In this document: positions 1 through 64,000 of the stretch, piece by piece
How positions within the stretch are numbered: the stretch's first letter is position 1
How the letters are laid out: each line of letters starts with the position of its first letter
NCBI GenBank assembly: GCA_965224255.1
Contig: CBDCYO010000004.1
Span: 2,449-66,448, forward strand
Length of the DNA stretch: 64,000 nucleotides
Reading direction: 5' to 3'
Origin: Dehalococcoidia bacterium
GTDB lineage: Bacteria; Chloroflexota; Dehalococcoidia; UBA6926
The notes under the pieces: generated by a model
Told to the model about the DNA's origin: nothing
Database searches by the model: none
What the model saw: only the letters and a program-made list of their open reading frames with translations
Program-made: the position numbers and the translations under genes

Positions 1-681
1 ATCAACAAACGCTCCGTTCGCGTGATAACTGCAAATGCCGAGATCGACGTGGTACCGGTCGTGGAATTAGGAATGGTGTATGAGCTTCCTGACCGGGACC
101 TTGGCCATTGGAAGCTCACAAACCCGCCGGGGCATAACGATTGGAGTAAGGATCAGAATGCGCTTTTCGATGACCGATTTAAGCCGCTGGTCAAAATGTT
201 CAAGTGGTGGCACCGCGAGAACAATACCGGCAAGAGACCGAAGGGCTTTGTCCTGGAGGTACTCGTCTCGAAACATGCACCGAACAACGAAAGCCACTAT
301 GGCGAAGCTTTCGCCCAGATGCTTGAGAGCATCTATGCGAATTATGGGCAACTTGCCGAAATAGGAATCAAGCCGTCCATCGAGGACCCAGCACTTCGGG
401 GAAATGACATTCTGTCAAAGGTATCGATGACTAATTGGAAGAACTTCATTGAGCGCGTGCGGGTTCATGCCGTCTATGCCCGGCGGGCTCAGGAAGAGGA
501 GAATATGGAGGAGGCCACCCGTCTATGGCGGAAGCTGTTCGGCAGTCGGTTTCCTGCAACTGCAAATCCCGCGAATGCAAAGAGTCTTGCAAGTTTAGCG
601 GCCGCTCCCTCTATAGCATCACAAGGCTACAACTTCCCACCTGTTGCCGCAGCACCCAAAAAACCACGGGGGTTTGCATGA
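1..681 (+). CDS. CD-NTase / SMODS-family cyclic-oligonucleotide synthase, C-terminal part (5' end outside window)
   Basis: Frame open from nt 1. DVVPVVE...WKLTNPPGH...FKPLVKMFKWW resembles the SMODS C-terminal half. Stop overlaps next start (ATGA 678-681). Followed by Cap2/Cap3/SAVED effector. Confidence 0.75.
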   Translation: MNKRSVRVITANAEIDVVPVVELGMVYELPDRDLGHWKLTNPPGHNDWSKDQNALFDDRFKPLVKMFKWWHRENNTGKRPKGFVLEVLVSKHAPNNESHYGEAFAQMLESIYANYGQLAEIGIKPSIEDPALRGNDILSKVSMTNWKNFIERVRVHAVYARRAQEEENMEEATRLWRKLFGSRFPATANPANAKSLASLAAAPSIASQGYNFPPVAAAPKKPRGFA

Positions 682-2381
682 AGTTGTGGTGGCTGACCGA
701 TTTTGCGCGTGTTGATGCCGAGAAGACAGCGGTTGAACGGCTTACCCAGGACGAAGGTTGGTTTACCCTCTGCTGCTGGCGCCTCAACGCTTGGCGTTTT
801 TCGGCTGATGGTATCATCACGGCTCACGATATTGCTTATCCCGTCCGCCTTGTTTACCCGGATCAGTTTCCGTTGGTGCCGGCCTGGGTGGAACCGCAAG
901 ACCCAGAGGCCCGCTGGAGTTCTCATCAGTATGGTAAAGGTGGCGTTCTCTGTCTTGAGCTTCGGCCGGACAATTGGTCGCCAAGTGCCTCCGGCACCGA
1001 TGTCCTTCGCAGCGCCTACAAACTTCTCTGGATGGAGAACCCGCTCGGCGACGGAGAGCACAGCCGTGTTCCTTCCGCTGATCGGATCAGCGATGTGCAG
1101 TCCTACGATTGGGGAACCGAACCGGTCTTGATCGGGTCGGGTTGTCTGGAACGACTGAGAAATGGTAAAGCCAATCATCTGCGCGCTCTGCGATGGGCAC
1201 CAACCGATGGAGGCCTTTGGCCGATTCTGGTGTTCGATGCGATAGACCTCGCCCAACCACAACACCCTCCATCCTTTGACCTTGGCACGCTCCGGGTCGA
1301 GTTGCCGGTCATCGCGGCACAAGTCGAAGCACCCAACCCAACGCCGGCAGATCGCTTGGCATTGGCATCAGCCTTAGGCATGAGTCTCGATTCAGACACA
1401 CTTAAGAGTGGCGTAATCGTGATTACTGCCGGCGTGGAGCATACCACGGCGTTCCATTCGCCAGATGAAACCTCCATCTTTACCAGAAAATTGGTGATTC
1501 TTCCCGATGAGGCAGGTATTCGCTCAGGGCGGACATCCCAAGCAGCCAGTAAGAGCGTCGCCGTGGCCGGGTTGGGTTCAGTTGGTTCCAAGGTGGCGGA
1601 AATGTTACTTCGATCTGGCGTGCATCGTCTCCTGCTGATGGATGGCGATGTGTTTTTCCCCGGCAACTTGGAGCGCCATACGCTGGATTGGCGAGATATT
1701 GGGTTTCGGAAGGCAAACGCCGTCAAGCGTCGCCTGCTTCATATCGCCCCTGGCGCAACCATCGATGTCATCACCTTCCATTTGGACTGGCAGCGGTCGG
1801 CAAGATTTCATGCCGATATCGTTGGACGATTAGCCGCTTGTGATCTCATCTTTGACGCTACGGGCGATATTCCCAGCGCTTTGCGATTCGGCGCAATTGC
1901 CGCAGAGAATGAAAGGCCGTTCGTTTCGGCGCAGGTGTTCGAAGGCGGGCTCGGTTGTCTCATTGCCCGTTCGCTGCCGGGGCTTGACCCTCCTTATGTG
2001 GCCGGTCGAGAAGCTTACGATGCCTATTGCGAAAAGATGGACGTCACACCGCCGGCTAGCGGGCACAGGGACTACGAGGCCCTGAATGAAACAGGTCAGC
2101 CCTTGGTTGCTGACGACGCGGCGGTTACGATCGCGGCTGCGCATGCGTCGCGCGTTGTGCTAGATATTTTCGACGAGCGGTTGGACTCCGCGGACGCCGG
2201 CTGGCTGCTGATGGGTTTTCGGAAAGGATGGTTGTTCGAGAGGCATGGTCATAGCATAAGCCTTGATGTTAGCGCGGTTTCAGTTCCGGCGCCGCCTGAG
2301 ACGACTGATGATGCAGGAATAAGAATTTTCATCGCCGATTTGGTCAAGGGGGCGTGTGGTGCGACTGCGTCTCCCGAGTGA
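678..2381 (+). CDS. cap2: Cap2-like E2-E1 fusion (CBASS regulator)
   Basis: 567 aa. N-terminal E2-like region with candidate catalytic Cys (GGVLCLELRPDNW). ThiF/E1 Rossmann motif VAVAGLGSVGSKVAEMLLRSGV. Confidence 0.85.
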   Translation: MKLWWLTDFARVDAEKTAVERLTQDEGWFTLCCWRLNAWRFSADGIITAHDIAYPVRLVYPDQFPLVPAWVEPQDPEARWSSHQYGKGGVLCLELRPDNWSPSASGTDVLRSAYKLLWMENPLGDGEHSRVPSADRISDVQSYDWGTEPVLIGSGCLERLRNGKANHLRALRWAPTDGGLWPILVFDAIDLAQPQHPPSFDLGTLRVELPVIAAQVEAPNPTPADRLALASALGMSLDSDTLKSGVIVITAGVEHTTAFHSPDETSIFTRKLVILPDEAGIRSGRTSQAASKSVAVAGLGSVGSKVAEMLLRSGVHRLLLMDGDVFFPGNLERHTLDWRDIGFRKANAVKRRLLHIAPGATIDVITFHLDWQRSARFHADIVGRLAACDLIFDATGDIPSALRFGAIAAENERPFVSAQVFEGGLGCLIARSLPGLDPPYVAGREAYDAYCEKMDVTPPASGHRDYEALNETGQPLVADDAAVTIAAAHASRVVLDIFDERLDSADAGWLLMGFRKGWLFERHGHSISLDVSAVSVPAPPETTDDAGIRIFIADLVKGACGATASPE

Positions 2382-2820
2382 CCAACAGGAACTGCTGTGC
2401 AGAGCGCTTCGCCGAGCCGGGAATAAAGAAATCGGTGGTCAAATCTTCGGTGAGCAACTTGCTCCTTCCGACTTCCAGGCGACCCATCTGACTTTCCAGA
2501 AAGGGCCCGGCAGGTTCGCGCGATTCATCGTTGACATTGTCCAAGCTGCACGAGACGCGCTGCGATTCTTCGACCGGACCGGGCACTGCTACACCCGCTT
2601 CAACTATATCGGCGAGTGGCACAGCCACCCGAACTTCGGCATTCGCCCGAGTGGAACGGATTTGGCCACAATGCAACATCTTGTTCTGGATCATGATTTT
2701 CAAGGTAACTTCGCCATTCTCATGCTCGCCCGCCTTGAGGGGGAGCAACTCGCCTGCAGGGCTTGGGTTTTCGATCAGACCGGGCGTGAGCAAGCCGCGA
2801 CGCTGAAGATGCAACCATGA
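2356..2820 (+). CDS. cap3: Cap3-like JAB/JAMM isopeptidase
   Basis: 154 aa. JAMM motif EWHSHPNFGIRPSGTD. GTG start overlaps the cap2 end by 26 nt. Confidence 0.85.
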   Translation: MVRLRLPSDQQELLCRALRRAGNKEIGGQIFGEQLAPSDFQATHLTFQKGPGRFARFIVDIVQAARDALRFFDRTGHCYTRFNYIGEWHSHPNFGIRPSGTDLATMQHLVLDHDFQGNFAILMLARLEGEQLACRAWVFDQTGREQAATLKMQP

Positions 2821-4286
2821 CGGTCGAGAAAAAACCGACTCTCACAGACCCAAAGGGGATGGGGGGCATAAACGCCCAAGACGGTTTCGACTATCAAGTT
2901 TGGGTTGCACTTGCGCGACTGCCCGCCTGGCTCCGCAACCCTGCATTCGAGGGTGTTGCAATTGAAACACTGGAGGACTTCGAGGCCCGATTCTTCGCAC
3001 CGCATTCGCCTCGCGGTCATGTCCTAGACCGTTTTCAAGCTAAGTCCGGAACACCTACTCAGGCTGAGATCATCGAAGTCCTGGATTCCTTTTGGGCATT
3101 CGATGCTGCCTATCCGGCGACCGCACGGGTTCATACCCTCGTTACCCCTGCACTTCCAACCGGTTTAAGGTGGATCGCTCGTGACGTTAACCGAGTCCAG
3201 AACGCTCGGCCATTCTACCAGCCGTTTTCTGACATCCGTGCCGCCAGCGACGACGAGTTGAAAAAGAAGCTCGTCAAGAAATTCGGTCCTGACCGCGGCG
3301 TATTCTTTGCTAGGTCAGTCGAGGTGGCACTGCAAACCATACCAGACCGGAACCACGCAGAAATAACCTTTGCTGCTGCCATGGGCAAAGCCTTTCCTGG
3401 AATGGGAGCTAATGCTCCAGATATATTCAGCGCCTTCCGGGCATTAAGCGATCTTGTCGCTCAGTTTCGAGGTGGGATGCTTACCAGAGACCAACTAGTT
3501 GCGCTTCTTAACGAGACGCTTGGAATTGAATTAGAAGCGGAACGGAGCTTGCACGTCCATATCCGGTCGGACCGAAACAGCGCTCGGTCTGACGCAGTCG
3601 AGGTCGATGCCAGCCACTTTTCCGGTACAGGCGGGGGTTTCCCGACACCTGAAAAATGGGATGCCGAGTTCATAACGCCACTTAATGCGGTCGCTCGCTG
3701 GGCGGGGCGTCGTAATCATCGACGGGTCGCGTTATCGGGCTCCTATCGCCTGACCACAGCTTTTGTCGTTGGCTGGACGTTTCGTTCTGCTAAGGGTTTT
3801 GACCTGGATGTCGAGACAAGGGCGGGAATGTGGGCTACAGATGCTTATCCCTCCCCAGACATAGTTTTGCCTTGGGAGATCAACGGACCTTTGGGTCTCG
3901 TTGATGAAAGGCTAGTTGTGGGTGTGGGCATTCTGCGAAATCCAACGCTCAACATGGTTCAAGACCTTGGATTGCAGAACAGCACCAGCTTTCTTATAGC
4001 CACCTTGGAGAAACCTTTGAGAAACGGCATGGAAGCTCAGGCCTCAGCCGCAGCTATAAAGAATGCGATGGCCAATGCAGTAGAACGATTCCGTCCAACT
4101 GGTATCGACTTGTACTACGCTGGGCCTGCTGCTTTCGCTGTCACGCTAGGACACCGCTGGAATGCTTTGCCGCCAACGCAGTTACGGGAGTTTATAGCCG
4201 CTGGGCAGTACTACTCACCGACCGCTCAAATCGAACAATCGAGCAGCAGGGACATAAACCGGCACGGAAACGCCAACTGGTTGTGA
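2817..4286 (+). CDS. cap4: CBASS effector: DUF4297-type nuclease fused to SAVED sensor (Cap4-like)
   Basis: 489 aa. N-terminus GGINAQDGFDYQ...ETLEDFE...FQAKSG fits the PD-(D/E)xK-like DUF4297 domain. C-terminal half is SAVED-like. ATGA overlap with cap3. Confidence 0.75.
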   Translation: MTVEKKPTLTDPKGMGGINAQDGFDYQVWVALARLPAWLRNPAFEGVAIETLEDFEARFFAPHSPRGHVLDRFQAKSGTPTQAEIIEVLDSFWAFDAAYPATARVHTLVTPALPTGLRWIARDVNRVQNARPFYQPFSDIRAASDDELKKKLVKKFGPDRGVFFARSVEVALQTIPDRNHAEITFAAAMGKAFPGMGANAPDIFSAFRALSDLVAQFRGGMLTRDQLVALLNETLGIELEAERSLHVHIRSDRNSARSDAVEVDASHFSGTGGGFPTPEKWDAEFITPLNAVARWAGRRNHRRVALSGSYRLTTAFVVGWTFRSAKGFDLDVETRAGMWATDAYPSPDIVLPWEINGPLGLVDERLVVGVGILRNPTLNMVQDLGLQNSTSFLIATLEKPLRNGMEAQASAAAIKNAMANAVERFRPTGIDLYYAGPAAFAVTLGHRWNALPPTQLREFIAAGQYYSPTAQIEQSSSRDINRHGNANWL

Positions 4287-4507
4287 TTACGAAAGTCCAA
4301 ACGTATTCCGGTCAGGAGAGAAACAGGCGTAAACAGATTCCTGACTGATGGCCGACAATAGGGGGTCGGGTCAGACGCTGGTTTGTTTTTCTGGTTCCGG
4401 CCCACATTAGTTGAGACTGGAACCGGGACTGTGAGACCAGTCGGCTCCCACCGTCCGTTCCATAGCTCACCTCCGAGTTGCACAACCTGTTCCTGTCAGG
4501 AAAACGC

Positions 4508-4730
4508 CCGTTTTTCTGCCAGAAGGAGCCTGTGCGGCTCGGAGGGAGGCGACTGATCAAGCGGCACCAGGCGGACACCGGCGTCATTCTCAACAAGGTG
4601 AGCCCGTCTCAACTAATGTGCGCTCATTCTCAGATAATGTGAGCCCAGAGGCCGTTTCGTTCTCAAATAATCTGAGCCGAAAACGGCGATGTTCTCAAGC
4701 ACAACGCCGGATGTTCTCAAGTCGCTACAG
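4508..4730. repeat. Extra copy of the right end of the TniA/TniB transposon
   Basis: About 225 bp near-identical to 14811-15035. Six ~20-bp subterminal repeats containing TTCTCA. Ends ...GTCGCTACAG at 4730. Interior side faces CBASS. Confidence 0.8.
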
Positions 4731-5123
4731 GTACTTGCGCCCGTCATGGGTGCGGTCCTCGACGAAGTCATAGCTCCACACATGGTTTGCATGCTCGGCC
4801 CGCAGGCGCATGCACGAGCCGTCGGCAAGCCACAGACGCCGACGTTTCGGTTGCTTGGCAGGCACCTTGAGCCCCGCACGCCGCCAGATGCGCTCTACCC
4901 GCTTGTCGTTGACCACCCAGCCGCCCTGCGTGCGCAGCAACTCGGCAATCTTGCGATAGCCGTAGCGGCCACAGGACCGGGCCAGGGTAATGATGTCCTC
5001 GGTCAATTCGGCCTCATCATGGAGCCCCTGCGGGCGGCTTGCGCTGCGTCGAGCGGTGCTGTCCGAGTGCTCGGCAGGCACGGCGCTCCGAGATGCCCAG
5101 TTTATCTCGGATCTGCTCGACAC
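4731..5123 (-). pseudogene. IS3-family OrfB, N-terminal fragment truncated at 4731
   Basis: GRYGYRKIAELLR...NHVWSYDFVEDRTHDGRKY is an HTH plus the start of an rve domain. No DDE core follows. Abuts the transposon end. Confidence 0.7.
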
Positions 5124-5144
5124 AGAGACGGCGGCGCGCGGGGC

Positions 5145-5343
5145 TCAGAAGTTTCCCCGTGCGGCCTCCTGCAAGATGACCTTGTCCAGGGTCAGGTCCG
5201 ATACGGCGCGCCGCAGGCGGGCGTTTTCGGTTTCGAGTTCCTTGAGGCGTTTGACCTGACTGATCTTCAGGCCGCCGAACTCCTGGCGCCAGCGATAGTA
5301 GGTGACTTCGCTGACGCCGATCTGCCGGATGGCGTCGGCAACG
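5145..5343 (-). pseudogene. IS3-family OrfA, 5'-truncated
   Basis: VADAIRQIGVSEVTYYRWRQEFGGLKISQVKRLKELETENARLRRAVSDLTLDK is the HTH plus zipper of IS3 OrfA. Similarity starts exactly where the Tn3-type IR ends. Confidence 0.7.
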
Positions 5344-5363
5344 GGCCTTTGAGTAGCAATGGA

Positions 5364-6240
5364 GTAGAGTCGGCAACTGGCGCGGTAGCGGTAGGCGGAT
5401 GGGGGTAGCTGTTCCCGGCGGCTTTCGCAATGCCGGTGCCTCACTCCTCGCCGTGGCTCCGTTTCCAGTCACCGCTCTCCAAACTGAGCGGGCGGATTTC
5501 CCGCACTCAGCTCTCCAGTGGGATCATGCGTCTCGCACACGGAACACCTTGGCAACCGCGCACAGCAGATGATCTTGCGAAAGCGGCACGACTTCCGCCC
5601 TGCGGCGCGCGGCGCTTTCAGTGGACCGCCGAGCCTGTTGACGCCTCGACGACCCCGCGCCTTGAGAGGGCACGGTTCCTTCACTTGGGCATGTGATGCT
5701 GCCGGGTTTTCTGGTCATCAATCGGGGTAATAGGCATGGCCACTCCCGTGACCCTTCTCCCTTTGGGCATCGCTCCTCACCTGAGGCCTCTTCCCTCCGC
5801 CGGCATTACCCGGCATCCCCGGTACTTCAGGCCTCTCCGCCACCCTGCCGGCCCAACCTGACCCTCGCGGGCTGTCGGTTGGCGCGTGCCACGCCACCGG
5901 ACAGGGCTTCCCGTGTTGCGTCCATTCCCCTCTTCCATGCGTGCTGCCGCCATTACCCCGGCGGAACCTGTCGGTGCGTGCGTCGCTCGCTTCCCGACCG
6001 GTGCCAGCCTTCCCCGTTTCTGTGGCGGGTCGGCTTCCGCATTACACGTTTCGAGGCCTGCTCAGCGTTTACTCACGTTGCGGCCCGCATGGTCGCTAAG
6101 CCGCCCTTGGCGGCCCGTTACATCGGAGTGCTTCAGACGATGTCGTTACCTCCATCATCCGCTCCGACTGCTACCGGCTGGAGCGACAGTTGCCGGGCGG
6201 GATTCGCACCCGCTAGGGAATGGCGCCTTACACGGCGCAC
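5364..6240 (-). ncRNA. ORF-less group II intron, copy 1
   Basis: Reverse complement is identical to 10076-10952, checked at both ends. Domain V lies at 5481-5513. Confidence 0.75.
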
Positions 6241-6308
6241 ACAGAAAACTGTGTTAAGCCTTGCTGAGTTGCCGGCCGTCGTCTTTCGGTGAGCCAGTGT
6301 CGTCGGCG

Positions 6309-6926
6309 TCATTGAGTTCGGGGCATGAGATGGCGAGAGCGCATGAAATGATAGAGCGTCGAGCGGTCTACTCCGGTGATCTTGGCAATCGACGCCTTTG
6401 AGACCTTGAGGTCCAGGAGCCTTTGAATTTCGTCTTCCTTGCCATTGAGCCTTGACTGTCCCAGTCGTCCCTTCGGACGCCCCAAGCGTTTGCCCGAAGC
6501 CCGTGCCGCCGCCAGTCCTTCCTTGGTTCGCATGGAAATGAGTTCGCGCTCGATTTCCGCAAACAAGCCGAACAACGTCACCATGACCTTGCTGTGCAAA
6601 TCCTGCTTGCCCGCCAGACGAATGCCTTCCTTGATCGCCAGAAACCGGACCTGTTGCTTCAGCAAGGCATCCACCGTGGTAATCACCTCGCCTACCGAGC
6701 GGCCCATGCGGCTCAACTCACTGACAACGAGGGTGTCGCCCGGCTCCAGCTGCGCCATCAGGAGGTCGATCTGTCGTTCTTTGGGCGAGCGCCTCGACGA
6801 CACGCTGAGTTCCATGAAGGCGCTGACCTCGAACTTTTCCTGGCGGGCAAACTCCAGGATCGCCAGGCGTTGATTTCCGACATCCTGTGAGTCCTTCGAG
6901 ACGCGTAAATAGGCGATCGTCTTCAT
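6309..6926 (-). CDS. tnpR: Serine recombinase / resolvase
   Basis: 205 aa. MKTIAYLRVSKDSQD catalytic-Ser N-terminus, C-terminal HTH. Divergent from tnpA. Confidence 0.85.
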   Translation of the reverse strand: MKTIAYLRVSKDSQDVGNQRLAILEFARQEKFEVSAFMELSVSSRRSPKERQIDLLMAQLEPGDTLVVSELSRMGRSVGEVITTVDALLKQQVRFLAIKEGIRLAGKQDLHSKVMVTLFGLFAEIERELISMRTKEGLAAARASGKRLGRPKGRLGQSRLNGKEDEIQRLLDLKVSKASIAKITGVDRSTLYHFMRSRHLMPRTQ

Positions 6927-7060
6927 GGCGCGGCCATCCTGTGGAAGCTATCCTTTATTTGGGCCTGTTTCCTACGGTATGGATGGAGTAATCCTGAGCC
7001 TTTCCTTTCAGCATATCCGTTGGCAAGAAACGCTCGTTTCACTCCACGGCAGGGGACGGT

Positions 7061-10052
7061 ATGCCGGTCGAGTTCCTGAGTCAAGACCAGCACCGCCGCT
7101 ATGGGCGCTATGCCGATCATCCGTCGCCCCGTCAACTCGCTCGCTATTTCCATTTGGACGACCGAGACCGCCAGGTGATCGCGCGACACCGCGGCGACCA
7201 CAACCGTCTGGGATTTGCCGTTCAACTCGGCACGGTCCGGTTTCTGGGCACCTTCCTTCCTGATCCCGCCGCGGTTCCTGCCCATGTGGTCAGTCATGCC
7301 GCTCATCAGCTCGACATCCAGGACCCGACTTGCTTCGCTCGCTACGACAGGCCACAAACGCATTGGGACCATACCGTAGAGATCAAACAGACCTATGGCT
7401 ACCGCGATTTCCACGATCCAACCGAGGTGTTCCGCCTGCTGCGCTGGCTCTACACCCGGGCCTGGCTGAGTGCCGAGCGACCCAGCGTCCTCTTCGACCA
7501 CGCCACCGCTCGTCTCGTCGAGCACAAGGTGCTGCTTCCCGGCGTAACCGTGATGGAACGACTCGTGGCGCGTGTCCGAGAGCGAGCCGCCGCACGGCTT
7601 TGGCGTCTGCTCGCGCAGGTCCCTGGCGACATCCACAAGGCAAAACTGGAGGCGCTCTTGCAGGCGCCGCCCGAGGTCCGTTCAAGCCCCCTGGATCAGC
7701 TTCGACGGGCGCCTGTACGTGTGAGTGGACCCGCTTTGGTTGAGGCGCTGCAACGCCTCGAGGCCATGAGAGCCCTTGGCGTCGGAGACCTTCCTTTGGA
7801 TCACATCCCGCCGAGCCGTCTGCGCGCTTTGGCCCGCCATGGCGCTGCTGCGCGAGCTCAGGCCATCGCCCGCATGGCCCCGGAACGTCGAGTTGCCACC
7901 CTGCTGGCCTTTGCGCGAGCCTTCGAGGTTATCGCGATGGATGACGCCATCGACCTCCTCGACTTCCTGATCAGCCAGCTCATCCACGAGGCCCGTAACG
8001 AGGGCGAAAAACAGCGGCTGCGGACCTTGCGCGACCTGGATGCTGCGGCGCTGCAACTCTGGAATGCGATGGGCGTCCTTTTGGACGAAACCGTCGCTGC
8101 CACTGCGGTTCGCACCCAGACCTATGCCCGCATTCCCCGGCAGTGTCTGCTTGAAGCCGGTGCTCAGGTTGAAACGTTGGCCCGGCCCGCAGATGACCGC
8201 TATTACCCAGAGTTGGTTGACCGTTATCGTCGGGTGCGGCGGTTCTTGCCCGCCCTGTTGCGCAGCGTGTCGTTTGAGAGCACGCAAGCCGGCAAGGCGA
8301 TGCTTGACGCCCTGGATTTTCTGCGTCGCATCGAACCCCAACGCCACCCTGACATGCAGCAGGCGCCGCTGGACGTGGTGCCAGGTGCCTGGCGGCGTCT
8401 TGTGAAGCCCGCCTGCACGCCCACGGTGGATCGGCAAGCGTACACGATCTGCATTGTCGAACGGCTACAAGACCATCTGAGGCGGCGAGATATCTTTGTC
8501 TCCAGGAGCGAGCGCTGGGGGGATCCGCGTATCAAGTTGCTGCAGGGCGAGCAGTGGGAGGGGATGCGACCCATGGTCTGCCGGGCTTTGGGCCGCAACG
8601 AATCGCCGGAGCCGGAACTCCACGCCCTCGGCCAGCAACTCGATGCCGCCTATCAACACACCGCAGCCCGGTTTTCAACGAATGAGGCGGTGCGTGTGGA
8701 AACCGTGAAGGGCCGTGACACCCTGATCCTCAGCAGGCTCGAAGAACCGCCCCGTTTCAGCGCTCTGCGCGACCGCGTGCTGAATCTGTTGCCACGCGTC
8801 GATTTGCCGGAGCTGCTGTTGGAAATCCATGCGCGAACGGGCTTCGCCAATGAATGTACCCACATCAGTGAAGGCGAAGCGAGGGTGGCGGAGTTGCCTG
8901 TAAGTATCTGTGCGGTCCTGCTGGCGGAAGCCTGCAACATCGGCCTCGAACCCGTCGTGCGCTCCGATCATCCGGCCCTGACGCGAGCGCGACTGAGCTG
9001 GGTCCAACAAAACTATATCCGCACCGAGACGCTGACGCGGGCCAATGCCTGCCTGGTTGACGCCCAGTCCACCATCGACCTGGCGCAGGTGTGGGGTGGC
9101 GGTGACGTGGCGTCTGCCGATGGCCTGCGCTTCGTGGTGCCTGTGCGCACCCTCAATGCCGGCCCCAACCGCAAATACTTCAACGCCGATCGGGGGGTGA
9201 CGTATTACAATTTCACCTCGGACCAATTCACCGGTTTCCATGCCATCGTCATCCCCGGCACCCTGCGCGACTCCATGTATATCCTCGATGGCCTCCTCGA
9301 CCACCAAACGCGGCTGCAACCGGGAGAAGTCATGGCCGACACGGCCCGGTGTGAGTGCGGTTGTTTTCGGGTTGTTCTGGCTACTGGGTTACCAGTTCAG
9401 CCCACGTATGGCCGACCTGGGCAAAGCCAGGTTCTGGCGCCTCGACCCCGCGGCAGACTACGGCGTCCTCAATGGCATCGCCCGGGCTCGTGCCAATACA
9501 AGGCTCATCAGCCGCAATTGGGACGACTTGTTACGGGTTGCCGGGTCTCTGCATCAGGGCACGGTGAGTGCCTCCGAACTCATGCGGTCACTGCTCAGAA
9601 GCAAGCGTCCCACCACGCTGTCGCGCGCCCTCGCGGCCTTGGGACGTATCCCGAAAACCCTTTACATGTTGGCCTACGTAGATGATGAGCACTATCGACG
9701 GCGCATCCTGACGCAGCTCAACCGCGGCGAAAGCCGCCATAGCGTTGCACGTGCGGTTTTTCATGGCCAGCGTGGCGAACTCCGGCAGCGTTACCGCGAA
9801 GGCCAAGAGGACCAACTCGGAGCATTGGGGCTGGTCGTCAATGCCATCGTGCTGTGGAATACCCTCTACATGGCAGCGGCTCTCAAAGAGTTGTCTCACG
9901 TCGGCTATGGGGTCCATCCGGAAGACGTGGCGCGACTGTCGCCCTTGATCCACAGACACCTCAATTTTCAGGGACGACACGCCTTTGTACTGCCGGAGGC
10001 CGTGGCGCAAGGCCAATTACGACCCCTGCGTGACCCTCGCCAAGAGCAGTAG
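7061..10052 (+). pseudogene. tnpA: Tn3-family transposase with a +1 frameshift near 9345-9347
   Basis: MPVEFLSQDQHRRYGRY... N-terminus. Frame switches at ADTA|GVSAVVFGLFWLLGYQF (ORFs 7061-9685 and 9240-10052). An extra C in gcccggt causes the shift. Confidence 0.85.
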
Positions 10053-10075
10053 CAAGGCTTAACACAGTTTTCTGT

Positions 10076-10952
10076 GTGCGCCGTGTAAGGCGCCATTCCC
10101 TAGCGGGTGCGAATCCCGCCCGGCAACTGTCGCTCCAGCCGGTAGCAGTCGGAGCGGATGATGGAGGTAACGACATCGTCTGAAGCACTCCGATGTAACG
10201 GGCCGCCAAGGGCGGCTTAGCGACCATGCGGGCCGCAACGTGAGTAAACGCTGAGCAGGCCTCGAAACGTGTAATGCGGAAGCCGACCCGCCACAGAAAC
10301 GGGGAAGGCTGGCACCGGTCGGGAAGCGAGCGACGCACGCACCGACAGGTTCCGCCGGGGTAATGGCGGCAGCACGCATGGAAGAGGGGAATGGACGCAA
10401 CACGGGAAGCCCTGTCCGGTGGCGTGGCACGCGCCAACCGACAGCCCGCGAGGGTCAGGTTGGGCCGGCAGGGTGGCGGAGAGGCCTGAAGTACCGGGGA
10501 TGCCGGGTAATGCCGGCGGAGGGAAGAGGCCTCAGGTGAGGAGCGATGCCCAAAGGGAGAAGGGTCACGGGAGTGGCCATGCCTATTACCCCGATTGATG
10601 ACCAGAAAACCCGGCAGCATCACATGCCCAAGTGAAGGAACCGTGCCCTCTCAAGGCGCGGGGTCGTCGAGGCGTCAACAGGCTCGGCGGTCCACTGAAA
10701 GCGCCGCGCGCCGCAGGGCGGAAGTCGTGCCGCTTTCGCAAGATCATCTGCTGTGCGCGGTTGCCAAGGTGTTCCGTGTGCGAGACGCATGATCCCACTG
10801 GAGAGCTGAGTGCGGGAAATCCGCCCGCTCAGTTTGGAGAGCGGTGACTGGAAACGGAGCCACGGCGAGGAGTGAGGCACCGGCATTGCGAAAGCCGCCG
10901 GGAACAGCTACCCCCATCCGCCTACCGCTACCGCGCCAGTTGCCGACTCTAC
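10076..10952 (+). ncRNA. ORF-less group II intron, copy 2
   Basis: 5' GTGCG. Domain V 10803-10835 (GAGCUGAGUGCGGGAAAUCCGCCCGCUCAGUUU) has the AGC triad, a GAAA-type loop and a 2-nt bulge. D6 helix is 10838-10851 paired with 10936-10950, bulged A at 10946, 3' end ..CUAC. ACAGAAA at 10293-10299 complements the exon TTTCTGT. Confidence 0.8.
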
Positions 10953-10972
10953 TCCATTGCTACTCAAAGGCC

Positions 10973-11060
10973 GAAACAGGACCGGGAAACGCACCCGCAG
11001 CCGCTGAAGCAATTCCCGCCCCTCAAGGTAGGCGGTCCTGCTTATTTTCTTTTTGGACAT
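10973..11060 (-). pseudogene. ProQ/FinO-family gene, N-terminal fragment
   Basis: MSKKKISRTAYLEGRELLQRLRVRFPVLF parallels the N-terminus of the full gene at 39895 (RLKARELLRRLRTRFPVLF). Cut by the Tn3-type IR. Confidence 0.6.
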
Positions 11061-11251
11061 GGATGTTTCCTGTCAGGCAATCAGCGGTCGGAGCCGAAAT
11101 CATGCCTCAAGCGTCGTCAGTCTATTCTGCCGTGAAATCCTGGCGGCCGCGATGCCGTGTCTACGACATCCGCCCTGTCGCTTTCAACACCAACCAGAGC
11201 AGGGAAAACATCCGACTGAACAGGTAGTCCTTCTCCCCGCCGTCGCCTACC

Positions 11252-11416
11252 TGTAGCGACTTGAGAACATCCGGCGTCGAGCTTGAGAACATCGCCGTTT
11301 TCGGCTCAGATTATTTGAGAACGAAACGGCCTCTGGGCTCACATTATCTGAGAATGAGCGCACATTATCTGAGACGGGCTCACCTTGTTGAGAATGACGC
11401 CGAAGTCGTGAGAACC
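11252..11416. repeat. Transposon left end with about 7 subterminal TGAGAA-type repeats
   Basis: Repeats start near 11262, 11283, 11313, 11346, 11366, 11387 and 11407. They are inverted relative to the right end. Confidence 0.75.
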
Positions 11417-11427
11417 GACGACGGGCG

Positions 11428-12402
11428 TCACAACGCCAGCCCGACAGCGCGCATCCGGTCGGCAAGCTCCCGCGTGCGGCCGGCGTCGAGTTGGCCGCTG
11501 AGAAAACGGCGGATCTCGCTGGGCTTGGCATGGAACTGATCCGCCAGCACCTTGGGTGAATAGCCCTGGCGAGTCAGCCGCGGTTCAAGGTCGTCGAAGT
11601 CGGGCGCCAGCGTCGTGGCGATGATCTCCGCCGTGACGGGTTTCTGGCCGGTGCGGAAGCCGGCCTCGAAGGCGCGGTCAAGGTGCTCGGCAAACTGCAG
11701 CGGTGTGGCCAGCCTGATGGCCATCAGGTCCAGGGCCGCGGGCTCGATCAGGGCATCAACGTCGGTATCCGCCTCGGTGCACTCGCCGAGCAGCCAGTCC
11801 AGGTAGGCGCGGGCGTCCTCTCCGAGGCCCTCGAAGGACAGGATGTCGGTGCGGTGGCCGATCTCTTCCATGGTCGGACGGCGCAGGTCGTTGCGCAGCT
11901 TCGGATGGCCGATGAGCACCACGGACAGACTACCGCCGCCTCGGGCGATGACCTCCATCAGCCGCTTGAGACCGTTCAGGGTTCTGCTGTGCAGGTCGTG
12001 GGCTTCATCGATGAACAGCGCCACCGGCTTGCCGCCGCGCAGCACGAGCTTTCGCAGCTCGCGTTCGCGCTTTTCGCCCTGGGTGGGAATCTTCAGATCC
12101 TTTTCGGGTGACAAGTCGTAGAACAGGGCGGCGATCAGGGTCGGCACGGTGGTCCGGTTGGTGTCGACCGACAGGCTTTCGGCCACTACCACCTTCTTCT
12201 CGCTGGCGATCTCGTCCTGCAGGCGATGCAGGAAGACGGTCTTGCCGACGCCGATCGGACCGGTGATGGCGATCAGCCGACCAGAGCCGAGTCCGGCGCG
12301 CACCGCCCGCCCGATCTGGCGGTGGTTCTCGGTCTCATAGAATCCGGCGCTGCGCCAGTCCTTTGCCAGCGCGTATCGCGCCATGATTTCGGCGTTCAGC
12401 AT
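11428..12402 (-). CDS. tniB: TniB/ExeA-like AAA+ ATPase (transposition helper)
   Basis: 324 aa. Walker A ITGPIGVGKT, Walker B LFIDEAHD. Overlaps the tniA end. Confidence 0.8.
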   Translation of the reverse strand: MLNAEIMARYALAKDWRSAGFYETENHRQIGRAVRAGLGSGRLIAITGPIGVGKTVFLHRLQDEIASEKKVVVAESLSVDTNRTTVPTLIAALFYDLSPEKDLKIPTQGEKRERELRKLVLRGGKPVALFIDEAHDLHSRTLNGLKRLMEVIARGGGSLSVVLIGHPKLRNDLRRPTMEEIGHRTDILSFEGLGEDARAYLDWLLGECTEADTDVDALIEPAALDLMAIRLATPLQFAEHLDRAFEAGFRTGQKPVTAEIIATTLAPDFDDLEPRLTRQGYSPKVLADQFHAKPSEIRRFLSGQLDAGRTRELADRMRAVGLAL

Positions 12403-14066
12403 TGCGCGCTCTCCTTGTTTGCGGCAGGCCGCTTCGGCAAGAATCGCTCAAGGACGGCTTGCTCGATGACGGCCTTGTCGAGGGTGCGCTCCACGAGCGC
12501 GTTGATGAAGGCGAGGTCGTCATCGGCCAGGCGCGTCAGGGGCCGATGCAGCAGATCGGAGACACCGCGCAGCGCATCGAGACGACCGCCGTAGGTGAAC
12601 TGGCCATAGGGGTCGGGATCGACAAAGGGCTGGCGGCGCAGCGGCAACACGTCGGCGGCACGCGCCAAGCTGTCGTCCACTCCGCTCAGGGCCGCCCGCG
12701 GCACCGACAACTTGCGGGCCAGGTCGCCGATGCGGTCGGCACGCTGCTGGGTTGCCGACGTGCGGGGCTTGCGGTAGCGGTGCAGCGGGATGGGGCCGCC
12801 GCTCGGCCGGTAGGGGCCGAAACGCCGCTCCCGGAACTCGACGAACAGCTCGTGGTCGAACAGTCCCCACCAGACCGTGACGGTCTCGCCCGCCAAGTCG
12901 GCGTCGACGTCGTAGAAAGCGCCATCCATCCGGATGCGGGCGTCACCCGCTACGCGGCGGCGCTCGGGTTCGCGCGCAAAGGCGCAGAAGCGTTCCCAGG
13001 AACACATCTGCCGCAGACCCTCACTAGGCAGGTTACGCGCCCAGTCCTCGATGCGGCTATGCGGCTCTCTGCGGTGCGGCTGCGCGTTGTAGCGGTCGAT
13101 ATAGCGTGAAAGCCAGGCATTCGCCTCAGCTTCGGTCTCGGGCTTGTGGAAGTGATAGAGCGTCTCGTGCGCCTCCTTCACCGTGCGAAAGGGGCGCTCC
13201 ACCTTGCCCTTGGCGCGTGCGGTGGGACGGCGGCCATCGCGACCGGCCGGGACATGCGTCATGACGCGCACGCCGAGACGCTCCATGACGGTGTTGAAGA
13301 CGCCGCTTTTGGCGATCGGGCCGTTGTCGAGATACAGCGCCTCCGGGATGCCTTGCAGGGCGTGGTCCGCATCCTTTTTTGGCGCCATGGCATTGAACAG
13401 GAAGCGCAGGCCGCTCTCGACGTCCTCGCCGTAGACGCAGCGGTACTCCTGGTAGGCGGCGCCGCTGCGGTCATCGACGACAGAGAAGAGCATCGGCACC
13501 GGCAGGCCCTTGCGGTCGGGGTCGATCCAGGTGGGCTGTTCGATCACCTTGAGGTCCGATGGGCTGATGTCGAACTGCCACAGGGCGTTGGCGGTGCGGG
13601 CCTCGAAGCGCACGGCCGCCGGCGCCCGGGTCATGCGGGCGTGGTCGTAGCCCCAAAGCTGCAGGTAGCGGTTCACGGTCGCCCTGTGCAGCAGGCCGCC
13701 GGGCGCCTGCACCAAGCCCTGGGGTGTCTCGACCCCGTGTGTCTCGAGGAGTTCGATGCAACGCGAAGTCGACAGACGCCGGCCCTTGAGATTGGAGGTG
13801 CGCAGTTTCAAGGCGGCGACGAGCTCGCAGTAGCGCTCGAGCTCCCGGCGGGATATCTTGCGCGGCTCGCCGCGGTCGGCGCGCCGCAGGCCCCGCGGCT
13901 GGAGTTGCCCTGCCAGCGCCCGGTAGAGCGTCGCGCGCGACACCCCGAAGAGGCCCGCAGCGCTCTCCACGAGTGCCCGCCTTGTCGCATGGCGTGGCGG
14001 CAACTGATCGCGCCGCCGTCGCAGGTCGAGCAGCGCCTCGGCAGGAATACCGCCGTCCTGGCTCAT
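12396..14066 (-). CDS. tniA: TniA/TnsB-like DDE (rve) transposase
   Basis: 556 aa. N-terminal HTH. WQFDISPSD...DNGPIAKSG...GKVERPFRTVKE is a DDE triad pattern. Confidence 0.8.
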   Translation of the reverse strand: MSQDGGIPAEALLDLRRRRDQLPPRHATRRALVESAAGLFGVSRATLYRALAGQLQPRGLRRADRGEPRKISRRELERYCELVAALKLRTSNLKGRRLSTSRCIELLETHGVETPQGLVQAPGGLLHRATVNRYLQLWGYDHARMTRAPAAVRFEARTANALWQFDISPSDLKVIEQPTWIDPDRKGLPVPMLFSVVDDRSGAAYQEYRCVYGEDVESGLRFLFNAMAPKKDADHALQGIPEALYLDNGPIAKSGVFNTVMERLGVRVMTHVPAGRDGRRPTARAKGKVERPFRTVKEAHETLYHFHKPETEAEANAWLSRYIDRYNAQPHRREPHSRIEDWARNLPSEGLRQMCSWERFCAFAREPERRRVAGDARIRMDGAFYDVDADLAGETVTVWWGLFDHELFVEFRERRFGPYRPSGGPIPLHRYRKPRTSATQQRADRIGDLARKLSVPRAALSGVDDSLARAADVLPLRRQPFVDPDPYGQFTYGGRLDALRGVSDLLHRPLTRLADDDLAFINALVERTLDKAVIEQAVLERFLPKRPAANKESAQC

Positions 14067-14686
14067 GCGTCCTGGGCCGCGTCGAGCAGCTTCTGGCCCG
14101 GTTCCTTTACCGTGCCGTCGCCGTTGACGTACATGTACAGGGTCGTCGTGGTGATGCCGAGGCGCTGCGCCAGGCCGTGCGCATTGGTGTCACGATCCGC
14201 CATGGCGCGCATCGCCATGCGCAACAGGGCCACGTCCATCTTGCGCGGTCGGCCGCCCAGGCGGCCCCTTGCCCGGGCTGCCGCCAGGCCGGCGCGGGTG
14301 CGTTCGGCAATCAGTTCACGCTCGAACTCGGCCAGCGACGCGAAGATGCCAAAGACCAGGCGCCCGTTGGCCGTCGTGGTGTCGATTTCGGCGCCGGCAC
14401 CAGCGAGTACGCGCAGGCCGATGCCGCGGGCATGCAGCTCGTCCACGGTGGTCACCAGATGTTTCAGATCACGGCCCAGGCGGTCGAGTTTCCAGACGAC
14501 GAAGATGTTGCCCGGCTGCAAGGCTTTCAGACAAGCCTCCAGGCCCGGGCGGTGATCCCGGCGCCCCGAGGCGCGGTCCTCGTAGATGCGCTCCTCGACC
14601 ACGCCGGCGCCGATCAGGGCGTCGCGCTGCAGGTCGAGGAGTTGACTGCCGTCCGCCTTTGAGACGCGCGCATAGCCAATCAGCAT
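14063..14686 (-). CDS. tniR: Serine resolvase
   Basis: 207 aa. MLIGYARVSKADGSQLLDLQRDAL. C-terminal HTH. Confidence 0.85.
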   Translation of the reverse strand: MLIGYARVSKADGSQLLDLQRDALIGAGVVEERIYEDRASGRRDHRPGLEACLKALQPGNIFVVWKLDRLGRDLKHLVTTVDELHARGIGLRVLAGAGAEIDTTTANGRLVFGIFASLAEFERELIAERTRAGLAAARARGRLGGRPRKMDVALLRMAMRAMADRDTNAHGLAQRLGITTTTLYMYVNGDGTVKEPGQKLLDAAQDA

Positions 14687-14810
14687 GGTGTCTGCACCCC
14701 TATTCAGAATAGATGGTGCCTATCATGCAATGTTGTCAAGAATGATGCAACGGGTTGTCTTGCTACAATTACCGGCTATTGGGGTATCGATGAGAGGAAC
14801 CAGAATAACG

Positions 14811-15035
14811 TCCGTTTTCCTGCCAGAAGGAGCCTGTGCGGCTCGGAGGGAGACAACAGATCAAGCGGCACCAGGTGGACACCCGGCGTCATTCTCAACA
14901 AGGTGAGCCCGTCTCAACTAATGTGCGCTCATTCTCAGATAATGTGAGCCGAGAGGCCGTTTCGTTCTCAAATAATCTGAGCCCAAATCGGCGATGTTCT
15001 CAAGCACAACGCCGGATGTTCTCAAGTCGCTACAG
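14811..15035. repeat. Transposon right end (six TTCTCA-type subterminal repeats)
   Basis: Inverted relative to 11252-11416. Near-identical to 4508-4730. Confidence 0.8.
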
Positions 15036-15040
15036 CTACC

Positions 15041-15120
15041 TGGCGCTGCCCGATGTCGCTGCAAAAAGACCCGCGTAAACGCCTTAGCGCAACTTTTCGT
15101 TCCAATGATTGTCACGGCCC
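15041..15120. repeat. Orphan end of the 27592-35244 Tn3-family element (last tnpR codons + 38-bp IR)
   Basis: Encodes ..LALPDVAAKRPA* followed by CTTAGCGCAACTTTTCGTTCCAATGATTGTCACGGCCC at 15083-15120. Matches the reverse complement of 27592-27675. Confidence 0.8.
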
Positions 15121-15134
15121 ATGACCAAGAACAA

Positions 15135-15374
15135 ATGAGCAACGCGACCGTGGCGTTTATGCAGGCGGTAGCTTTTGCAGTTGCGGTACATGACACGACA
15201 ATGCGGGGGGAGATGTCGGCGGAGGAGTTCTTGGGGACGGTCGATCAGGCGTTGGAGATCAGGTTGAAGCAACCGGGCGGGGTGGAATTGGCTGTGCTGG
15301 TGCTGCGTCTTCGTGACAACTTCAGGAAGATGGTGAGCAAGACAAAGGTCTTGCTCGAAGACAAGGACGATTAG
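15135..15374 (+). CDS. Hypothetical protein (79 aa)
   Basis: ATG-initiated ORF directly outside the orphan IR. No recognisable motif. Confidence 0.35.
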   Translation: MSNATVAFMQAVAFAVAVHDTTMRGEMSAEEFLGTVDQALEIRLKQPGGVELAVLVLRLRDNFRKMVSKTKVLLEDKDD

Positions 15375-15443
15375 GCCACTTGGCCCAGTAATAACATAGC
15401 TGTCACCGAGTGCCAGATTCGCGCTCTGCGTTGCCGGAGCAGT

Positions 15444-15481
15444 TTCGGAAGTTGACAGAATGCCGCTTATCGGAACTTCGA
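15444..15481. repeat. Palindromic junction repeat, copy A
   Basis: TTCGGAAGTTGACAGAATGCCGCTTATCGGAACTTCGA. Contains the stop codon of the 183-aa ORF. Confidence 0.7.
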
Positions 15482-16018
15482 TGGCAGGGTAAAATCCGCC
15501 GCTACAAATGCCAATGCGCGTTTGGGGTCCACCGGAAATAGAAAAGAGGAGCTTTTGTAGACTTTGCCCGTACCACTGATGCACCTCGCATGCAGTTCGA
15601 CCTTTCTTGACATTGACGTGGTTGTAGACGGTGGACGGTGTAGGGAACAAAGTAGAACGGAGAGGTCCTCTGCGGGTATGTACCAGTACTCCAACGTATC
15701 GGATTCTAAGTCCGTTGGGAGCTTAGGATGCTGGCGTTCTGGTGGTGCTTTTTCCACAACTGGCACCCCGTATTCACCACAGAACATGAGACGGATATCG
15801 CCAACCTTGATTGACTGTTCACCTTCGTTCACCACGGTAATCTTGACAGCGGATTGCGTAAATCCCGCCGCGCGGGAGACGGGACCCTGCTCCACTACCG
15901 TCTCGATACGGACTTCATTCTTGTCTGACCGTCGTTCTGGCCAGATTGCAGATGGCATTAGCGTTCGTAGAAAACCCAGCATGGAAGCCCAGGCGCCAAA
16001 TTGATCCAACATTGACAT
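15467..16018 (-). CDS. Hypothetical protein (183 aa), possible N-terminal TM helix
   Basis: Low-GC ORF. Its start lies in repeat B' and its stop in repeat A. Ends ..SKFR. Confidence 0.5.
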   Translation of the reverse strand: MSMLDQFGAWASMLGFLRTLMPSAIWPERRSDKNEVRIETVVEQGPVSRAAGFTQSAVKITVVNEGEQSIKVGDIRLMFCGEYGVPVVEKAPPERQHPKLPTDLESDTLEYWYIPAEDLSVLLCSLHRPPSTTTSMSRKVELHARCISGTGKVYKSSSFLFPVDPKRALAFVAADFTLPSKFR

Positions 16019-16080
16019 AGCTGCCCTTATCCGAAGTTTGGTGGCCTGAAGGTGACATATGACGCCTTATCGGAAGTTGG
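16006..16080. repeat. Two tandem palindromic junction repeats (B' 16006-16041, B 16046-16080)
   Basis: CCAACATTGACATAGCTGCCCTTATCCGAAGTTTGG and CTGAAGGTGACATATGACGCCTTATCGGAAGTTGG. Confidence 0.7.
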
Positions 16081-16279
16081 ATGATACGGCCGGTTCCCCT
16101 TTTTTAAGGCTTTCGTTACACGCTAGGCAATGATCCTTCCGATGATGCGGCCTTCTGTATGTGTACGTGAACTCACACAGGCCACAGAGCATAAACGTGA
16201 GCTCGCATGAATCGCAGAAGTTGGCTTTAGGGGGCGGGTAATTATTCTTGCACTTGTCGCAAACGGCGTTGGGCATCAC
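16067..16279 (-). CDS. Small Cys-rich zinc-ribbon protein (70 aa)
   Basis: Four CxxC pairs (CDKC, CDSC, CGLC, CLAC). Ends ..SNFR with its stop inside repeat B. Confidence 0.5.
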   Translation of the reverse strand: MMPNAVCDKCKNNYPPPKANFCDSCELTFMLCGLCEFTYTYRRPHHRKDHCLACNESLKKGEPAVSSNFR

Positions 16280-16309
16280 GTCTTGCCTCGCGTTAAAGGT
16301 TCCGAAGGC

Positions 16310-16345
16310 AACATAAAACCGTTTATCAGAACATATCAGATTTAC
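16310..16345. repeat. Palindromic junction repeat, copy C (degenerate)
   Basis: TTCCGAAGGCAACATAAAACCGTTTATCAGAACAT, between the 301-aa and 70-aa ORFs. Confidence 0.55.
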
Positions 16346-17247
16346 TCCGTCTTCAAGCTCTGGCGCCTGCTGAGCAGATAATCACAGAAAATCGCACATG
16401 CGCTGAACATAAACATTGCATCGCCCAGATCAACGTTAGCAGTCCCTTCATTCAGAAAGGGATGTCGGATTCCTTTCTCATCGTTCGTGTATCCATACAG
16501 GTTATTCAACGCATCTTTGAATGCTCTGTGCCTTAGCACGCCAGCCTTTGTCAGTGAATCCAGGGCCGGTTTAAGTTCTTTACTTGCTTTCGGATCGATT
16601 GTCCGTGCCACGGATTCCACAGCGTGGATGCTTTCCCGGACACTCTCTGCATAGTGTTGCGCGTTAAGATGTTCGGCTGCCCTCCTAAGATGTTTTTTTG
16701 CTCCTTCCGAACCTTTCTGCTCGACTGTTTCGATTGCACGTGTTGTCGCAGCGCCAGATTCCGGGCTACTGCAAGGAACGATAGTCGGCAACCCTTCCAT
16801 GTCTTTAACAGCATATGCGACAGGCACACGTTCAAACAGTCCTTTCAACTCCTCCCATAACTCGGACAGAATGCGATCATAACTAGGGTTAGGGTAACGT
16901 AGAAATATCTCAATGAAGGTTAGAACGGAGTCATAACTACCTTTGGTTATTACTTGTTTAAGTAAATGCCTATGTTCGTGCATTTCATTCATAATCTCGT
17001 CGTGTGGCGTATCGACAACCTTTCTGATGTAGAAGAAAATAAAAACACTAATAGGTGACCCCCTATACACACCAAGTAATTCACGATTTCCATCTGTACC
17101 AAACTTTAATATCGTTTGATCAATACAGAACCAAACTTCATTTCTGAAAGTGCTGCTAAGGTGTTCCAGACGCATAGGTTCCGGCAATGGTGATCTTCCC
17201 TCACGTTGCGAGAACGTTTGACTATAGTATTCATAACTTTTACTCAT
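16342..17247 (-). CDS. AbiJ-NTD4 / HEPN-like protein (putative abortive-infection family)
   Basis: 301 aa. N-terminal FSQREG..LRNEVW-type start. C-terminal HL..A...L....Y..SVRESIHAVESVAR...LYGYTNDEKGIRH pattern recalled from AbiJ-NTD4 proteins. Confidence 0.55.
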   Translation of the reverse strand: MSKSYEYYSQTFSQREGRSPLPEPMRLEHLSSTFRNEVWFCIDQTILKFGTDGNRELLGVYRGSPISVFIFFYIRKVVDTPHDEIMNEMHEHRHLLKQVITKGSYDSVLTFIEIFLRYPNPSYDRILSELWEELKGLFERVPVAYAVKDMEGLPTIVPCSSPESGAATTRAIETVEQKGSEGAKKHLRRAAEHLNAQHYAESVRESIHAVESVARTIDPKASKELKPALDSLTKAGVLRHRAFKDALNNLYGYTNDEKGIRHPFLNEGTANVDLGDAMFMFSACAIFCDYLLSRRQSLKTE

Positions 17248-17296
17248 AAGTCCTCCAGACTTTTACGGCATCAATTTCTACAACTCCACAACGTCC

Positions 17297-17331
17297 CCGA
17301 AGTTGACATAAGACGGCTTATGTCAACTTTG
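17297..17331. repeat. Palindromic junction repeat, copy D (near-perfect)
   Basis: CCGAAGTTGACATAAGACGGCTTATGTCAACTTTG. Confidence 0.7.
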
Positions 17332-17539
17332 ACTTGGCGTGGTTGCTGGCTGAAATGGCTTTCGGACAGGCTTCCCCACCGGCGCCTGAAAGGTTCGGGA
17401 CCTGCATCCGGGTGAAGCGCCGGTGGGGTCGGTTGCAGAAAAGGGCGAAATGACACGTCAAGCGCCTGATGCAGTAGCCGAGTGAGCAAGTGGCTGTCCG
17501 CTCCAGAAGACTTGTGCTTCACTACACGACGCCTCTGGT

Positions 17540-17827
17540 CTAACGCCTCTCTACAGCCCCCACTTTCTCACGGAGTTCCTTTCCGGCCTTGAAGAATGGC
17601 ACCTTCTTGCAGGAAACCTGGACTGCGACGCCGGTCTTGGGATTGCGCCCTTGTCGGGCATTGCGGCTCCGGGTTCGGAAACTGCCGAAACCTCGCAGCT
17701 CCACTTTGTCCCCCTCCTGCAAAGCCTCGGTAATGCACGCCAGCAAAATGCCGACGATGGCTTCGGTCTGCCTCTTGGTAAGGTGGACTCTGGCGGCAAC
17801 TCTTTCAGCGAGTTCTGCTTTTGTCAT
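17540..17827 (-). CDS. HU/IHF-family DNA-binding protein
   Basis: 95 aa. GFGSFRTRSRNARQGRNPKTGVAVQV arm motif. ATGA overlap with the recD2 stop. Confidence 0.85.
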   Translation of the reverse strand: MTKAELAERVAARVHLTKRQTEAIVGILLACITEALQEGDKVELRGFGSFRTRSRNARQGRNPKTGVAVQVSCKKVPFFKAGKELREKVGAVERR

Positions 17828-20055
17828 GTCTCCAGCCCCAACGAAGGAACACGTTCTGTATAGACAAGGCCGCCAACTAACTGCTCATCTTTTTCCGCGC
17901 CGAGCCATTCTTTCAACTTCGACCACCGACGCCGTCCTGACACATTGCGGACGGCGATGGCCACCGCCTTCTTCTGACCCACCAGCACGACCAACCGCTT
18001 GCCGCGCGTCACGCCGGTGTAAAGCAGGTTGCGCTGCAACATGGCGTAATGCTGCGTCAGCACGGGGATGACGATGGCAGGATACTCCGAGCCCTGGCTC
18101 TTGTGAACGGTCGCGGCGTAGGCCGGAACCAGCGCGTCGAGCTCGCCGAAGCCATAGGCAACGGCCCTCCCGTCGAAGTACGTCACCAACTCGCCTGCCT
18201 CCGGGTCAACGTCCTCGACGTAGCCGATATCGCCGTTGTAGACCTCCTTGTCGTAATCGTTTTCGATCTGCATCACCTTGTCGCCCGGCGCGAAGGTCCA
18301 GCCGAAGCGCTCGACTTTGCGCTCGCCGGCAGGGTTGAGCGCCGCTTGCAGCTCGATGTTGAGGGAGCGAGAGCCGACGGCACCGCGGTTCATCGGGCAC
18401 AGCACCTGGATGTCGCGTACCGCATTGAGCCCAAAGCGCCGCGGAATGTGTGTCTTCACCAGGTCGATGATCCGCGCCACCGCTGTTGGCGGATCGTCCG
18501 CAGCCACGAAATAGAAGTCGCTGTCGCCTTCGGGCTTTGACAGGTCGGGGATGGCGCCCCGGTTGATCTGGTGCGCACTGTTGACGATCCGGCTCCGCGC
18601 TGCCTGGCGGAAGACCTCGGTCAGGCGCACGACCGGAACCGCTCCCGAGGCGATAATGTCGGCCAGCACCTGACCCGGACCGACCGACGGCAACTGGTCG
18701 ACGTCGCCCACCAGCAACAAGGCGGCGGTGTCGGGCACGGCCTTGAGCAAGGCCTGCATCAGCATGACGTCCACCATCGAGGTCTCGTCCACGACTAGCA
18801 GGTCGCAAGCCAGCGGGTTGTCGCCGTTGCGTCTGAACCCGCCGTGTCTGGGGTCCGCCTCGAGCAAGCGGTGTATCGTTCTGGCCTCCAACCCGGTGGC
18901 CTCGCTCAGCCGCTTGGCGGCCCGGCCCGTCGGTGCGCACAGCAACATGTTCACACCCTTGGCGGCCAGAATGCGCAGGATGGCGTTGATGAGGGTCGTC
19001 TTGCCCACGCCCGGCCCGCCGGTGACGACCATGACCTTCGACGTCAGGGCCAGGCGAATGGCGTCGGCCTGGCTTGCCGCCAGCGACAGGCCGGTGCGCT
19101 GCTCGACCCAGGGCAACGCCTTGCCCACGTCGATATCGGGCCACGGGGGCCGACCTTCCGCGATCCGCAACATCCGCTCTGCGATGACTCGCTCAGCACG
19201 GTACAGGCCGGCCAGGAACAGGCAAGGGGTCCCGACGACCGTAGCCGCAACGACCGTGCCGTCGGCCAGCTCGAGGTCCAGCGCGGCTCGGACCAGTTCC
19301 CCCGGCACTTCCAGCAATTCGGCGGCGAGCGGCACAAGCTCTTCGACCGGCAGCCCGCAGTGACCGTCGTCCATCGCTTCGCTCAACGCGTAGGCGATTC
19401 CCGCGCGCACCCGAATCATGGCGGTCTTCTCGATGCCGAGTTTCATGGCGATCGCATCAGCGGTCTTGAACCCGATGCCGCGAATGTCCCGTGCAAGGCG
19501 GTACGGGTTCTCCGTCATGACCTGCACGGCATCGGCACCGTAGGTCTTGAAGATGCGCACCGCCCGCGCCGTCCCGAAGCCGTGGCTGTGCAGGAACACC
19601 ATGATCTCGCGGACGACCTTCTGCTCCGCCCAGGCCTCCGTAATGCGCTGCGCCCGAACGGGGCCGATGCCGTCCACCTCGCGCAGGCGCTCGGGCTCCT
19701 CCTCGGCCCGGACCAGCTTGCGGGCATAGACCGGGCCGATGCCCCGAATGGTGCCGGAACCGAGGTATTTCTCCATGCCCTCGGTCGACGATGGCGCCGA
19801 GCAACGCAGGAAGCGTGCCTTGAACTGCTGCCCATAGGTGCGGTCGTTGACCCACTCGCCGGATGCCGTGATCCATTCTCCCGCGGCCACCATGGCGGCG
19901 TGACCCACCACGGTGACCAGATCGCGGTGTCCGCGCGCCTTCGTCCTCAGGACGCAGAAGCCGCTGTCGGGATTATGGAAGGTGACGCGCTCCACGAGGC
20001 CGGCCAGGACCTCCCGGTCCGAAATCCCAGGGCGCGCGCCGGCCTCTGACATCAC
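17824..20055 (-). CDS. recD2: RecD2-like SF1 DNA helicase
   Basis: 743 aa. Walker A VVTGGPGVGKTT, LLVVDETSM, C-terminal VHKSQGSEYPAIVIPV. Confidence 0.85.
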   Translation of the reverse strand: MMSEAGARPGISDREVLAGLVERVTFHNPDSGFCVLRTKARGHRDLVTVVGHAAMVAAGEWITASGEWVNDRTYGQQFKARFLRCSAPSSTEGMEKYLGSGTIRGIGPVYARKLVRAEEEPERLREVDGIGPVRAQRITEAWAEQKVVREIMVFLHSHGFGTARAVRIFKTYGADAVQVMTENPYRLARDIRGIGFKTADAIAMKLGIEKTAMIRVRAGIAYALSEAMDDGHCGLPVEELVPLAAELLEVPGELVRAALDLELADGTVVAATVVGTPCLFLAGLYRAERVIAERMLRIAEGRPPWPDIDVGKALPWVEQRTGLSLAASQADAIRLALTSKVMVVTGGPGVGKTTLINAILRILAAKGVNMLLCAPTGRAAKRLSEATGLEARTIHRLLEADPRHGGFRRNGDNPLACDLLVVDETSMVDVMLMQALLKAVPDTAALLLVGDVDQLPSVGPGQVLADIIASGAVPVVRLTEVFRQAARSRIVNSAHQINRGAIPDLSKPEGDSDFYFVAADDPPTAVARIIDLVKTHIPRRFGLNAVRDIQVLCPMNRGAVGSRSLNIELQAALNPAGERKVERFGWTFAPGDKVMQIENDYDKEVYNGDIGYVEDVDPEAGELVTYFDGRAVAYGFGELDALVPAYAATVHKSQGSEYPAIVIPVLTQHYAMLQRNLLYTGVTRGKRLVVLVGQKKAVAIAVRNVSGRRRWSKLKEWLGAEKDEQLVGGLVYTERVPSLGLET

Positions 20056-20592
20056 GACACTCCCGGCCCGGGCGCCGTCAAATGCTTCGCGTCGACATCA
20101 GACCACTGCATTCGTCGAGTCACCTCTTCAAGGTCTCCGAATCCGGAATTGTTTAGGGGAAGAGGCACGGTCCTGTCCTGCTGACGGTGCCAAGGGCATG
20201 ATGCAGAGACTGGACGGGCCCGTGATTCTTCAGGAGGCGATGGCCTAGACCGTTGAGCCAGGTGGTTGATCGTTTTATGGTAGGTCTGTGGCCGTTTGCG
20301 ACCAAGGCACGAAGGAATTGAGCCAACCCGGCCCCGGGCCATGATGGCAAGCCGGAGGATATCCACAAAACCAGCTCCGAGAGGACCCACGCTCGTGACA
20401 CAGGACGACACACAGACCTGGTGGCAAGAGGCAGGCAAAGGCTTCCTTCCCTGGCAGGACGCTTTCAGGAGGGACATCAAGGACAGCAACTCCCCCCTCT
20501 CCGACCACCAAGGCCACTCGCAGGACACGGAAAGAATATCCGGCTCGCAGCCGTGGTTCCCATACATCTATCAGAGGAAAGGCGCCTTCCTC

Positions 20593-21084
20593 ATGTGGGC
20601 GTGGATGACGGCATCGGCCTACACCTGGAACGCTGGCTTCCAGCAGTTTGCGGCGACCCGTGAAAGCTTTGTTGCCGACTGGAGCACTCTGGGGTTTGCA
20701 CTACCTGCTCTGATTGTACTCGCCCTTTCAGCATGTGCCCTGCTCTTCGATTCCCTGGCCATCCGGCGAACACTTGCAGCACTGAGCCTGTTCCTGATTC
20801 ACATCTTCACCAACAACCTCATCACCCTGGCCGCCTGGGAGTTCCTGTTGGGGCTGGATGTCAAGCTCGTCACCGTCCAGAGCATGGCTATCGAAACCGC
20901 GGTGGCAGCGATTTCCGCCCTGCCTGTCTCCCCTTCGCTCATGCCTCTGGGCGTGCCCCTGGCAGCCGGTATCGTCCTGGTTCCTTTGAGGAACACCTCG
21001 CCCGGACGCCTGAACGTGTACCTTCCACTGCTGGCCTGCTTTCTCTGGTTGCTGCTCGCCGGTAGAGCCCTCTCCATTACCTGA
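20593..21084 (+). CDS. Hypothetical multi-pass membrane protein
   Basis: 163 aa counted from an internal ATG. Several hydrophobic segments. Start is uncertain. Confidence 0.35.
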   Translation: MWAWMTASAYTWNAGFQQFAATRESFVADWSTLGFALPALIVLALSACALLFDSLAIRRTLAALSLFLIHIFTNNLITLAAWEFLLGLDVKLVTVQSMAIETAVAAISALPVSPSLMPLGVPLAAGIVLVPLRNTSPGRLNVYLPLLACFLWLLLAGRALSIT

Positions 21085-21108
21085 CAACGGTAACCGCCGA
21101 AGGAGGGA

Positions 21109-21543
21109 TCAGTCCGCCACAGTCCCCTGGGCCTCGATCTGCCGCTCGACGCAGATTCTGACCATTCCCCAACCATGCTGGCCCAACTGGTCGAGGCAGT
21201 GTTCAATGAACGGCGTGTGCTCGGCCGGGGACGCCTGCAGGGCCTCATACGCGGCCATGTCTTCCACTATGCACGCTTTCACCATCACGCTGCCGAATTC
21301 GCCCGTCTGCGCCTGGCAACGCGAGATGATCACGCTGCGCTCGTCGCGCCCTGTGTCGGTTGGATGCGGACGTCCTGTAACGCCTGCCGCGGCATCAAGG
21401 CAGGCGAGCCGCTCGGCCTCTTGCTCGATCGTCATACAGCGCTGCCAATCGTCAGTCCAGGCCGTGCTCGCCCCGATGGCGAAACTGGCAGCCGCCATTG
21501 CGATCATGACCATGAGCTGCCATTTACGTCTGGTCGGTTGCAT
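21109..21543 (-). CDS. Secreted Cys-containing hypothetical protein
   Basis: 144 aa. Signal-like KWQLMVMIAMAAASFAIGAS. Confidence 0.5.
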   Translation of the reverse strand: MQPTRRKWQLMVMIAMAAASFAIGASTAWTDDWQRCMTIEQEAERLACLDAAAGVTGRPHPTDTGRDERSVIISRCQAQTGEFGSVMVKACIVEDMAAYEALQASPAEHTPFIEHCLDQLGQHGWGMVRICVERQIEAQGTVAD

Positions 21544-21619
21544 GGTTGTGCGAGTTCCTCACTAAAGTGGCTGGCTGGCGGTGTCAGGGTTGTGTCAATC
21601 GATGACCGACAGGCGCAAC

Positions 21620-22374
21620 TCACTCGCAGACCACTCCGTCCCTGTCACCATCCCGCATGTAGCGGTAGGCGGGGTGCCCTCTGGGCACGGGCGCGATGCC
21701 GTGATACCGAGCCTCGTCGCAGGTGATGCGGCCGTTGCCATTGCTGTCGTACCGCGCCAGGGCATGGCTGTCGCCGCTTTCTTCGCTCCTGTCTCCCACT
21801 GAGGCAGGCTCCGCCGTGCACGCCATCGGTTCCATGTCGGTACTGTCGCACTGGGCGAGAATGCGATCGAGCGCCACCGCCTCACGTGGGTCAATGGTGA
21901 GATCGTAAGCCCGGCGAACTTCGACGACGCGGGCGGCGAACCAGCAGCGGTTGCGGTCCGGCAGCCATTCGGCAGCGTCCTTGCCGCTCTTCTGGTGCCG
22001 GTTTACCCGCGGGGCCGCCAGCGTCAGGTTGCGCAGATCGGCGGCGAAGCGCGCTCGAACCGCCCGGTCCCTGGCGCATAATCCAGAGTCGTGCGCCTCG
22101 CTCGTCGCCACGATGTGTTCGATGTCCGTCTGCCGAGTCGAGGCAAAGCAGGTCCCGGTGTACGGGCCGTACACACCCCCAGGCGGCGTGCGATGTCCAC
22201 CTCGATGGATTGTGGGTACGGGTAGTCCCGTTTTCTGTCGTACGGCGAGCAGCGGTTTTCCGGTGCTACCACCAGACCGCGCCAGGTCTCGGTGGTGTCT
22301 TGCGAAGACGCCAACGTTGCGAAGAGCACCGCCGAAACGATAAGCGAACCCATTGCCTTGACGCGCGGGATCAT
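21620..22374 (-). pseudogene. Secreted HNH/DUF1524-like nuclease with C-terminal Excalibur domain; frameshift at 22176-22180
   Basis: Signal peptide plus WRGLVVAPENRCSPYDR in one frame. GVYGPYTG..DIEHIVATSEAHDSGL..NLTLAAPRVNRHQKS..DGDRDGVVCE in the next frame. The join needs one more G in a G5 run. Confidence 0.7.
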
Positions 22375-22425
22375 GCTCTTCCTTCCGATAACCCATCGCC
22401 GATTCTGATAACACTGCCGTGCGGA

Positions 22426-22944
22426 TCAGTTCCGGAATGGCAACACGTACTTTTCCCAGTACTCACGCGCAACTTCCTGCGCACGGGCACGTCCTTCGCG
22501 AGCCATGGACGTAGCGATGATCTTCTTGTTCTCCCGAGCGTTCTTGTCGCCTTGAGCGGCGGCGACATCAAACCAGGCCCAGGCCTGCACGTCGTCCTGG
22601 GGTACACCTCGGCCGGTGGCGAACAAGACACCGAGGTTGCACTGTGCCAGGACATGCCCTCCTTCGGCAGCCTTGCGGAACCACTTCAGGGCCTCATCGT
22701 CGTCTTGCGGCTGACCTTGGCCAGTGGCGTGCATGACACCGCGGTTGTACTGTGCCTCGGGGGTCTTGGGGTTCATGAGAGCCGCGTCCCATCCCGACCA
22801 GGTCCATCCATACATGGCAAGGGGCCGCGATTCCGCAAGGGTACCGTCTTGCGCCTCGGCAACTGTCTCAGAACCTGGGGCGAAACCAACGACAAGGACC
22901 AGCGCGCCCAACGCCAGTCCGTACAAGCGTCGATACCACCTCAA
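22426..22944 (-). CDS. Sel1-like repeat protein (secreted)
   Basis: 172 aa. EAQYNRGVMHATGQG..ALKWFRKAAEGGHVLAQCNLG repeats. Confidence 0.8.
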   Translation of the reverse strand: MRWYRRLYGLALGALVLVVGFAPGSETVAEAQDGTLAESRPLAMYGWTWSGWDAALMNPKTPEAQYNRGVMHATGQGQPQDDDEALKWFRKAAEGGHVLAQCNLGVLFATGRGVPQDDVQAWAWFDVAAAQGDKNARENKKIIATSMAREGRARAQEVAREYWEKYVLPFRN

Positions 22945-23136
22945 GGGTCACCCCGCTTTCCAATTTGCGTCCAGATAAAAAAGCCCCTCCGGGATACTTC
23001 CCCGGAAAGGCTTCAGCAACTTCGCATAACCCCATGTCATGTCACCGCCGAACAGCCGGTGTGGATGAATTGTGGAAGGCAACATAAAGGCTTTCCAGCA
23101 TTCTCGCACAAGCTCCCGTACGTGGTCACTCTCGGT

Positions 23137-24072
23137 TTAGGAGTCCGCTTTGTCCCTGATCCGAAGAAAGTCTGCTCCCAGGACAGGCTGAATCGAAAAG
23201 GTTCTGTCTCGATGGGTGAGCCTCCGCAGATAGATATTGGTGCTGAGCTCTTGGGCGCGAGCAATTTGCTCAGTGGTCATGCGTTCCCTAAGTTCAGCCA
23301 TTTCTCTCGTGGTGGCATGACTCAGGTTTAACCAAGCGTAGGCCTGCACGTCGTCCTGCGGTACACCTTGGCCATCCCTGAACATGATTCCCAGACGCTC
23401 TTGCGTTTCGAGATAACCCTGTTCAGCGGCCTTGCAATACCACTTGACCGCCTCAACATCGTCTTCCGGTACGCCCTTGCCGAAGTCATACAGGTCGCCC
23501 AGGAGGTGTTGCGCCTCGGCGTAATCCTGTTCAGCAGCCCTGCGGAAGCACTTTATCGCCTCGGCATAGTCTTGTGGTACCCCCTTGCCGCGGAGGTGCA
23601 TCATGCCCAGGACGGTTTGTGCCAAGGCGTTGTCCTGCTCGGCAGCCTTGCGGTACCACTTCACGGCTTCGACATCGTTCTGCGGTACGCCCCTGCCAAG
23701 CTCATACATGGCACTCAGACTGCACTGCGCCCAGTCGTGACCTTGCTCGGCGGCCAAAAGATACCACTTCACCGCCTCGGCATAATCTTGCGGTACACTT
23801 TTTGGATCACCGAAACCTCTACTGAATTGGTCGTTACCATTCTCGAACATGCGGCCCAGGCGGTGTTGTGCCTCAGCGTTACCCTGCTCTGCGGCCTTTC
23901 GGTACCACTTCGCAGCTTCGACATAGTCCTGGAGCACACCTTTGCCACGGTAGTGCATGACACCCAAAACGGTTTGCGCCTCAGTGTTGCCTTTTTTGGC
24001 AAGACGCAACAATTCGGTAACCCATTCATTCCGCCACAAGTAAAGAACCAACCGTGCGATCATTCGGAACAT
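23137..24072 (-). CDS. Sel1-like repeat protein
   Basis: 311 aa. At least 6 repeats of the form AxxWYRKAAEQGxAEAQ. Confidence 0.8.
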   Translation of the reverse strand: MFRMIARLVLYLWRNEWVTELLRLAKKGNTEAQTVLGVMHYRGKGVLQDYVEAAKWYRKAAEQGNAEAQHRLGRMFENGNDQFSRGFGDPKSVPQDYAEAVKWYLLAAEQGHDWAQCSLSAMYELGRGVPQNDVEAVKWYRKAAEQDNALAQTVLGMMHLRGKGVPQDYAEAIKCFRRAAEQDYAEAQHLLGDLYDFGKGVPEDDVEAVKWYCKAAEQGYLETQERLGIMFRDGQGVPQDDVQAYAWLNLSHATTREMAELRERMTTEQIARAQELSTNIYLRRLTHRDRTFSIQPVLGADFLRIRDKADS

Positions 24073-24216
24073 GGTTCACTCCCCAATGAAGTCAGGGAAA
24101 AGCAAGAAGCCGGCATGACGATTTAGAAAACGGCCCGCCTTCTACTCGAAAGTAACTTGCAAACACTAAGCGATGAGTAGAGCAGTCATAGCATATATGC
24201 TATAAGATGCAAATTC

Positions 24217-24543
24217 ATGGAGTGGCGCGTCGAAACCCTGAACGAGACCGTGGACAAGGAACTCCGCGCCTTGCCCGCTGACATGCGTGCCCGATTCGCG
24301 CGCATCTGCCAATTGATTGGTGCAGTTGGCCTTGATCGTGTGGGCGCCCCGCATATCAGACATCTGAGCGGCCCGCTCTGGGAAATGCGCCTGAGCGGGC
24401 GAGACGGCATATCGCGCGCACTTTATGTGGCGACCCAGGACATGCGCCTGGTGGTCGTGCGGGTATTTTTCAAGAAGACTCAGCGGACGCCGCGCCGGGA
24501 GATCGAATTGGCGCTGCGACGTGTCGGGGAGATCATGACATGA
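24217..24543 (+). CDS. RelE-superfamily toxin (HigB/Gp49-like)
   Basis: 108 aa. LWEMRLSGRDGISRALYVA..RLVVVRVFFKKTQRTP. 4-nt overlap with the next gene. Confidence 0.7.
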   Translation: MEWRVETLNETVDKELRALPADMRARFARICQLIGAVGLDRVGAPHIRHLSGPLWEMRLSGRDGISRALYVATQDMRLVVVRVFFKKTQRTPRREIELALRRVGEIMT

Positions 24544-24818
24544 GCAAGGTAGCCGACCTGCACGAGGAATGGAGCCAGGATCCGGAATACCGCGAGGCGT
24601 ATGACCGACTTGGCGCAGAGTTTGAACTGACGCGCGCCCTGATCGAGGCAAGAACGGGCGCCGGGTTCACGCAGGCGGAATTGGCCGAGCGCATGGAAAC
24701 GACGCAATCGGTCGTAGCCCGGCTTGAGAGTGGCCGCGTCCAGCCGTCCACCCGAACACTGGAAAAGATCGCTCGCGCGACTGGCACCCGTCTTCGGATC
24801 AGTTTTGACCCGGCATGA
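24540..24818 (+). CDS. XRE-type HTH antitoxin (HigA-like)
   Basis: 92 aa. GFTQAELAERMETTQSVVARLESG. Confidence 0.75.
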   Translation: MSKVADLHEEWSQDPEYREAYDRLGAEFELTRALIEARTGAGFTQAELAERMETTQSVVARLESGRVQPSTRTLEKIARATGTRLRISFDPA

Positions 24819-24955
24819 CGTTGATCTGGGTCGCTTCGCCACTTTGCGCCGGAACATGAAATGCGCACATTTCTGACGCTGCCTGCGAGCCTTCGGATAT
24901 GTGATTTTGCTCCACTTGGGGGATGAGGTGATGAAGGTGTTTCGGGTTTGATCGG

Positions 24956-25199
24956 GAGTGCCAAAAAGTGTGGGGCAGTGCCGGATTCGTGCGGATATAT
25001 GGCCACATGATCCACAGACGGCCAACCGACACCGCTGTAGCAATCGGGTGCCTCTACCGGGATCGTAGAGAGGGTTATCGACACGGTGGTCGACAAGCAG
25101 TTCGCAAGCGTCAACAATGTCCCCCCAGAACCGTGGACCGGGCAGGACACCCGCGACCGAGGCATGCGCTGCCTGATTGCCCCACACTTTTTGGCACTC
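24956..25199. mobile_element. MITE-like element, copy 1
   Basis: Terminal inverted repeats GAGTGCCAAAAAGTGTGGGGCA at both ends. No credible ORF. Confidence 0.6.
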
Positions 25200-25554
25200 T
25201 CGTAGGTAAGGGCTTGCTTTCGCTGTGGGATATTTTGGTAGAATGGCATCGTTGTTGCCCCTTGCATCGGGGTATCAACGCACGTTGTTACCCCCCCCCC
25301 CAGGGGTACAACGCACCGCCCCCCGTTGCCCAACACCAGCAACGGACGGCAGCAGGCGCCTTCCCTTCAACCGCCAGGGGAGGTGCCTGCCCAGCCTTTA
25401 TAGCACAAATCAAATCACAGCTAAGTCTGTCTTCGCCATCACACCCGAGTTGCAACTACGGCAACCTAGGACGTGGCTTTCTGGCAATACCTTGATTGCA
25501 TTGCAATCATAGGATAAATTTGAAGCAGATTGCAAACAAAGAGGAGGCATCGCC

Positions 25555-25797
25555 ATGGCAAGCATCACAATCCGCAATCTCGACGACGACGTGAAGACCC
25601 GGCTTCGCATTCAGGCATCTGCGAATGGCCGTTCGATGGAAGAGGAAGCGCGCCTGATCCTGCGCGAAGCCGTCGAACGGAAAGCAGGCCCCAAAAACCT
25701 CGCCAGGGCCATTCGTGCCCGCTTTGCGCCCTTCGGCGGCGTGGAACTGGAGATACCCGCGCGCCAGCCAATGCGCCAGCCGCCTTCGTTCGAGTGA
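25555..25797 (+). CDS. vapB: RHH antitoxin (VapB/FitA-like)
   Basis: 80 aa. MASITIRNLDDDVKTRLRIQASANGRSMEEEARLIL. Confidence 0.8.
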   Translation: MASITIRNLDDDVKTRLRIQASANGRSMEEEARLILREAVERKAGPKNLARAIRARFAPFGGVELEIPARQPMRQPPSFE

Positions 25798-25806
25798 GAC
25801 CGAACA

Positions 25807-26229
25807 ATGATCATGCTGGATACCAACGTCGTTTCCGAACTCATGCGCCCATTGCCAATCCCGGCCGTTGAAAGCTGGATCGCCAACCGCCCGGCAGCGA
25901 GCCTGTTTTTCTCGGCAGTGGGCGAAGCGGAACTACGCTTCGGTCTCGCCATCATGCCTGCCGGCCGACGCCGGGACGCGCTCGCCTCGGAAATCGAAGC
26001 CATGCTACGTGACGACTTTGCCGACCGGATTCTGCCATTCGACAGTGACGCGGCGCGTGCGTATGCAGAAATCGCAGCCAGTCGTCGGGCGATCGGCCGG
26101 TCAGTCGCGGAGGCCGATTGTCAGATTGCAGCAATCACCCGGTCCCGCGGCCTGGCGCTTGCAACCCGGAACGTCCGGGATTTCCAGGATATGGGCGTCA
26201 ACATTATTGACCCCTGGACAGCGCCTTGA
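25807..26229 (+). CDS. vapC: PIN-domain toxin VapC
   Basis: 140 aa. MLDTNVVSE...AAITRSRGLALATRNVRDF. Confidence 0.85.
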   Translation: MIMLDTNVVSELMRPLPIPAVESWIANRPAASLFFSAVGEAELRFGLAIMPAGRRRDALASEIEAMLRDDFADRILPFDSDAARAYAEIAASRRAIGRSVAEADCQIAAITRSRGLALATRNVRDFQDMGVNIIDPWTAP

Positions 26230-26310
26230 AGGACAAACCGATTCGAGCGCGACGGTTCAGGCTGAATGAAAGTATCGTTCGGCGTGTCTGAGCGCTCCCA
26301 AAGGAAGCGG

Positions 26311-26571
26311 CTACCTGGGGGCTGCGGTCTGTGCAATGGTCGGCATCTTGCGGCTGTGAAATAGCATGTCGAGGGATTCAGCCAGCAAGTTCTGGATGGA
26401 TGTGTCCTCATTGACGGCGACCTGGCGCAGTTGCCGCGACACCTCGGGGTCGAAATACCCGCCGATATGCTTGGCGCCGCGTCTGGAGGGCGTCTCACGC
26501 AGGGCCGCGGGTGCTACAGGCACGTCTTTCTTCAGGGCATTGGCAAACTTGTTCTTCATGGCGTAAATCAT
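26311..26571 (-). CDS. RHH partition/centromere-binding protein (ParG-like)
   Basis: 86 aa. GGYFDPEVSRQLRQVAVNEDTSIQNLLAESLDMLF. Overlaps the parA stop. Confidence 0.6.
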   Translation of the reverse strand: MIYAMKNKFANALKKDVPVAPAALRETPSRRGAKHIGGYFDPEVSRQLRQVAVNEDTSIQNLLAESLDMLFHSRKMPTIAQTAAPR

Positions 26572-27203
26572 CCTTTTCGTTGTAGGTTGTGCAGGAGTGC
26601 ACGTGTGAAGACGTGCATCTGTTCAATCTCCCGCGCGGCCTTGCCCTTGGGTTCGACCTCCTGGGCAGTGTGGCCAGTGATGAGCGAACGTGCGAACACC
26701 ACGCGGTTGACAAGATGCACGGGGCAGACCTGGACGTCGAGCTCGTCCAAGGCTTCGGCAGCCTCAGCGGCTTCATGGCCTTGCGGTGTGGTGGCATTAA
26801 GGACGACGTAGACTGGCTTGCCAGTGGTACGGACGAGATCGAGCGTGCTCGAGATCGCCTCCATATCCAAGATAGCCGGTCGGCAGGGCATGAGAACCAG
26901 GTCGGCGGCTTTGGCGACTTCCAGGGCGCTTCGGTCCGAGTGCGGCGCGGTATCGAGGACGAGGACCTGACAGCCGGCGTCTTCAACGCGGCGTATTTCG
27001 TGCTGGAGGCGGCTAGCGTGCGCCGAGACAACGACAGGCAACTCGCTTTCGCGGCGGTCGGCCCAGTTAGCGGCCGAGGCCTGCGGATCGAGGTCGATGA
27101 TGGCCGTGTTGCTTCCGGCGTTAGCGAAAGCCACAGCCAAGTGCAGGGCGACAGTGGTCTTACCAGCACCGCCTTTTTGGCTGATGAGTGCGATGGTCTG
27201 CAT
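26568..27203 (-). CDS. parA: ParA-family partition ATPase
   Basis: 211 aa. Deviant Walker A SQKGGAGKTT. Confidence 0.85.
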   Translation of the reverse strand: MQTIALISQKGGAGKTTVALHLAVAFANAGSNTAIIDLDPQASAANWADRRESELPVVVSAHASRLQHEIRRVEDAGCQVLVLDTAPHSDRSALEVAKAADLVLMPCRPAILDMEAISSTLDLVRTTGKPVYVVLNATTPQGHEAAEAAEALDELDVQVCPVHLVNRVVFARSLITGHTAQEVEPKGKAAREIEQMHVFTRALLHNLQRKG

Positions 27204-27310
27204 GGCGATGGCCTTGGGTTAGACATGTGCAGACATGCATGATTGAACGATTGCAGGTGTGAACTCACACCTGCACGTGTGCACGCATTATCGCACATGT
27301 GCAAGCAAGA
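27204..27310. promoter_or_regulatory. Candidate par operator/centromere repeats
   Basis: ACATGTGCA at 27223-27231 and 27295-27303. 24-bp palindrome TGCAGGTGTGAACTCACACCTGCA at 27252-27275. Confidence 0.45.
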
Positions 27311-27394
27311 CGAGCGTAAGAAAACCCCTCCGGTTGTTTTGGTTCGAGTCTAAATTTTCCACAGGTAATGTGCGCATGAAGTGAAGGAGCATAC

Positions 27395-27532
27395 GTGGAT
27401 ATTAAGTTGGTGGTGGGTTTGGTCGGCGCGTTAGCTGCGATATGGACTTGTTGGAATGCTTATCAGATCAGACGCAGCATGGCCAAGGCAGATCGTGCGC
27501 GCCGTGTTGAAGAGACGCTGCAATTTGCATAG
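27395..27532 (+). CDS. Small hydrophobic peptide (45 aa), speculative
   Basis: GTG start 6 nt after GAAGGAG. VDIKLVVGLVGALAAIWTCW is a TM helix followed by a basic tail. Confidence 0.3.
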   Translation: MDIKLVVGLVGALAAIWTCWNAYQIRRSMAKADRARRVEETLQFA

Positions 27533-27591
27533 GAGATTAATGCGGTTGCTAGGAGTGTTGATGAGCTCGGCGGGCGGCTCAAGTTGGCCTA

Positions 27592-27629
27592 GGGTCGTGA
27601 CAATCATTGGAACGAAAAGTTGCGCTAAG
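27592..27629. repeat. Left 38-bp IR of the Tn3-family element
   Basis: Resembles the classic Tn3 IR (GGGG...GGAACGAAAA...TAAG). Confidence 0.9.
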
Positions 27630-27633
27630 GCGT

Positions 27634-28227
27634 TTACGCGGGTCTTTTTGCAGCGACATCGGGCAGCGCCAGATACCGATAGAACGTGGGCCTGGAGATG
27701 CTCAGCGTCTTGCATATCTGGTTGATGCTCAGGCCGCGGCCCTGGTGTAGGCGCTTGGCGGTGAGGACACGCGGATCGTCAGGGCGGATCGGCCGGCGGC
27801 CGCCCTTGCGGCCTCGCGCCCTTGCAGCAGCAAGCCCTGCTCGGGTGCGCTCCTGGATCAGGCGCCGCTCAAACTGTGCCAGACTCGAAAAGATGTTGAA
27901 CATCAACTCGCCCGACGCCGTGGTCGTGTCGATGGCGCCGTCGTGCAGCGACCGGAAGCCGATCCCCTTGCCCAGCAACTCTTCCACCAGCGCCACCAGG
28001 TGTGGCATCGAACGCCCCAGGCGATCCAGACGCCAGACCACCAAGGTATCCCCTGCTTCCAAGGCCTTGACGCACGCATCGAGCCCAGGCCGGTTGCCAC
28101 GAGCTCCGGATGCCTTGTCCGTATAGACGTCAGCGTCACGGCACCCCGCCGTCTTCAGGGCGTCCATCTGCAGTTGCAGGTCCTGCTCGCCGGTGCTGAC
28201 GCGGGCGTAACCGACCAACCTTCCCAT
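27634..28227 (-). CDS. tnpR: Serine resolvase
   Basis: 197 aa. MGRLVGYARVSTGEQDLQLQ. C-terminal HTH. Confidence 0.9.
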   Translation of the reverse strand: MGRLVGYARVSTGEQDLQLQMDALKTAGCRDADVYTDKASGARGNRPGLDACVKALEAGDTLVVWRLDRLGRSMPHLVALVEELLGKGIGFRSLHDGAIDTTTASGELMFNIFSSLAQFERRLIQERTRAGLAAARARGRKGGRRPIRPDDPRVLTAKRLHQGRGLSINQICKTLSISRPTFYRYLALPDVAAKRPA

Positions 28228-28384
28228 TCCGGGTCCCCCTCCCTATTTCATCTATACGCGACACCATCGGGTTGTTGATATGGTAAATGGTGAGACGCTA
28301 TGATGAAACAGATTTCAGGCCCTTTCAGGAGGTCTCGGCGGGTGTTCGCGGCTGCCTTGCAAAACGAACCTTTGATGAGACGCC

Positions 28385-30882
28385 ATGCCGGTTGAATTTC
28401 TCACCCAAGCCCAGAAGGAGCGGCACGGCCGCTTCATCGACGAGCCGTCGCCAGAGCAACTCGCGCGCCATTTTCATTTCGATGATGCGGATCATGCGCT
28501 GATCGCACGCAAGCGGGGTGCTCACAATCGCCTTGGATTTGCGATCCAGCTTGGCACCGTACGGCACCTCGGCACCTTTTTGCCCAATCCGGTTGACGTC
28601 CCCCGCCCCGTGATCACCTACGTCGGGCGTCAACTCGACCTTGATCCATCCACGAGCCTGCTTCGCTACCTGGAGCGCAAACAGACACGGCATGCCCACT
28701 GCGCCGAAATCCGGAAGGTTTACGGCTACCACGACTTCAGTGATCCCGTGTGGCGTTTCCGCCTGAGCCGCTGGCTTTATGCCCGCACCTGGCTGAGCAA
28801 TGAGCGGCCCGGCCACCTGTTCGACCTGGCGACACACTGGCTGAGACAGCGCAAGGTGCTCCTGCCCGGCGCGACGACGCTGACACGCCTGATCTCCCAA
28901 ATTCGCGAGCGGGCATCCATGCGCACCTGGCAACGCCTGGCCGCTTTGCCCAGCGACGCGCAATGTGCCCAGCTTGAGGCCCTGCTGGAGGTGCCGGATG
29001 GCGAGCGACGAAGCCTCTTCGACCGCCTGCGCCGCAGTCCGCGGCGTATCAGCAGCGCTGCCATGCGGTCGGCACTGGAGCGCTACCGGCAATTACGTCG
29101 TCTTGGCATTCGCGATCTCGACTTCTCCGGCATCCCGCCGGTCCGCTTGAAGGCACTGGCACGTTTTGCGGCAACGGGCTGGGCGCCCAGCATCGCTCGC
29201 ATGCCGGATGAGAGGCGCCGGGCAACGTTGGTTGCGTTCGCCTATGCCTACGAAGCGGAGACCCTCGACGACGCCCTGGACTTGCTCGATCTGCTGATCA
29301 CGGATATCGCCGCCAGCGCCAAAAGACGGGGCGTGAAGAAGCGCCTGCGGACCCTGCATGATCTGGACAAGGCCGCCCTCGAACTTGCCGATGTCTGTGG
29401 CGTCCTGCTCGACGAGGATTGTCCCGATGGGGAGGTGCGGACGGTGGTCTTCGCCAGACTCTCAAAAGAGCATCTGGCCCAGGCGGTCACCACAACCTAC
29501 GACGTGGCGCGGCCGCCACGGCAGAATCATCAGCCGGAGATGCTGACGCGATACCAGACGGTGCGGCGCTTTCTGCCGCACGTTCTGGAAACCGTTACCT
29601 TCCAGGCGGCGCCGGCCGGCAAGGCCGTCCTTGAAGGCATCGACTATCTGGCAAGGCTCGAAGGAAGACAAAAGCCGGAGCTCGACGGGGCGCCGCTCGA
29701 CGTCATTGATGCTGGCTGGAAACGCCTGGTCGTCGACAAGACGGGCCGCGTCAGTCAGCCTGCCTATACGTTGTGCCTGCTGGAGAGGCTGCAAGACGGC
29801 CTGCGGCGACGTGATGTCTATGTGCCGGCGAGCGACCGTTGGGGCGACCCCCGTGCCAAGCTGCTTCGCGGCTCAGGGTGGCGAGCAAAGCGACCCGTCG
29901 TCTGCCGTTCCCTGGGGCATCCCATGTCGTCCGATGCAGCTGTGGAACGGCTCAGGATCGAACTCGATGCCACCTACCGGCGGGTGGCCGACAATTTCGC
30001 CGGGAATTCGGAGGTCCGTGTCGAGTGCAAAAACGGCAAATCGACGCTCACCCTTGCCAATCTCGACAAACTCGATGAGCCGCCCAGCCTGAGCGAGCTT
30101 CGCGCACAGATCGCCGCCCTGATACCGCGTGTCGATCTCGCCGAAATCCTCCTGGAGATACAGGCCAGGACGGGCTTTGCCGATGAGTTCACCCACATCA
30201 GCGAGGCGCAGGCGCGCGCTGGCGATCTCTCGACCAGTATCTGTGCCGTCCTCCTGAGTGAAGCCTGCAACATCGGCCTGCGCGCCGTGTCGCATCGTGA
30301 GGACCCGGCACTGGTGCCCGGACGCCTCCACTGGGTCCAGCAAAATTACCTCCGCGCCGAAACCCTGAGCCGCGCCAATGCCCGTCTGGTCGACCATCAG
30401 GCCACCTTGGCGCTGGCCAACGAAATGGGTGGCGGTGAAGTGGCCTCTGCCGACGGCCTGCGCTTCGTGACGCCGGTGCGAACCCTCAACGCCGGACCGA
30501 ACCGCAAGTATTTCGGCGCCGACCGCGGCATCACCTATTACAACTTCACCTCCGATCAATATACCGGCTTCCACGGCATCGTCGTGCCCGGCACGCTGCG
30601 CGACTCCATCTATATCCTCGAAGGCCTACTGGAGCAAAAGACCAGCTTGAACCCGACGGAGATCATGGCCGATACCGCTGGTGCCAGTGACCTGGTGTTC
30701 GGCTTGTTCTGGCTGCTCGGCTATCAGTTCTCCCCGCGCCTGGCCGATGCCGGCGAGGCACGCTTCTACCAAATGGACCCGAATGCCGATTACCGCGCCC
30801 TCAATGACATCGCCCGACATCATGTCAAGACGAAGCGCATCTGGCACAACTGGGATGACATGCTGCGGGTCGCCGGCTCCCT
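28385..30882 (+). pseudogene. tnpA: Tn3-family transposase, N-terminal ~832 codons (interrupted)
   Basis: MPVEFLTQAQKERHGRF... . Homolog of 7061-10052. Reading frame resumes at 34702. Confidence 0.9.
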
Positions 30883-30949
30883 GGCCCAGTTACAACATAG
30901 CTGCTCTGAAGTGCCAAATTGACGCCGCGCCTCTGACCTCGTCCGTGTC

Positions 30950-31546
30950 TCACGTCCCCCACATGCCCTCGAACCGGACTCCGGCGACCCGCGTGTAGTG
31001 AACCGTATGCTTGGGGTCGCGGTGCCCGAGATAGTCCTGGATCAGCCTCAGGTCGTAACCCTGGTTAGCAAGGTAAAATCCGCACGAATGCCGCAGCATG
31101 TGGGAATGAAGCGCCCCGAGTCCGGCACGCCGGGAAGCGGCGCCAATGAGGTAGTTGACGGACTGCCGGGTCATCGGCTGCCCGCGTTCCGACACAAACA
31201 GCCACGGCAAGGCGTCGTGACGTGTGTGCAGGTAGCGCTTGATGGCCCGCAGTTCATCGCCGGCGATGGGGTGTTCGACAGACAGGCCATTCTTGAGTCG
31301 CCGAATCCACACCCGGGCACGTTTGAGGTTCAGGTCCTGGCGCCGCATGCGGACGGCTTCGCTGACGCGCAGGCCATGGCGAAACATCATGAGCAGCAGC
31401 AGAAAATCCCGCACGCCGTGGCGACCCTTCTTGCTCGCCTCAAGGAGCCCGTCCATTTCGCCGTCGCTGAGAAAATTGCGGGCGCGCTCATGCCCGTCCG
31501 TCAGCCGGACATCCTCACTTTTTACATTTTGCCCGTTGGACACCAT
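30950..31546 (-). CDS. FimB/FimE-like small tyrosine recombinase
   Basis: 198 aa. FRHGLRVSEA...HMLRHSCGFYLA...LGHRDPKHTVHYT gives the R..HxxR..Y pattern. Confidence 0.8.
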   Translation of the reverse strand: MVSNGQNVKSEDVRLTDGHERARNFLSDGEMDGLLEASKKGRHGVRDFLLLLMMFRHGLRVSEAVRMRRQDLNLKRARVWIRRLKNGLSVEHPIAGDELRAIKRYLHTRHDALPWLFVSERGQPMTRQSVNYLIGAASRRAGLGALHSHMLRHSCGFYLANQGYDLRLIQDYLGHRDPKHTVHYTRVAGVRFEGMWGT

Positions 31547-31641
31547 GCTTCAGCTCCTCTTTGACCCGCCTAGCAGCTTGCCTCGTTCTTCGTAACTCTT
31601 GACAAAAGGCGTGTTAGGTAAAGAGCGTGGAGCGTAACAAG

Positions 31642-34605
<2,964 letters not shown>

Positions 34606-34701
34606 CCGTCTCTGCCTCCAAAAAGGGGTTCAGAATCGAGTCGGATGAACTATAGCGAAGACCAATTTGGCACTTTAGAGCAGCTATGTTGTAACTGGGC
34701 C

Positions 34702-35211
34702 TCCCTGAAGCTCGGTACCGTGCAGGCCTCGGAACTGGTACGCTCTTTTCTGAGAAGCGAACGGCCCTCCAGCCTGGCAAGCGCGATCATGGAACTGGGA
34801 CGCATCAACAAGACCATCTACCTGCTCAACTATATCGACGACGCGGCCTATCGTCGGCGTATCCTCACACAGATCAATCGCGGCGAAGGCCGCCATCGGG
34901 TGATCCGGGCCATCTGCTACGGCAAGCGCGGCGAAATCCGAAAGCCTTATCGCCAAGGTCAGGAAGACCAACTCAGCGCGCTCGGCCTGGTCACCAATGC
35001 GGTCGTGCTCTGGAACACGATCTACATGGAAGCCGCCCTGAATCATCTGAGGGCCCAGGGCATCAAGATCCGACCGGCGGACTTGGCGCGACTCTCACCC
35101 CTGATACACAAGCACATCCATGTGCTCGGACGCTATGCCTTCACACTCCCCGAACCGATTGCCAACGGCGCCTTGCGTCCCCTCAATCAGGAAGAACTCG
35201 ACGACCCTTAG
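34702..35211 (+). pseudogene. tnpA: Tn3-family transposase, C-terminal part
   Basis: SLKLGTVQASELVRSFL... continues ...RVAGS from 30880. The TAG stop lies inside the right IR. Confidence 0.9.
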
Positions 35212-35244
35212 CGCAACTTTTCGTTCCAATGATTGTCACGGCCC
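35207..35244. repeat. Right 38-bp IR of the Tn3-family element
   Basis: CTTAGCGCAACTTTTCGTTCCAATGATTGTCACGGCCC. Confidence 0.9.
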
Positions 35245-35264
35245 AGATAGAGGCCCGTACAGAG

Positions 35265-35429
35265 AAGCACCAAAAAGTGTGGGGCAATCAGGCAGCGCAC
35301 AGTTCAACTTCAACCGACCTGGCCCCGGCCTTCAGCCGGATACCACTGCTCGAACTTCCCCGCAGCGTGCCGTCAAGGGTTCGCGTCCGGACTTGCAGCA
35401 TGAGATGCACCCCACAGTTTTTGGTGCTC
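35265..35429. mobile_element. MITE-like element, copy 2
   Basis: GAAGCACCAAAAAGTGTGGGGCAATCAGGCAGCGCA ... CCCCACAGTTTTTGGTGCTC. Confidence 0.55.
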
Positions 35430-35609
35430 TCCTGGTTGGGAGCCGTCCGCAGAATACCTGTGCCCCAGCTTGGGACACTCGACCTCCGGTTGCCCATGTT
35501 GGGAGGGATCCCATAGCGGACGACCAAAATTTCCACACTCCAGGTATTATGCTATCCTTCTGCTGACGGGGTGCTGTCCTGCTCAGGTGCATAAAAGGGG
35601 AGGAGCAAA

Positions 35610-36884
35610 ATGAGCATTGGCGAATATGCAAGACGTTACATAACCAGGGTAGTCACGAGTCTGGCGATGTTCCTGGCCGTTATGTTCCTGGCCTCCTGCG
35701 ATGGGGATGGAGGATCGCCGCAGATCAGCGAGCCGCTGAAGATTGGCTATCTTGCCGACTTTTCGGGACCCCTCAAAGAGTTCGCATCAGGGATACAAGA
35801 GGGTGTTGAGCTGGCCATCGATCATATCAATGAAGGGGGTGGGGTAAATGGCCACGATGTGGTCCTGCTCGTCGGCGATACTGCCTTGCAGAGAGAACAA
35901 GCAGTTGCAGAGGCGAAACGGCTTATCGAGGTTGAAGGCGTCGCCGCCATTGTAGGACCTTTGGCAAGCTCTAGCGCCTTGGCGATTGTGGAGGTAGCTG
36001 TCGAAGCGAAGGTGCCCTTCATTTCTCCGTCCGCCACATCACCTGGCATCAGCGACGTGAACGACAGTGATTATCTATTCCGTGCGCCGTTGTCGGATGC
36101 TGCCCAAGGGAAGGTGTTGGCTGCTCTTGTGACCGAAGATGGAGTAAACAACGTAGGGATTCTATATCTCGACGACGCATACGGCCGAGGACTTCTCGAA
36201 CACTTCAAGAATGCCTACGCTGGCACAGTCGCCGAGGTTCCTCACGATGCGAAGCCCGAGGGGTCTTCTTACCTCAACGAGTTGCGACGGGCTCAACGTC
36301 ACGGTGCCCAATACCTCATCGCGATGGGACATGCGGGGCAGGCCGTGGATTATGTACCGGAAGCCATACATGAAGGGATTTTCACTCAGTTTTACTTCGT
36401 GGACGGCACCCGCTCGGAGCATTTGATCAATGCGGCTGGTGCGGACAATCTGGAGGGATTCAAAGGGACAGTGCTATCAGGCGACGACATGAGTCTTTCG
36501 CACGAACTCTTCCAGGAAGCATTTATGGCGCGACACGACCGCGTCCCGACTCTACCTTTTATACGGGAAGCCTATGACGCGACGGCAGCCTTGGCGCTTG
36601 CGGCCGAGAAGGCGGGCAGCGTTGATGGAACGGCGATCAGAGACGCGCTGCGGTCCATTGCTTCCCCGGACGGTGAAACAATTCGGCCAGGTATCGCCCA
36701 CCTGAGCCGTGGTCTCGACCTTGTGCGAGGCGATATGGATATCAATTACGAAGGCGCTGCCTCTAGCCTCGACTGGAACGCTGATGGAGATGTGGTCAGC
36801 GGCTTTGTAAGCATCTGGGCCTACCAGAACGGAGAGATTGTGGAACTGGAAACGGTGCCGGTGGATCTGAGTCAGGACGAATAG
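35610..36884 (+). CDS. ABC-transporter substrate-binding lipoprotein (LivK/Peripla_BP_6-like)
   Basis: 424 aa. Lipobox FLASC. IGYLADFSGPL..GGVNGHDVVLLVGDT..VAAIVGPLASS. Confidence 0.8.
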   Translation: MSIGEYARRYITRVVTSLAMFLAVMFLASCDGDGGSPQISEPLKIGYLADFSGPLKEFASGIQEGVELAIDHINEGGGVNGHDVVLLVGDTALQREQAVAEAKRLIEVEGVAAIVGPLASSSALAIVEVAVEAKVPFISPSATSPGISDVNDSDYLFRAPLSDAAQGKVLAALVTEDGVNNVGILYLDDAYGRGLLEHFKNAYAGTVAEVPHDAKPEGSSYLNELRRAQRHGAQYLIAMGHAGQAVDYVPEAIHEGIFTQFYFVDGTRSEHLINAAGADNLEGFKGTVLSGDDMSLSHELFQEAFMARHDRVPTLPFIREAYDATAALALAAEKAGSVDGTAIRDALRSIASPDGETIRPGIAHLSRGLDLVRGDMDINYEGAASSLDWNADGDVVSGFVSIWAYQNGEIVELETVPVDLSQDE

Positions 36885-36910
36885 AGCCAATTCCTCGCTT
36901 CCCACCCAGG

Positions 36911-36946
36911 GAGTGCCAAAAAGTGGGAGCGCTCAGGCAGCGCATA
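36911..36946. repeat. Solo MITE-type terminal repeat
   Basis: GAGTGCCAAAAAGTGGGAGCGCTCAGGCAGCGCATA with no nearby inverted partner. Confidence 0.5.
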
Positions 36947-37418
36947 GACGAATGCCTCCCAGCACAGCCTCAGCTGCGGGATGCCATGCAACTAGTCATG
37001 GCTGGCAACTCCTCTCCCTCGATCCAGTACACCCCGTTACGTAATGGGACAGTTCTGACAAGTCTTCATTCTGTTAACTTTGCATCCGCGCCGTTGCTGG
37101 GCGAAACGCTATTCGCAACCGGCTCCCCATCGCAAAATTCCCGCCCCTGGAAACGACGTAGACCTTGCCTCAAAACGGTGCGACGAGTCTGGCTTGAAAG
37201 GGCTGCCGTCAGCTCCTGAGTGGGGTGCGAGTGGGGGATTCCGCGACGTCGCGCCACTGGCCGCGGCGGCAGGTGCAGATGCCGATCCAGGTCCTGCGCA
37301 GGCCCTCACAGGCTGCCCGGGCAGGTTGAATTGACGGAACTTTGGGACGGCGGGGTCGGAAACCCGGGATCGTCTTCCTGGAGGCAAAGACCTGGCCGGG
37401 TTTTCCGAGTCAAGGTCG

Positions 37419-37543
37419 GCGGACAATTCCCGCCGGGGGCGGTTTTGCCCCCTTGTCCATTACACTACCCCCTCTGAAAGAACGTGCTACAGGCCATCCT
37501 GGGCGGCCGTTTTCGGCGCTCGCGGCGCCAGGGGCCCTTCCCG
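37419..37543. repeat. ~125-bp GC-rich dispersed repeat, copy R1 (inverted orientation)
   Basis: Its reverse complement aligns with 42901-43025: GGGAAGGG..CAGGATGGCCTGTAGC..GGGGTAGT..AAGGGGGCAAAA. Confidence 0.6.
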
Positions 37544-37550
37544 GGGTAGA

Positions 37551-38030
37551 TTAAGGGAGTACCAAAAAGTGTGGGGCAACTGCGGATCTGTGTACGCAAG
37601 GGAAATTCGAGCCGTGGTGCCGAGGCCGAAGGTGTTTGGGATCGAGCGCCTGAAACTGAGACATGCGGCGTCTGAATGGCCCCCACTTTTTGGCACCCTC
37701 CAGGGGGACCGCCTCTTCCAGTTTCCGTGCGGCTTCACCCTTTGCCTCCTGCGCAGTTGCTAGCGGTATGCATCGCTGGGAACGGGCGATCCGTACGACC
37801 AGGATACGGGTACGTTCATCGTCTATCTCGGCCATGATGCGATAATTTCCGACACGGTAACGCCACAGATCACCATACCGTGTCCCCTGCATCGCAATGC
37901 CAAGCTGGCGCGGATTGTCCATGCCGGCCAATCGGACCTCCAGGAAATCCCGAAGCCGTCGCTGCACCTGCCGATCCAGGCGGCGAACGGACTTCTGGAC
38001 GCTTTCGGCGTACTCAATCCTCCAGGCCAC
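37551..38030 (-). CDS. RelE/ParE-family toxin with an abnormal ~65-aa C-terminal extension
   Basis: The first ~90 aa are typical (WRYRVGNYRIMAEIDDERTRILVVRI). The ORF then reads through the MITE at 37557-37700. Confidence 0.65.
   Translation of the reverse strand: MAWRIEYAESVQKSVRRLDRQVQRRLRDFLEVRLAGMDNPRQLGIAMQGTRYGDLWRYRVGNYRIMAEIDDERTRILVVRIARSQRCIPLATAQEAKGEAARKLEEAVPLEGAKKWGPFRRRMSQFQALDPKHLRPRHHGSNFPCVHRSAVAPHFLVLP
37557..37700. mobile_element. MITE-like element, copy 3
   Basis: GAGTACCAAAAAGTGTGGGGCA ... GGCCCCCACTTTTTGGCACCC. Confidence 0.55.
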
Positions 38031-38205
38031 GCCACATTTCTTCCGCGCTCAGGGTTTTTTCCTCTCCCTTGCGAATGCGCTCCAGCACGTGTTCGGCCAG
38101 ATAGACATCTTCCATGTCCTCGATTTTCTCAAGGATCCCCTTGCGGACAAGGGCGGGCTGGGACTCAAGCACCAATCGGAGTCCTTTTTTTGGGCTTATA
38201 GCCAT
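38014..38205 (-). CDS. Putative cognate antitoxin (63 aa)
   Basis: Overlaps the toxin start by 17 nt. Small acidic protein. Confidence 0.5.
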   Translation of the reverse strand: MAISPKKGLRLVLESQPALVRKGILEKIEDMEDVYLAEHVLERIRKGEEKTLSAEEMWRGLED

Positions 38206-38246
38206 GTTGCCGCAGGTCAGACCGCGGCTTGTCTTGTTCGGCGCGT

Positions 38247-38588
38247 CTATGCCGGCCGGTTGATTCGGACCAATCGGCCAGTCCAGTCTGAGTACGTCTC
38301 CAATTCCCTGTGGATGCGACCGGCAAGCGCCTCGAAGTCCGGGTCGTAGGTGCAGACAATGATGCCGCGGTGGTCGGGCATCGCCTGATGCAGACGGATG
38401 AAATGGCGGCGATTGAGGGTAAGCACGATCCGCGACTCGGCGGTCGCGAATGCCAAGATGTCTTCATCCGACACGGCCTGACCGGCCTTGCCGCTTTCGT
38501 AGGTGGTCAACAGGTTGTGGCCCAACTCCCGCAAGGCATCGACAACCGGTAGCGGGAAATTCTCATTGGCGTAGCAATCTGCCATCAA
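38247..38588 (-). CDS. DUF5615-type PIN-like protein (putative toxin)
   Basis: 113 aa. ANENFPLPVVDALRELGHNL...SDEDILAFATAESRIVLTLNRRHF. Confidence 0.7.
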   Translation of the reverse strand: MMADCYANENFPLPVVDALRELGHNLLTTYESGKAGQAVSDEDILAFATAESRIVLTLNRRHFIRLHQAMPDHRGIIVCTYDPDFEALAGRIHRELETYSDWTGRLVRINRPA

Positions 38589-38914
38589 GCCGCCTCGTTG
38601 TCGCGAATCTGTCGGTCCATTTCCTCAGCATGCGAGCGGGCATAGGCCCAGGCATTGGCCAGATCCTCCACCCGCAGGGTGGGGTAGCTCCGCAAAATGT
38701 CAATGTCGCTCGTCCCGAGCCGCCGCGCCTGCACCAGAAGCCAGACCGGAATGCGGGTCCGAACCACGCACGCTTCGCCGCCACACACCTCCGGACGGCT
38801 TTCGACACCGGGAAAGGCATCGCCCAGATCCTGGACTACCCACTGAAGCAGTTGGGCTTTTTCGACCCGGCTCAGCGTCGCTACAAACTGTTCCGTTTCC
38901 TGATGCGTTGGCAT
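38585..38914 (-). CDS. DUF433-domain protein (putative antitoxin)
   Basis: 109 aa from an internal ATG. CGGEACVVRTRIPVWLLV...ILRSYPTLRVEDLANAWAY. 4-nt overlap with the downstream gene. Confidence 0.7.
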   Translation of the reverse strand: MPTHQETEQFVATLSRVEKAQLLQWVVQDLGDAFPGVESRPEVCGGEACVVRTRIPVWLLVQARRLGTSDIDILRSYPTLRVEDLANAWAYARSHAEEMDRQIRDNEAA

Positions 38915-39056
38915 GATCGATCCTCGTCGTTCACATCGCGTGGGGCATCCTACCACGCATAACCGGCAACGCGCAGAATTGGAGGGGCCCGCTCTTGCCC
39001 GAATTTGCGAGGTGCGAGATCGCCATGCGGCCGCCGGGTGCCGCACCTGCACATAG

Positions 39057-39632
39057 CTATGACACCGGATTCAACTCCAGCCGGTCCGTGCTCAAATCCA
39101 GAAACTCGATATTGTCCCGGCATGCCCAGTGGAGCAAGGTGCCGGGAGGCGTCGGGTTGCTGGCAAAGGCCAGGCAGGCCAGGTCGTACTGCGTCTCGGT
39201 CGTGGTGGAGTACCGAACACGCGGGAGATGCGCTTTCACGTAAAAGAGCACGTCTTGTCCCATCTCGGAGCGAAAGGCCGTCGCCCGTCCGGTCGAGCTC
39301 AGGGCAAAGAAGAAATAGTCCTCGTCTTCAAGCATGCGCTCCAGGACGGCCTGCACCAGCGGGTTGTTCGGATTGATCAACAGGTTCCAGGTCCGAAATC
39401 CATAGAACGCGAAGGCAAGGTGGATCACTTCGAAGGCGTCGCCGCCCAGCAGGGAATGCCCGAGCCGGAAGCCTCTGGCCGTCACCTCCGAGGGGATGTC
39501 CGCATCGAGGTGCAGGGCCACAAAGCCGCTTTGCCGCCCGTTTTCTTCGACGAGGCCAAGGGCGCCGCAGGGTGGCTCGGCGTCCATGAAGTCGTACATG
39601 AAGGAGCGATTGACGGTCAGGACGGGAAGCAT
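39057..39632 (-). CDS. Hypothetical protein (191 aa)
   Basis: Clean ORF with balanced composition and no motif I recognise. Confidence 0.5.
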   Translation of the reverse strand: MLPVLTVNRSFMYDFMDAEPPCGALGLVEENGRQSGFVALHLDADIPSEVTARGFRLGHSLLGGDAFEVIHLAFAFYGFRTWNLLINPNNPLVQAVLERMLEDEDYFFFALSSTGRATAFRSEMGQDVLFYVKAHLPRVRYSTTTETQYDLACLAFASNPTPPGTLLHWACRDNIEFLDLSTDRLELNPVS

Positions 39633-39894
39633 GTCGGGTCTCCGAACAAGGGGGGCTGTCAGGACAGGGGATAAACCGGCTCACGCGAAAGCGTCAAGCG
39701 CTTCGATTTCTGGTACTGCTCTCTCTTTGCGGCGTCCGTCGGCTGTGGTGACGGGCGCCTCCTCCAGGGTCGCGCAATGGTGCCGGAACGCCGTCAGGCC
39801 CATCTGTCGGAACGAGGCCATGCCTGCAGCCGGCTGTCGTGCTACCTTTGCAGGCATACGATCCCGTCCATGCCCAACCGTCGAGGGAGCATTC

Positions 39895-40320
39895 ATGCCC
39901 AACCGGAATTTAACCAACACCACCAGGCTGAAGGCGCGCGAACTGCTCAGGCGGCTGCGGACGCGCTTCCCGGTGCTGTTCCCTGTCGACCGCAGCGCCC
40001 TGAAGCCCTGGGCCATGGGCGAGGGCTATCGCATGCGGCAGGCCCTGGCCGAAGCCAAGGACGGCGAGCAAGTCTCCAACCAGGTGTGGCGCGTGGCCAT
40101 CAACCTGTGGTTCCACGGCAATCTCGAACGCCGGGTAGCCTACTTCAAGTGCCTGACCGAGGGGGCGCCGCGCTACGACCTGCACGGCAACGTGTCGGGC
40201 GAAGTGAGTACCGAAGAAGCGGCGCACGCCGCCGCGGAGTTGGTCGAGCTCAGGTCGGCAGGGCGCCCGCAGGCCAAGGCGGGAAAGGCGCCAGCCGAAC
40301 AGCCGGCAATCCCTGCCTGA
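39895..40320 (+). CDS. ProQ/FinO-family RNA chaperone
   Basis: 141 aa. ELLRRLRTRFPVLFP..LKPWAMG...RYDLHGNVSGEV matches the ProQ/FinO domain pattern. Confidence 0.7.
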   Translation: MPNRNLTNTTRLKARELLRRLRTRFPVLFPVDRSALKPWAMGEGYRMRQALAEAKDGEQVSNQVWRVAINLWFHGNLERRVAYFKCLTEGAPRYDLHGNVSGEVSTEEAAHAAAELVELRSAGRPQAKAGKAPAEQPAIPA

Positions 40321-40654
40321 CACCGCAGGAAACGCCGGGCTACGGTCCTTTTCGCCGGGCGTCGGGGAATGGCCTCTCCAGACACGGCGCAAACACGCGC
40401 TGCAGCCTCTCGGCCGTCACGACCCGCCTCTCCAGAAAATGTGTGTATGGGCGAAGCATACCCCGCACGCCCACGTCCGGCAAGGCCAGACAACACGCCG
40501 GGCCGGCTACCCGGGTGGCTGTGCCATCCAGGGGCGGCCGACCCCGTATCAGCTGACGCCTGCGAATCCGTCTGCCGAAAAAGGGCACCTGGCCCGATTG
40601 GTGTAAAAAGGCACGCCAAGAATTCTAGATATATAAGAAGAAAGCCATCCTGCC

Positions 40655-40816
40655 ATGAAACCCGTCTTCAAGATCCTGCTCGTCGCGCTCGTTGCCGGCA
40701 TGTTCACAAGCGGCTGCATGCTGGTCACCATGCCCATCATGACGTTTGAAGCCTGGCGAAACGCCGGCAAGAAACCCTGCCCGCCGCCGAACCAACACCG
40801 CATGTGCCGCCAATAA
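40655..40816 (+). CDS. Small lipoprotein (53 aa)
   Basis: MKPVFKILLVALVAGMFTSGC is a signal peptide plus lipobox. Too short for the ORF track. Confidence 0.45.
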   Translation: MKPVFKILLVALVAGMFTSGCMLVTMPIMTFEAWRNAGKKPCPPPNQHRMCRQ

Positions 40817-40862
40817 CCCCTCGCCAAGAGGTTCGACCGTTCCATGACCCAGACATCCAGGC

Positions 40863-40925
40863 GGGCGTTTCCGGTTTCGAGTTCCTTGCGGCCTTTGACC
40901 TGACTGATCTTGAGGCCGCCGAACG
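40863..40925 (-). pseudogene. IS3 OrfA remnant
   Basis: About 60 bp similar to 5222-5284 (FGGLKISQVK.RKELET.NARL). Confidence 0.55.
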
Positions 40926-40999
40926 CCGGTCGCCTCAGTTGCCGGGTGACGTCTGGCAAAATTGTTGCCGGTAACGACATGGATAATTGAGACGAGAAA

Positions 41000-41260
41000 T
41001 CCCCGAGGCCGCGCGGACGCCATGACGATCATGGTACCCGCGCCGCCCCGGTGGGTTATTCCGCTCTTGGAAGGCTGCCATCGCAACCGTCCGCGCCGAT
41101 GGCAGGCAGGTTGGAGGCGGCTCCCGTTGACGCTTCACTGGCCGCCATCCTGGTGGCAGCCTCCACGTCGTTTATTTTACGCCGCCTTGAGCAACAGACG
41201 GCGACCACTCTCCTCACAGGCTCAGCGCTTCGCCATAATGCTGCAAGTTGAGGGCGGCGT
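41000..41260 (-). ncRNA. Candidate omega-RNA / right-end region of the TnpB element
   Basis: Lies at and after the tnpB 3' end. Hairpins TGCCATCG..CGATGGCA and GGAGGC..GCCTCC. Boundaries not determined. Confidence 0.35.
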
Positions 41261-42311
41261 TGTCGTCGCGGTCCATGACCAGGCCGCAACAGAGACATTC
41301 GTAAACGCGCTTGCTGAGCGGCATGTCCTGCGGTTCGCCGCACCTGCTGCATCTCCGGGTGCTGGGAAAATCCCCCGGCGCCTTGACGAACCTGACACCC
41401 GCAGCCTTGCACTGGCAGGCGATCTTGCGCTGCAGGGCGCTCATGGCAGCCCTGGCGATTCCCCCCGCCAGACGCCTGCCGCTCCGGTTCATCATGTCGC
41501 GGACATCCAGCGACTCCACCACCACCATGCGGGCCTTGGCGACGATCTCTTTGGCTGCCTTGTGCTGCACCTCTTCACGCCGGCACCTTGCCAGGTAGCG
41601 AGCTTTCTGAAGCTGGCGCTGCACACGCTCATGATGGCGGCTTCCCTCAACCTGCCGGGCCAGACGCCGCGTGAGGCAGCCGATCTCGCGCCGCAGCGAC
41701 CTTAGCGCCTCGGGGATCTCGTAGCGTGTTCCGTCCGAGCACACCGCGATGGTTCCGACGCCCACGTCGACGCCGATGATCTCGCTGCCGGGACTTTTGG
41801 GCGGATTCTTCATTTCCACCGCCACGCAGGCCCACCAGCGTTCATCCTCGTGCGTGACCGTCACCGCGGAGATACGGCCTTCAGGACGCAGGGACCGACG
41901 CATGCGGACGCTGCCGATGTTCGGCAGTTCGATGCGCTTTTTTTCGCACCGGACTTTGACCCCTCGCTTGTCGGCGCGAAAGGCAATCTTGTGGTCCTGG
42001 CCGTGGAACCTGGGGAATTTGTTATCGCGGGCGTTGTTCTCCCAGGCATTGATCGCGTTTTCCAACGCATAGACAGCATGCTGGCCGGCGCTCCGGCACA
42101 ACTGGGTGGACTGCGGATACGCTGATGCTCGCTCTCCTTCCCACACGGGTAAGAGCATGCTGGTGGGATACGACCCTTTTTTGGCAGCGCACTTGTCTTT
42201 GTAATCGCGCAGCATCGAGTTGTAGGCGTCGCGGCGGTAGTCGGCGTGTTGTTTCAACAGGCGCTGCTGCTTCGGAGACGGGGTCAGGGCGATCTTGCGG
42301 GTACGATTCAT
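41214..42311 (-). CDS. tnpB: TnpB (IS200/IS605-family RNA-guided nuclease), no adjacent tnpA
   Basis: 365 aa. RuvC motifs IIGVDVGVG, VVVESLDV and DRDDNAALN. Zn ribbon CSRCG...CLCCG. Confidence 0.85.
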   Translation of the reverse strand: MNRTRKIALTPSPKQQRLLKQHADYRRDAYNSMLRDYKDKCAAKKGSYPTSMLLPVWEGERASAYPQSTQLCRSAGQHAVYALENAINAWENNARDNKFPRFHGQDHKIAFRADKRGVKVRCEKKRIELPNIGSVRMRRSLRPEGRISAVTVTHEDERWWACVAVEMKNPPKSPGSEIIGVDVGVGTIAVCSDGTRYEIPEALRSLRREIGCLTRRLARQVEGSRHHERVQRQLQKARYLARCRREEVQHKAAKEIVAKARMVVVESLDVRDMMNRSGRRLAGGIARAAMSALQRKIACQCKAAGVRFVKAPGDFPSTRRCSRCGEPQDMPLSKRVYECLCCGLVMDRDDNAALNLQHYGEALSL

Positions 42312-42685
42312 GGTATGAGTTCCTTGGGACAGGTGTTACAGGTGAGCCGGGAGCGGGCGAGAAGTCTCTTGCGAGATGCTCGTGGCGCCGGCATGTTGAC
42401 AGGGGGTTGCGATATCCGCTGGTTTTGCCCGACTTCGTGATTCAATACATAGAGAAGGCAAGAAAGGAGAAGATCAGGTTTTCCCGTTCCCCGGTCATGC
42501 TTGGGGATTTGCGGGCTTGCAAGGATATGGGATTGGCCGTTTGGGAGATGAGAGGGCCACCGCTTGTCCGCCGACTCTCGACAAGGTTGCACGTTTCTTC
42601 TCTCCGCCGGCAGGCTGCGGAGTAAAGACGGGACGGGACGGTAGGGATGTGGCGGGACGGCGTTCCCGATTGCGGGTGGAAAAAC

Positions 42686-42721
42686 GAGTGCCCTGGCGAG
42701 TCTGTGCTCACCAGGGCACTC
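42686..42721 (-). terminator. Rho-independent terminator-like hairpin
   Basis: 11-bp stem GAGTGCCCTGG/CCAGGGCACTC followed on the minus strand by GTTTTTCC. Confidence 0.55.
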
Positions 42722-42722
42722 T

Positions 42723-42830
42723 CGTGTGGGGATCGCGGACCTTGTCAAGGTCGCCGGCGTCGAGCTTGCGGGCGCGGTCGATGTAGTTGGGCGTGGATGG
42801 TCCGTGGATGATTTTCTGGCTGGGACTGAT
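42723..42830 (-). pseudogene. Fragment of a tyrosine integrase paralogous to 49666-50589
   Basis: PNYIDRARKLDAGDLDKVRDPHT compares with PNYTDKARSLDQGSLGKVRDPLT in the intact gene. Confidence 0.6.
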
Positions 42831-42900
42831 TGGTGCGATTGCGGCCCTGGAAGGCGCCGCCGCAAGGCGAGCCGGCGCCCGAAAGGGCCAGATTCGCTCC

Positions 42901-43042
42901 GGGAAGGGGTCTCTTGGCGTCTCGGGCGCCAAAAAAGACCCTCAGGATCGCCTGTGGCGCGTTTTTTCAAACGGGGTAGTACGATGAGAAGGGGGCAAAA
43001 ACGGCCACGGGGGAAACGATCCGCCATGAAGGCGAAGTCAGG
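42901..43042. repeat. GC-rich dispersed repeat, copy R2
   Basis: Aligns with the R1 reverse complement and with 56690-56990. Confidence 0.6.
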
Positions 43043-43145
43043 TAATGTTGAAAACCGCCGCATAGGCAGTCAAGTAAGGGGATTATAGAAAGATTTCGGG
43101 TATTTGTGTAGTTTTCAGGAAAGTTCGACAAGTAATTCAGTCAGG

Positions 43146-43184
43146 AAAGGGGCGACGGCCTTCGGGTCGGACGCCCCTTTTTTC
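43146..43184. terminator. Bidirectional rho-independent terminator
   Basis: AAAGGGGCG..CGCCCCTTTTTT. Confidence 0.6.
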
Positions 43185-43208
43185 GTGTGCCGTGGTTACT
43201 CAGGAGAA

Positions 43209-43925
43209 TCAGCGGCCTGGTTTCCGGATCCGGTAGTAACCCTGGGGCATCCGTTTGGCCGGTACGTGAGGGGCGTCTTTTTTGACGGGGACATCCATCG
43301 GCAGGGGTTTGTCCAGTGGTGGAAGCGGCGACTTGGTTTCCGGATAGAGAGTTTCCGGGTGTGGTGTTGGCGGCCGCGCAACCAGGTGATGATGTTTTGG
43401 GTCGTGATGGTACTGGTTCATCTGCATGCGGGGCGGCTCGTCGGGCAGGTCAATGTGCTCGGGATGGGGTTCTTGCCCCCGGTGACTCTGTCTGGGAGCG
43501 TTGGGAAGGTAGACCGCGTAGTGACGAACTTCCTTGTCCAGCCGCGGATTGTACCGGTGCCAGGCGTGACTTGCAGCCTTGGACGCTTTCTTGTCGAGGT
43601 TGGCGACGGCTTTCTGGAGAGCGGCCTGGGCTTCCTTTCTGAAAATGGTGCCTGTTTCGCTCTTGGTCGAGGTGATGCGGAGTCGTTCGGCGATGCGAAA
43701 GGGGTGTAAGCGCTGGAGACGTACGAGGTCTCCGAAGACGTGGGCGAAGAATGTCTGAACCTCGGCGAACGGAACAATAGGGGCATAGCCTTCGAAGTGA
43801 ACGACAACTCGGGTCCGGCCTCTGCGTCTGATGATGTAATAGGTGAGTTCGCGTCTGAGCAGGATGGCTTCGTCCAGGTTGCAATCGTGGGGAAAGTCTT
43901 CGGCAGCGTGTATGTGGATGGACAT
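43209..43925 (-). CDS. Hypothetical protein with a Pro/His-rich tail (238 aa)
   Basis: The N-terminal ~140 aa look globular. Weak RBS. Confidence 0.45.
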   Translation of the reverse strand: MSIHIHAAEDFPHDCNLDEAILLRRELTYYIIRRRGRTRVVVHFEGYAPIVPFAEVQTFFAHVFGDLVRLQRLHPFRIAERLRITSTKSETGTIFRKEAQAALQKAVANLDKKASKAASHAWHRYNPRLDKEVRHYAVYLPNAPRQSHRGQEPHPEHIDLPDEPPRMQMNQYHHDPKHHHLVARPPTPHPETLYPETKSPLPPLDKPLPMDVPVKKDAPHVPAKRMPQGYYRIRKPGR

Positions 43926-45351
43926 GGCAAGTACTCAGAAGGTTGATTTGCGCCGTCAATGTTCTTTTCGGAGCCGGTCGTTCGGGTTGTAAAGGAGTAA
44001 TTATCGGGAAATTCGCGGGGATGGTAACAGTTTGCAGTCTGGTGGGCGAGAGCAAATGTTCCCTGGAGAGGGTGGAAGCTGAAGGGTTGGCGGTTTCCGC
44101 AGGGTTTCTCAGGGCCTGTTTGCTCGTTTGCGGCGGGAGTGGCGACGGGTGGCGTGCCAGACGTACGCAGAATGTCCAGCTGCTGGGCGATCTCTGTGTT
44201 GTAAGCGCGCGCATGGTTGAGGGGCGTGGAGCGTTTCGGTGAGGTCGCTCAGCAAGATGCTGAACGCTTCCTGATTGAATACCGGTGGGTACGGGGTCCT
44301 TGCGGCTGCTTCGAGGGCTGGTGCGTCGCAGAAAGAACCGGTGTCGACCGGTGTGGACTGGATCGGGTCGGAACGTGTCCGGTTCTCTGTGTGCGTAATC
44401 AGGTCATGTCCTTCTTGATGGGCGCCAGGATGAGGTTCTGGGCCAGGACGAAGCCGCCAAGAGTGAGTGCGGCGGTGAGAAGAACGACGCAACCGGTATG
44501 AACAAGTCCCTTGCTTGGGTTCATGTCTGGGCTTTTGGGCGGACTGGGCGCCAGCTTGTTGGACTTTGGATGCGCCGGTGGCGCCGGATGTGCTCAAGGA
44601 TCGATGTCTTCATGAGCGACGCCGGCTTGTGGAGGAGGGAAGTTGTGGTGTCAGGGGGGTCTTCTGCTTTTGTGACGGCAAGGATAGCCAGGGAGTCTGC
44701 TTCAGAAGAGGGGGGCAGACTCCCCGACGCTTCCCGTAAATCATTATAGGACTTGCGTAATTTCGGGTAATTTTGCCTTTGAGGTTGCACCAAGTTATGA
44801 TGCCGCCGTTCCTGCTGCACCCCTCAGTTGCTTTACGCAGTGAGATTTACCTTTCCCGGTAGGAGTTTGCAGCAGCTCCGCCGCTTGGAAGGGCCGCTTT
44901 TTTGGGCTCTTCCCGGCAGTTCCATTTGCTTGGAGGAAGTTTCCGGGACTTCTTCCTCGGCGTTGTGCGAAGACATAAGCGCTTCACGCACGCCGTATTC
45001 CGTTTCGGCTTCCGTCACTACGAGGACGGGGCCACATTCGGTTTCCTCAAGGGACGACGATCTATGCGGTCTTCAGCCGCTTTCCCCATGCCTGAACCTG
45101 CCGCGTCGAGCGGCAGCTCCGGCTTTTTATGCTCTGGCGTCCAGCCAGGCCATCAGTTCCCCGCTTCTGCGTCCAGTGGAAGCGCGGATGTTGTGTGCCC
45201 TCGCGTTCAGCGAGGCCATGGTTTGACCGTCAACCCCGGTCGTTCAGAACCGGGAGGCAGCACAAACCGTCGTCCAGACGGGAATTTGTGCGGCTCCGCA
45301 ACCCGCAAAGTCGTAAGCGGGTGCGGTCTGGGTTTCATATACGCCTTTGGC

Positions 45352-45383
45352 GTCACTAGCGGGGGTGTGATTACGCTAGTGAC
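45352..45383. repeat. Perfect 10-bp-stem hairpin
   Basis: GTCACTAGCG-12 nt-CGCTAGTGAC inside an ORF-poor stretch. Confidence 0.6.
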
Positions 45384-45818
45384 GACGGAACGGCGTAAAC
45401 GGTTTAAGTCTTTAAGAACGAAAGGTTTAGCTTGGGTTGAACTGGCGTTCACTGGGTATTTTTCAAGTGAGACGTCAAATTGTCCACAATTTTGCCTTTG
45501 GTAAGGGTGCGTCCCTGCCGAAGCTGTGCTGGAGACTCGCAGTAGCCCCGCAAGGGTGCGAGTTTCAGCGGCTCTGTTATTCCCCCCGAGTACGGGTGGG
45601 CCAGACACGACATGCTCTGTCTGGTGAGGGCCTGAGCACTGAGCGGTCAATTCCCCCACAAATCAGGGCAGATTAAGCCTGTTCAAGGTTTTTTCCACAG
45701 GAAAAGACTGGTACCGGAGGTGCGTTCAACCTTCGGAGTCGGCCGGTAACGGCTCTGGCGCTGACATGGGGAATCGTCCGTAGGTAGGTCAGATAAAGGG
45801 GGCCTGAGAGGGTATTTA

Positions 45819-45895
45819 GGTTGATTAAGGGTGGTATGGGTTAGAACGGGTTGAATCAAGGTTGAAAATGGGTAGATCAACCATCGGTTGAATTG
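45819..45895. repeat. Phased GGTTGA(A/T) repeats (iteron/operator-like)
   Basis: GGTTGA at 45819, 45849, 45860 and 45886, variant GGTTAG at 45839, inverted TCAACC at 45877. Three central copies are 10-11 bp apart. Confidence 0.5.
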
Positions 45896-46179
45896 GCTAA
45901 GGGGTAGCTGAGAGTGGCTGGACATGCTGCGAGTTCAAGTTGTAGGAGTCAGTTTCAAGAAATGGTTTCCTGGCGTTAATGCCAGGATCAGGCCGAATAC
46001 GGGCAGATTCGTGCTCTGGTCTGGAAATGATGTCGGGAAAGGGTCGAGGGCGGTTGAGAGCTGCCGCGGACCTGGGGCATTGGGTGGTTGGAAAGGGTTG
46101 TCGATGGCATGGGTCGGCGGCTCGAATGGATGGGTCGGGAGCAGGGGCAGTTGGAAGAGAATCTGGACGGAGGGTCTTG

Positions 46180-46470
46180 ATGGAGAAGTTGGACGTGGAC
46201 ACGCTGCGGGGTCGCCTCTCGGAAGCATTTCTCAACCCGGTGATTGCCGAGGCTGTGGACCTAGTCTGGGCGGAGACGTCGCTGTCGCTCCAGCGGGCCG
46301 AACTGTTGGTGAGGTGCTGGGAAGTAGCGAGAGGCAAGAACCGGGGTCTTCTGCAGTTGTACCTGGACCGGCCGTGGGAGTTCGTAGAGTTGGTCGAGTT
46401 GGTTGAGTTGGTCGAGGGTTTTGAGGAGACAGGTGAGTTCGATTGGGAACGGGGACTGGAAAGACTTTGA
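46180..46470 (+). CDS. Hypothetical acidic protein (96 aa) with an ELV x3 repeat
   Basis: RBS GGAGGG. 9-bp tandem GAGTTGGT(C/T) x3.3 at 46387-46416. Confidence 0.5.
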   Translation: MEKLDVDTLRGRLSEAFLNPVIAEAVDLVWAETSLSLQRAELLVRCWEVARGKNRGLLQLYLDRPWEFVELVELVELVEGFEETGEFDWERGLERL

Positions 46471-46479
46471 GTGATTGCC

Positions 46480-46566
46480 CAGGGTTTTTTCTGGTTGGGT
46501 AGTGTCATGGGAAGGGTGTACCCGGAAAAACGCTTCTGAGGCGATTCTGGGAGCAAATTCGGGAAT
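46480..46566. repeat. ~85-bp direct repeat, copy a
   Basis: CAGGGTTTTTTC.GGT.GGGTAGTGTCATGGGA..AAAACGCTTCT.AGGC.ATTCTGGGAGCAAATTCGGGAA. Confidence 0.7.
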
Positions 46567-46710
46567 CGTTGGTGGGGTCGGTTGTCGGACGGCTGAGGTC
46601 AAGGGCGGGGGCGTGGCTTTGGGGCGTGGGCGGCGTAGCGGGAAACGCCCCCGCCCTTGTCTGTGGGTGGGTCGTGGATCTGGGATTCTTTCAAGCCGGA
46701 GGAGGTCGGG

Positions 46711-47025
46711 ATGAGCAAAGCGAGGCAGAGGGAGCGCAAGGAACTGAGGCAGAAGCATGGGGTCCATGGGGGGACTTCGCCGGCGGTCCCGGGAGAGGGC
46801 ACTGGCAGGGACGTTGGCGGCTTGCCGTCACACATCGAGATTCCGCGTCATACGATTCAGGCGCTGGCGCAGGCTGCAGAGCTACCGCCGTTCATGAAGC
46901 GGTTCCTGGATCAGGGCCGGGATCCGGCCGAAGGGTTTCTTGAGTTTGTGGACAAGCTGCAGAACGCGACCCCTGAAGAGGCCGAAGGCTGGGTTCGTGG
47001 TGAGGAGGAAAATACGGACAGCTGA
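46711..47025 (+). CDS. Hypothetical protein (104 aa)
   Basis: Strong RBS GGAGGAGG. The acidic C-terminus loosely resembles that of 46180-46470. Confidence 0.5.
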   Translation: MSKARQRERKELRQKHGVHGGTSPAVPGEGTGRDVGGLPSHIEIPRHTIQALAQAAELPPFMKRFLDQGRDPAEGFLEFVDKLQNATPEEAEGWVRGEEENTDS

Positions 47026-47066
47026 GCGGAGAGAGAGGAGGTTGAAAAACCGTCTGAGTGTCCGTT

Positions 47067-47151
47067 CAGGGTTTTTTCGGGTCGGGTAGTGTCATGGGAG
47101 GGTGCTGCTTTGAAAACGCTTCTCAGGCAATTCTGGGAGCAAATTCGGGAA
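47067..47151. repeat. ~85-bp direct repeat, copy b
   Basis: Matches 46480-46566. Preceded by CCGTCTGAGTGTCCGTTCAGGG, which recurs at 56949-56970. Confidence 0.7.
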
Positions 47152-47163
47152 CGGTAAAGCCCC

Positions 47164-48627
47164 TCACCAGGGGCGGAGCGGATCAAGGACTTCCGCGGGC
47201 CAGGTGAAGTGGTAGGCAAACGGTTCGTGTTCATCTTCGAAGGTGATGTTTTTCTCGTCAACTTCCCGGACGGTGAAGTGGTTCCAGACGTCAGTCGTGT
47301 CGGTGTCGAGATAGAGCGATTCCGTAACGATGAGCAGAGCGCCTTCTTCGTCGTATGTGGTCTTGAAGTCGGGGCCGCGTTCGAAGACGTCGAGAGCCTT
47401 TACGTCGTTCTTGTCGCGGGCCTGGGTCGTGAGGGTCTCTTTGTCGAGGTGGGGTTGCGGCCGTTCATGGACAGCATCGAGGACGTAGACGTTCAGGTAA
47501 TGGAGCCAGATGTCGAAGGCATGGGTCTGCAGGAAGTGGTTGTACTCGATCAGGGCGTAGGTCATGTCGTCGATAATTTCTTCGGGCTTGAGCACTCGTT
47601 TTGGGTCGCCGCTTTCGAAACGGGAGAAGTCTGTTGGATTGCGCTCGAGGTAATCACCGATGGGGAAGATCGTTTCCGACTCGGGCAGGGTGTCGATCGT
47701 CCGGGCAAGTTCGTGGCAGGGGTTCCGGATGTCTCTGGCGATGTGCCGCAGGCCCTGCCGGTTTTGCGGCAGGTCGAGGGCGGCTTGGCGCGCGAGGTAA
47801 TCCTGGCAGGAAGGATCCATCAGCGTGTATTCGTCTGGGTCCTGGAGATCGTCCAGGGTTGTCATCACGGGCAGGAAGTCGTGGGGCCAGATGAAGGTAT
47901 GGGCGCGGCGAATGTCTTGCTGGTGGTGACGTCGGAAACGTTTGGTGAGGCCGGGAACGTCGGCCAGCTGTTGGGTCGATATTTTCTCCCAGGCTTTCGG
48001 GTCGGTGATCTCTCCGGTTTCCGGGTCTTGCATGGCTTTGGAAAAGATGAACGCCGGCGGCTCTTCCCGGAAGACGACTCGCAAGACAACGTCGCCGTCT
48101 TCGATGCGGAGCGTGAAGTCAGGACCGTTTTCAAGAATCTGTTTCGGAGACTGGTGGGCGCCAACCAGGAAGTCGATTTGAATTTGTCCGAAAGGGTCGA
48201 GGCCGTGTTTGGCGTCGATCGGGTTTTTGGGAATGTCTGAGAGGGCCAGGGCTTCGGCGCGGTTGGCGGGGAGTTTGACCGCGGTGGTGTCAAGAACGTG
48301 GGCGCGGACCAGGTAGTGAACGGCCAGGACCCAGAACACGTTTGCTTCCAGGATGAGAAGACGGAAATAGGTGCTTGCCGCCATGGCCTGCTGGCAGGTC
48401 AGGTGTTGACCTCTGGTTTCGGTCAGCAGGTTTCGGAAAGGAAAGAGCGGCTGGATGTGGTTGGGGATGTCCAGGAGGCTGTGGACGATGGTCCGGAGGG
48501 GCTCGTCCACAGCCTCTTGCATTTGTACGAGGTCGTTGTGGTCTTTTGCGTATGGGTTGTCCAGAGTTTCCAGAAATCCGCCAAGGACGTCTTCGTCGAG
48601 GGTGGTGGTGTAGGGCTTGTTCGGCAT
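47164..48627 (-). CDS. Large hypothetical protein (487 aa), last gene of the integrase operon
   Basis: ATG at 48627 preceded by GGAGA. 19-nt gap after the upstream gene. No recognisable domain. Confidence 0.65.
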   Translation of the reverse strand: MPNKPYTTTLDEDVLGGFLETLDNPYAKDHNDLVQMQEAVDEPLRTIVHSLLDIPNHIQPLFPFRNLLTETRGQHLTCQQAMAASTYFRLLILEANVFWVLAVHYLVRAHVLDTTAVKLPANRAEALALSDIPKNPIDAKHGLDPFGQIQIDFLVGAHQSPKQILENGPDFTLRIEDGDVVLRVVFREEPPAFIFSKAMQDPETGEITDPKAWEKISTQQLADVPGLTKRFRRHHQQDIRRAHTFIWPHDFLPVMTTLDDLQDPDEYTLMDPSCQDYLARQAALDLPQNRQGLRHIARDIRNPCHELARTIDTLPESETIFPIGDYLERNPTDFSRFESGDPKRVLKPEEIIDDMTYALIEYNHFLQTHAFDIWLHYLNVYVLDAVHERPQPHLDKETLTTQARDKNDVKALDVFERGPDFKTTYDEEGALLIVTESLYLDTDTTDVWNHFTVREVDEKNITFEDEHEPFAYHFTWPAEVLDPLRPW

Positions 48628-48646
48628 GGCTGTCGGGTCTCCACTT

Positions 48647-49639
48647 TCAGGTCCTGGCAAGGATTTCTTCGACGTCGTCCCATTCGGCCGGGGGCATGGC
48701 GCCAACGGCCAGAAGTTTCAGATTGCGGCTCGTGCTGGGGGCATCACGGGTCATGACCGTCGGATAGGTCTCGTTGGTTACGGGGTGGTCCATGTCCGGG
48801 GCGAGCAGGCCGCAAAAGAGTGCTGTGGCTTCCTTGTAGGTGAGGCCGAGGACCATGCCGGCGATATGTCTTACTTGGTCGGGGTCGGTATTGCCCAGGT
48901 GGCTTGTCACGTGGTTCCCGAAGCGGCTAAGGGCCCAAAGGGCAAGGTTGCCACCCCAGGAGCCGTCGTTCATGACAAACGGCAAGCCCCGAGACGGGTC
49001 GAGAATGAGGGTCGAAAGGTGGCTGCGGAGGTCGCGGGGCGTCCACCAGAGCTCGTCGACGGTCTGAAAGTGGTCGTCGCTTGTGCTGGGGAGGTCTTTC
49101 ACCATGTCTGCCAGTTCGAGCAGACGCTGGTTTCGAATGTTCAGGCTGACGTGGTTCCAGGCTTCAACCGGGCTTTGGCCGTCGGCGCAGGCTCTGAGAA
49201 CGGAGGCGGCGTGCTGCGGCGTGATGGCGTCGAAGCGTCCGAGAAGGCAGGCCGGGTTGAGGATCGGCGATTGGCTTGTGGTCAGGACGGTTCCGGCAGG
49301 TGGTTCAGGGAGCCCCAGAGCTTCAGCGGCGATCTTTGCGATGGCTTCCTGCGTAAGCGGCAGGGGGATGTCTTGTTCGCGGGCTGCGGTCAGGGCGGCC
49401 CAGGCTTCGAGATTGCCGCAGACGATGTTGTACCAGGGAATCCAGGAAGGTTCGAAGTCGCTGTCGCGGACGTCGCCGGTCATGAAGAAGCTGTCGAGAC
49501 GGTCAAGGACTGGCTCAACGTCGGTGTGGTCGTGCCGGTTAAAAGCATTGTAGTAGCTGGCTTCGTGGCTGAGTTGGTAAGGCGGCAGGCCGTCCAGGAT
49601 ATTGGCCAGGCGGTTCAGGAAGGGGTTGTTCATCTGCAT
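48647..49639 (-). CDS. Hypothetical protein (330 aa), integrase operon
   Basis: ATG at 49639 preceded by AAGGAG. 26 nt after the integrase stop. No recognisable domain. Confidence 0.65.
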   Translation of the reverse strand: MQMNNPFLNRLANILDGLPPYQLSHEASYYNAFNRHDHTDVEPVLDRLDSFFMTGDVRDSDFEPSWIPWYNIVCGNLEAWAALTAAREQDIPLPLTQEAIAKIAAEALGLPEPPAGTVLTTSQSPILNPACLLGRFDAITPQHAASVLRACADGQSPVEAWNHVSLNIRNQRLLELADMVKDLPSTSDDHFQTVDELWWTPRDLRSHLSTLILDPSRGLPFVMNDGSWGGNLALWALSRFGNHVTSHLGNTDPDQVRHIAGMVLGLTYKEATALFCGLLAPDMDHPVTNETYPTVMTRDAPSTSRNLKLLAVGAMPPAEWDDVEEILART

Positions 49640-49665
49640 GACTCCTTTGAGGTTTGGGTTCAGGT

Positions 49666-50589
49666 TTATTTTCCGAGATAGACGTAGGTGATTCGCAGGC
49701 GTCCATGCCCCATTTCCTCGCTGATCTTCAGGCGCGCCTGGACGTCGATCTTGTGGTTTTCTTTGGAAAGGTCGTCTTGGGGTAGTCCGCCTCTTGCGGG
49801 ACAGTGCCACCCTTCTCCGTTTGGATCGAGTTGTCGGGTGAGGGTTCTGTAACGTCGCTGGGCATAGGCATGGCGTAGGCCGTGCAGGTTGGAAAGGCCG
49901 GCGCGGCGGGCTTGTGTCTTGTAGACGTTGCGTTGTTGGTAAAAATCCTTGTCTCCCGGTACCAGACTTCTGCCTGGCGGAACGAGGGCTTTTGCTTCGT
50001 TCAGGGCCTGCCGTTGGCCGGGGGTGGTCAGGAGCACGTCGCGGGGCTTGCCGCCTTTCGTCCAGCTGTCTTGCAGGTGGATGCGGTCGCCGCGGTCGGC
50101 TTCGTGCGGTCGGATCATGATGGCCTCTTTCTGCCGCAGGCCGAACTCGCGTTGGAGGATGAGGCTCGCATGCGTCAGAGGGTCGCGGACCTTGCCCAGG
50201 GATCCCTGGTCGAGACTGCGGGCCTTGTCGGTGTAGTTGGGTTTTTCCCTGGGTGGAAGCATGCCGTACTCGTTGTTGGTGCGCTTGACGATGTTGGGCT
50301 TGCCGATTTCGGCGGCGAACCAGCGCAGGGCGGACAAGCGGTTGTCAATGGTGCGGCGTGAGATGCTGTTGTCAGCCCACATTTGCAGGGCATGCTCGAT
50401 GTGTTTGGGCCGGGTGTTCTCCGGCTTGGGGTTGTAGCCGCCGTCGTAAAGGGTCTGCACGAAGATGCGCAGGTAGCTCTCGCGTGCTTGGCGGGTTGCG
50501 TAGGAGCCGCTCGGGGCTTTTTCCTGGTGGACGTAGTCCAGCCACTTGCGCAGTTTGTTGTTGCTCAGGGGTTTGGGGTTGTTTTGCAT
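49666..50589 (-). CDS. int: Tyrosine recombinase / integrase
   Basis: 307 aa. GLRQKEA...HGLRHAYAQRRY...GHGRLRITYVYLG gives the R..HxxR..Y pattern. Confidence 0.8.
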   Translation of the reverse strand: MQNNPKPLSNNKLRKWLDYVHQEKAPSGSYATRQARESYLRIFVQTLYDGGYNPKPENTRPKHIEHALQMWADNSISRRTIDNRLSALRWFAAEIGKPNIVKRTNNEYGMLPPREKPNYTDKARSLDQGSLGKVRDPLTHASLILQREFGLRQKEAIMIRPHEADRGDRIHLQDSWTKGGKPRDVLLTTPGQRQALNEAKALVPPGRSLVPGDKDFYQQRNVYKTQARRAGLSNLHGLRHAYAQRRYRTLTRQLDPNGEGWHCPARGGLPQDDLSKENHKIDVQARLKISEEMGHGRLRITYVYLGK

Positions 50590-50591
50590 GG

Positions 50592-50915
50592 TCAGGGGAC
50601 CAGCTGTCGGTCGTAGATGCGGCCGATCCAGCGGATGGCGGAGAGCCGGTCGTTAATGGTTTTTTGTTTGACTTTGAGCTGCCAGAGGGTTTTCAAGAAA
50701 GCGGTATGGTCGGGGGTGAACTCGTCCGGTCGAATGACCATGCCGGCTTTGGCCAGGGTTCGGGCGATAAGAAGAATGAGCCGTCGGCGTTCAAGCCGCG
50801 TTGAGGGCTTGTTGGACCGGTGACGGTCAAGAAGGTCCTCCCAGCTCTTGTCGATGTTTGGGCCGTGTCGTTTTTGAATCCGGGCGATTTTCTTGCGGGC
50901 GCTGCGGGTTGGCAT
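50592..50915 (-). CDS. Stand-alone integrase N-terminal-domain paralog (107 aa)
   Basis: TINDRLSAIRWIGRIY parallels TIDNRLSALRWFAAEI in the integrase. Its stop lies 2 nt before the int start. Confidence 0.6.
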   Translation of the reverse strand: MPTRSARKKIARIQKRHGPNIDKSWEDLLDRHRSNKPSTRLERRRLILLIARTLAKAGMVIRPDEFTPDHTAFLKTLWQLKVKQKTINDRLSAIRWIGRIYDRQLVP

Positions 50916-51132
50916 GGTCAGTTTGCCTACTTGGGATGAGGGAATTTGTTGGAAGGGGGATTTTGAGCCGTTTTTGCAGGCGGTGCAAGGAATTCCTGGA
51001 CTTGATGAGATATTTTCGGGATGGTTTATGTCCTGCGGCGAAGACGGCTGTCGTGTCGCAAGGGTGCTTGTCTGCCGGGTTGTCCTGTTGATGGTGAGCA
51101 GGGATCAAGATGCTCAAGGTTCAATAAGGGTT

Positions 51133-51161
51133 GGAACAAGGCGGACAAGGATTGGACAAGG
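51133..51161. promoter_or_regulatory. Three phased GGA(A/C)CAAGG repeats in the divergent control region
   Basis: GGAACAAGG, GGACAAGG and GGACAAGG spaced 10-11 bp apart. Confidence 0.45.
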
Positions 51162-51258
51162 ATAGATTGCCTTTTCGGGAACGATTACGGTATAACGAAA
51201 CAGGTATGCGGCAAGGGGTCCAGTCCGTTCAGGAAAAGACTTGTTGGGGAGGATTCAG

Positions 51259-51648
51259 GTGGTAGCGAAAAACTCGGAAACGGCGCCGAAAGGCAAGGTC
51301 AATATCCTCGATCGGTTGCAGGCGCGAGGAAGGATTCCCGGAACTCGAGGTGGCACGAAGCTTTCGAAGTTCATGGCCAGGGAAGAAGAAATCCGTGAGG
51401 CGCTGGCAGCCGGGTATTCGATAAAGGACGTGTATGACTGTTTGCAGGACGAAGGCGTCATTGACCTGTCGTATTCGCTTTTCAGCGAGTATGTGCGGAC
51501 GAAGTTGCAGATGCGTCAGCGGCAGGGATTTGAGCGCGTCAAGGTGATTGCGGAAGGAGAAACGGTAGTCCAGGAACCTCAGCTGACCGAAGAGGAGAGG
51601 AAGCGGAACATGATGGTTCACGGCAATCCGGAAGGCCGGCCGGCGTAA
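51259..51648 (+). CDS. TraK-like (RP4 oriT-binding protein-like) small protein
   Basis: FMAREEEIREALAAGYSIKDVYDCLQDEGVIDLSYSLFSEYVR resembles my recollection of RP4 TraK (FLAVRADVEAALASGYALVTIWEHMRETGKVKFSYETF). GTG start after GGAGG. Confidence 0.45.
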   Translation: MVAKNSETAPKGKVNILDRLQARGRIPGTRGGTKLSKFMAREEEIREALAAGYSIKDVYDCLQDEGVIDLSYSLFSEYVRTKLQMRQRQGFERVKVIAEGETVVQEPQLTEEERKRNMMVHGNPEGRPA

Positions 51649-51676
51649 AGAGGCGGTGAAGCAAGGAGCTGAAACC

Positions 51677-52030
51677 ATGTATCGGGAGCACATGAGCAAG
51701 GCAGGCATGGTGGTGGTGCAGATTCACGATCGTCTTTGGTCCTGGCAGGGAGACCGGTTGTACAGACTGCTTGTTGCCGGCTTGCTGGGAACTCTGGTGT
51801 TGTCGGCGGTCTTGTTGTGGACCGGGTTCAGGTCCCCGGACGACCATTGGGAGACAGTGGCTGGCAGTCGGGCGGCCGTGGCGATCGAAAGCTTCAAGCT
51901 GCGCCGGTTGACTTATCGGTTGCCGCCGGAGTGCGCGATTGTGGTGTTGTTTGACAGCCCGGGAGCGGTCGGTCGGTGCTTGTCGGAAATCAGCGGTGAT
52001 GCTGCAAAGGACGAGCCATCGGTCAGGTGA
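51677..52030 (+). CDS. Small membrane protein
   Basis: RBS AAGGAG. TM helix LLVAGLLGTLVLSAVLLW. Confidence 0.5.
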   Translation: MYREHMSKAGMVVVQIHDRLWSWQGDRLYRLLVAGLLGTLVLSAVLLWTGFRSPDDHWETVAGSRAAVAIESFKLRRLTYRLPPECAIVVLFDSPGAVGRCLSEISGDAAKDEPSVR

Positions 52031-52047
52031 ATGAAGAGAGGGTTGCC

Positions 52048-52539
52048 ATGAGTTTGGAAGCGGTCATGTACGAATGGGCAGGGACAGTTCCTGGACTCGG
52101 GGCGGGGTCCTTGATCGTCGGCGGCGTGATCTATGGCGCCTGCCGATTGATGGGCAAGAAGATGTGGGTGGTCGGTCCGAAGGGTTTGGGGGAGGTTGTC
52201 GAGGTGAACGTGCTTGAGTGGCCGCTGGCGCCGGCCTGGCTTGTTGGTGTGGTGCTGGGGATGCTGTCCTATGCGGTGTTTTACGGGTTGGGGCTTCCTG
52301 TTCTGGCGCCGAGTGTGTGGATCGGTGGCTTGTTGGGAATTGGCGGCTATGGGGTGGCGAAGATGCTGTCGGAAAACTGGGTGCATTACGAGACGTCGCC
52401 GTCCGACGAGGTGCTGGTAGCGGTTGGCATGCAGCGAGACAGTTTTGACGAGCTGGTGAGCCAGTGGCGTGAGCAGGCTGGGAAAGCGCCCAGGCGTGGT
52501 TGCTTGCGTCGCGCGCCGGGTGCGCGGTGGGCAGCGTAG
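52048..52539 (+). CDS. Multi-pass membrane protein
   Basis: At least 3 hydrophobic segments. Start could be 52027 or 52048. Confidence 0.5.
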   Translation: MSLEAVMYEWAGTVPGLGAGSLIVGGVIYGACRLMGKKMWVVGPKGLGEVVEVNVLEWPLAPAWLVGVVLGMLSYAVFYGLGLPVLAPSVWIGGLLGIGGYGVAKMLSENWVHYETSPSDEVLVAVGMQRDSFDELVSQWREQAGKAPRRGCLRRAPGARWAA

Positions 52540-52561
52540 GCCAGGGGGAGGGTTTCAGAGC

Positions 52562-53047
52562 ATGGAGATCGAGTCGGTCGGGCCGTCGGCATGGGTCATG
52601 GCGGGTCTGGTTGTTGGCATGGCGATAGCCGGGCTTCTGGTCGTGGTTCTGGGCTGGCGGTTCTTGAAGTCGGCGGCGATGTTGGTCATTGCTCTGGGGA
52701 TGCTTGGCGGGCTGGGGGTGGTCATGTACGCCGTCGTTCTGGAAGAGCCGGTCGATATCGAGGGCTGGCGAGGGAAGCTGGAATCCGGCATCGAGCGCCT
52801 GAAGGAGGTGGTTCTGGAAATCCGGGAGTCGGACGGCGAGGCTGGCGAGCGGGAGTTTTTTGGCCCCAGGATGCCGTCAGGAAATTTTGTTGCCAAGCGA
52901 GTGTCAAGACTGGGGGGGAGTCCTGAAAAAAGGGTAAAGGAGAGCTGGAATGGAAGACAGGGACCTGGACAAGTTGTCCGAGAACGTCATGGCGCTTTTG
53001 CGCGAGATGTCGCAGCGGCAAACGATGATGTTTCACTTGTTGCGTGA
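52562..53047 (+). CDS. Membrane protein (2 TM) with charged tail
   Basis: RBS GGAGG. The 3' end overlaps the next ORF by ~100 nt, so the true stop is uncertain. Confidence 0.45.
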   Translation: MEIESVGPSAWVMAGLVVGMAIAGLLVVVLGWRFLKSAAMLVIALGMLGGLGVVMYAVVLEEPVDIEGWRGKLESGIERLKEVVLEIRESDGEAGEREFFGPRMPSGNFVAKRVSRLGGSPEKRVKESWNGRQGPGQVVRERHGAFARDVAAANDDVSLVA

Positions 53048-53399
53048 GATATACGAGGAATCGAGGTTGCCGATCAAGCTGGTGCGGGAGGTGGACGAAG
53101 ACGTGTATCTGTCGCGGCGCAATCCTCGGGACCGGGGGGTTTCGGGCAGAGACGAGGACGACAGGGAAGGGGATGATCCGATGGCACAGCTCGAAGGCAT
53201 GGGCAACCCGGACGCCATCCCGATGGTCCCCGAGGGCATGCAGGTGACCTGTATTCGGTGTAGTTACCAGTGGCGGCCAAGAATTCCGCAGCCGTCGCTG
53301 TGCGCCAAGTGCAACGCGCCGTGGTGGTACGCGCCGCGTTGGCGCTGGCATCTGAAGGACAAGAAAAAAGGGAAGGCGCGTGTTACCGGGATTGAATAA
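52950..53399 (+). CDS. Zinc-ribbon protein (149 aa)
   Basis: RBS AAGGAGAG. CIRCSYQW...CAKCNAPWW. Confidence 0.55.
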   Translation: MEDRDLDKLSENVMALLREMSQRQTMMFHLLREIYEESRLPIKLVREVDEDVYLSRRNPRDRGVSGRDEDDREGDDPMAQLEGMGNPDAIPMVPEGMQVTCIRCSYQWRPRIPQPSLCAKCNAPWWYAPRWRWHLKDKKKGKARVTGIE

Positions 53400-53498
53400 C
53401 GGGGAGGCGTGATATACTCCGGATTGCTTTGCCAGGGTAATTTTGAGTCGGACCATTAACAGCGAAGGCCGGACGGCTTCATACGCCGTCCGGACGGC

Positions 53499-55253
53499 GT
53501 GCTCGACTTCTTACCAGCTCTGCAACTGGAGTCGATGCGAACGGCAGCACACCCCCAGCCGTTATTCAACGGCGACCCTTCTGCTTCAACACTCCTCACG
53601 ATTGATCCCAGAACGTCTCCTCAGTCCCCGTTAGCGTGTGTTCCGTATCCGGAGCATGCCGGCGCGGTTGTGCTGCGCCTGGCGGTGTCCAACCCTTTTG
53701 AGGGTGTCAGACCTGAACCGGGCCCTGTCGTAGGGCAGCTGGGAGCGGAGGTCCCCGGGCTGCCGGCGGGTGTCCAGCCCTGCGTGGTCTTTGAGTGCGG
53801 ACCGGGTCCGGGTGGCTATCGTGCATTGGGGTCTGGTGTGATGGTCAAGGCTGCGACCTGGTTCCTGCGGACGGGTACGGAAGGGAAGACGCAGGTGGTA
53901 TACGTCTTGCGGGACCAACGATTGTCGCAGGGGGTCCGGAAAGGAGTCATGCTGCAGCGATTGCTGGCGTGGTACGGGGCTTGCCTGGAAGCTGAAGACA
54001 GCTATCTGGGCTGGGTGCGGCCGTTGGAGTTCAGGAACCTGTTGCCAATGCAGGTACAGTCAGGACGTCAGGATGGTTACCGGTTTCTGGAGCTTTGCTC
54101 GGGGGTGCAAAAGGATCTTTCGGATTTGGAGCACCAGCGGTTCGGGGCGCTGGCCCGGTTTTTGTACGACCGCGGGGCGCACTTTGTACTGACGAACGGG
54201 GAGAAGCTTCCGGTCGGTGAAAGCAAGGGTGTGAAGGGGAAGGGCTGGCTCGAGCGGCGTCCGGCGCTGCGTGAGGTCCTGCGGCACCGGGAAGAAGGTG
54301 GTCTGTTGGGGCTGGTTCCGTGGTCGGTGGGACTGTCGGTACTCGATGTGGACGAGGGTTCGCCGGGCGAGTTGATGTCGGTCTTTCCGCCAGCCCTGAT
54401 GCTGAAGTCGGGAACGTTGAGGCGTTACCACGTCTATTACCGGGATGTGCGGGGACGGGGCAACGGCAACTGGGTGGGTTACAAGGCCGCTGGTCAGGTG
54501 CGGAGCGGTTCTGGCTTCGTGGTCTTGTGGCAGGGTCTGGGGGCACTGGCCGGGATGTTGGCTGCTGGTGCGGGCGGCGTTCTGTTTCCGGAGTCCTCGG
54601 TGGTTTTGACGGTAGACAGGAGCAAGCGTTTCGGGCCGGCGTGGGAACCTGCCATTACGGGCGGGTTGGCGCCTTGGGAAATGAGCCGGAGCACGGCCAA
54701 CGGGGTGTTGTTCGAACAGTTGAGGCTGTGGGCTTACAGAGAGTGTCACAAGCCGCCGTTCCTGGATCTGTGGCTTGAGCGGGTGGCGGCGAAGGCACGG
54801 GAGCTGGCGGTAGACGCCGGGTTTCTGGGGTTGCTCAGTCCGCAAGACGTCATGGGTATTGCCAGTAGCGTGGGGTCATGGGTGTGGGCCGAACACAGGG
54901 GGCAATCGGGAGAGGGCCGACGTCGGACCAACTCGGTGCAGCAGCGGAAGCGGGCGCTGGTCAGGTGGTATGGGTGTGAGGAGGGATCTGTCGTGGAGAA
55001 CTTTGATATCCGTGATTACGAGATCGGCCGGCAAGCCGTCAAAGACGGTCTGACGACGGCGCAGTTGGTCAAGGAGTATGGGTTAGGGCGAAGACAGGTT
55101 TATCGGTTGGTCAAGCGATTTCGGGCCAGTCTGGAACCCGGGGGGCCGCAGTTGGTGGCTCCCTGGTGGACGAGGCCGGATCCGTTGGAGCCGGCAGGTG
55201 AGCTCTCGGTCTTTGACGAATTGCTCAAACACAAGATGTTCAATGAGTTATGA
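53499..55253 (+). CDS. Primase-polymerase / plasmid replicase-like protein with C-terminal HTH
   Basis: LSVLDVDEG (DxD), RRYHVYYR and GQVRSGSGFVVLW fit the AEP prim-pol motif order. C-terminal GLGRRQVYRLVKRF. Start uncertain. Confidence 0.55.
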   Translation: MLDFLPALQLESMRTAAHPQPLFNGDPSASTLLTIDPRTSPQSPLACVPYPEHAGAVVLRLAVSNPFEGVRPEPGPVVGQLGAEVPGLPAGVQPCVVFECGPGPGGYRALGSGVMVKAATWFLRTGTEGKTQVVYVLRDQRLSQGVRKGVMLQRLLAWYGACLEAEDSYLGWVRPLEFRNLLPMQVQSGRQDGYRFLELCSGVQKDLSDLEHQRFGALARFLYDRGAHFVLTNGEKLPVGESKGVKGKGWLERRPALREVLRHREEGGLLGLVPWSVGLSVLDVDEGSPGELMSVFPPALMLKSGTLRRYHVYYRDVRGRGNGNWVGYKAAGQVRSGSGFVVLWQGLGALAGMLAAGAGGVLFPESSVVLTVDRSKRFGPAWEPAITGGLAPWEMSRSTANGVLFEQLRLWAYRECHKPPFLDLWLERVAAKARELAVDAGFLGLLSPQDVMGIASSVGSWVWAEHRGQSGEGRRRTNSVQQRKRALVRWYGCEEGSVVENFDIRDYEIGRQAVKDGLTTAQLVKEYGLGRRQVYRLVKRFRASLEPGGPQLVAPWWTRPDPLEPAGELSVFDELLKHKMFNEL

Positions 55254-55836
55254 GGATTGAAGGGTTTATGGCGTTCTGTCCGAAGATTCTACGAAGTTCT
55301 GTAACGAGCTGTTTTTATGTATGTTTCGCAAATTTTGATACGAAATTCTCATATTGTGTCATGCCGCTTTATCTTGGCTCTTCAATCTTCCCGACCGTAT
55401 CTGTAAGGTATGGGGATTAAAACTGTACAGTTCTGGATAGTACCTAGCCCTTCTTAATTCTCCGCGGTTCAGAATACTTCAGGTGCAAGTCATCAGACCC
55501 GCCCCCGAGACTTCGGGCCCGCTCGAGTTCGCCCCCGCCTGCAAAGAGTCTTATGTGTGTGTGCGCCTGCTTTGCCCTGTCCTGCTTTGCCCTGCCTTGC
55601 CTTTTTTTTGTTCCCGGCCGGGAGTTTCGTTGCCTGTGACGATTTGGAGCTTCGGCCGGTCCTGCCCTGTTTTTCAGCCTTTCAGGGGATTGATCCCCGC
55701 TTTTCAAAGGTTTTTACCTTCCCGCCGTGCCCCGAAGTCTGGAGCGTAGCGACGGACGTAGGGGTGCGGCACCAGTGAGCGAAGCGAACGGCTCACCCGT
55801 ATTTTGCTGAGGGTGAACTGGCTGATCGCTGGGGTG

Positions 55837-56566
55837 GGTTTATCCCCGCGCGTGCGGGGGAATTGACCTGATGAACGGCATGGAAGTGTGGACGGATGGT
55901 TTATCCCCGCGCGTGCGGGGGAATTGGGCAAGCTGCACCCGCGTCGTGGTGTTGGCCGTCTTTATCCCCGCGCGTGCGGGGGAATTGGGTGTTCTGTTCA
56001 TTTCCCCCTTGCCGGGAGGTTTTTATCCCCGCGCGTGCGGGGGAATTGGGGTGCTGCGCGTCAACTGATCGGGGGGGTCTATCCCCGCGCGTGCGGGGGA
56101 ATTGGGGTGCTGCGCGTCAACTGATCGGGGGGGTCTATCCCCGCGCGTGCTGGGGAATGTTCGAGTCAAGCGTTCGAGAAAGATCGCCCCGAGGGAGCTC
56201 TTGGTGTCAGGCATAGCTATAGGCTTCTTCGGAGGTGAAGAACAGGCAGCCGGCAAGTTTTGGTCTATCCCCGCGGGTGGCGGGGGAATGGATCGATGGG
56301 TTTTTCTCAGGTTGCGAGCCGCGGGGCGGGAAAAGGGCTGGTGTCTGGAGGGTCACGGGCGGTCTGGAATTGCCAGAGGGCCTTGAGGGTGTGGTCGAGC
56401 GAAGCGTTGGGCGGCAGTTCGAGAAAGACGGTGTAGGCCTGCTCCAGGAGATCGCGGACGCGGGGCAGGTGGAGCTTGATGGTTTCGGTGCGGAAGCGGC
56501 CATCGGGTGCGGAGGGTACGAGGCGTTGGGAGTTTCTGGGTCTATCCCTGGGAGTGCGGGGGAATC
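55837..56566 (-). CRISPR. Orphan, partly decayed type I-E-like CRISPR array
   Basis: 29-bp repeats GGTTTATCCCCGCGCGTGCGGGGGAATTG at 55837, 55898, 55959, ~56020, 56076 and 56132, with degenerate copies at 56262 and 56539. First three spacers are 32 bp. Reverse complement ends GGGGATAAACC as in I-E. Confidence 0.85.
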
Positions 56567-56654
56567 TTTGAGTCAAGCAGGTTTGGAAACGTGGGTGATG
56601 ATGTCGTTGAGGATGACGGTAGCGATCTGGCTCATGTGGCGAACTTTCGTTGGT

Positions 56655-56990
56655 GGTTTCAGGAATAATGCCCGCGATTTCGCTCCAGATGGCCTGTAGG
56701 GGGTTTTCAGGGGCAAGGATGATGATGGAGTCGTCCCTGATGAAAAAATGCCTTCAAGGGGGGCTCAGGGATCAAAAACGGGAAGCGAAAAGCTTGGGGT
56801 CAGGCGGTGGGACGGGGGTGTGTTTCGGTTTTGGATATGAAGGGCGTTCGGGTTTCAGGAATAATGCCCGCTATTTGGCTCGAAATGGCCTGTAGCGGCT
56901 TTTTTGGGGTAAGGATGATGAATGGACCCACGTCGGGGGGATAAATCCGTCTGAGGGCCGTTCAGGGGGCAAAAACGGCGAAGCCTGAGG
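56655..56990. repeat. Tandem ~196-bp duplication (R3/R4) related to R1/R2
   Basis: Units start GGTTTCAGGAATAATGCCCGC at 56655 and 56851. Each contains ATGGCCTGTAG..GATGATGA..CAAAAACGG. Confidence 0.65.
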
Positions 56991-56991
56991 C

Positions 56992-57215
56992 CTAGTTGTT
57001 CTCGAATTCGGGTGGCGGCGGATCGCTGCAGCCGGGTGGCAACTGTACGTCGTGTGGTTGCCGGAACAGGGTCATGCCGTAGCCGTAGGCGCGGTGGCGT
57101 CCGATGCCGTTGGTGATGAGCTGCTCGAAGCGCTCGGGATTTTCGACGATGAGGTTGCCGCTGCAGGTGACGTCGGGGCCGAGAATGGGCGGCGTGTCGA
57201 ACTTGCGAACGACGG
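56992..57215 (-). pseudogene. cas6e: cas6e (casE) C-terminal remnant
   Basis: VTCSGNLIVENPERFEQLITNGIGRHRAYGYGMTLF parallels the E. coli CasE tail VCFEGVLTINDAPALIDLVQQGIGPAKSMGCGLLSL. Upstream residues are not Cas6e-like. Confidence 0.6.
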
Positions 57216-57546
57216 GCACCCGGCGGTAGCTGATGATGCGGAACGTGAAGGCTCTAGAGAGGCGCCTTTTTGCTGGCGAAAGTGTCTGTGAAGCCAGCCG
57301 CCGTAGGCTTGGTGGCGGATGTGGTTGATTTCGGGGATGGTTTCGGGAGGGGATTTTGGTTTGGAACGGGTCGGTGTGTGAAACATGCCTTATGTTGGCC
57401 ACGAGCGGAGCGGTGTTCTTGGCGCTGCGTAAGCGAAGTGAGTGGCCAAAAGCGAACAGGAATGGGACTCTGTCCCTTCTGTTCCTCCTGTTCGCCTCTG
57501 TTCGGGTGATTTTCGATCAGTGATAAAAAGGGTTTCCGGCCGTCGT

Positions 57547-57630
57547 GTTGTAGGGGTAGATCGGTCATGTTGTAGGGGTAGATCGGTCATGTTGTAGAGG
57601 TAGATCGGTCATGTTGTAGGGGTAGACCGC
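57547..57630. repeat. 22-bp tandem repeats x3.8 (iteron-like)
   Basis: GTTGTAGGGGTAGATCGGTCAT at 57547, 57569 and 57591 (1 mismatch), with a partial copy at 57613. Confidence 0.8.
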
Positions 57631-57644
57631 TGTGCCTAGATAGT

Positions 57645-59150
57645 TTTCGAGCCACTTGCAGAATTGCGTGTACGAGTGGGATTTTCTTTCTCCGTGTCAA
57701 GCACGGGGCAGGCTCTGGGGCTGATTGGTGGACATTGGGGCCACTTTCTGATTCTGTTGAGTTGTCAAACAACCGAATCAGGAGGAACGACCCCAATGGC
57801 CTTACGTGAGATACTATCGAGTTACTGGTCTTGCTTTCAAGCGCTGCTGTTCCCGCAGCTTGAGGAAACGATCGGGGCGCTGGGGGAACGCCATCAGCGC
57901 TTCGTCATGGTGCTCGAATGGGTGCGGGTGGAAACGCTGCTGCCGTACCAGCACCGGCGTCGCGGCTGTCCGCCAAGCGACCGCGCGGCCTTAGCCCGCG
58001 CCTTCGTCGCCAAGGCCGTCTTCGCGCTGGTTAGCACCCGGATGTTGCTTGATCGTCTGCGCCACGACAGCACCCTGCGCCGGTTGTGCGGCTGGCGTAG
58101 CGTCAAGCACATTCCGAGCGAGGCGACGTTTTCACGTGCCTTTGCCGAATTTGCCGACAGCGCCTTGCCGAGCCACCTGCACGAGGCGCTGATCAAACGC
58201 ACCCAGGGTGAGCGTCTGGCAGGCCATATTTCACGCGATTCGACGGCGATTGAAGGGCGCGAGAGACCGACCCCGAAGGCGCCGCAGCCGGCCAAGCCGA
58301 AGCGGCGGCGCGGGCGTCCGCGCAAGGGCGAGGAGCGCCCCACGGAGCCGCGCCGTCTGGAGCGCCAGCGCAACATGACCCTGCCGGAGATGCTCGCCGA
58401 CTTGCCGTACGCCTGTGACATTGGCGTCAAGCGCGACGCCAAAGGCTATCAGACGTCATGGAGCGGCTACAAGTTGCATATTGACGCGGCCGACGGCGCC
58501 ATCCCGGTCAGTTGCCTGCTTACCTCGGCGTCGCTGCACGACAGCCAAGTCGCCATCCCGCTGGCGACCCTGACGGCGGAGCGAGTCCGCAACCTGTATG
58601 ACCTGATGGACAGCGCCTACGATGCCCCGGAAATCCGCGCCCACAGCCGCGCCCTGGGTCATGTTGCGATCATCGACGTCAACCCCCGCAGCGGCGCGCG
58701 CAAGCAGGCGCTGCGGCAGGAGAGGCAGGCACGGCGTGCCTGTGGGTTGGTCCTGTCTGAGGAGAGACGTTACCACGAACGCTCGACCGTCGAGCGCGTC
58801 AATGGTCGCCTCAAGGATGAATTCGGAGGTCGCAGCGTGCGCGTGCGCGGCCATGCCAAGGTGCTGTGTCATCTGATGTTCGGGATTGTGGCGCTCACGG
58901 TTGATCAGTTGATGCGCTTGGTGACCTGAAGCTGGTCTCGCGGCCCCGTTTCCTCCATCCCGGCACGCGCTGCTGTCCTTGTACGCAGGGGGGAGAGTTG
59001 CGTCCGCATCGCAAGACGGGAGCCGGAACTCGGCACCGCCATGGCTGAATTCGTGGCAATTGGAACCACCGACGGCAAATGATTCACCGTACGGTCTCAT
59101 GACAACCGCTCCGAGGCCAAACTAGCGGAGTTTTGCAAGTGGCTCTTTCT
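57645..59150 (+). mobile_element. IS4/IS5-superfamily insertion sequence (boundaries approximate)
   Basis: Inverted cores GAGCCACTTGCAGAA at 57649-57663 and TTTTGCAAGTGGCTC at 59131-59145 flank a DDE transposase. Confidence 0.7.
57796..58929 (+). CDS. DDE transposase (IS4/IS5 superfamily)
   Basis: 377 aa. RBS AGGAGGA. GYKLHIDAADG...DSAYD...YHERSTVERVNGRLKDEF. Confidence 0.8.
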   Translation: MALREILSSYWSCFQALLFPQLEETIGALGERHQRFVMVLEWVRVETLLPYQHRRRGCPPSDRAALARAFVAKAVFALVSTRMLLDRLRHDSTLRRLCGWRSVKHIPSEATFSRAFAEFADSALPSHLHEALIKRTQGERLAGHISRDSTAIEGRERPTPKAPQPAKPKRRRGRPRKGEERPTEPRRLERQRNMTLPEMLADLPYACDIGVKRDAKGYQTSWSGYKLHIDAADGAIPVSCLLTSASLHDSQVAIPLATLTAERVRNLYDLMDSAYDAPEIRAHSRALGHVAIIDVNPRSGARKQALRQERQARRACGLVLSEERRYHERSTVERVNGRLKDEFGGRSVRVRGHAKVLCHLMFGIVALTVDQLMRLVT

Positions 59151-59181
59151 ACAGAGATTTCCACAGGGCAGCTTCAGCAGA

Positions 59182-61098
59182 TCATGCGGCAGGCTGACCA
59201 TCAGCCTTGTGCCTTATCTCGAGGATGCGCCAATAATCTTTGTCACACTCGATCATGATACGTTTGGCCGATTCCAGGCGCCGAATCAACTTATCGGCGT
59301 TTTTGCGTTCATGCGAACGGTTGGCCTTGTCGGGCTGTTCCTTGAGGCCGTATGCCAGTCGGCGGCGTGCTTCGGGATGCAGAGCTGGCACCCTGTCGGC
59401 GTGGGGGTGGCGTTCTTCCCCTGCCAGTACCGCTTGCGGGTGGCGCCAATCCCGTTGCGGCGCATTGCCGGGCTTCCATAACAGCTTGCCTGCCTTGACG
59501 AACGGATTATTAGGATGGCCGAGGATGATGTTATCTTTCACATCGACCAAGTACCCTTGCGCGTTCCGGAGGGCTTTCGGACGGGTGGCGTAGACGCGGA
59601 AGCCGCCGTTACGCGCCTTGGTGTCGTCCCACAGGTACGCCAGTGACAGCGATAAGTCGAAAGCCGGGTCGCTAAACCTGCCATCGGCTACCAGGCCGGG
59701 AAAGTACAAGGATGGGCCGCGATCAGATAAATCGGGGACCTCGAGCTGTATTACCGCGCGACTGTCCAGGTCGCTGGGATTTGGCATACCACGAGCAACA
59801 ACGGGGCGCCACGTTCGCCCGTCGGGAAGGCGAATTTTTGCCAGGGTGACGGCATCGAAAGCAGCCTCAAGCGCCTTTGCATGCTTGTTGGGTCTCCAAG
59901 CGTCTTCGGCCCATAACAAATTGACCAATTGGCGCAGTGTCGGGCGCCACTCGTAGCGGCCGCCGGGTCGTCGCTGCTCAAGAGGCATGGAGAGCAACGA
60001 GTAGATCAGTATCCGCTTGTCGAGGCGTGCGCCGCGACCGAGTTTCAGGGCACCGAAGCCGACCGCGCTAGCCAGGATCAGGGGCGTTACCGGGGGTAGG
60101 TCACTTTTCGTGTCTGCCGTCGGGAACAAGGCCAGTTGCAGCGATTCCGGTTCCTCGACATAGCCTGTCGTCGGCAAAAGCGCCGGGTCATACAGCGGCT
60201 CATCGACGTAAATGGCGGAAGGCGCCGCGTTGAGAAGGCCCTTGGGTACGATGCGGTCTGGTCTTGTCTCGGGTCTCAGGGCTTCGGGGCGCTGCTGCCA
60301 CATCATTACCAATGGCACCAGTGGATGCATCGGCCGATCTTCACCGCTGCGTAGCCAAGCAGAATGGACGCTTTCCAGGTCAGCAATGCCCATGTTGTCG
60401 AAAGCGACACCACTTCCCAACGTCTTGTCCACAGAGGCAATCAACCGACGGGGTAGTGAATCGGGTTGTCCACTACCAGTGACGAGCCATGCGGCGTGGC
60501 GTTCCCATATTGCCATGAGAAGCGTATCTGCTGCTGCGCGCGCGTCACTTGGGCACTCGTTGTTGACCCAAGTCGCTAGTGTCTCCATGTTGGGTATCAT
60601 GTCGGGTGGGCTATTTGGCTGGATAAACCGCGCAACTGCTTCCAAAATTGCCGGCGTAGTACTGGCGTTTTCAAGGGAGCTAGATGGATGGACCACGGCT
60701 TTGGGCGGGGTCGCGGCCGGGCCCCGTCGGGTCTGTTTGTGTTTATTCGGCGATTCGCCTGTCGGCGGGGCGGGAGGCCCTGCCTCTACCGGGGCCAGGT
60801 CCGTTTTTTTCAGTCCTTCGGGTAACCCATGCATCCAGTCGTCTTGAGTCTGCCGGTCACGGTGCTCATAGTAGTCAGGCGTACCGCTCGGATAAATAAT
60901 GCGGCGCATCTCCCAATGTTTGTAACCTGCCTTGTTCGTCTTGCAAGCCATGATGGTGGGTTTCTTGTCCGTCGATCGATCTATTTCGGCGGGATTAACC
61001 CCCAAGTCTGCAGCCACGGTTTCCCGTGCACCCCGTCGAAGCATTTCGCTCAGATCGATTGGCTCCATCATTCCACCTCTCTCGGGCTGTTGATCCAT
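59182..61098 (-). CDS. Large hypothetical protein (638 aa), third gene of the parA operon; possible replication initiator
   Basis: Long clean ORF downstream of parA and the RHH gene. No motif recognised. The Rep role is inferred from context only. Confidence 0.6.
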   Translation of the reverse strand: MDQQPERGGMMEPIDLSEMLRRGARETVAADLGVNPAEIDRSTDKKPTIMACKTNKAGYKHWEMRRIIYPSGTPDYYEHRDRQTQDDWMHGLPEGLKKTDLAPVEAGPPAPPTGESPNKHKQTRRGPAATPPKAVVHPSSSLENASTTPAILEAVARFIQPNSPPDMIPNMETLATWVNNECPSDARAAADTLLMAIWERHAAWLVTGSGQPDSLPRRLIASVDKTLGSGVAFDNMGIADLESVHSAWLRSGEDRPMHPLVPLVMMWQQRPEALRPETRPDRIVPKGLLNAAPSAIYVDEPLYDPALLPTTGYVEEPESLQLALFPTADTKSDLPPVTPLILASAVGFGALKLGRGARLDKRILIYSLLSMPLEQRRPGGRYEWRPTLRQLVNLLWAEDAWRPNKHAKALEAAFDAVTLAKIRLPDGRTWRPVVARGMPNPSDLDSRAVIQLEVPDLSDRGPSLYFPGLVADGRFSDPAFDLSLSLAYLWDDTKARNGGFRVYATRPKALRNAQGYLVDVKDNIILGHPNNPFVKAGKLLWKPGNAPQRDWRHPQAVLAGEERHPHADRVPALHPEARRRLAYGLKEQPDKANRSHERKNADKLIRRLESAKRIMIECDKDYWRILEIRHKADGQPAA

Positions 61099-61149
61099 GC
61101 CCGTTCACGTTGAACTTCAAGCAAGGGGTGCATCAGATAACCGGTTCGT

Positions 61150-61186
61150 CTAATGATGACAGGATAACCTGTTATCCTGCTATCCG
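61150..61186. promoter_or_regulatory. Second copy of the par operator motif
   Basis: Palindrome AGGATAACCTGTTATCCT(GCTA) at 61161-61182. Confidence 0.45.
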
Positions 61187-61429
61187 CTCTTGATACTCGT
61201 CCCACATGGCGATGAACAGGTCGGATTTCGAGCCTTTCTTGAATCCGAAGCGCTCGCCTGCCTCTTTTGCGAAGTCGTCGAGGATGTGCTCAGGTACCGA
61301 GAACTCGATTTTTGCCTTCCTGGTCGGTTTTTCGCGCGGTGGTGTTTTCAGGTTCGAATTTGTAACGTCCGGCGTGGGCGGCGTGCCTTTACCGGTGCGT
61401 CTGGGTTTCAATTTTGCCACGTCAACCAT
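61172..61429 (-). CDS. Small RHH-type partition protein (ParG-like)
   Basis: 85 aa. Basic N-terminal tail, C-terminal EFSVPEHILDDFAKEA... . Immediately follows parA. Confidence 0.5.
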   Translation of the reverse strand: MVDVAKLKPRRTGKGTPPTPDVTNSNLKTPPREKPTRKAKIEFSVPEHILDDFAKEAGERFGFKKGSKSDLFIAMWDEYQERIAG

Positions 61430-62082
61430 TACGCCACCTCTCTTTCAGCGGCAGTCGCGACGGCATCAATAATGCTTTGCGCCATGGCGTCGGCTCGCTT
61501 GCGCAGTGTGGGAAATGAGGTTTCGGTGATGGCCTTTCCTTGATCCATGGCCGTCTTGAAGGCCGCACGGAATGGAATCTCGCCGTCCAGCACCGTGTAT
61601 GGGGTTTGCCCAAGGTACTCCCGCGCACCGGCGATCTCTCGTGCTGAGTCCGAGGTGATGCAAAGGGCAAAGGCTACTTTGTTGGCCGGTATCCCCGCTT
61701 TCAGCAGATTGTTGGCGAGAAGCACGGAGGGCTGGAGATCGTCTAAGCCTTCGCTTGTGGGAATGATGACCATATCAGCAGACCCACAGGCCGCTTGTGT
61801 TTCCACGGACGAATGCGGGGCGCCGTCGAAGATATAGAGGTCAAAGTTCTGGGCGTCCTGTAGGGCCGTGTCGACCGAGCGGAAGGCCTCGGCGCGTATC
61901 GGCGGCTCCAAGCCGTTTGCCGCCCTTCTCGCGGCCCAACTGACGCTCGTCGTCTGTTGTGTGTCTAGATCGGCGATTTTGGTCTGCAGTCCGCCTTTCG
62001 TGGCCTCAACGGCTACTATCCGTGCAAGCGTCGATTTCCCCACCCCGCCTTTCTGCGCGACCATGGCGATTTTGTAGGTCAT
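61429..62082 (-). CDS. parA: ParA-family partition ATPase
   Basis: MTYKIAMVAQKGGVGKST. Start at 62082 preferred because of the GGGAGA RBS. An upstream ATG exists at 62103. Confidence 0.85.
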   Translation of the reverse strand: MTYKIAMVAQKGGVGKSTLARIVAVEATKGGLQTKIADLDTQQTTSVSWAARRAANGLEPPIRAEAFRSVDTALQDAQNFDLYIFDGAPHSSVETQAACGSADMVIIPTSEGLDDLQPSVLLANNLLKAGIPANKVAFALCITSDSAREIAGAREYLGQTPYTVLDGEIPFRAAFKTAMDQGKAITETSFPTLRKRADAMAQSIIDAVATAAEREVA

Positions 62083-62099
62083 GGCATGTCTCCCTGCTG

Positions 62100-62172
62100 T
62101 CATGTTATCCTGCTAACTGGCTATTATGATAGCAGGATAACATGATTTCTGCATAGAGGGATAGCAGGACTT
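62100..62172. promoter_or_regulatory. par operator/centromere-like repeats
   Basis: GTTATCCTGCTA at 62103-62114 is inverted with TAGCAGGATAAC at 62130-62141. Half-site ATAGCAGGAC at 62161-62170. Confidence 0.5.
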
Positions 62173-62804
62173 CAGATGACACGAACACGCGTGCCATGTG
62201 GTCGGTATGTGACAGGTCCGATCAATCGCTTGATCCCTTGATCTTGACGGTGTCGTCGAGGAAGGCGGGCGGCGTGGGCGCTGTTGGCAATCCGTTCATC
62301 AGTACAAGAGACCATGACATGGCTTGAGGCTGTATACGCCGCCTCCCGGCCCGGACCAGGGGCTTTTTCGCCACGATTGACTTCGCCAGCCAGTATGGAG
62401 TTACGGATATTGAGCCAGACACATCGCCCTGGAATCCAACAGCGCTACGGAGTGGGAGCAGATCTGGAAGGATGGGACACAGTAGAAGGACGGTGAGAAC
62501 ACGGACGAGTGGTCATAACGCTCTGGAGGGCCAGAACCTGCCTTGGCAAGAGGCCGCAGGCAACAGCCAAGGTTTTAACCTGAGAAGTGTGATCCGGTCT
62601 TTGACCCTGCCTCCTCAGATATCCAACGCCGGACAGAGGAGCTTCGGCCAGCTACGGTACGGGTTCCCAAGTTTGCTAGGCAAGCACAACACCCCAGGCC
62701 TTGCGAACTCCATGAAGAGCCTGTTCCGAAAACGTCATTGATGATATAAGATAAATACGCTATTTTTCTTACATAAGGAAGGTACAACCAAGAGGCACGA
62801 TGTC

Positions 62805-63428
62805 ATGAGCAGTATGGCCGACAAGGTCATGAAACGGGTTGCCGCACATCACCGCGGACGGTGGGTGTGCTCGCCGAAGGACTTCTTGGACTTGGGAAGC
62901 CGGGAGGCCGTTGACCAAACCCTGTTACGCCTCGTCAAGGCGGGGCGGCTGCGCCGGGTTGGTCGCGGTCTTTACGACATGCCTAGGTTCAGCAAGGTGC
63001 TGAAACGTGCAGCGCCGGTCGACCTGGAAGCGGCCATTGCGGCGCTGGCCCGGCGCGACGGTATCCGGATCATGCCGGACGGCTTGGTGGCTGCCAATCA
63101 GTTGGGTCTCACGAACGCGGTGCCCGCGAAGGTCAGCTTTGTGACCGATGGCCATTCTAGAACGCTCAAGATCGGCGGCCGCACGGTCCGATTCCGACAT
63201 GCAGGACCAAGCGTCATGCAGTGGGCGGGGAAACCGGCGGCTCCAGTGGTTCAGGCCCTGAGGTGGCTTGGCCCCGACGCCGCTACTGACGCGCGGGTCG
63301 TTTCGACTTTGAGTCGTCAGCTCCCGGAGCATGTGAAGCGCGATCTGGTGCAGAACGAGCGCAATTTGCCCGGTTGGGTGCTGCCGCTTGCGCGCAACAT
63401 CACGAATAGCCAGGCCGTTGCCACATGA
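62805..63428 (+). CDS. abiEi: AbiEi-family antitoxin (type IV TA)
   Basis: 207 aa. N-terminal wHTH FLDLGSREAVDQTLLRLVKAGRLRRVGRGLYDMP. ATGA overlap with the next gene. Confidence 0.75.
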   Translation: MSSMADKVMKRVAAHHRGRWVCSPKDFLDLGSREAVDQTLLRLVKAGRLRRVGRGLYDMPRFSKVLKRAAPVDLEAAIAALARRDGIRIMPDGLVAANQLGLTNAVPAKVSFVTDGHSRTLKIGGRTVRFRHAGPSVMQWAGKPAAPVVQALRWLGPDAATDARVVSTLSRQLPEHVKRDLVQNERNLPGWVLPLARNITNSQAVAT

Positions 63429-64000
63429 ATGGAGATTTCGAATCCTTTCTCTCCCTTTCGACACAAGACCGGCGGGACGTCTTCGAAGCGACGGCGAGCC
63501 GTCTCGACACGTTACCCCGTTATGTGGAAAAGGACTTTTGGGTCTGTCTCGTCCTCGACGTACTCTACAACCGACTGCCTGACCGGCACCTAAAACTGCT
63601 CTTCAAGGGCGGCACGTCACTGTCCAAGGCATTCGGACTGATTGAGCGGTTTTCCGAAGACATCGACCTCGTGGTCAACCGAAATGATCTGGGCTTCGAG
63701 GGGGAACGGGATCCGACTGTCGCCAGCAATCTGTCCAACAAGAAACGCGGGGCTCTGTTCGAGGAATTGCGGGCGGCGTGTAGCGGCTACATTCGCGGCG
63801 AATTCAGAACCGCCCTGACCCAACAGATTGACGAGATCGCCGAGGGGTGCCGCATCGGTCCAGAGGAAGGTGATGTGGATGGACAGACCCTCTTCATCCA
63901 GTACCCCACCCTGTATCCGAGCGGCGATATCGCCTATGTGGCGCCGCGCGTGAAGATTGAGGCGGGGGCTAGGTCAGCACTCCACCCGAGCTCGACCTGT
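63425..64000 (+). CDS. abiEii: AbiEii/AbiGii nucleotidyltransferase toxin (3' end outside window)
   Basis: ATG at 63425. Translation contains LLFKGGTSLSKAFGLIERFSEDIDL, the hallmark of this family. Open to the window end. Confidence 0.75.
   Translation, partial: MNGDFESFLSLSTQDRRDVFEATASRLDTLPRYVEKDFWVCLVLDVLYNRLPDRHLKLLFKGGTSLSKAFGLIERFSEDIDLVVNRNDLGFEGERDPTVASNLSNKKRGALFEELRAACSGYIRGEFRTALTQQIDEIAEGCRIGPEEGDVDGQTLFIQYPTLYPSGDIAYVAPRVKIEAGARSALHPSSTC

Follow-up and report, generated by a model that had tools for sequence, protein, structure and literature searches.

An ORF-less group II intron in both terminal inverted repeats of a Tn3-family transposon

Group II introns are already known from the transposase genes of insertion sequences (IS) and from integron attC sites, and IS1111-family elements are known to hunt the terminal inverted repeats (IRs) of Tn21-family transposons. 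According to PMC8269217, which cites Partridge & Hall 2003 (PMC219399), the 'IR hunters' IS4321 and IS5075, of the IS1111 family, use the conserved 38-bp Tn3/Tn21-family IR as a specific, orientation-fixed target, and the interpretation published there is of a safe harbour that travels with the transposon. RmInt1 of Sinorhizobium meliloti is an endonuclease-less IIB intron that homes into ISRm2011-2, and E.c.I2-type introns lie in IS3-family transposase genes; recognition in these systems involves EBS1, EBS2 and EBS3 together with a few distal positions read by the protein, for example T-15 in RmInt1, and the presence of the intron has been proposed to control the spread of the host element (PMC4075523, PMC4238363, PMC3522654). 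Class F introns are described as having a small ribozyme (450-700 nt without the IEP), a D6 with a long stem and a lineage F IEP that lacks an endonuclease (PMC3753933, PMC4424553). We found no account of a group II intron in a Tn3-family IR in the full-text literature, which agrees with an initial annotation of the locus described here that knew of no intron homing to such a site; an older mention cannot be excluded.

The window, by which we mean the whole 64-kb stretch of Dehalococcoidia DNA that was analyzed, contains a Tn3-family transposon with unusual ends. An inverted-repeat search of the window returned two arms of 922 nt each (5344-6265 and 10051-10972) that are 100% complementary and separated by 3785 nt, with Resolvase and DUF4158/DDE_Tnp_Tn3 domains encoded between them, just as the initial annotation had described for perfect repeats around tnpR-tnpA. 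The right arm reads, on the plus strand, agcaagg, the inner 18 bp of the tnpA-side IR (CTTAACACAGTTTTCTGT, 10058-10075), an 877-nt intron (10076-10952) and the outer 20 bp of the same IR (TCCATTGCTACTCAAAGGCC, 10953-10972). The left arm mirrors it on the minus strand: the tnpR-side IR has its inner 18 bp at 6241-6258 and its outer 20 bp at 5344-5363 (GGCCTTTGAGTAGCAATGGA on the plus strand), and between them, at 6240-5364, lies an intron 100% identical to the right copy. In each arm the inner 18 bp form the 5′ exon and the outer 20 bp the 3′ exon of the intron. Both ends are therefore occupied with the 5′ end of the intron facing inward, at 6240 on the minus strand and at 10076 on the plus strand, as had been claimed.

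Between the arms, tnpR (6309-6926, minus strand) encodes a serine resolvase of 205 aa (Pfam Resolvase, E=6e-33) and reads outward to the left IR and its intron; an identical TnpR protein is encoded on 8 metagenome contigs. A 134-bp intergenic region (6927-7060), in which a res site and promoters are presumed from the Tn3-type gene order, separates it from the divergent tnpA (7061-10052, plus strand). The element has the site-specific resolvase beside tnpA and the DUF4158 plus DDE_Tnp_Tn3 transposase of ~1000 aa (Pfam) expected of the Tn3 family, the latter frameshifted: one extra C (CC->CCC, ~9345) splits tnpA into two ORFs (7061-9685 and 9240-10052). The frameshift reported earlier is thus real in the window, but it is absent from L007, the same locus in another assembly, and from every other copy aligned, and it could reflect either an error of the assembly or a mutation private to this copy. 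Intact tnpA ORFs of 996-999 aa are present in L004, L005, L007 and L009, and alignment to these four copies revealed a 9-nt in-frame deletion after 8733 in the window tnpA that is common to L007. Judged from these alignments, the frameshift is not a general trait of intron-bearing copies. No 5-bp target-site duplication (TSD) is present at the window copy, whose flanks read CAACG and GAAAC, so this copy is not a simple insertion. The idea that the two flanks are one interrupted IS3-like orfA was ruled out, as the reading frames do not join.

On sequence evidence, the insert in each arm is an ORF-less group II intron. At the gathering threshold of Rfam, both copies match group-II-D1D4-4 (RF02003, 91.9 bits, cut-off 49) at 10101-10243(+) and 6215-6073(-), and Intron_gpII (RF00029, 44.6 bits, cut-off 40) over D5/D6 at 10801-10952(+) and 5515-5364(-); the claim of an 877-nt group II intron in each arm is hence upheld by covariance models for D1 and for D5/D6. 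The 5′ GUGYG and 3′ AY of group II boundaries are met by GUGCG (10076-10080) and ...CUAC (10949-10952), and the empty sites described below set the boundaries to a single base (the DNA reads GTGCG...CTCTAC). A domain V hairpin with an AGC triad and a 2-nt bulge (10803-10835, plus strand) is found in the RF00029 alignment and in the MFE and centroid folds. It is followed by a long domain VI of ~113 nt (10838-10950, plus strand; MFE and centroid fold, z=-2.9), in which the predicted fold places a bulged branch-point A at 10946, 7 nt ahead of the 3′ splice site. Relative to full-length introns with RT and maturase ORFs, D1-D3 of the window intron are 87-90% identical, as are intron nt 1-458, and nt 697-877 are 80-85% identical; ~640 nt are common to both, and a 238-nt segment stands where the relatives hold an ORF region of ~1.35 kb. 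Since no IEP similarity was found in ORFs of at least 50 aa overlapping the intron, and since the ORF region is replaced by the 238-nt segment, the intron is an ORF-less derivative. The ORFs over the intron also lack RT similarity; a protein-family search was not part of this comparison. The ~640-nt ribozyme, the long D6 and the endonuclease-less IEP of the relatives resemble the description of class F (IIF) introns in PMC3753933; no class F reference sequence was compared. Evidence for splicing, lariat formation and retromobility is indirect only and consists of the side-by-side occurrence of empty, singly and doubly occupied sites.

When the 18 and 20 nt that flank each intron are joined, they rebuild a 38-bp IR (GGCCTTTGAGTAGCAATGGAACAGAAAACTGTGTTAAG) that has the length (~38 bp) and the conserved inner ...TAAG of a Tn3-family IR, the IRs of the window themselves being interrupted. 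The intron is inserted between nt 20 and 21 of this IR, and its orientation matches that of tnpR (left) or tnpA (right). The IR near 35207-35244 with which the initial annotation had compared the rebuilt sequence does exist, uninterrupted, at 35206-35245, and further uninterrupted Tn3-type IRs lie at 15082-15121 and 27592-27630; all three (CTTAGCGCAACTTTTCGT...) mismatch EBS1 and EBS2, and all are unoccupied. On 4 JGI contigs, the inner 18 nt of the rebuilt IR occur together with an outer end that has the canonical GGGG. Within the 5′ exon, IBS2 (ACAC) occupies positions -14 to -11 and IBS1 (TTTCTGT) positions -7 to -1. EBS1 (ACAGAAA, 10293-10299, plus strand) is complementary to the last 7 nt of the exon at 7/7 positions, and the EBS2 core (GUGU, 10269-10272, plus strand) matches ACAC at 4/4; the homologous loop covaries with the exons in relatives. 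In 24 relatives, cognate EBS1 pairs had a mean of 6.0/7 vs 3.07 for shuffled exons (1000 exon shuffles, maximum 4.29), and cognate EBS2 pairs a mean of 3.4/4 vs 2.43 (1000 exon shuffles, maximum 2.83). TA is found at -16/-15 in 15/31 relatives. A single target for the whole intron family was considered and rejected, the overall 5′-exon logo being nearly flat. Where family sites look similar, their upstream regions are unrelated beyond ~17 nt.

Other copies of the transposon provide the decisive evidence, including the empty sites. A search for intron-free copies recovered metagenome copies, 96.6-98.5% identical to the window copy, in which the joined exons (CTTAACACAGTTTTCTGTTCCATTGCTACTCAAAGGCC) are uninterrupted and, in three of the copies, 5-bp target duplications directly follow, so that the IR proposed in the initial annotation from the 18 + 20 nt flanks is matched exactly. 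Both IRs are contiguous and identical to the joined exons in L004, L008, L136, L141/142, L143 and L144 (the outer 20 bp of the left IR being joined to the inner 18 bp in L141 and in the other five), and L145 has an uninterrupted IR at its sole readable end. The TSDs stand straight after ...GGCC in L004 (GACAG), L143 (TATGC) and L144 (GTCTT). Occupied copies take more than one form: L009 has the intron at the tnpR end only; L005, a transposon variant of 97.2% whose IRs are variant too and differ from each other (ACACAG vs ACACGG), has introns at both ends that are 99.9% identical; and the intron that L006 carries at this site is a 93.7% variant. Copies without an intron, with one and with two occur side by side, and together with the perfect EBS1/EBS2 match they support the proposal, as far as sequence comparison alone can, that the IR is itself the cognate homing site of the intron. 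Decay of the transposon after invasion is not evident, since the tnpA ORFs of the intron-bearing L005 and L007 are intact. A near-identity search of PLSDB plasmids for the whole transposon gave no match, and a distant PLSDB search gave only matches of ~70-73%, confined to the 5′ half of the intron.

We conclude with good confidence that this Tn3-family transposon had its 38-bp terminal IR invaded through retrohoming, by an intron that derives from an endonuclease-less group II family and has no ORF of its own. The occupancy of both ends could also have come about by a single insertion, without a second retrohoming, if the second intron copy was supplied when the two ends, or separate copies of the transposon, recombined or underwent gene conversion. 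The 922 nt of the arms, 7 of them internal to the IR, are indeed 100% identical, and several copies lack TSDs, showing frequent recombination between copies in this population. However, a copy occupied at a single end exists (L009), and the diverged variant L005 has the intron at both ends even though its IRs, which differ at the position given above, have not been homogenized; moreover, the perfect EBS/IBS match at both ends means that two homing events require no added assumption. We regard this explanation as improbable overall, but the arms of the window copy are identical, and in its case a lone insertion that gene conversion then copied to the other end remains possible.

The 922-bp arms might alternatively be functional long terminal repeats of a transposon that is still mobile with its introns, a new composite element whose ends consist of intron plus half-IRs. 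Intron-bearing copies do occur in at least three contexts (window/L007, L005 and L009-L011), and tnpA is intact in two of them (L005, L007), but a 5-bp TSD was found at 0/3 intron-bearing copies vs 3/6 intron-free copies, numbers too small to judge mobility. A 99.9%-identical intron in a 3%-diverged transposon also points to movement of the intron, not to co-transposition, and binding by Tn3 transposase requires the inner part of the IR to be contiguous with the outer cleavage part. We therefore give little credence to mobile intron-bearing arms. Nor does a collapsed or mis-joined repeat in the assembly, mimicking an intron at both ends, seem more than barely conceivable: the related contigs come from metagenome assemblies, some with a named coverage of only 4-7x, and the single-base indel of the window tnpA is missing in other assemblies, but the same architecture was assembled independently in L007 (ERZ25069191) and L005 (ERZ25072854), the L005 contig is labelled 122x and circular, and the junctions are base-precise and agree with the empty sites.

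If the intron retrohomed into the IR, its RNA would recognize the IR through its inner half, on the inner-to-outer strand, with EBS1 predicted to pair with the 7 nt that directly precede the insertion point and EBS2 with -14 to -11; T-16/A-15, which are part of the conserved ...TAAG inner end of the Tn3 family, would fit a preference of the intron family for which the protein is probably responsible. One sequence is repeated in inverted form at the two ends, so that each end presents the same target in opposite orientation, and on this reading both were invaded with the 5′ end inward. A fork-primed mechanism is inferred only. Endonuclease-less introns usually favor the lagging-strand template. 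The two window introns lie in opposite orientations within 5 kb despite this usual preference, an observation that speaks against our explanation. A further layer, in which intron invasion is coupled to replication forks at transposon ends, is speculative and is raised because a Tn3-family transposase and an endonuclease-less IEP have both been reported to bind the beta-clamp (PMC11417375).

No RT gene was detected anywhere in the 64-kb window by tblastn, and no helper IEP was located on contigs carrying this transposon. With no RT or maturase gene in the intron or the window, we infer that the intron was mobilized in trans, with the protein supplied by a full-length relative present within the same cell. 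The IEPs of the relatives have RVT_1 and GIIM domains without an endonuclease domain, and their close homologues form >7,700 clusters at 90% identity, mostly from ENA metagenomes. An RVT_1+GIIM gene by a transposon copy (L137/L143) was considered as a full-length IR-borne intron and rejected; it is part of two unrelated RF02005-type introns nested in a broken copy of the IR-borne intron, and the two RTs adjoining the L143 copy are ~33% identical to IEPs of the window-intron family.

The left intron lies just downstream of tnpR and the right one just downstream of tnpA, each co-oriented with its outward-reading gene; transcription of the introns by read-through, and their splicing out of the 3′ UTR, are thus probable. 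No terminator-like site was found between the gene ends and the introns. Spliced tnpA and tnpR transcripts would be expected to contain the ligated-exon junction …TTTTCTGT|TCCATTGC…. Splicing would mend the RNA alone, and the IR in the DNA would stay split 20|18 by 877 bp within its transposase-bound part, so that the end is probably dead for both transposition and immunity. This loss of transposition is an inference, and experimental evidence is lacking for it as well as for splicing and mobility. What the intron may gain is a non-coding, multi-copy, plasmid-borne safe harbor.

Related introns occur at the same IR position elsewhere. In Buttiauxella pBTX_57 and in a Xenorhabdus plasmid, distant relatives that encode an IEP interrupt other Tn3-family IRs 18 nt from their inner end, a copy in Pantoea stewartii pDSJ07 has the same 5′ junction, and an intron fragment in a Lichenicola MAG adjoins a tnpA remnant. 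Rejoined, the Buttiauxella IR has matches in 4,490 plasmid records; in Vibrio it stands uninterrupted at the end of a Tn3 family transposase gene, and in Yersinia it is likewise intact, ~1.3 kb away from such a gene. We tentatively suggest, without rating it an even chance, that position 20|21 of Tn3-family IRs has recurrently served, at the level of a lineage, as the niche of a single intron family that lacks an endonuclease, may be class F, and exploits the ...TAAG inner end from soil plasmids of uncultured bacteria to Enterobacterales plasmids, as a hyperparasite that uses transposon promoters and copy number while disabling the ends.

By analogy, the closest counterparts would be IS4321/IS5075 and RmInt1, as an IR hunter and as an intron in an IS, respectively. 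Like IS4321/IS5075, the window intron is a second mobile element that targets a Tn3/Tn21-family terminal IR, but the analogy is one of target choice only. Those elements are DNA transposons with their own transposase, whereas the invader here is an 877-nt catalytic RNA intron without an ORF, targeted by RNA-DNA base pairing (EBS1/EBS2) and, by inference, reliant on an RT in trans; the insert does not fit the IS1111 family, which is marked by a DEDD-type transposase of its own and subterminal IRs, and it matches group II RNA models, not an IS. As in the RmInt1 and E.c.I2-type systems, an endonuclease-less or site-specific group II intron has its natural homing site within another mobile element. 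Their sites lie in transposase coding sequence, where function can be restored by RNA splicing, whereas the site in the window is a cis-acting DNA end that cannot be so restored; the window intron is, in addition, ORF-less and present at both ends. With the class C-attC introns of integron attC sites it shares specialization of a lineage on the recombination site of another mobile system (PMC4424553). Those IIC introns recognize a DNA stem-loop and have a short IBS1 and no EBS2, in contrast to the clear EBS1 and EBS2 pairing and the IIB-like architecture with a long D6 of the window intron. The coexistence of ORF-less copies with IEP-encoding relatives recalls bacterial ORF-less introns mobilized or spliced in trans, such as those of cyanobacterial families (PMC4424553). 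ORF-less introns have been described as rare in bacteria, whereas about half of the members of the window-intron family with both ends findable are ORF-less.

An intron homing to the cis-acting end of a transposon would occupy a new niche, one in which RNA splicing cannot rescue the host element. It would constitute a natural, sequence-programmed brake on Tn3-family transposons, which include major carriers of resistance and catabolic genes. The natural alleles with 0, 1 and 2 introns and the clear EBS/IBS rules mean that one can test directly how splitting an IR affects transposition and immunity, and likewise the trans-mobilization of ORF-less introns. The family also appears to be rich in ORF-less members in soil bacteria, which calls into question the supposed rarity of such introns among bacteria.

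A repeat search of the window returned a perfect inverted repeat of 922 nt (5344-6265 and 10051-10972), which encloses tnpR, a serine resolvase gene on the minus strand (6309-6926), and tnpA, a Tn3-family transposase gene split into two ORFs (7061-9685 and 9240-10052). On the plus strand, the right arm consists of an innermost 7 nt (agcaagg), an inner terminal inverted repeat (IR) piece (10058-10075, CTTAACACAGTTTTCTGT), an intron of 877 nt that starts with GTGCG and ends with CTCTAC (10076-10952) and an outer IR piece (10953-10972, TCCATTGCTACTCAAAGGCC). The left arm is its exact mirror, with the intron at 6240-5364 on the minus strand. The initial annotation had called the insert a group II intron; its coordinates, lengths and flanking sequences were all correct, and in an Rfam scan at curated thresholds both arms were matched by RF02003 (group II intron domain I; 91.9 bits, cut-off 49) and RF00029 (domain V/VI; 44.6 bits, cut-off 40), in agreement with that identity. 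Domain V is canonical and domain VI is long in the predicted fold of the last 158 nt, with the bulged adenosine of domain VI at 10946, 7 nt from the 3' splice site.

Arms of this kind could be the native long terminal repeats of the transposon or could result from insertion into shorter ones. The initial annotation had proposed that the flanks of 18 and 20 nt are the halves of a Tn3-family IR and had suggested a search for intron-free copies of the same transposon. Searches with the exact TnpR protein in public assemblies yielded copies on eight ENA metagenome contigs, and further contigs came from a TnpA cluster of 103 member sequences. Six intron-free copies were found (L004, L008, L136, L141/L142, L143 and L144; 96.6-98.5% identity), and both ends of each carry unbroken CTTAACACAGTTTTCTGTTCCATTGCTACTCAAAGGCC, which is exactly the window's two intron flanks joined; L145 has the same unbroken sequence at its one readable end. 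Target-site duplications (TSDs) of 5 bp begin directly after ...GGCC in L004 (GACAG), L143 (TATGC) and L144 (GTCTT), so the IR is 38 bp long and the insertion lies between nucleotides 20 and 21 from the outside. The same inner 18 nt, followed by a canonical ...CCCC outer end, are intact in four JGI metagenome contigs. Because other copies have intact joined-flank IRs with adjoining TSDs, the 877-nt element is, as judged from sequence, a precise insertion into a Tn3-family IR and not a native long terminal repeat.

Occupancy of the ends varies among copies. L009 carries the intron at the tnpR-side end only, its tnpA-side IR being intact. L005, a 97.2% variant of the transposon on a contig of 97.5 kb labelled circular and 122x, has IRs that differ from the window's and inner halves that differ from each other (ACACAG vs ACACGG); both of its ends hold an intron 99.9% identical to the window's. 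In L006 a 93.7% intron variant with unchanged exon-binding (EBS) loops occupies the same site, and L007, which represents the locus of the window in a different sample (99.8% identity), likewise has the two-intron structure. Counted over distinct flanks, 7 IR ends are occupied and 14 are empty. The intron has thus invaded transposon ends independently and repeatedly, a pattern that argues against an assembly artefact and fits an intron now or recently mobile with this IR as its homing site. Homing into the IR had been inferred in the initial annotation from the joined flanks, which closely resemble the IR at 35207-35244. A further IR-borne copy (L143:5053-9138, the same in L146; variant IR ACACGG) is itself broken: its nt 1-173 and 761-877 flank ~3.8 kb with two further group II introns, which match another Rfam type (RF02005) and whose reverse transcriptases (RTs; 499 and 436 aa) are only ~33% identical to the intron-encoded proteins (IEPs) of the window-intron family. 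An intact TSD-flanked transposon copy lies 17 nt beyond the IR of this broken copy.

The EBS1 hairpin loop ACAGAAA (10293-10299) is complementary to the final 7 nt of the 5' exon, and EBS2, GUGU (10269-10272), pairs with ACAC at -14 to -11 from the insertion point. At least 120 relatives were collected from reference genomes with an exon-blind pattern of the intron 5' end, and pairing was scored in the 24 whose two loops could be located automatically. Cognate exons made 6.0 EBS1 pairs out of 7 and 3.4 EBS2 pairs out of 4, whereas 1000 shuffles of the exons gave 3.07 (maximum 4.29) and 2.43 (maximum 2.83), respectively. Since cognate pairing exceeds that of the shuffles, the two predicted loops are, on comparative sequence grounds, real exon-binding sites, with a perfect match between the window intron and the IR. 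Both EBS sites are mismatched to the window's other Tn3-type IRs (15082-15121, 27592-27630 and 35206-35245; inner half CTTAGCGCAACTTTTCGT), none of which is interrupted by an intron. The family also prefers T-16/A-15/A-14, with TA at -16/-15 in 15 of 31 relatives among the matches listed; the preferred bases match the ...TAAG conserved at the inner end of Tn3-family IRs. The analogy to T-15 in RmInt1 (PMC4075523) leads us to infer that these positions are probably read by protein. Seven relatives (L090, L124, L071, L120, L099, L032 and L036) have a common 5' exon like CTAGCCYG.ATTATTC, with otherwise unrelated upstream regions and differing 3' exons, which looks like dispersal to sites set only by ~17 nt of 5' exon.

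Intron nt 1-458 and 697-877 are 87-90% and 80-85% identical, respectively, to ~1.98-kb introns of Vicinamibacterales and other soil MAGs. These relatives hold an ORF of 446-471 aa; in the window intron a 238-nt segment stands in place of the ~1.35-kb ORF region. Reviews call ORF-less group II introns rare in bacteria. Among the matches listed, the closest ORF-less relatives (88% identity over nt 1-518, ~79% overall) are inserted at unrelated sites, to which their own EBS loops correspond; introns without an ORF thus form an established, retargeting sub-family. Of the family members with both ends located, about half were ORF-less (720-960 nt), many of them in Vicinamibacterales, Bryobacterales and Acidobacteriaceae MAGs; the sample (L012-L131) was taken in 8-kb blocks, which may favour short copies. 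No RT gene is present in the 64-kb window, and a search for a helper protein located none. Close IEP homologues form >7,700 clusters at 90% identity, mostly from ENA metagenomes, and mobilisation in trans is plausible. Two IEPs of more distant relatives on plasmids (L002, L003) combine RVT_1 with a maturase domain and lack an endonuclease domain. The long D6, ~640-nt ribozyme and endonuclease-less IEP of the family resemble class F, in features only (PMC3753933). For endonuclease-less introns, replication-fork strands are thought to serve as primers (PMC4424553, PMC8914252), and by inference the window intron may be primed in the same way.

With the 5' ends of both intron copies inward, the left copy runs in the same direction as the adjacent outward-reading tnpR and the right copy in that of the adjacent outward-reading tnpA. 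Between the tnpA stop codon and the IR lie 5 nt, and no terminator-like hairpin was found between the tnpR or tnpA ends and the introns; read-through from the transposon's own promoters would likely supply intron RNA. Splicing would mend the RNA only, leaving the DNA ends split, with 877 bp between the outer 20 and the inner 18 bp of each IR. For Tn3 it is established that the inner two thirds of the IR bind transposase and that cleavage requires the outer tip. Because the split at 20|21 parts these elements, it should inactivate the transposon end and its immunity function, an inference from Tn3 that our data neither prove nor contradict. Among the intron-bearing copies 0 of 3 have TSDs and among the intron-free ones 3 of 6, numbers too small for interpretation. 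The tnpA frameshift noted in the initial annotation is present in the window as one added C (CC to CCC near 9345), but this insertion is missing from L007 and all other copies compared, and tnpA is unbroken in the two-intron copies L005 and L007; it is thus either private to the window copy or an assembly error. A 9-nt in-frame deletion at 8733, relative to the other copies, is common to the window and L007.

The window also contains three copies (4574-4733, 11248-11407 and 14884-15038) of a ~160-nt transposon end that has short repeats inside it. The Tn3-like element lies between two such ends facing each other (reported gap ~0.9 kb), and two bracket genes for an AAA-ATPase, a Mu/TniA-like transposase and a resolvase (11428-14686, minus strand), a module that resembles Tn5053/Tn402-like tni modules. 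CBASS-like defence genes (525-4286) encode a ThiF/E1-like protein, a small overlapping ORF and a SAVED plus Cap4-nuclease effector; in L007, this operon includes genes for a SMODS cyclase and a JAB protein. Uninterrupted Tn3-family IRs, namely the three Tn3-type IRs given above and a nested pair (30883-30921 and 34663-34701), surround two further tnpA-like ORFs (28385-30922 and 31642-34605) in a mosaic of nested transposons. Also present are a 108-nt periodic repeat inside ORFs (22571-23980), a CRISPR-like array (55837-56569; repeat GGTTTATCCCCGCGCGTGCGGGGGAAT, 61/56-nt spacing, 5-6 good copies and then degenerate ones) and 4-5 copies of a 22-nt tandem repeat (57520-57629), which could be plasmid iterons, just upstream of a 421-aa ORF (57664-58929).

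Like the initial annotation, which knew of no such homing site, a full-text literature search that included a survey of Enterobacteriales introns did not turn up any report of a group II intron located in a Tn3-family IR; key older surveys lay outside its coverage. Its nearest counterparts are IS4321/IS5075 of the IS1111 family, which use Tn21-family IRs as targets that offer a safe harbour (PMC8269217), the RmInt1 and E.c.I2-type introns, whose homing sites lie in IS transposase genes (PMC4238363, PMC3522654), and class C-attC introns (PMC4424553). Unlike in these systems, the invader here is an RNA-guided ORF-less retroelement, its target is a cis-acting end beyond repair by splicing, and both ends are occupied.

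More distant family members (~72% identity in D1-D3) are inserted in other Tn3-family IRs at the same position, 18 nt in from the inner end. IEP-encoding introns occupy this position in Buttiauxella pBTX_57 (ltrA; exons CTTAACGTAGGATAATTT and CGTTTTCCAAGCGGCCCCC) and in a Xenorhabdus plasmid. For Pantoea stewartii pDSJ07 only the 5' junction was found, with no ltrA annotated; in an Enterobacterales MAG (L030) both EBS sites pair fully (7/7 and 4/4) with the inner half of a Tn21-like IR, the intron 3' end not being found; and a Lichenicola MAG (L094) has the rebuilt GGGGTCCCGTCAGAAAACGG|ACCAGATCGTACGTTAGG beside a tnpA C-terminal remnant, the intron itself being present only as a fragment of 451 nt. 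The rebuilt Buttiauxella IR has matches in 4,490 plasmid records and is intact in Vibrio, at the end of a Tn3 family transposase gene, and in a Yersinia plasmid, ~1.3 kb from such a gene, where the interior sequence beside it is common to the Buttiauxella locus. The observation of an intron in both Tn3-family IRs is confirmed, and its interpretation as homing into the IR is supported. Since the majority of family members among the matches listed lie at unrelated sites, IR homing is a recurrent target choice within this intron family and not a property of all its members.

Follow-up and report, generated by a model that had tools for sequence, protein, structure and literature searches.

A tyrosine recombinase operon with two orphan proteins in a putatively mobile, plasmid-like element of soil Dehalococcoidia

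The DNA analysed here, referred to as the window, is a stretch of 64 kb from a Dehalococcoidia contig, and its minus-strand block 47164-50915 holds four tightly packed open reading frames:

50592-50915, minus strand: orf107, a stand-alone N-domain paralog, basic (pI 11.6) and MpsB-like by architecture
49666-50589, minus strand: Int307, a 307-aa tyrosine recombinase of the PF12834+PF12835 family (MpsA family)
48647-49639, minus strand: orf330, acidic, soluble, mostly helical by prediction
47164-48627, minus strand: orf487, acidic, soluble, probably two tandem units of ~240 aa

The genes follow one another with gaps of 2 nt (orf107/recombinase), 26 nt (recombinase/orf330) and 19 nt (orf330/orf487), and ribosome-binding sites are found ahead of orf330 (AAAGGAG) and orf487 (GTGGAGA), all as the initial annotation had described them. 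The second ATG of orf330 (49633) is the start used by all of its homologs; with this start, the gap to the recombinase becomes 32 nt and the protein probably comprises 328 aa. Neither orf330 nor orf487 is a chance open reading frame of GC-rich DNA; both are real genes subject to purifying selection, because their frames stay open in 13 and 23 homolog clusters and pairwise dN/dS is about 0.3-0.5 (orf487, 0.30-0.54; orf330, 0.40-0.49; a single near-identical pair reaches 0.93).

Comparison of Int307 with Pfam gave matches to PF12835 (Integrase_1; 38.4 bits, gathering cut-off 23) and to PF12834 (Phage_int_SAM_2; 35.3 bits, gathering cut-off 22), and the catalytic residues R, K, HxxR, H and Y are all conserved. 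The motifs FGLRxxE, SWTKGGxxR, HGLRHAYAQ and ELGHxR...T.VYLG are common to Int307 and to plasmid homologs that are 40% identical, and a family-specific GW-CP-GG insert precedes the final H..Y. These plasmid homologs adjoin or sit near T4CP genes on plasmids typed as 'non-mobilizable'; they are followed by a small overlapping ORF, and no partners of the orf330/orf487 type were found with them. The small first gene, orf107, had been taken for a paralog of the integrase N-domain, and it is indeed a true paralog of that part of the recombinase (BLASTP E=8e-9, 29% identity), a SAM-like core-binding domain with a weak match to Phage_int_SAM_1. PF12835 is also the HMM signature used for the atypical relaxase MpsA (PMC10484663), and MpsA of SGI1 needs MpsB, a 98-aa protein similar to the core-binding domain of a recombinase, whose gene lies at a distance of one codon (PMC6414798). 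Because Int307 belongs to PF12835 and has a stand-alone N-domain partner like MpsB, the term 'integrase operon', under which this block was first annotated, may, judging from these sequences, be a misnomer.

By family and architecture, the likeness to MpsA/MpsB includes the large PF12835 protein with its catalytic Tyr and R/H/R/H residues kept, the separate core-binding-domain-like protein of ~100 aa a few nucleotides away in the same operon, carriage on an integrative, plasmid-like element and plasmid homologs that adjoin T4CP genes. There are also differences. The small gene precedes the large one here, whereas mpsA precedes mpsB in SGI1; Int307 keeps its own PF12834 N-terminal domain, unlike MpsA as described in PMC8152469; orf330 and orf487 follow in the operon, without counterparts in SGI1; the host is a member of the Chloroflexota and not of the Gammaproteobacteria; and the present module is described from its genes, with only a candidate oriT region.

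The two large proteins at the end of the operon showed no Walker A, HxH, HExxH, CxxC or PD-(D/E)xK pattern, no transmembrane segment and no signal peptide, and no match to either was obtained in Pfam, PHROGs, PADLOC, NCBIfam or PDB sequences, or with Foldseek, for which the predicted models were of low confidence. This agrees with the initial annotation, which had described two large proteins of unknown type without an assignable motif. Homologs of the protein encoded by orf330 (pI 4.7) were detected only within its own small family, and neither 72,556 plasmids (tblastn, E<=1) nor the GenBank phages yielded a match. For orf487 (pI 4.8), 1.84 billion proteins were searched exhaustively with HMMER, and only 9 relatives were returned. 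The protein is probably a tandem duplication of a unit of ~240 aa, on evidence that is suggestive and not decisive; each unit combines an lFP motif with a long, W-containing helix, a GPDFxL beta-hairpin and an hxW(P/T) motif, and the first unit has a basic patch, RFRRHH, at its end, immediately ahead of the hxWP motif (residues 231-235). The same unit is also present in L009 and L021, as single-unit genes and tandem arrays.

In all 13 loci with enough flanking sequence, the homolog of orf487 is directly preceded by that of orf330. These loci include L007 and L008, where identity is only ~35% and the pair lies within a five-gene operon that has no recombinase. The L007 pair is part of a decayed, IS-bounded remnant that adjoins AbiEi/AbiEii and a CRISPR array with Cas1/2/4/3. 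In the element copy L003, the recombinase is frameshifted and the pair is intact. The pair is therefore not strictly dependent on this recombinase. The coordinates of the recombinase and orf330 overlap by 4 nt in L003, which is no evidence of coupling because the recombinase of that copy is the frameshifted one. Taken together, orf330 and orf487 are a co-inherited pair without detectable relatives elsewhere; the co-occurrence on which the initial annotation had staked its proposal is thus seen in other loci, and no homology to plasmid or phage housekeeping proteins emerged.

The operon is bordered by the following features:

50916-51240, no strand: divergent intergenic region of 325 bp between orf107 and the TraK-like gene, with CCTTGTCC-type direct repeats
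51241-51648, plus strand: DUF5338 protein (TraK-like), divergent from the operon
47055-47151, no strand: direct repeat R (~86-97 nt), copy 1, right after the orf487 stop
46468-46565, no strand: direct repeat R, copy 2, which together with copy 1 brackets a small gene (46711-47025, plus strand)

The intergenic region is a putative promoter/oriT region. It is 88-95% conserved even where orf107 is only 38% identical, which speaks against recognition of a site in it by orf107. The DUF5338 protein has 31% identity (E=2e-4) to a 'TraK family protein' of Yersinia conjugative plasmids. In the oriT region of RP4/IncP, the traJ-traI relaxase operon and the traK leader operon are divergent, and here too a short intergenic region separates a gene resembling the TraK family from a divergent, putative relaxase operon; the relaxase, however, would be a tyrosine recombinase and not a MOBP HUH enzyme, the resemblance to TraK is weak, and no nic site was found. 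Folding of repeat R gave no structure beyond that of shuffled sequences (z 0 to -0.7). An integron, with IntI and attC cassettes, was considered and rejected: repeat R flanks small genes but does not fold into the imperfect hairpins of cassette repeats, and the operon and the small genes converge, whereas intI diverges from its cassette array.

The operon lies in a larger domain, which includes these further features:

42000-58000, no strand: whole element, a domain of uniform strand asymmetry bounded on the left by a TnpB IS and on the right by a DDE IS
53499-55253, plus strand: putative replication protein of 584 aa with weak resemblance to ColE2-P9 Rep, followed by a C-terminal HTH
43209-43925, minus strand: conserved protein of 238 aa (p238), part of the element core, dN/dS 0.15-0.32
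42454-43043, minus strand: fragments of a second PF12834-type recombinase gene, broken by an IS605-type TnpB element (41214-42311)

This domain is best read as a mobile, plasmid-like, multi-copy element of ~16 kb that belongs to one soil Dehalococcoidia lineage. Several copies occur in one genome, two of them on a single 343-kb contig, and the order and tight spacing of the operon are the same in at least 11 copies. What varies between copies is a HepT/NTP_transf_2 toxin-antitoxin module, a secreted-protein gene, IS elements and the replication module, the Rep module being replaced by Toprim_3+AAA_25 in other copies. The pair had been proposed to be cargo of an island integrase; because it is present in every copy while the accessory genes vary, it behaves as core and not as swappable cargo, and both genes belong to the invariant core of the element. 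Within the 584-aa protein, weak similarity to the DNA-binding domain of ColE2-P9 Rep and to a small-plasmid Rep covers residues 401-484 and 401-550, at marginal E-values (0.06 and 7e-3), motifs like the DxD and HxYY of AEP primases were recognised by eye only, and an AT-rich stretch lies downstream of the stop codon. ParA, ProQ/FinO and ParE are encoded nearby, and small membrane proteins are clustered in the element. No relaxase-independent transfer genes (T4CP, T4SS, FtsK-like) were seen in it. The 64-kb window contains no tRNA or tmRNA, and no direct repeats bracketing the 42-58 kb domain were found; the ends of the element may be obscured because IS elements abut both of them. With neither att repeats nor a tRNA/tmRNA target found, the module was not taken for that of a classical genomic island or prophage.

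The plus strand is richer in G than in C by 0.2-0.4 and richer in T than in A throughout the element. The asymmetry is strongest at third codon positions and affects the same DNA strand whatever the orientation of the gene: GC3 skew is -0.41 to -0.45 in the four operon genes and -0.34 in p238, all on the minus strand, and +0.32 to +0.44 in the plus-strand genes. Values of -0.32 to -0.48 on the coding strand accompany the gene family in four separate lineages, namely the window type, L007, L009 and L021. The uniform skew would fit unidirectional replication from a primase-type initiator like ColE2-type Rep (PDB 3vw4), to which the 584-aa protein has its weak match; that putative replication protein is much larger and has an extra HTH.

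The reading that we tentatively prefer, at a confidence well below even, is that the four genes form an operon for DNA processing or mobilization, in which two of the products are accessory proteins specific to the lineage. Int307 and orf107 would act like MpsA/MpsB, as a tyrosine-recombinase-type relaxase and possibly also as the recombinase of the element, on a target site in or near the 325-bp intergenic region. The products of orf330 and orf487, made from the same transcript, would be non-enzymatic accessory proteins of this step, serving perhaps as a scaffold for the nucleoprotein complex or as its link to transfer or establishment machinery supplied by the host or a helper. This accessory role we infer from operon position alone. 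If the element repeatedly became single-stranded, in transfer or because the ColE2-like Rep replicates it in one direction, this would account for the depletion of C in one strand throughout its length. Against this reading are the persistence of the pair without an intact recombinase in L007/L008 and L003, the gene order and retained N-domain that differ from MpsA/MpsB, the conservation of the intergenic region where orf107 diverges, the lack of relaxase-independent transfer genes in the element, and the multi-copy chromosomal state, which requires an integrase that may simply be Int307.

A second explanation, a serious rival that we regard as only slightly less likely, is that orf330 and orf487, with the single-unit paralogs where present, form a self-contained system of defence, anti-defence or inter-element competition that is permanently carried and expressed with the DNA-processing genes. 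One possibility would be that the acidic proteins mimic or sequester nucleic-acid-binding factors of defence or of rival elements; DNA-mimic anti-restriction proteins are acidic. The persistence of the pair without a recombinase in L007/L008, beside AbiEi/AbiEii and CRISPR-Cas in the remnant, and beside a frameshifted one in L003 speaks for this, as do the strong acidity of both proteins, the single-unit genes and arrays of L009 and L021 and the diversity of orf487, which varies more than any other gene of the element (62-97% identity between copies otherwise 94-99% identical) and often occurs as two divergent tandem paralogs of 478 and 487 aa. The window is also rich in defence genes, and that part of the defence setting proposed by the initial annotation stands: CBASS Cap2/Cap4-SAVED, AbiJ, AbiEi, ParE and CRISPR repeats with a Cas6e fragment are all there. 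Positive evidence for a defence or anti-defence role of the pair did not follow, as no defence HMM of PADLOC-DB v2 (E<=0.01) matched the four operon genes or six neighbours, and neither Pfam nor fold searches pointed to such a family. Against a conflict role are further the lack of NTPase, nuclease or other effector motifs, an overall dN/dS that does not indicate positive selection, a gene presence that never varies as that of typical hotspot cargo does, and sizes far above those of usual anti-defence proteins; the several copies in one genome argue against strong exclusion. An ArdA/Ocr-type DNA mimic was rejected for proteins that are acidic but of 330 and 487 aa and without a Pfam or fold match, the models being of low confidence.

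Int307 could alternatively be a bona fide site-specific integrase or resolvase, with orf330 and orf487 as architectural or directionality factors of its synaptic complex, like TnpS/TnpT or Int/Xis/Exc in logic. This is unlikely, though the recombinase is full-length, with a core-binding domain and every catalytic residue, operon linkage is tight in all close copies, and some recombinase must act since the element is integrated at many places. There is also a precedent in the Tn4651 family, where cointegrate resolution involves the tyrosine recombinase TnpS and TnpT, an orphan accessory protein of ~330 aa. However, tnpS and tnpT are divergent around res, whereas the genes are co-directional here and have a second, larger partner in orf487; homology of orf330 to TnpT was rejected, as the plasmid set, which would include TnpT, gave no match. 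The missing att-type repeats and tRNA target, the recombinase-free pair of L007/L008 and the plasmid homologs of Int307 without such partners weigh against this explanation as well. Highly unlikely is a virus-like or vesicle-borne element with an ssDNA phase, in which the repeat-unit proteins would be a coat or nucleoprotein packaging the G+T-rich strand. The extreme asymmetry found with the gene family in four lineages, the tandem paralogs of a repeated unit and the clustered small membrane proteins would suit it, but searches of IMG/VR, PHROGs, BFVD folds and GenBank phages (the last for orf330 only) gave no match, no capsid, portal, packaging ATPase, Zot-like gene or HUH Rep was seen, acidic proteins are unfavourable for coating DNA, and the genes are co-transcribed with a recombinase and not part of a structural module.

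Going beyond the preferred DNA-processing reading, orf330 and the GPDF-unit proteins (orf487 and its one- and two-unit paralogs) might be signature genes of an unrecognised class of mobile elements, a broader idea to which we give a low probability. Such elements would lead a largely single-stranded life, with new machinery to process, protect or export that strand using a tyrosine-recombinase-type relaxase, in wall-less or monoderm hosts without classical type IV secretion; much single-stranded life would then be the reason why GC3 skew reaches ~0.4 in four separate soil and ocean lineages.

Tyrosine-recombinase-type relaxases such as MpsA, TcpM and MobK represent a means of DNA mobilization that was recognised only recently and is still poorly understood; we know of it from a handful of Proteobacteria and Clostridia, and gene transfer in the Chloroflexota is, to our knowledge, essentially unknown. 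If the pair is a conflict system, it would be a type of defence or anti-defence without a recognisable enzymatic domain. The extreme, uniform strand asymmetry is a usable signature for finding similar elements in metagenomes. If the preferred reading is true, a Chloroflexota module with two obligatory orphan partners would extend the relaxase route to this phylum and offer candidates for its missing components.

The two large proteins that the initial annotation regarded as the cargo of an integrase, orf330 and orf487, are the last products of a four-gene operon. Its members, called as co-directional open reading frames on the minus strand, occupy the positions previously assigned to them:

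50592 to 50915, minus strand: orf107, a paralog of the recombinase N-terminal domain
49666 to 50589, minus strand: Int307, a tyrosine recombinase of 307 aa (the annotated integrase)
48647 to 49639, minus strand: orf330
47164 to 48627, minus strand: orf487

The spacing described for these genes (gaps of 2, 26 and 19 nt) was confirmed, as were the two ribosome-binding sites: AAGGAG lies 8 nt 5′ of the second ATG of orf330 (49633), the codon at which all orf330 homologs start, and GGAGA lies 12 nt 5′ of the start of orf487. Orf107 is a true paralog of the N-terminal domain of the recombinase (BLASTP E=8e-9). No terminator-like sites were found at the gene junctions of the operon; the few weak matches to the terminator consensus are on the opposite strand, within the operon coding sequences.

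Judged by sequence comparison, orf330 and orf487 are real genes, and the long antisense ORFs of the plus strand are an ordinary by-product of GC-rich coding sequence. Homologs of orf487 fall into 13 clusters and those of orf330 into 21-23, with identities of 62-97%; the source of all of them is metagenome assemblies of ENA or Logan. In pairwise comparison with nine other copies, dN/dS was 0.30-0.54 for orf487 and 0.40-0.49 for orf330, compared with 0.18-0.45 for the recombinase and about 1 for the neighbouring TnpB gene. An orf330 homolog is located directly upstream of an orf487 homolog in every locus with enough flank. The informative loci are L001-L006 and L010-L014, which form the close family, and the more distant L007 and L008 (about 35% identity). 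The pair thus clearly co-occurs elsewhere, as the initial annotation required. Members of the close family always have the recombinase and orf107 ahead of the pair. At L007/L008, the pair is found without them, in a five-gene operon (178, 165, 333 and 465 aa, and a 247-aa single-unit paralog of orf487) flanked on one side by an IS fragment and an S24-peptidase fragment and on the other by an AbiEi/AbiEii pair followed by a CRISPR array with Cas1/2/4/3. The recombinase at L003 (999-1979) is frameshifted mid-gene and at the C-terminus; both genes of the pair downstream of it are intact.

The operon belongs to a domain of about 16 kb (window 42.0-58.0 kb) that recurs on many contigs, collinear and 88-95% identical. 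At least six copies of this element are present in sample ERZ25071132, two of them on a single 343,746-bp contig. A HepT/NTP_transf_2 TA pair, a secreted-protein gene, IS elements and the replication module, which encodes either a 570-584-aa protein or Toprim_3, AAA_25 and a 463-aa protein, vary between copies. What recurs across copies is the four-gene operon together with a divergent DUF5338 gene and the genes of a 149-aa Zn-ribbon protein and a 238-aa protein; small membrane-protein genes accompany DUF5338 in most copies, not all. Because the operon recurs while the TA pair, the IS elements and the replication module vary, the pair behaves as part of the element core, and the proposal that it is cargo was not borne out. 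The operon is at the same time the most divergent segment of the element: identity to the window across copies is 38-94% for orf107, 75-95% for orf330 and 62-97% for orf487, against 90-99% for DUF5338. Moreover, orf487 is often doubled, with divergent tandem paralogs of 478 and 487 aa (about 62% identical) in five loci (L004, L006, L010, L012 and L013); the window carries only the 487-aa type. No free circular form was found among the 10-12 kb contigs examined, all of which are labelled linear.

Both proteins are acidic and soluble (pI 4.7 for orf330 and 4.8 for orf487). Neither contains a transmembrane segment or signal peptide, nor a Walker A, HxH, HExxH, CxxC or PD-(D/E)xK motif. Orf487 probably consists of two tandem units of about 240 aa, each with an 'lFP' motif, a long helix with an invariant W, a 'GPDFxL' beta-hairpin and a terminal 'hxW(P/T)' motif. 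The support for a duplication is suggestive, not decisive: hhalign aligned the halves collinearly across 151 columns (E=0.0095) with a reported probability of only 4%. Single-unit genes exist at L007 (247 aa) and L009 (299 aa), and tandem paralogs of the unit occur on a TARA contig; the 299-aa gene, upstream at L009, had been considered as an orf330 homolog and is actually a single-unit orf487 paralog. In the broad orf487 alignment, most invariant residues are G, P, W, F, L or A, with one D and one R besides, a set that looks structural rather than catalytic. The GPDF hairpin was rejected as a PD-(D/E)xK nuclease core, as it has no (D/E)xK, no fold match and lacks the acid in unit 1. An actin-like, ParM-type orf330 was likewise discarded, the prediction being mostly helical and the phosphate motifs missing.

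Neither protein matched Pfam, PHROGs, PADLOC or NCBIfam, and scanning every member of the divergent alignments at E<=5 gave no consistently recurring weak family; a YscD Bon-like match (E=0.011, 4 of 13 members) and lone VRR_NUC and DUF123 matches were taken as chance. Among PDB sequence profiles, neither protein had a hit at E<=10. The shallow alignments gave poor AlphaFold2 models: pLDDT was 41 for orf330, which is unusable, and 59 for orf487, with better regions at 160-250 and 360-487. Foldseek searches of PDB and BFVD with these low-pLDDT models returned no match better than E=0.4. Searched exhaustively with an HMMER profile, 1.84 billion representatives yielded only nine orf487 relatives. 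No relatives were present in IMG/VR or JGI metagenomes, tblastn of orf330 alone found no match in 72,556 plasmids and 50,697 phages, and only one Dehalococcoidia MAG among the 185,579 GTDB species has the genes.

The recombinase provides a connection with a known system. Int307 scores above the gathering cut-offs of PF12834 and PF12835 and retains the R, K, HxxR, H and Y of the catalytic site. MpsA of Salmonella genomic island 1, an atypical relaxase of the tyrosine-recombinase type, has PF12835 as its HMM signature (PMC10484663). MpsA requires MpsB, a 98-aa protein resembling a recombinase core-binding domain; mpsB lies one codon from mpsA in one operon, and oriT adjoins both genes (PMC6414798). 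In an arrangement that resembles this one in part, the stand-alone N-domain paralog orf107 is encoded 2 nt from Int307 and a 325-bp intergenic region lies upstream of the operon. Across this region is the divergent DUF5338 gene, whose product is 31% identical to a 'TraK family protein' of Yersinia conjugative plasmids. Contrary to MpsAB, the small gene is upstream of Int307, whereas mpsB is downstream of its partner, and Int307 retains its own N-domain, unlike MpsA. Homologs about 40% identical to Int307 are carried by some 225 proteobacterial plasmids, mostly typed 'non-mobilizable'; in those inspected, a small overlapping ORF follows the gene and a T4CP gene is adjacent or near. The literature on DUF5338 and on Dehalococcoidia mobile elements yielded nothing useful. 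A second recombinase gene of the family of Int307, of PF12834 type, is truncated at the far end of the element, split by an IS605-type TnpB gene in all copies seen (window 41214-43043; also L002-L006, L010 and L011). This TnpB gene shows a dN/dS of about 1 between copies, and a hairpin with a 15-bp stem lies at 42686-42721.

Taken together, the invariant operon linkage, the core status and the lack of any catalytic motif point, tentatively, to an operon that processes the DNA of the element. Int307 and orf107 would act in an MpsAB-like manner in mobilization and/or recombination, and orf330 and orf487 would be lineage-specific, non-enzymatic accessory proteins of this step. The main rival, which we consider almost as likely, is that the pair functions in conflict, as defence, anti-defence or inter-element competition. 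The occurrence of the pair without a recombinase beside AbiE and CRISPR-Cas at L007, the intact pair genes beside a frameshifted recombinase at L003, the high allelic diversity with tandem paralogs and the strong acidity of the proteins favour such a role; against it, both an effector motif and a defence-family match are absent, dN/dS is well below 1 and many copies of the element coexist within one genome. It is improbable that Int307 is a classical integrase served by two recombination accessory proteins, and very improbable that the pair serve as structural components of a particle that passes through a single-stranded phase.

The most striking property of the element is an extreme strand asymmetry, uniform along its length and confined to it. 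Over its 16 kb, the plus strand has a GC skew of +0.2 to +0.4 with T>A, and the skew is about 0 in the remaining window. It peaks at third codon positions and tracks the DNA strand, not the gene: on the coding strand, GC3 skew is -0.41 to -0.45 in the four minus-strand operon genes, -0.34 in the minus-strand gene of the 238-aa protein, +0.32 to +0.44 in the plus-strand genes of the element and about 0 to -0.1 in genes outside the domain. IS and TA insertions within the element are unskewed. Skewed loci comprise window 42000-58000, L001-L006, L010-L012, L007, L009 and L021; in the distant relatives L007, L009 and L021 (a TARA ocean contig, 68% GC) the coding strand is C-rich (GC3 skew -0.32 to -0.48). 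This uniform skew is possibly the signature of a replicon with one strand repeatedly single-stranded. The cause could be replication, either unidirectional or by strand displacement, or the repeated transfer of one strand. Residues 401-550 of the 584-aa putative Rep (53499-55253, plus strand) bear a weak resemblance to two plasmid proteins, the DNA-binding domain of ColE2-P9 Rep (E=0.06) and a small-plasmid Rep (E=7e-3), and an AT-rich stretch is located 3′ of its stop codon.

Several repeats and non-coding features accompany the element:

42945 to 42992: third, partial copy of repeat R, a direct repeat of about 86-97 nt
43930 to 46160: 2.2-kb stretch conserved like coding DNA between copies (about 90-99% per column)
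46468 to 46565 and 47055 to 47151: repeat R, the latter starting directly after the orf487 stop
46711 to 47025, plus strand: small gene between these two copies
55838 to 56291: degenerate type I-E-like CRISPR mini-array, degenerate repeats continuing to 56568
56992 to 57402: Cas6e C-terminal fragment
57542 to 57626: four tandem 22-nt iteron-like repeats (GTCATGTTGTAGGGGTAGATCG)

L001 and L002 have three copies of repeat R with an additional secreted-protein gene in between, which suggests recombination at this repeat; an attC-like site was dismissed because there is no significant secondary structure. In the 2.2-kb stretch, substitutions lack three-base periodicity and no ORF is conserved. Its core (45080-45520) is far more stably folded than its shuffled versions (z as low as -6), with a central 140 nt that is invariant and flanking hairpins with few compensatory changes. 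No Rfam family matched within 42.3-47.2 kb, and candidate roles for the stretch are a large non-coding RNA and a single-strand origin. The repeat of the mini-array is 29 nt long (GTTTATCCCCGCGCGTGCGGGGGAATTGG), and the spacers, three of 32 nt and a duplicated one of 27 nt, match none of the element copies compared; other copies of the element carry Cas5 and Cas6e-like genes at this position. The iteron-like repeats sit where the skewed domain ends on the right, immediately 5′ of a DDE transposase gene (57664-58929).

Taken as a whole, the window has a plasmid-like character: it encodes ParA, ProQ/FinO, ParE and Tn3-family transposases. Two copies of group II intron RNA domains (D1-D4, D5-D6) with identical scores, 5364-6215 on the minus strand and 10101-10952 on the plus strand, lie inverted on either side of a Tn3-family transposase gene (7061-9685). 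A mosaic of further mobile and defence genes occupies 525-4286, 11428-14686, 16342-17247 and 28385-35211, and includes CBASS genes for Cap2 (ThiF/E1-like) and a Cap4-SAVED effector, a TniA/TniB-like pair with a serine resolvase, an AbiJ N-terminal domain protein and more Tn3-family transposase genes, one of them truncated.

In conclusion, on the evidence of the homology searches, orf330 and orf487 represent new families of extremely narrow distribution, and the operon is best filed as a putative tyrosine-recombinase-type DNA-processing module in an unexpected phylum, with two orphan partners.
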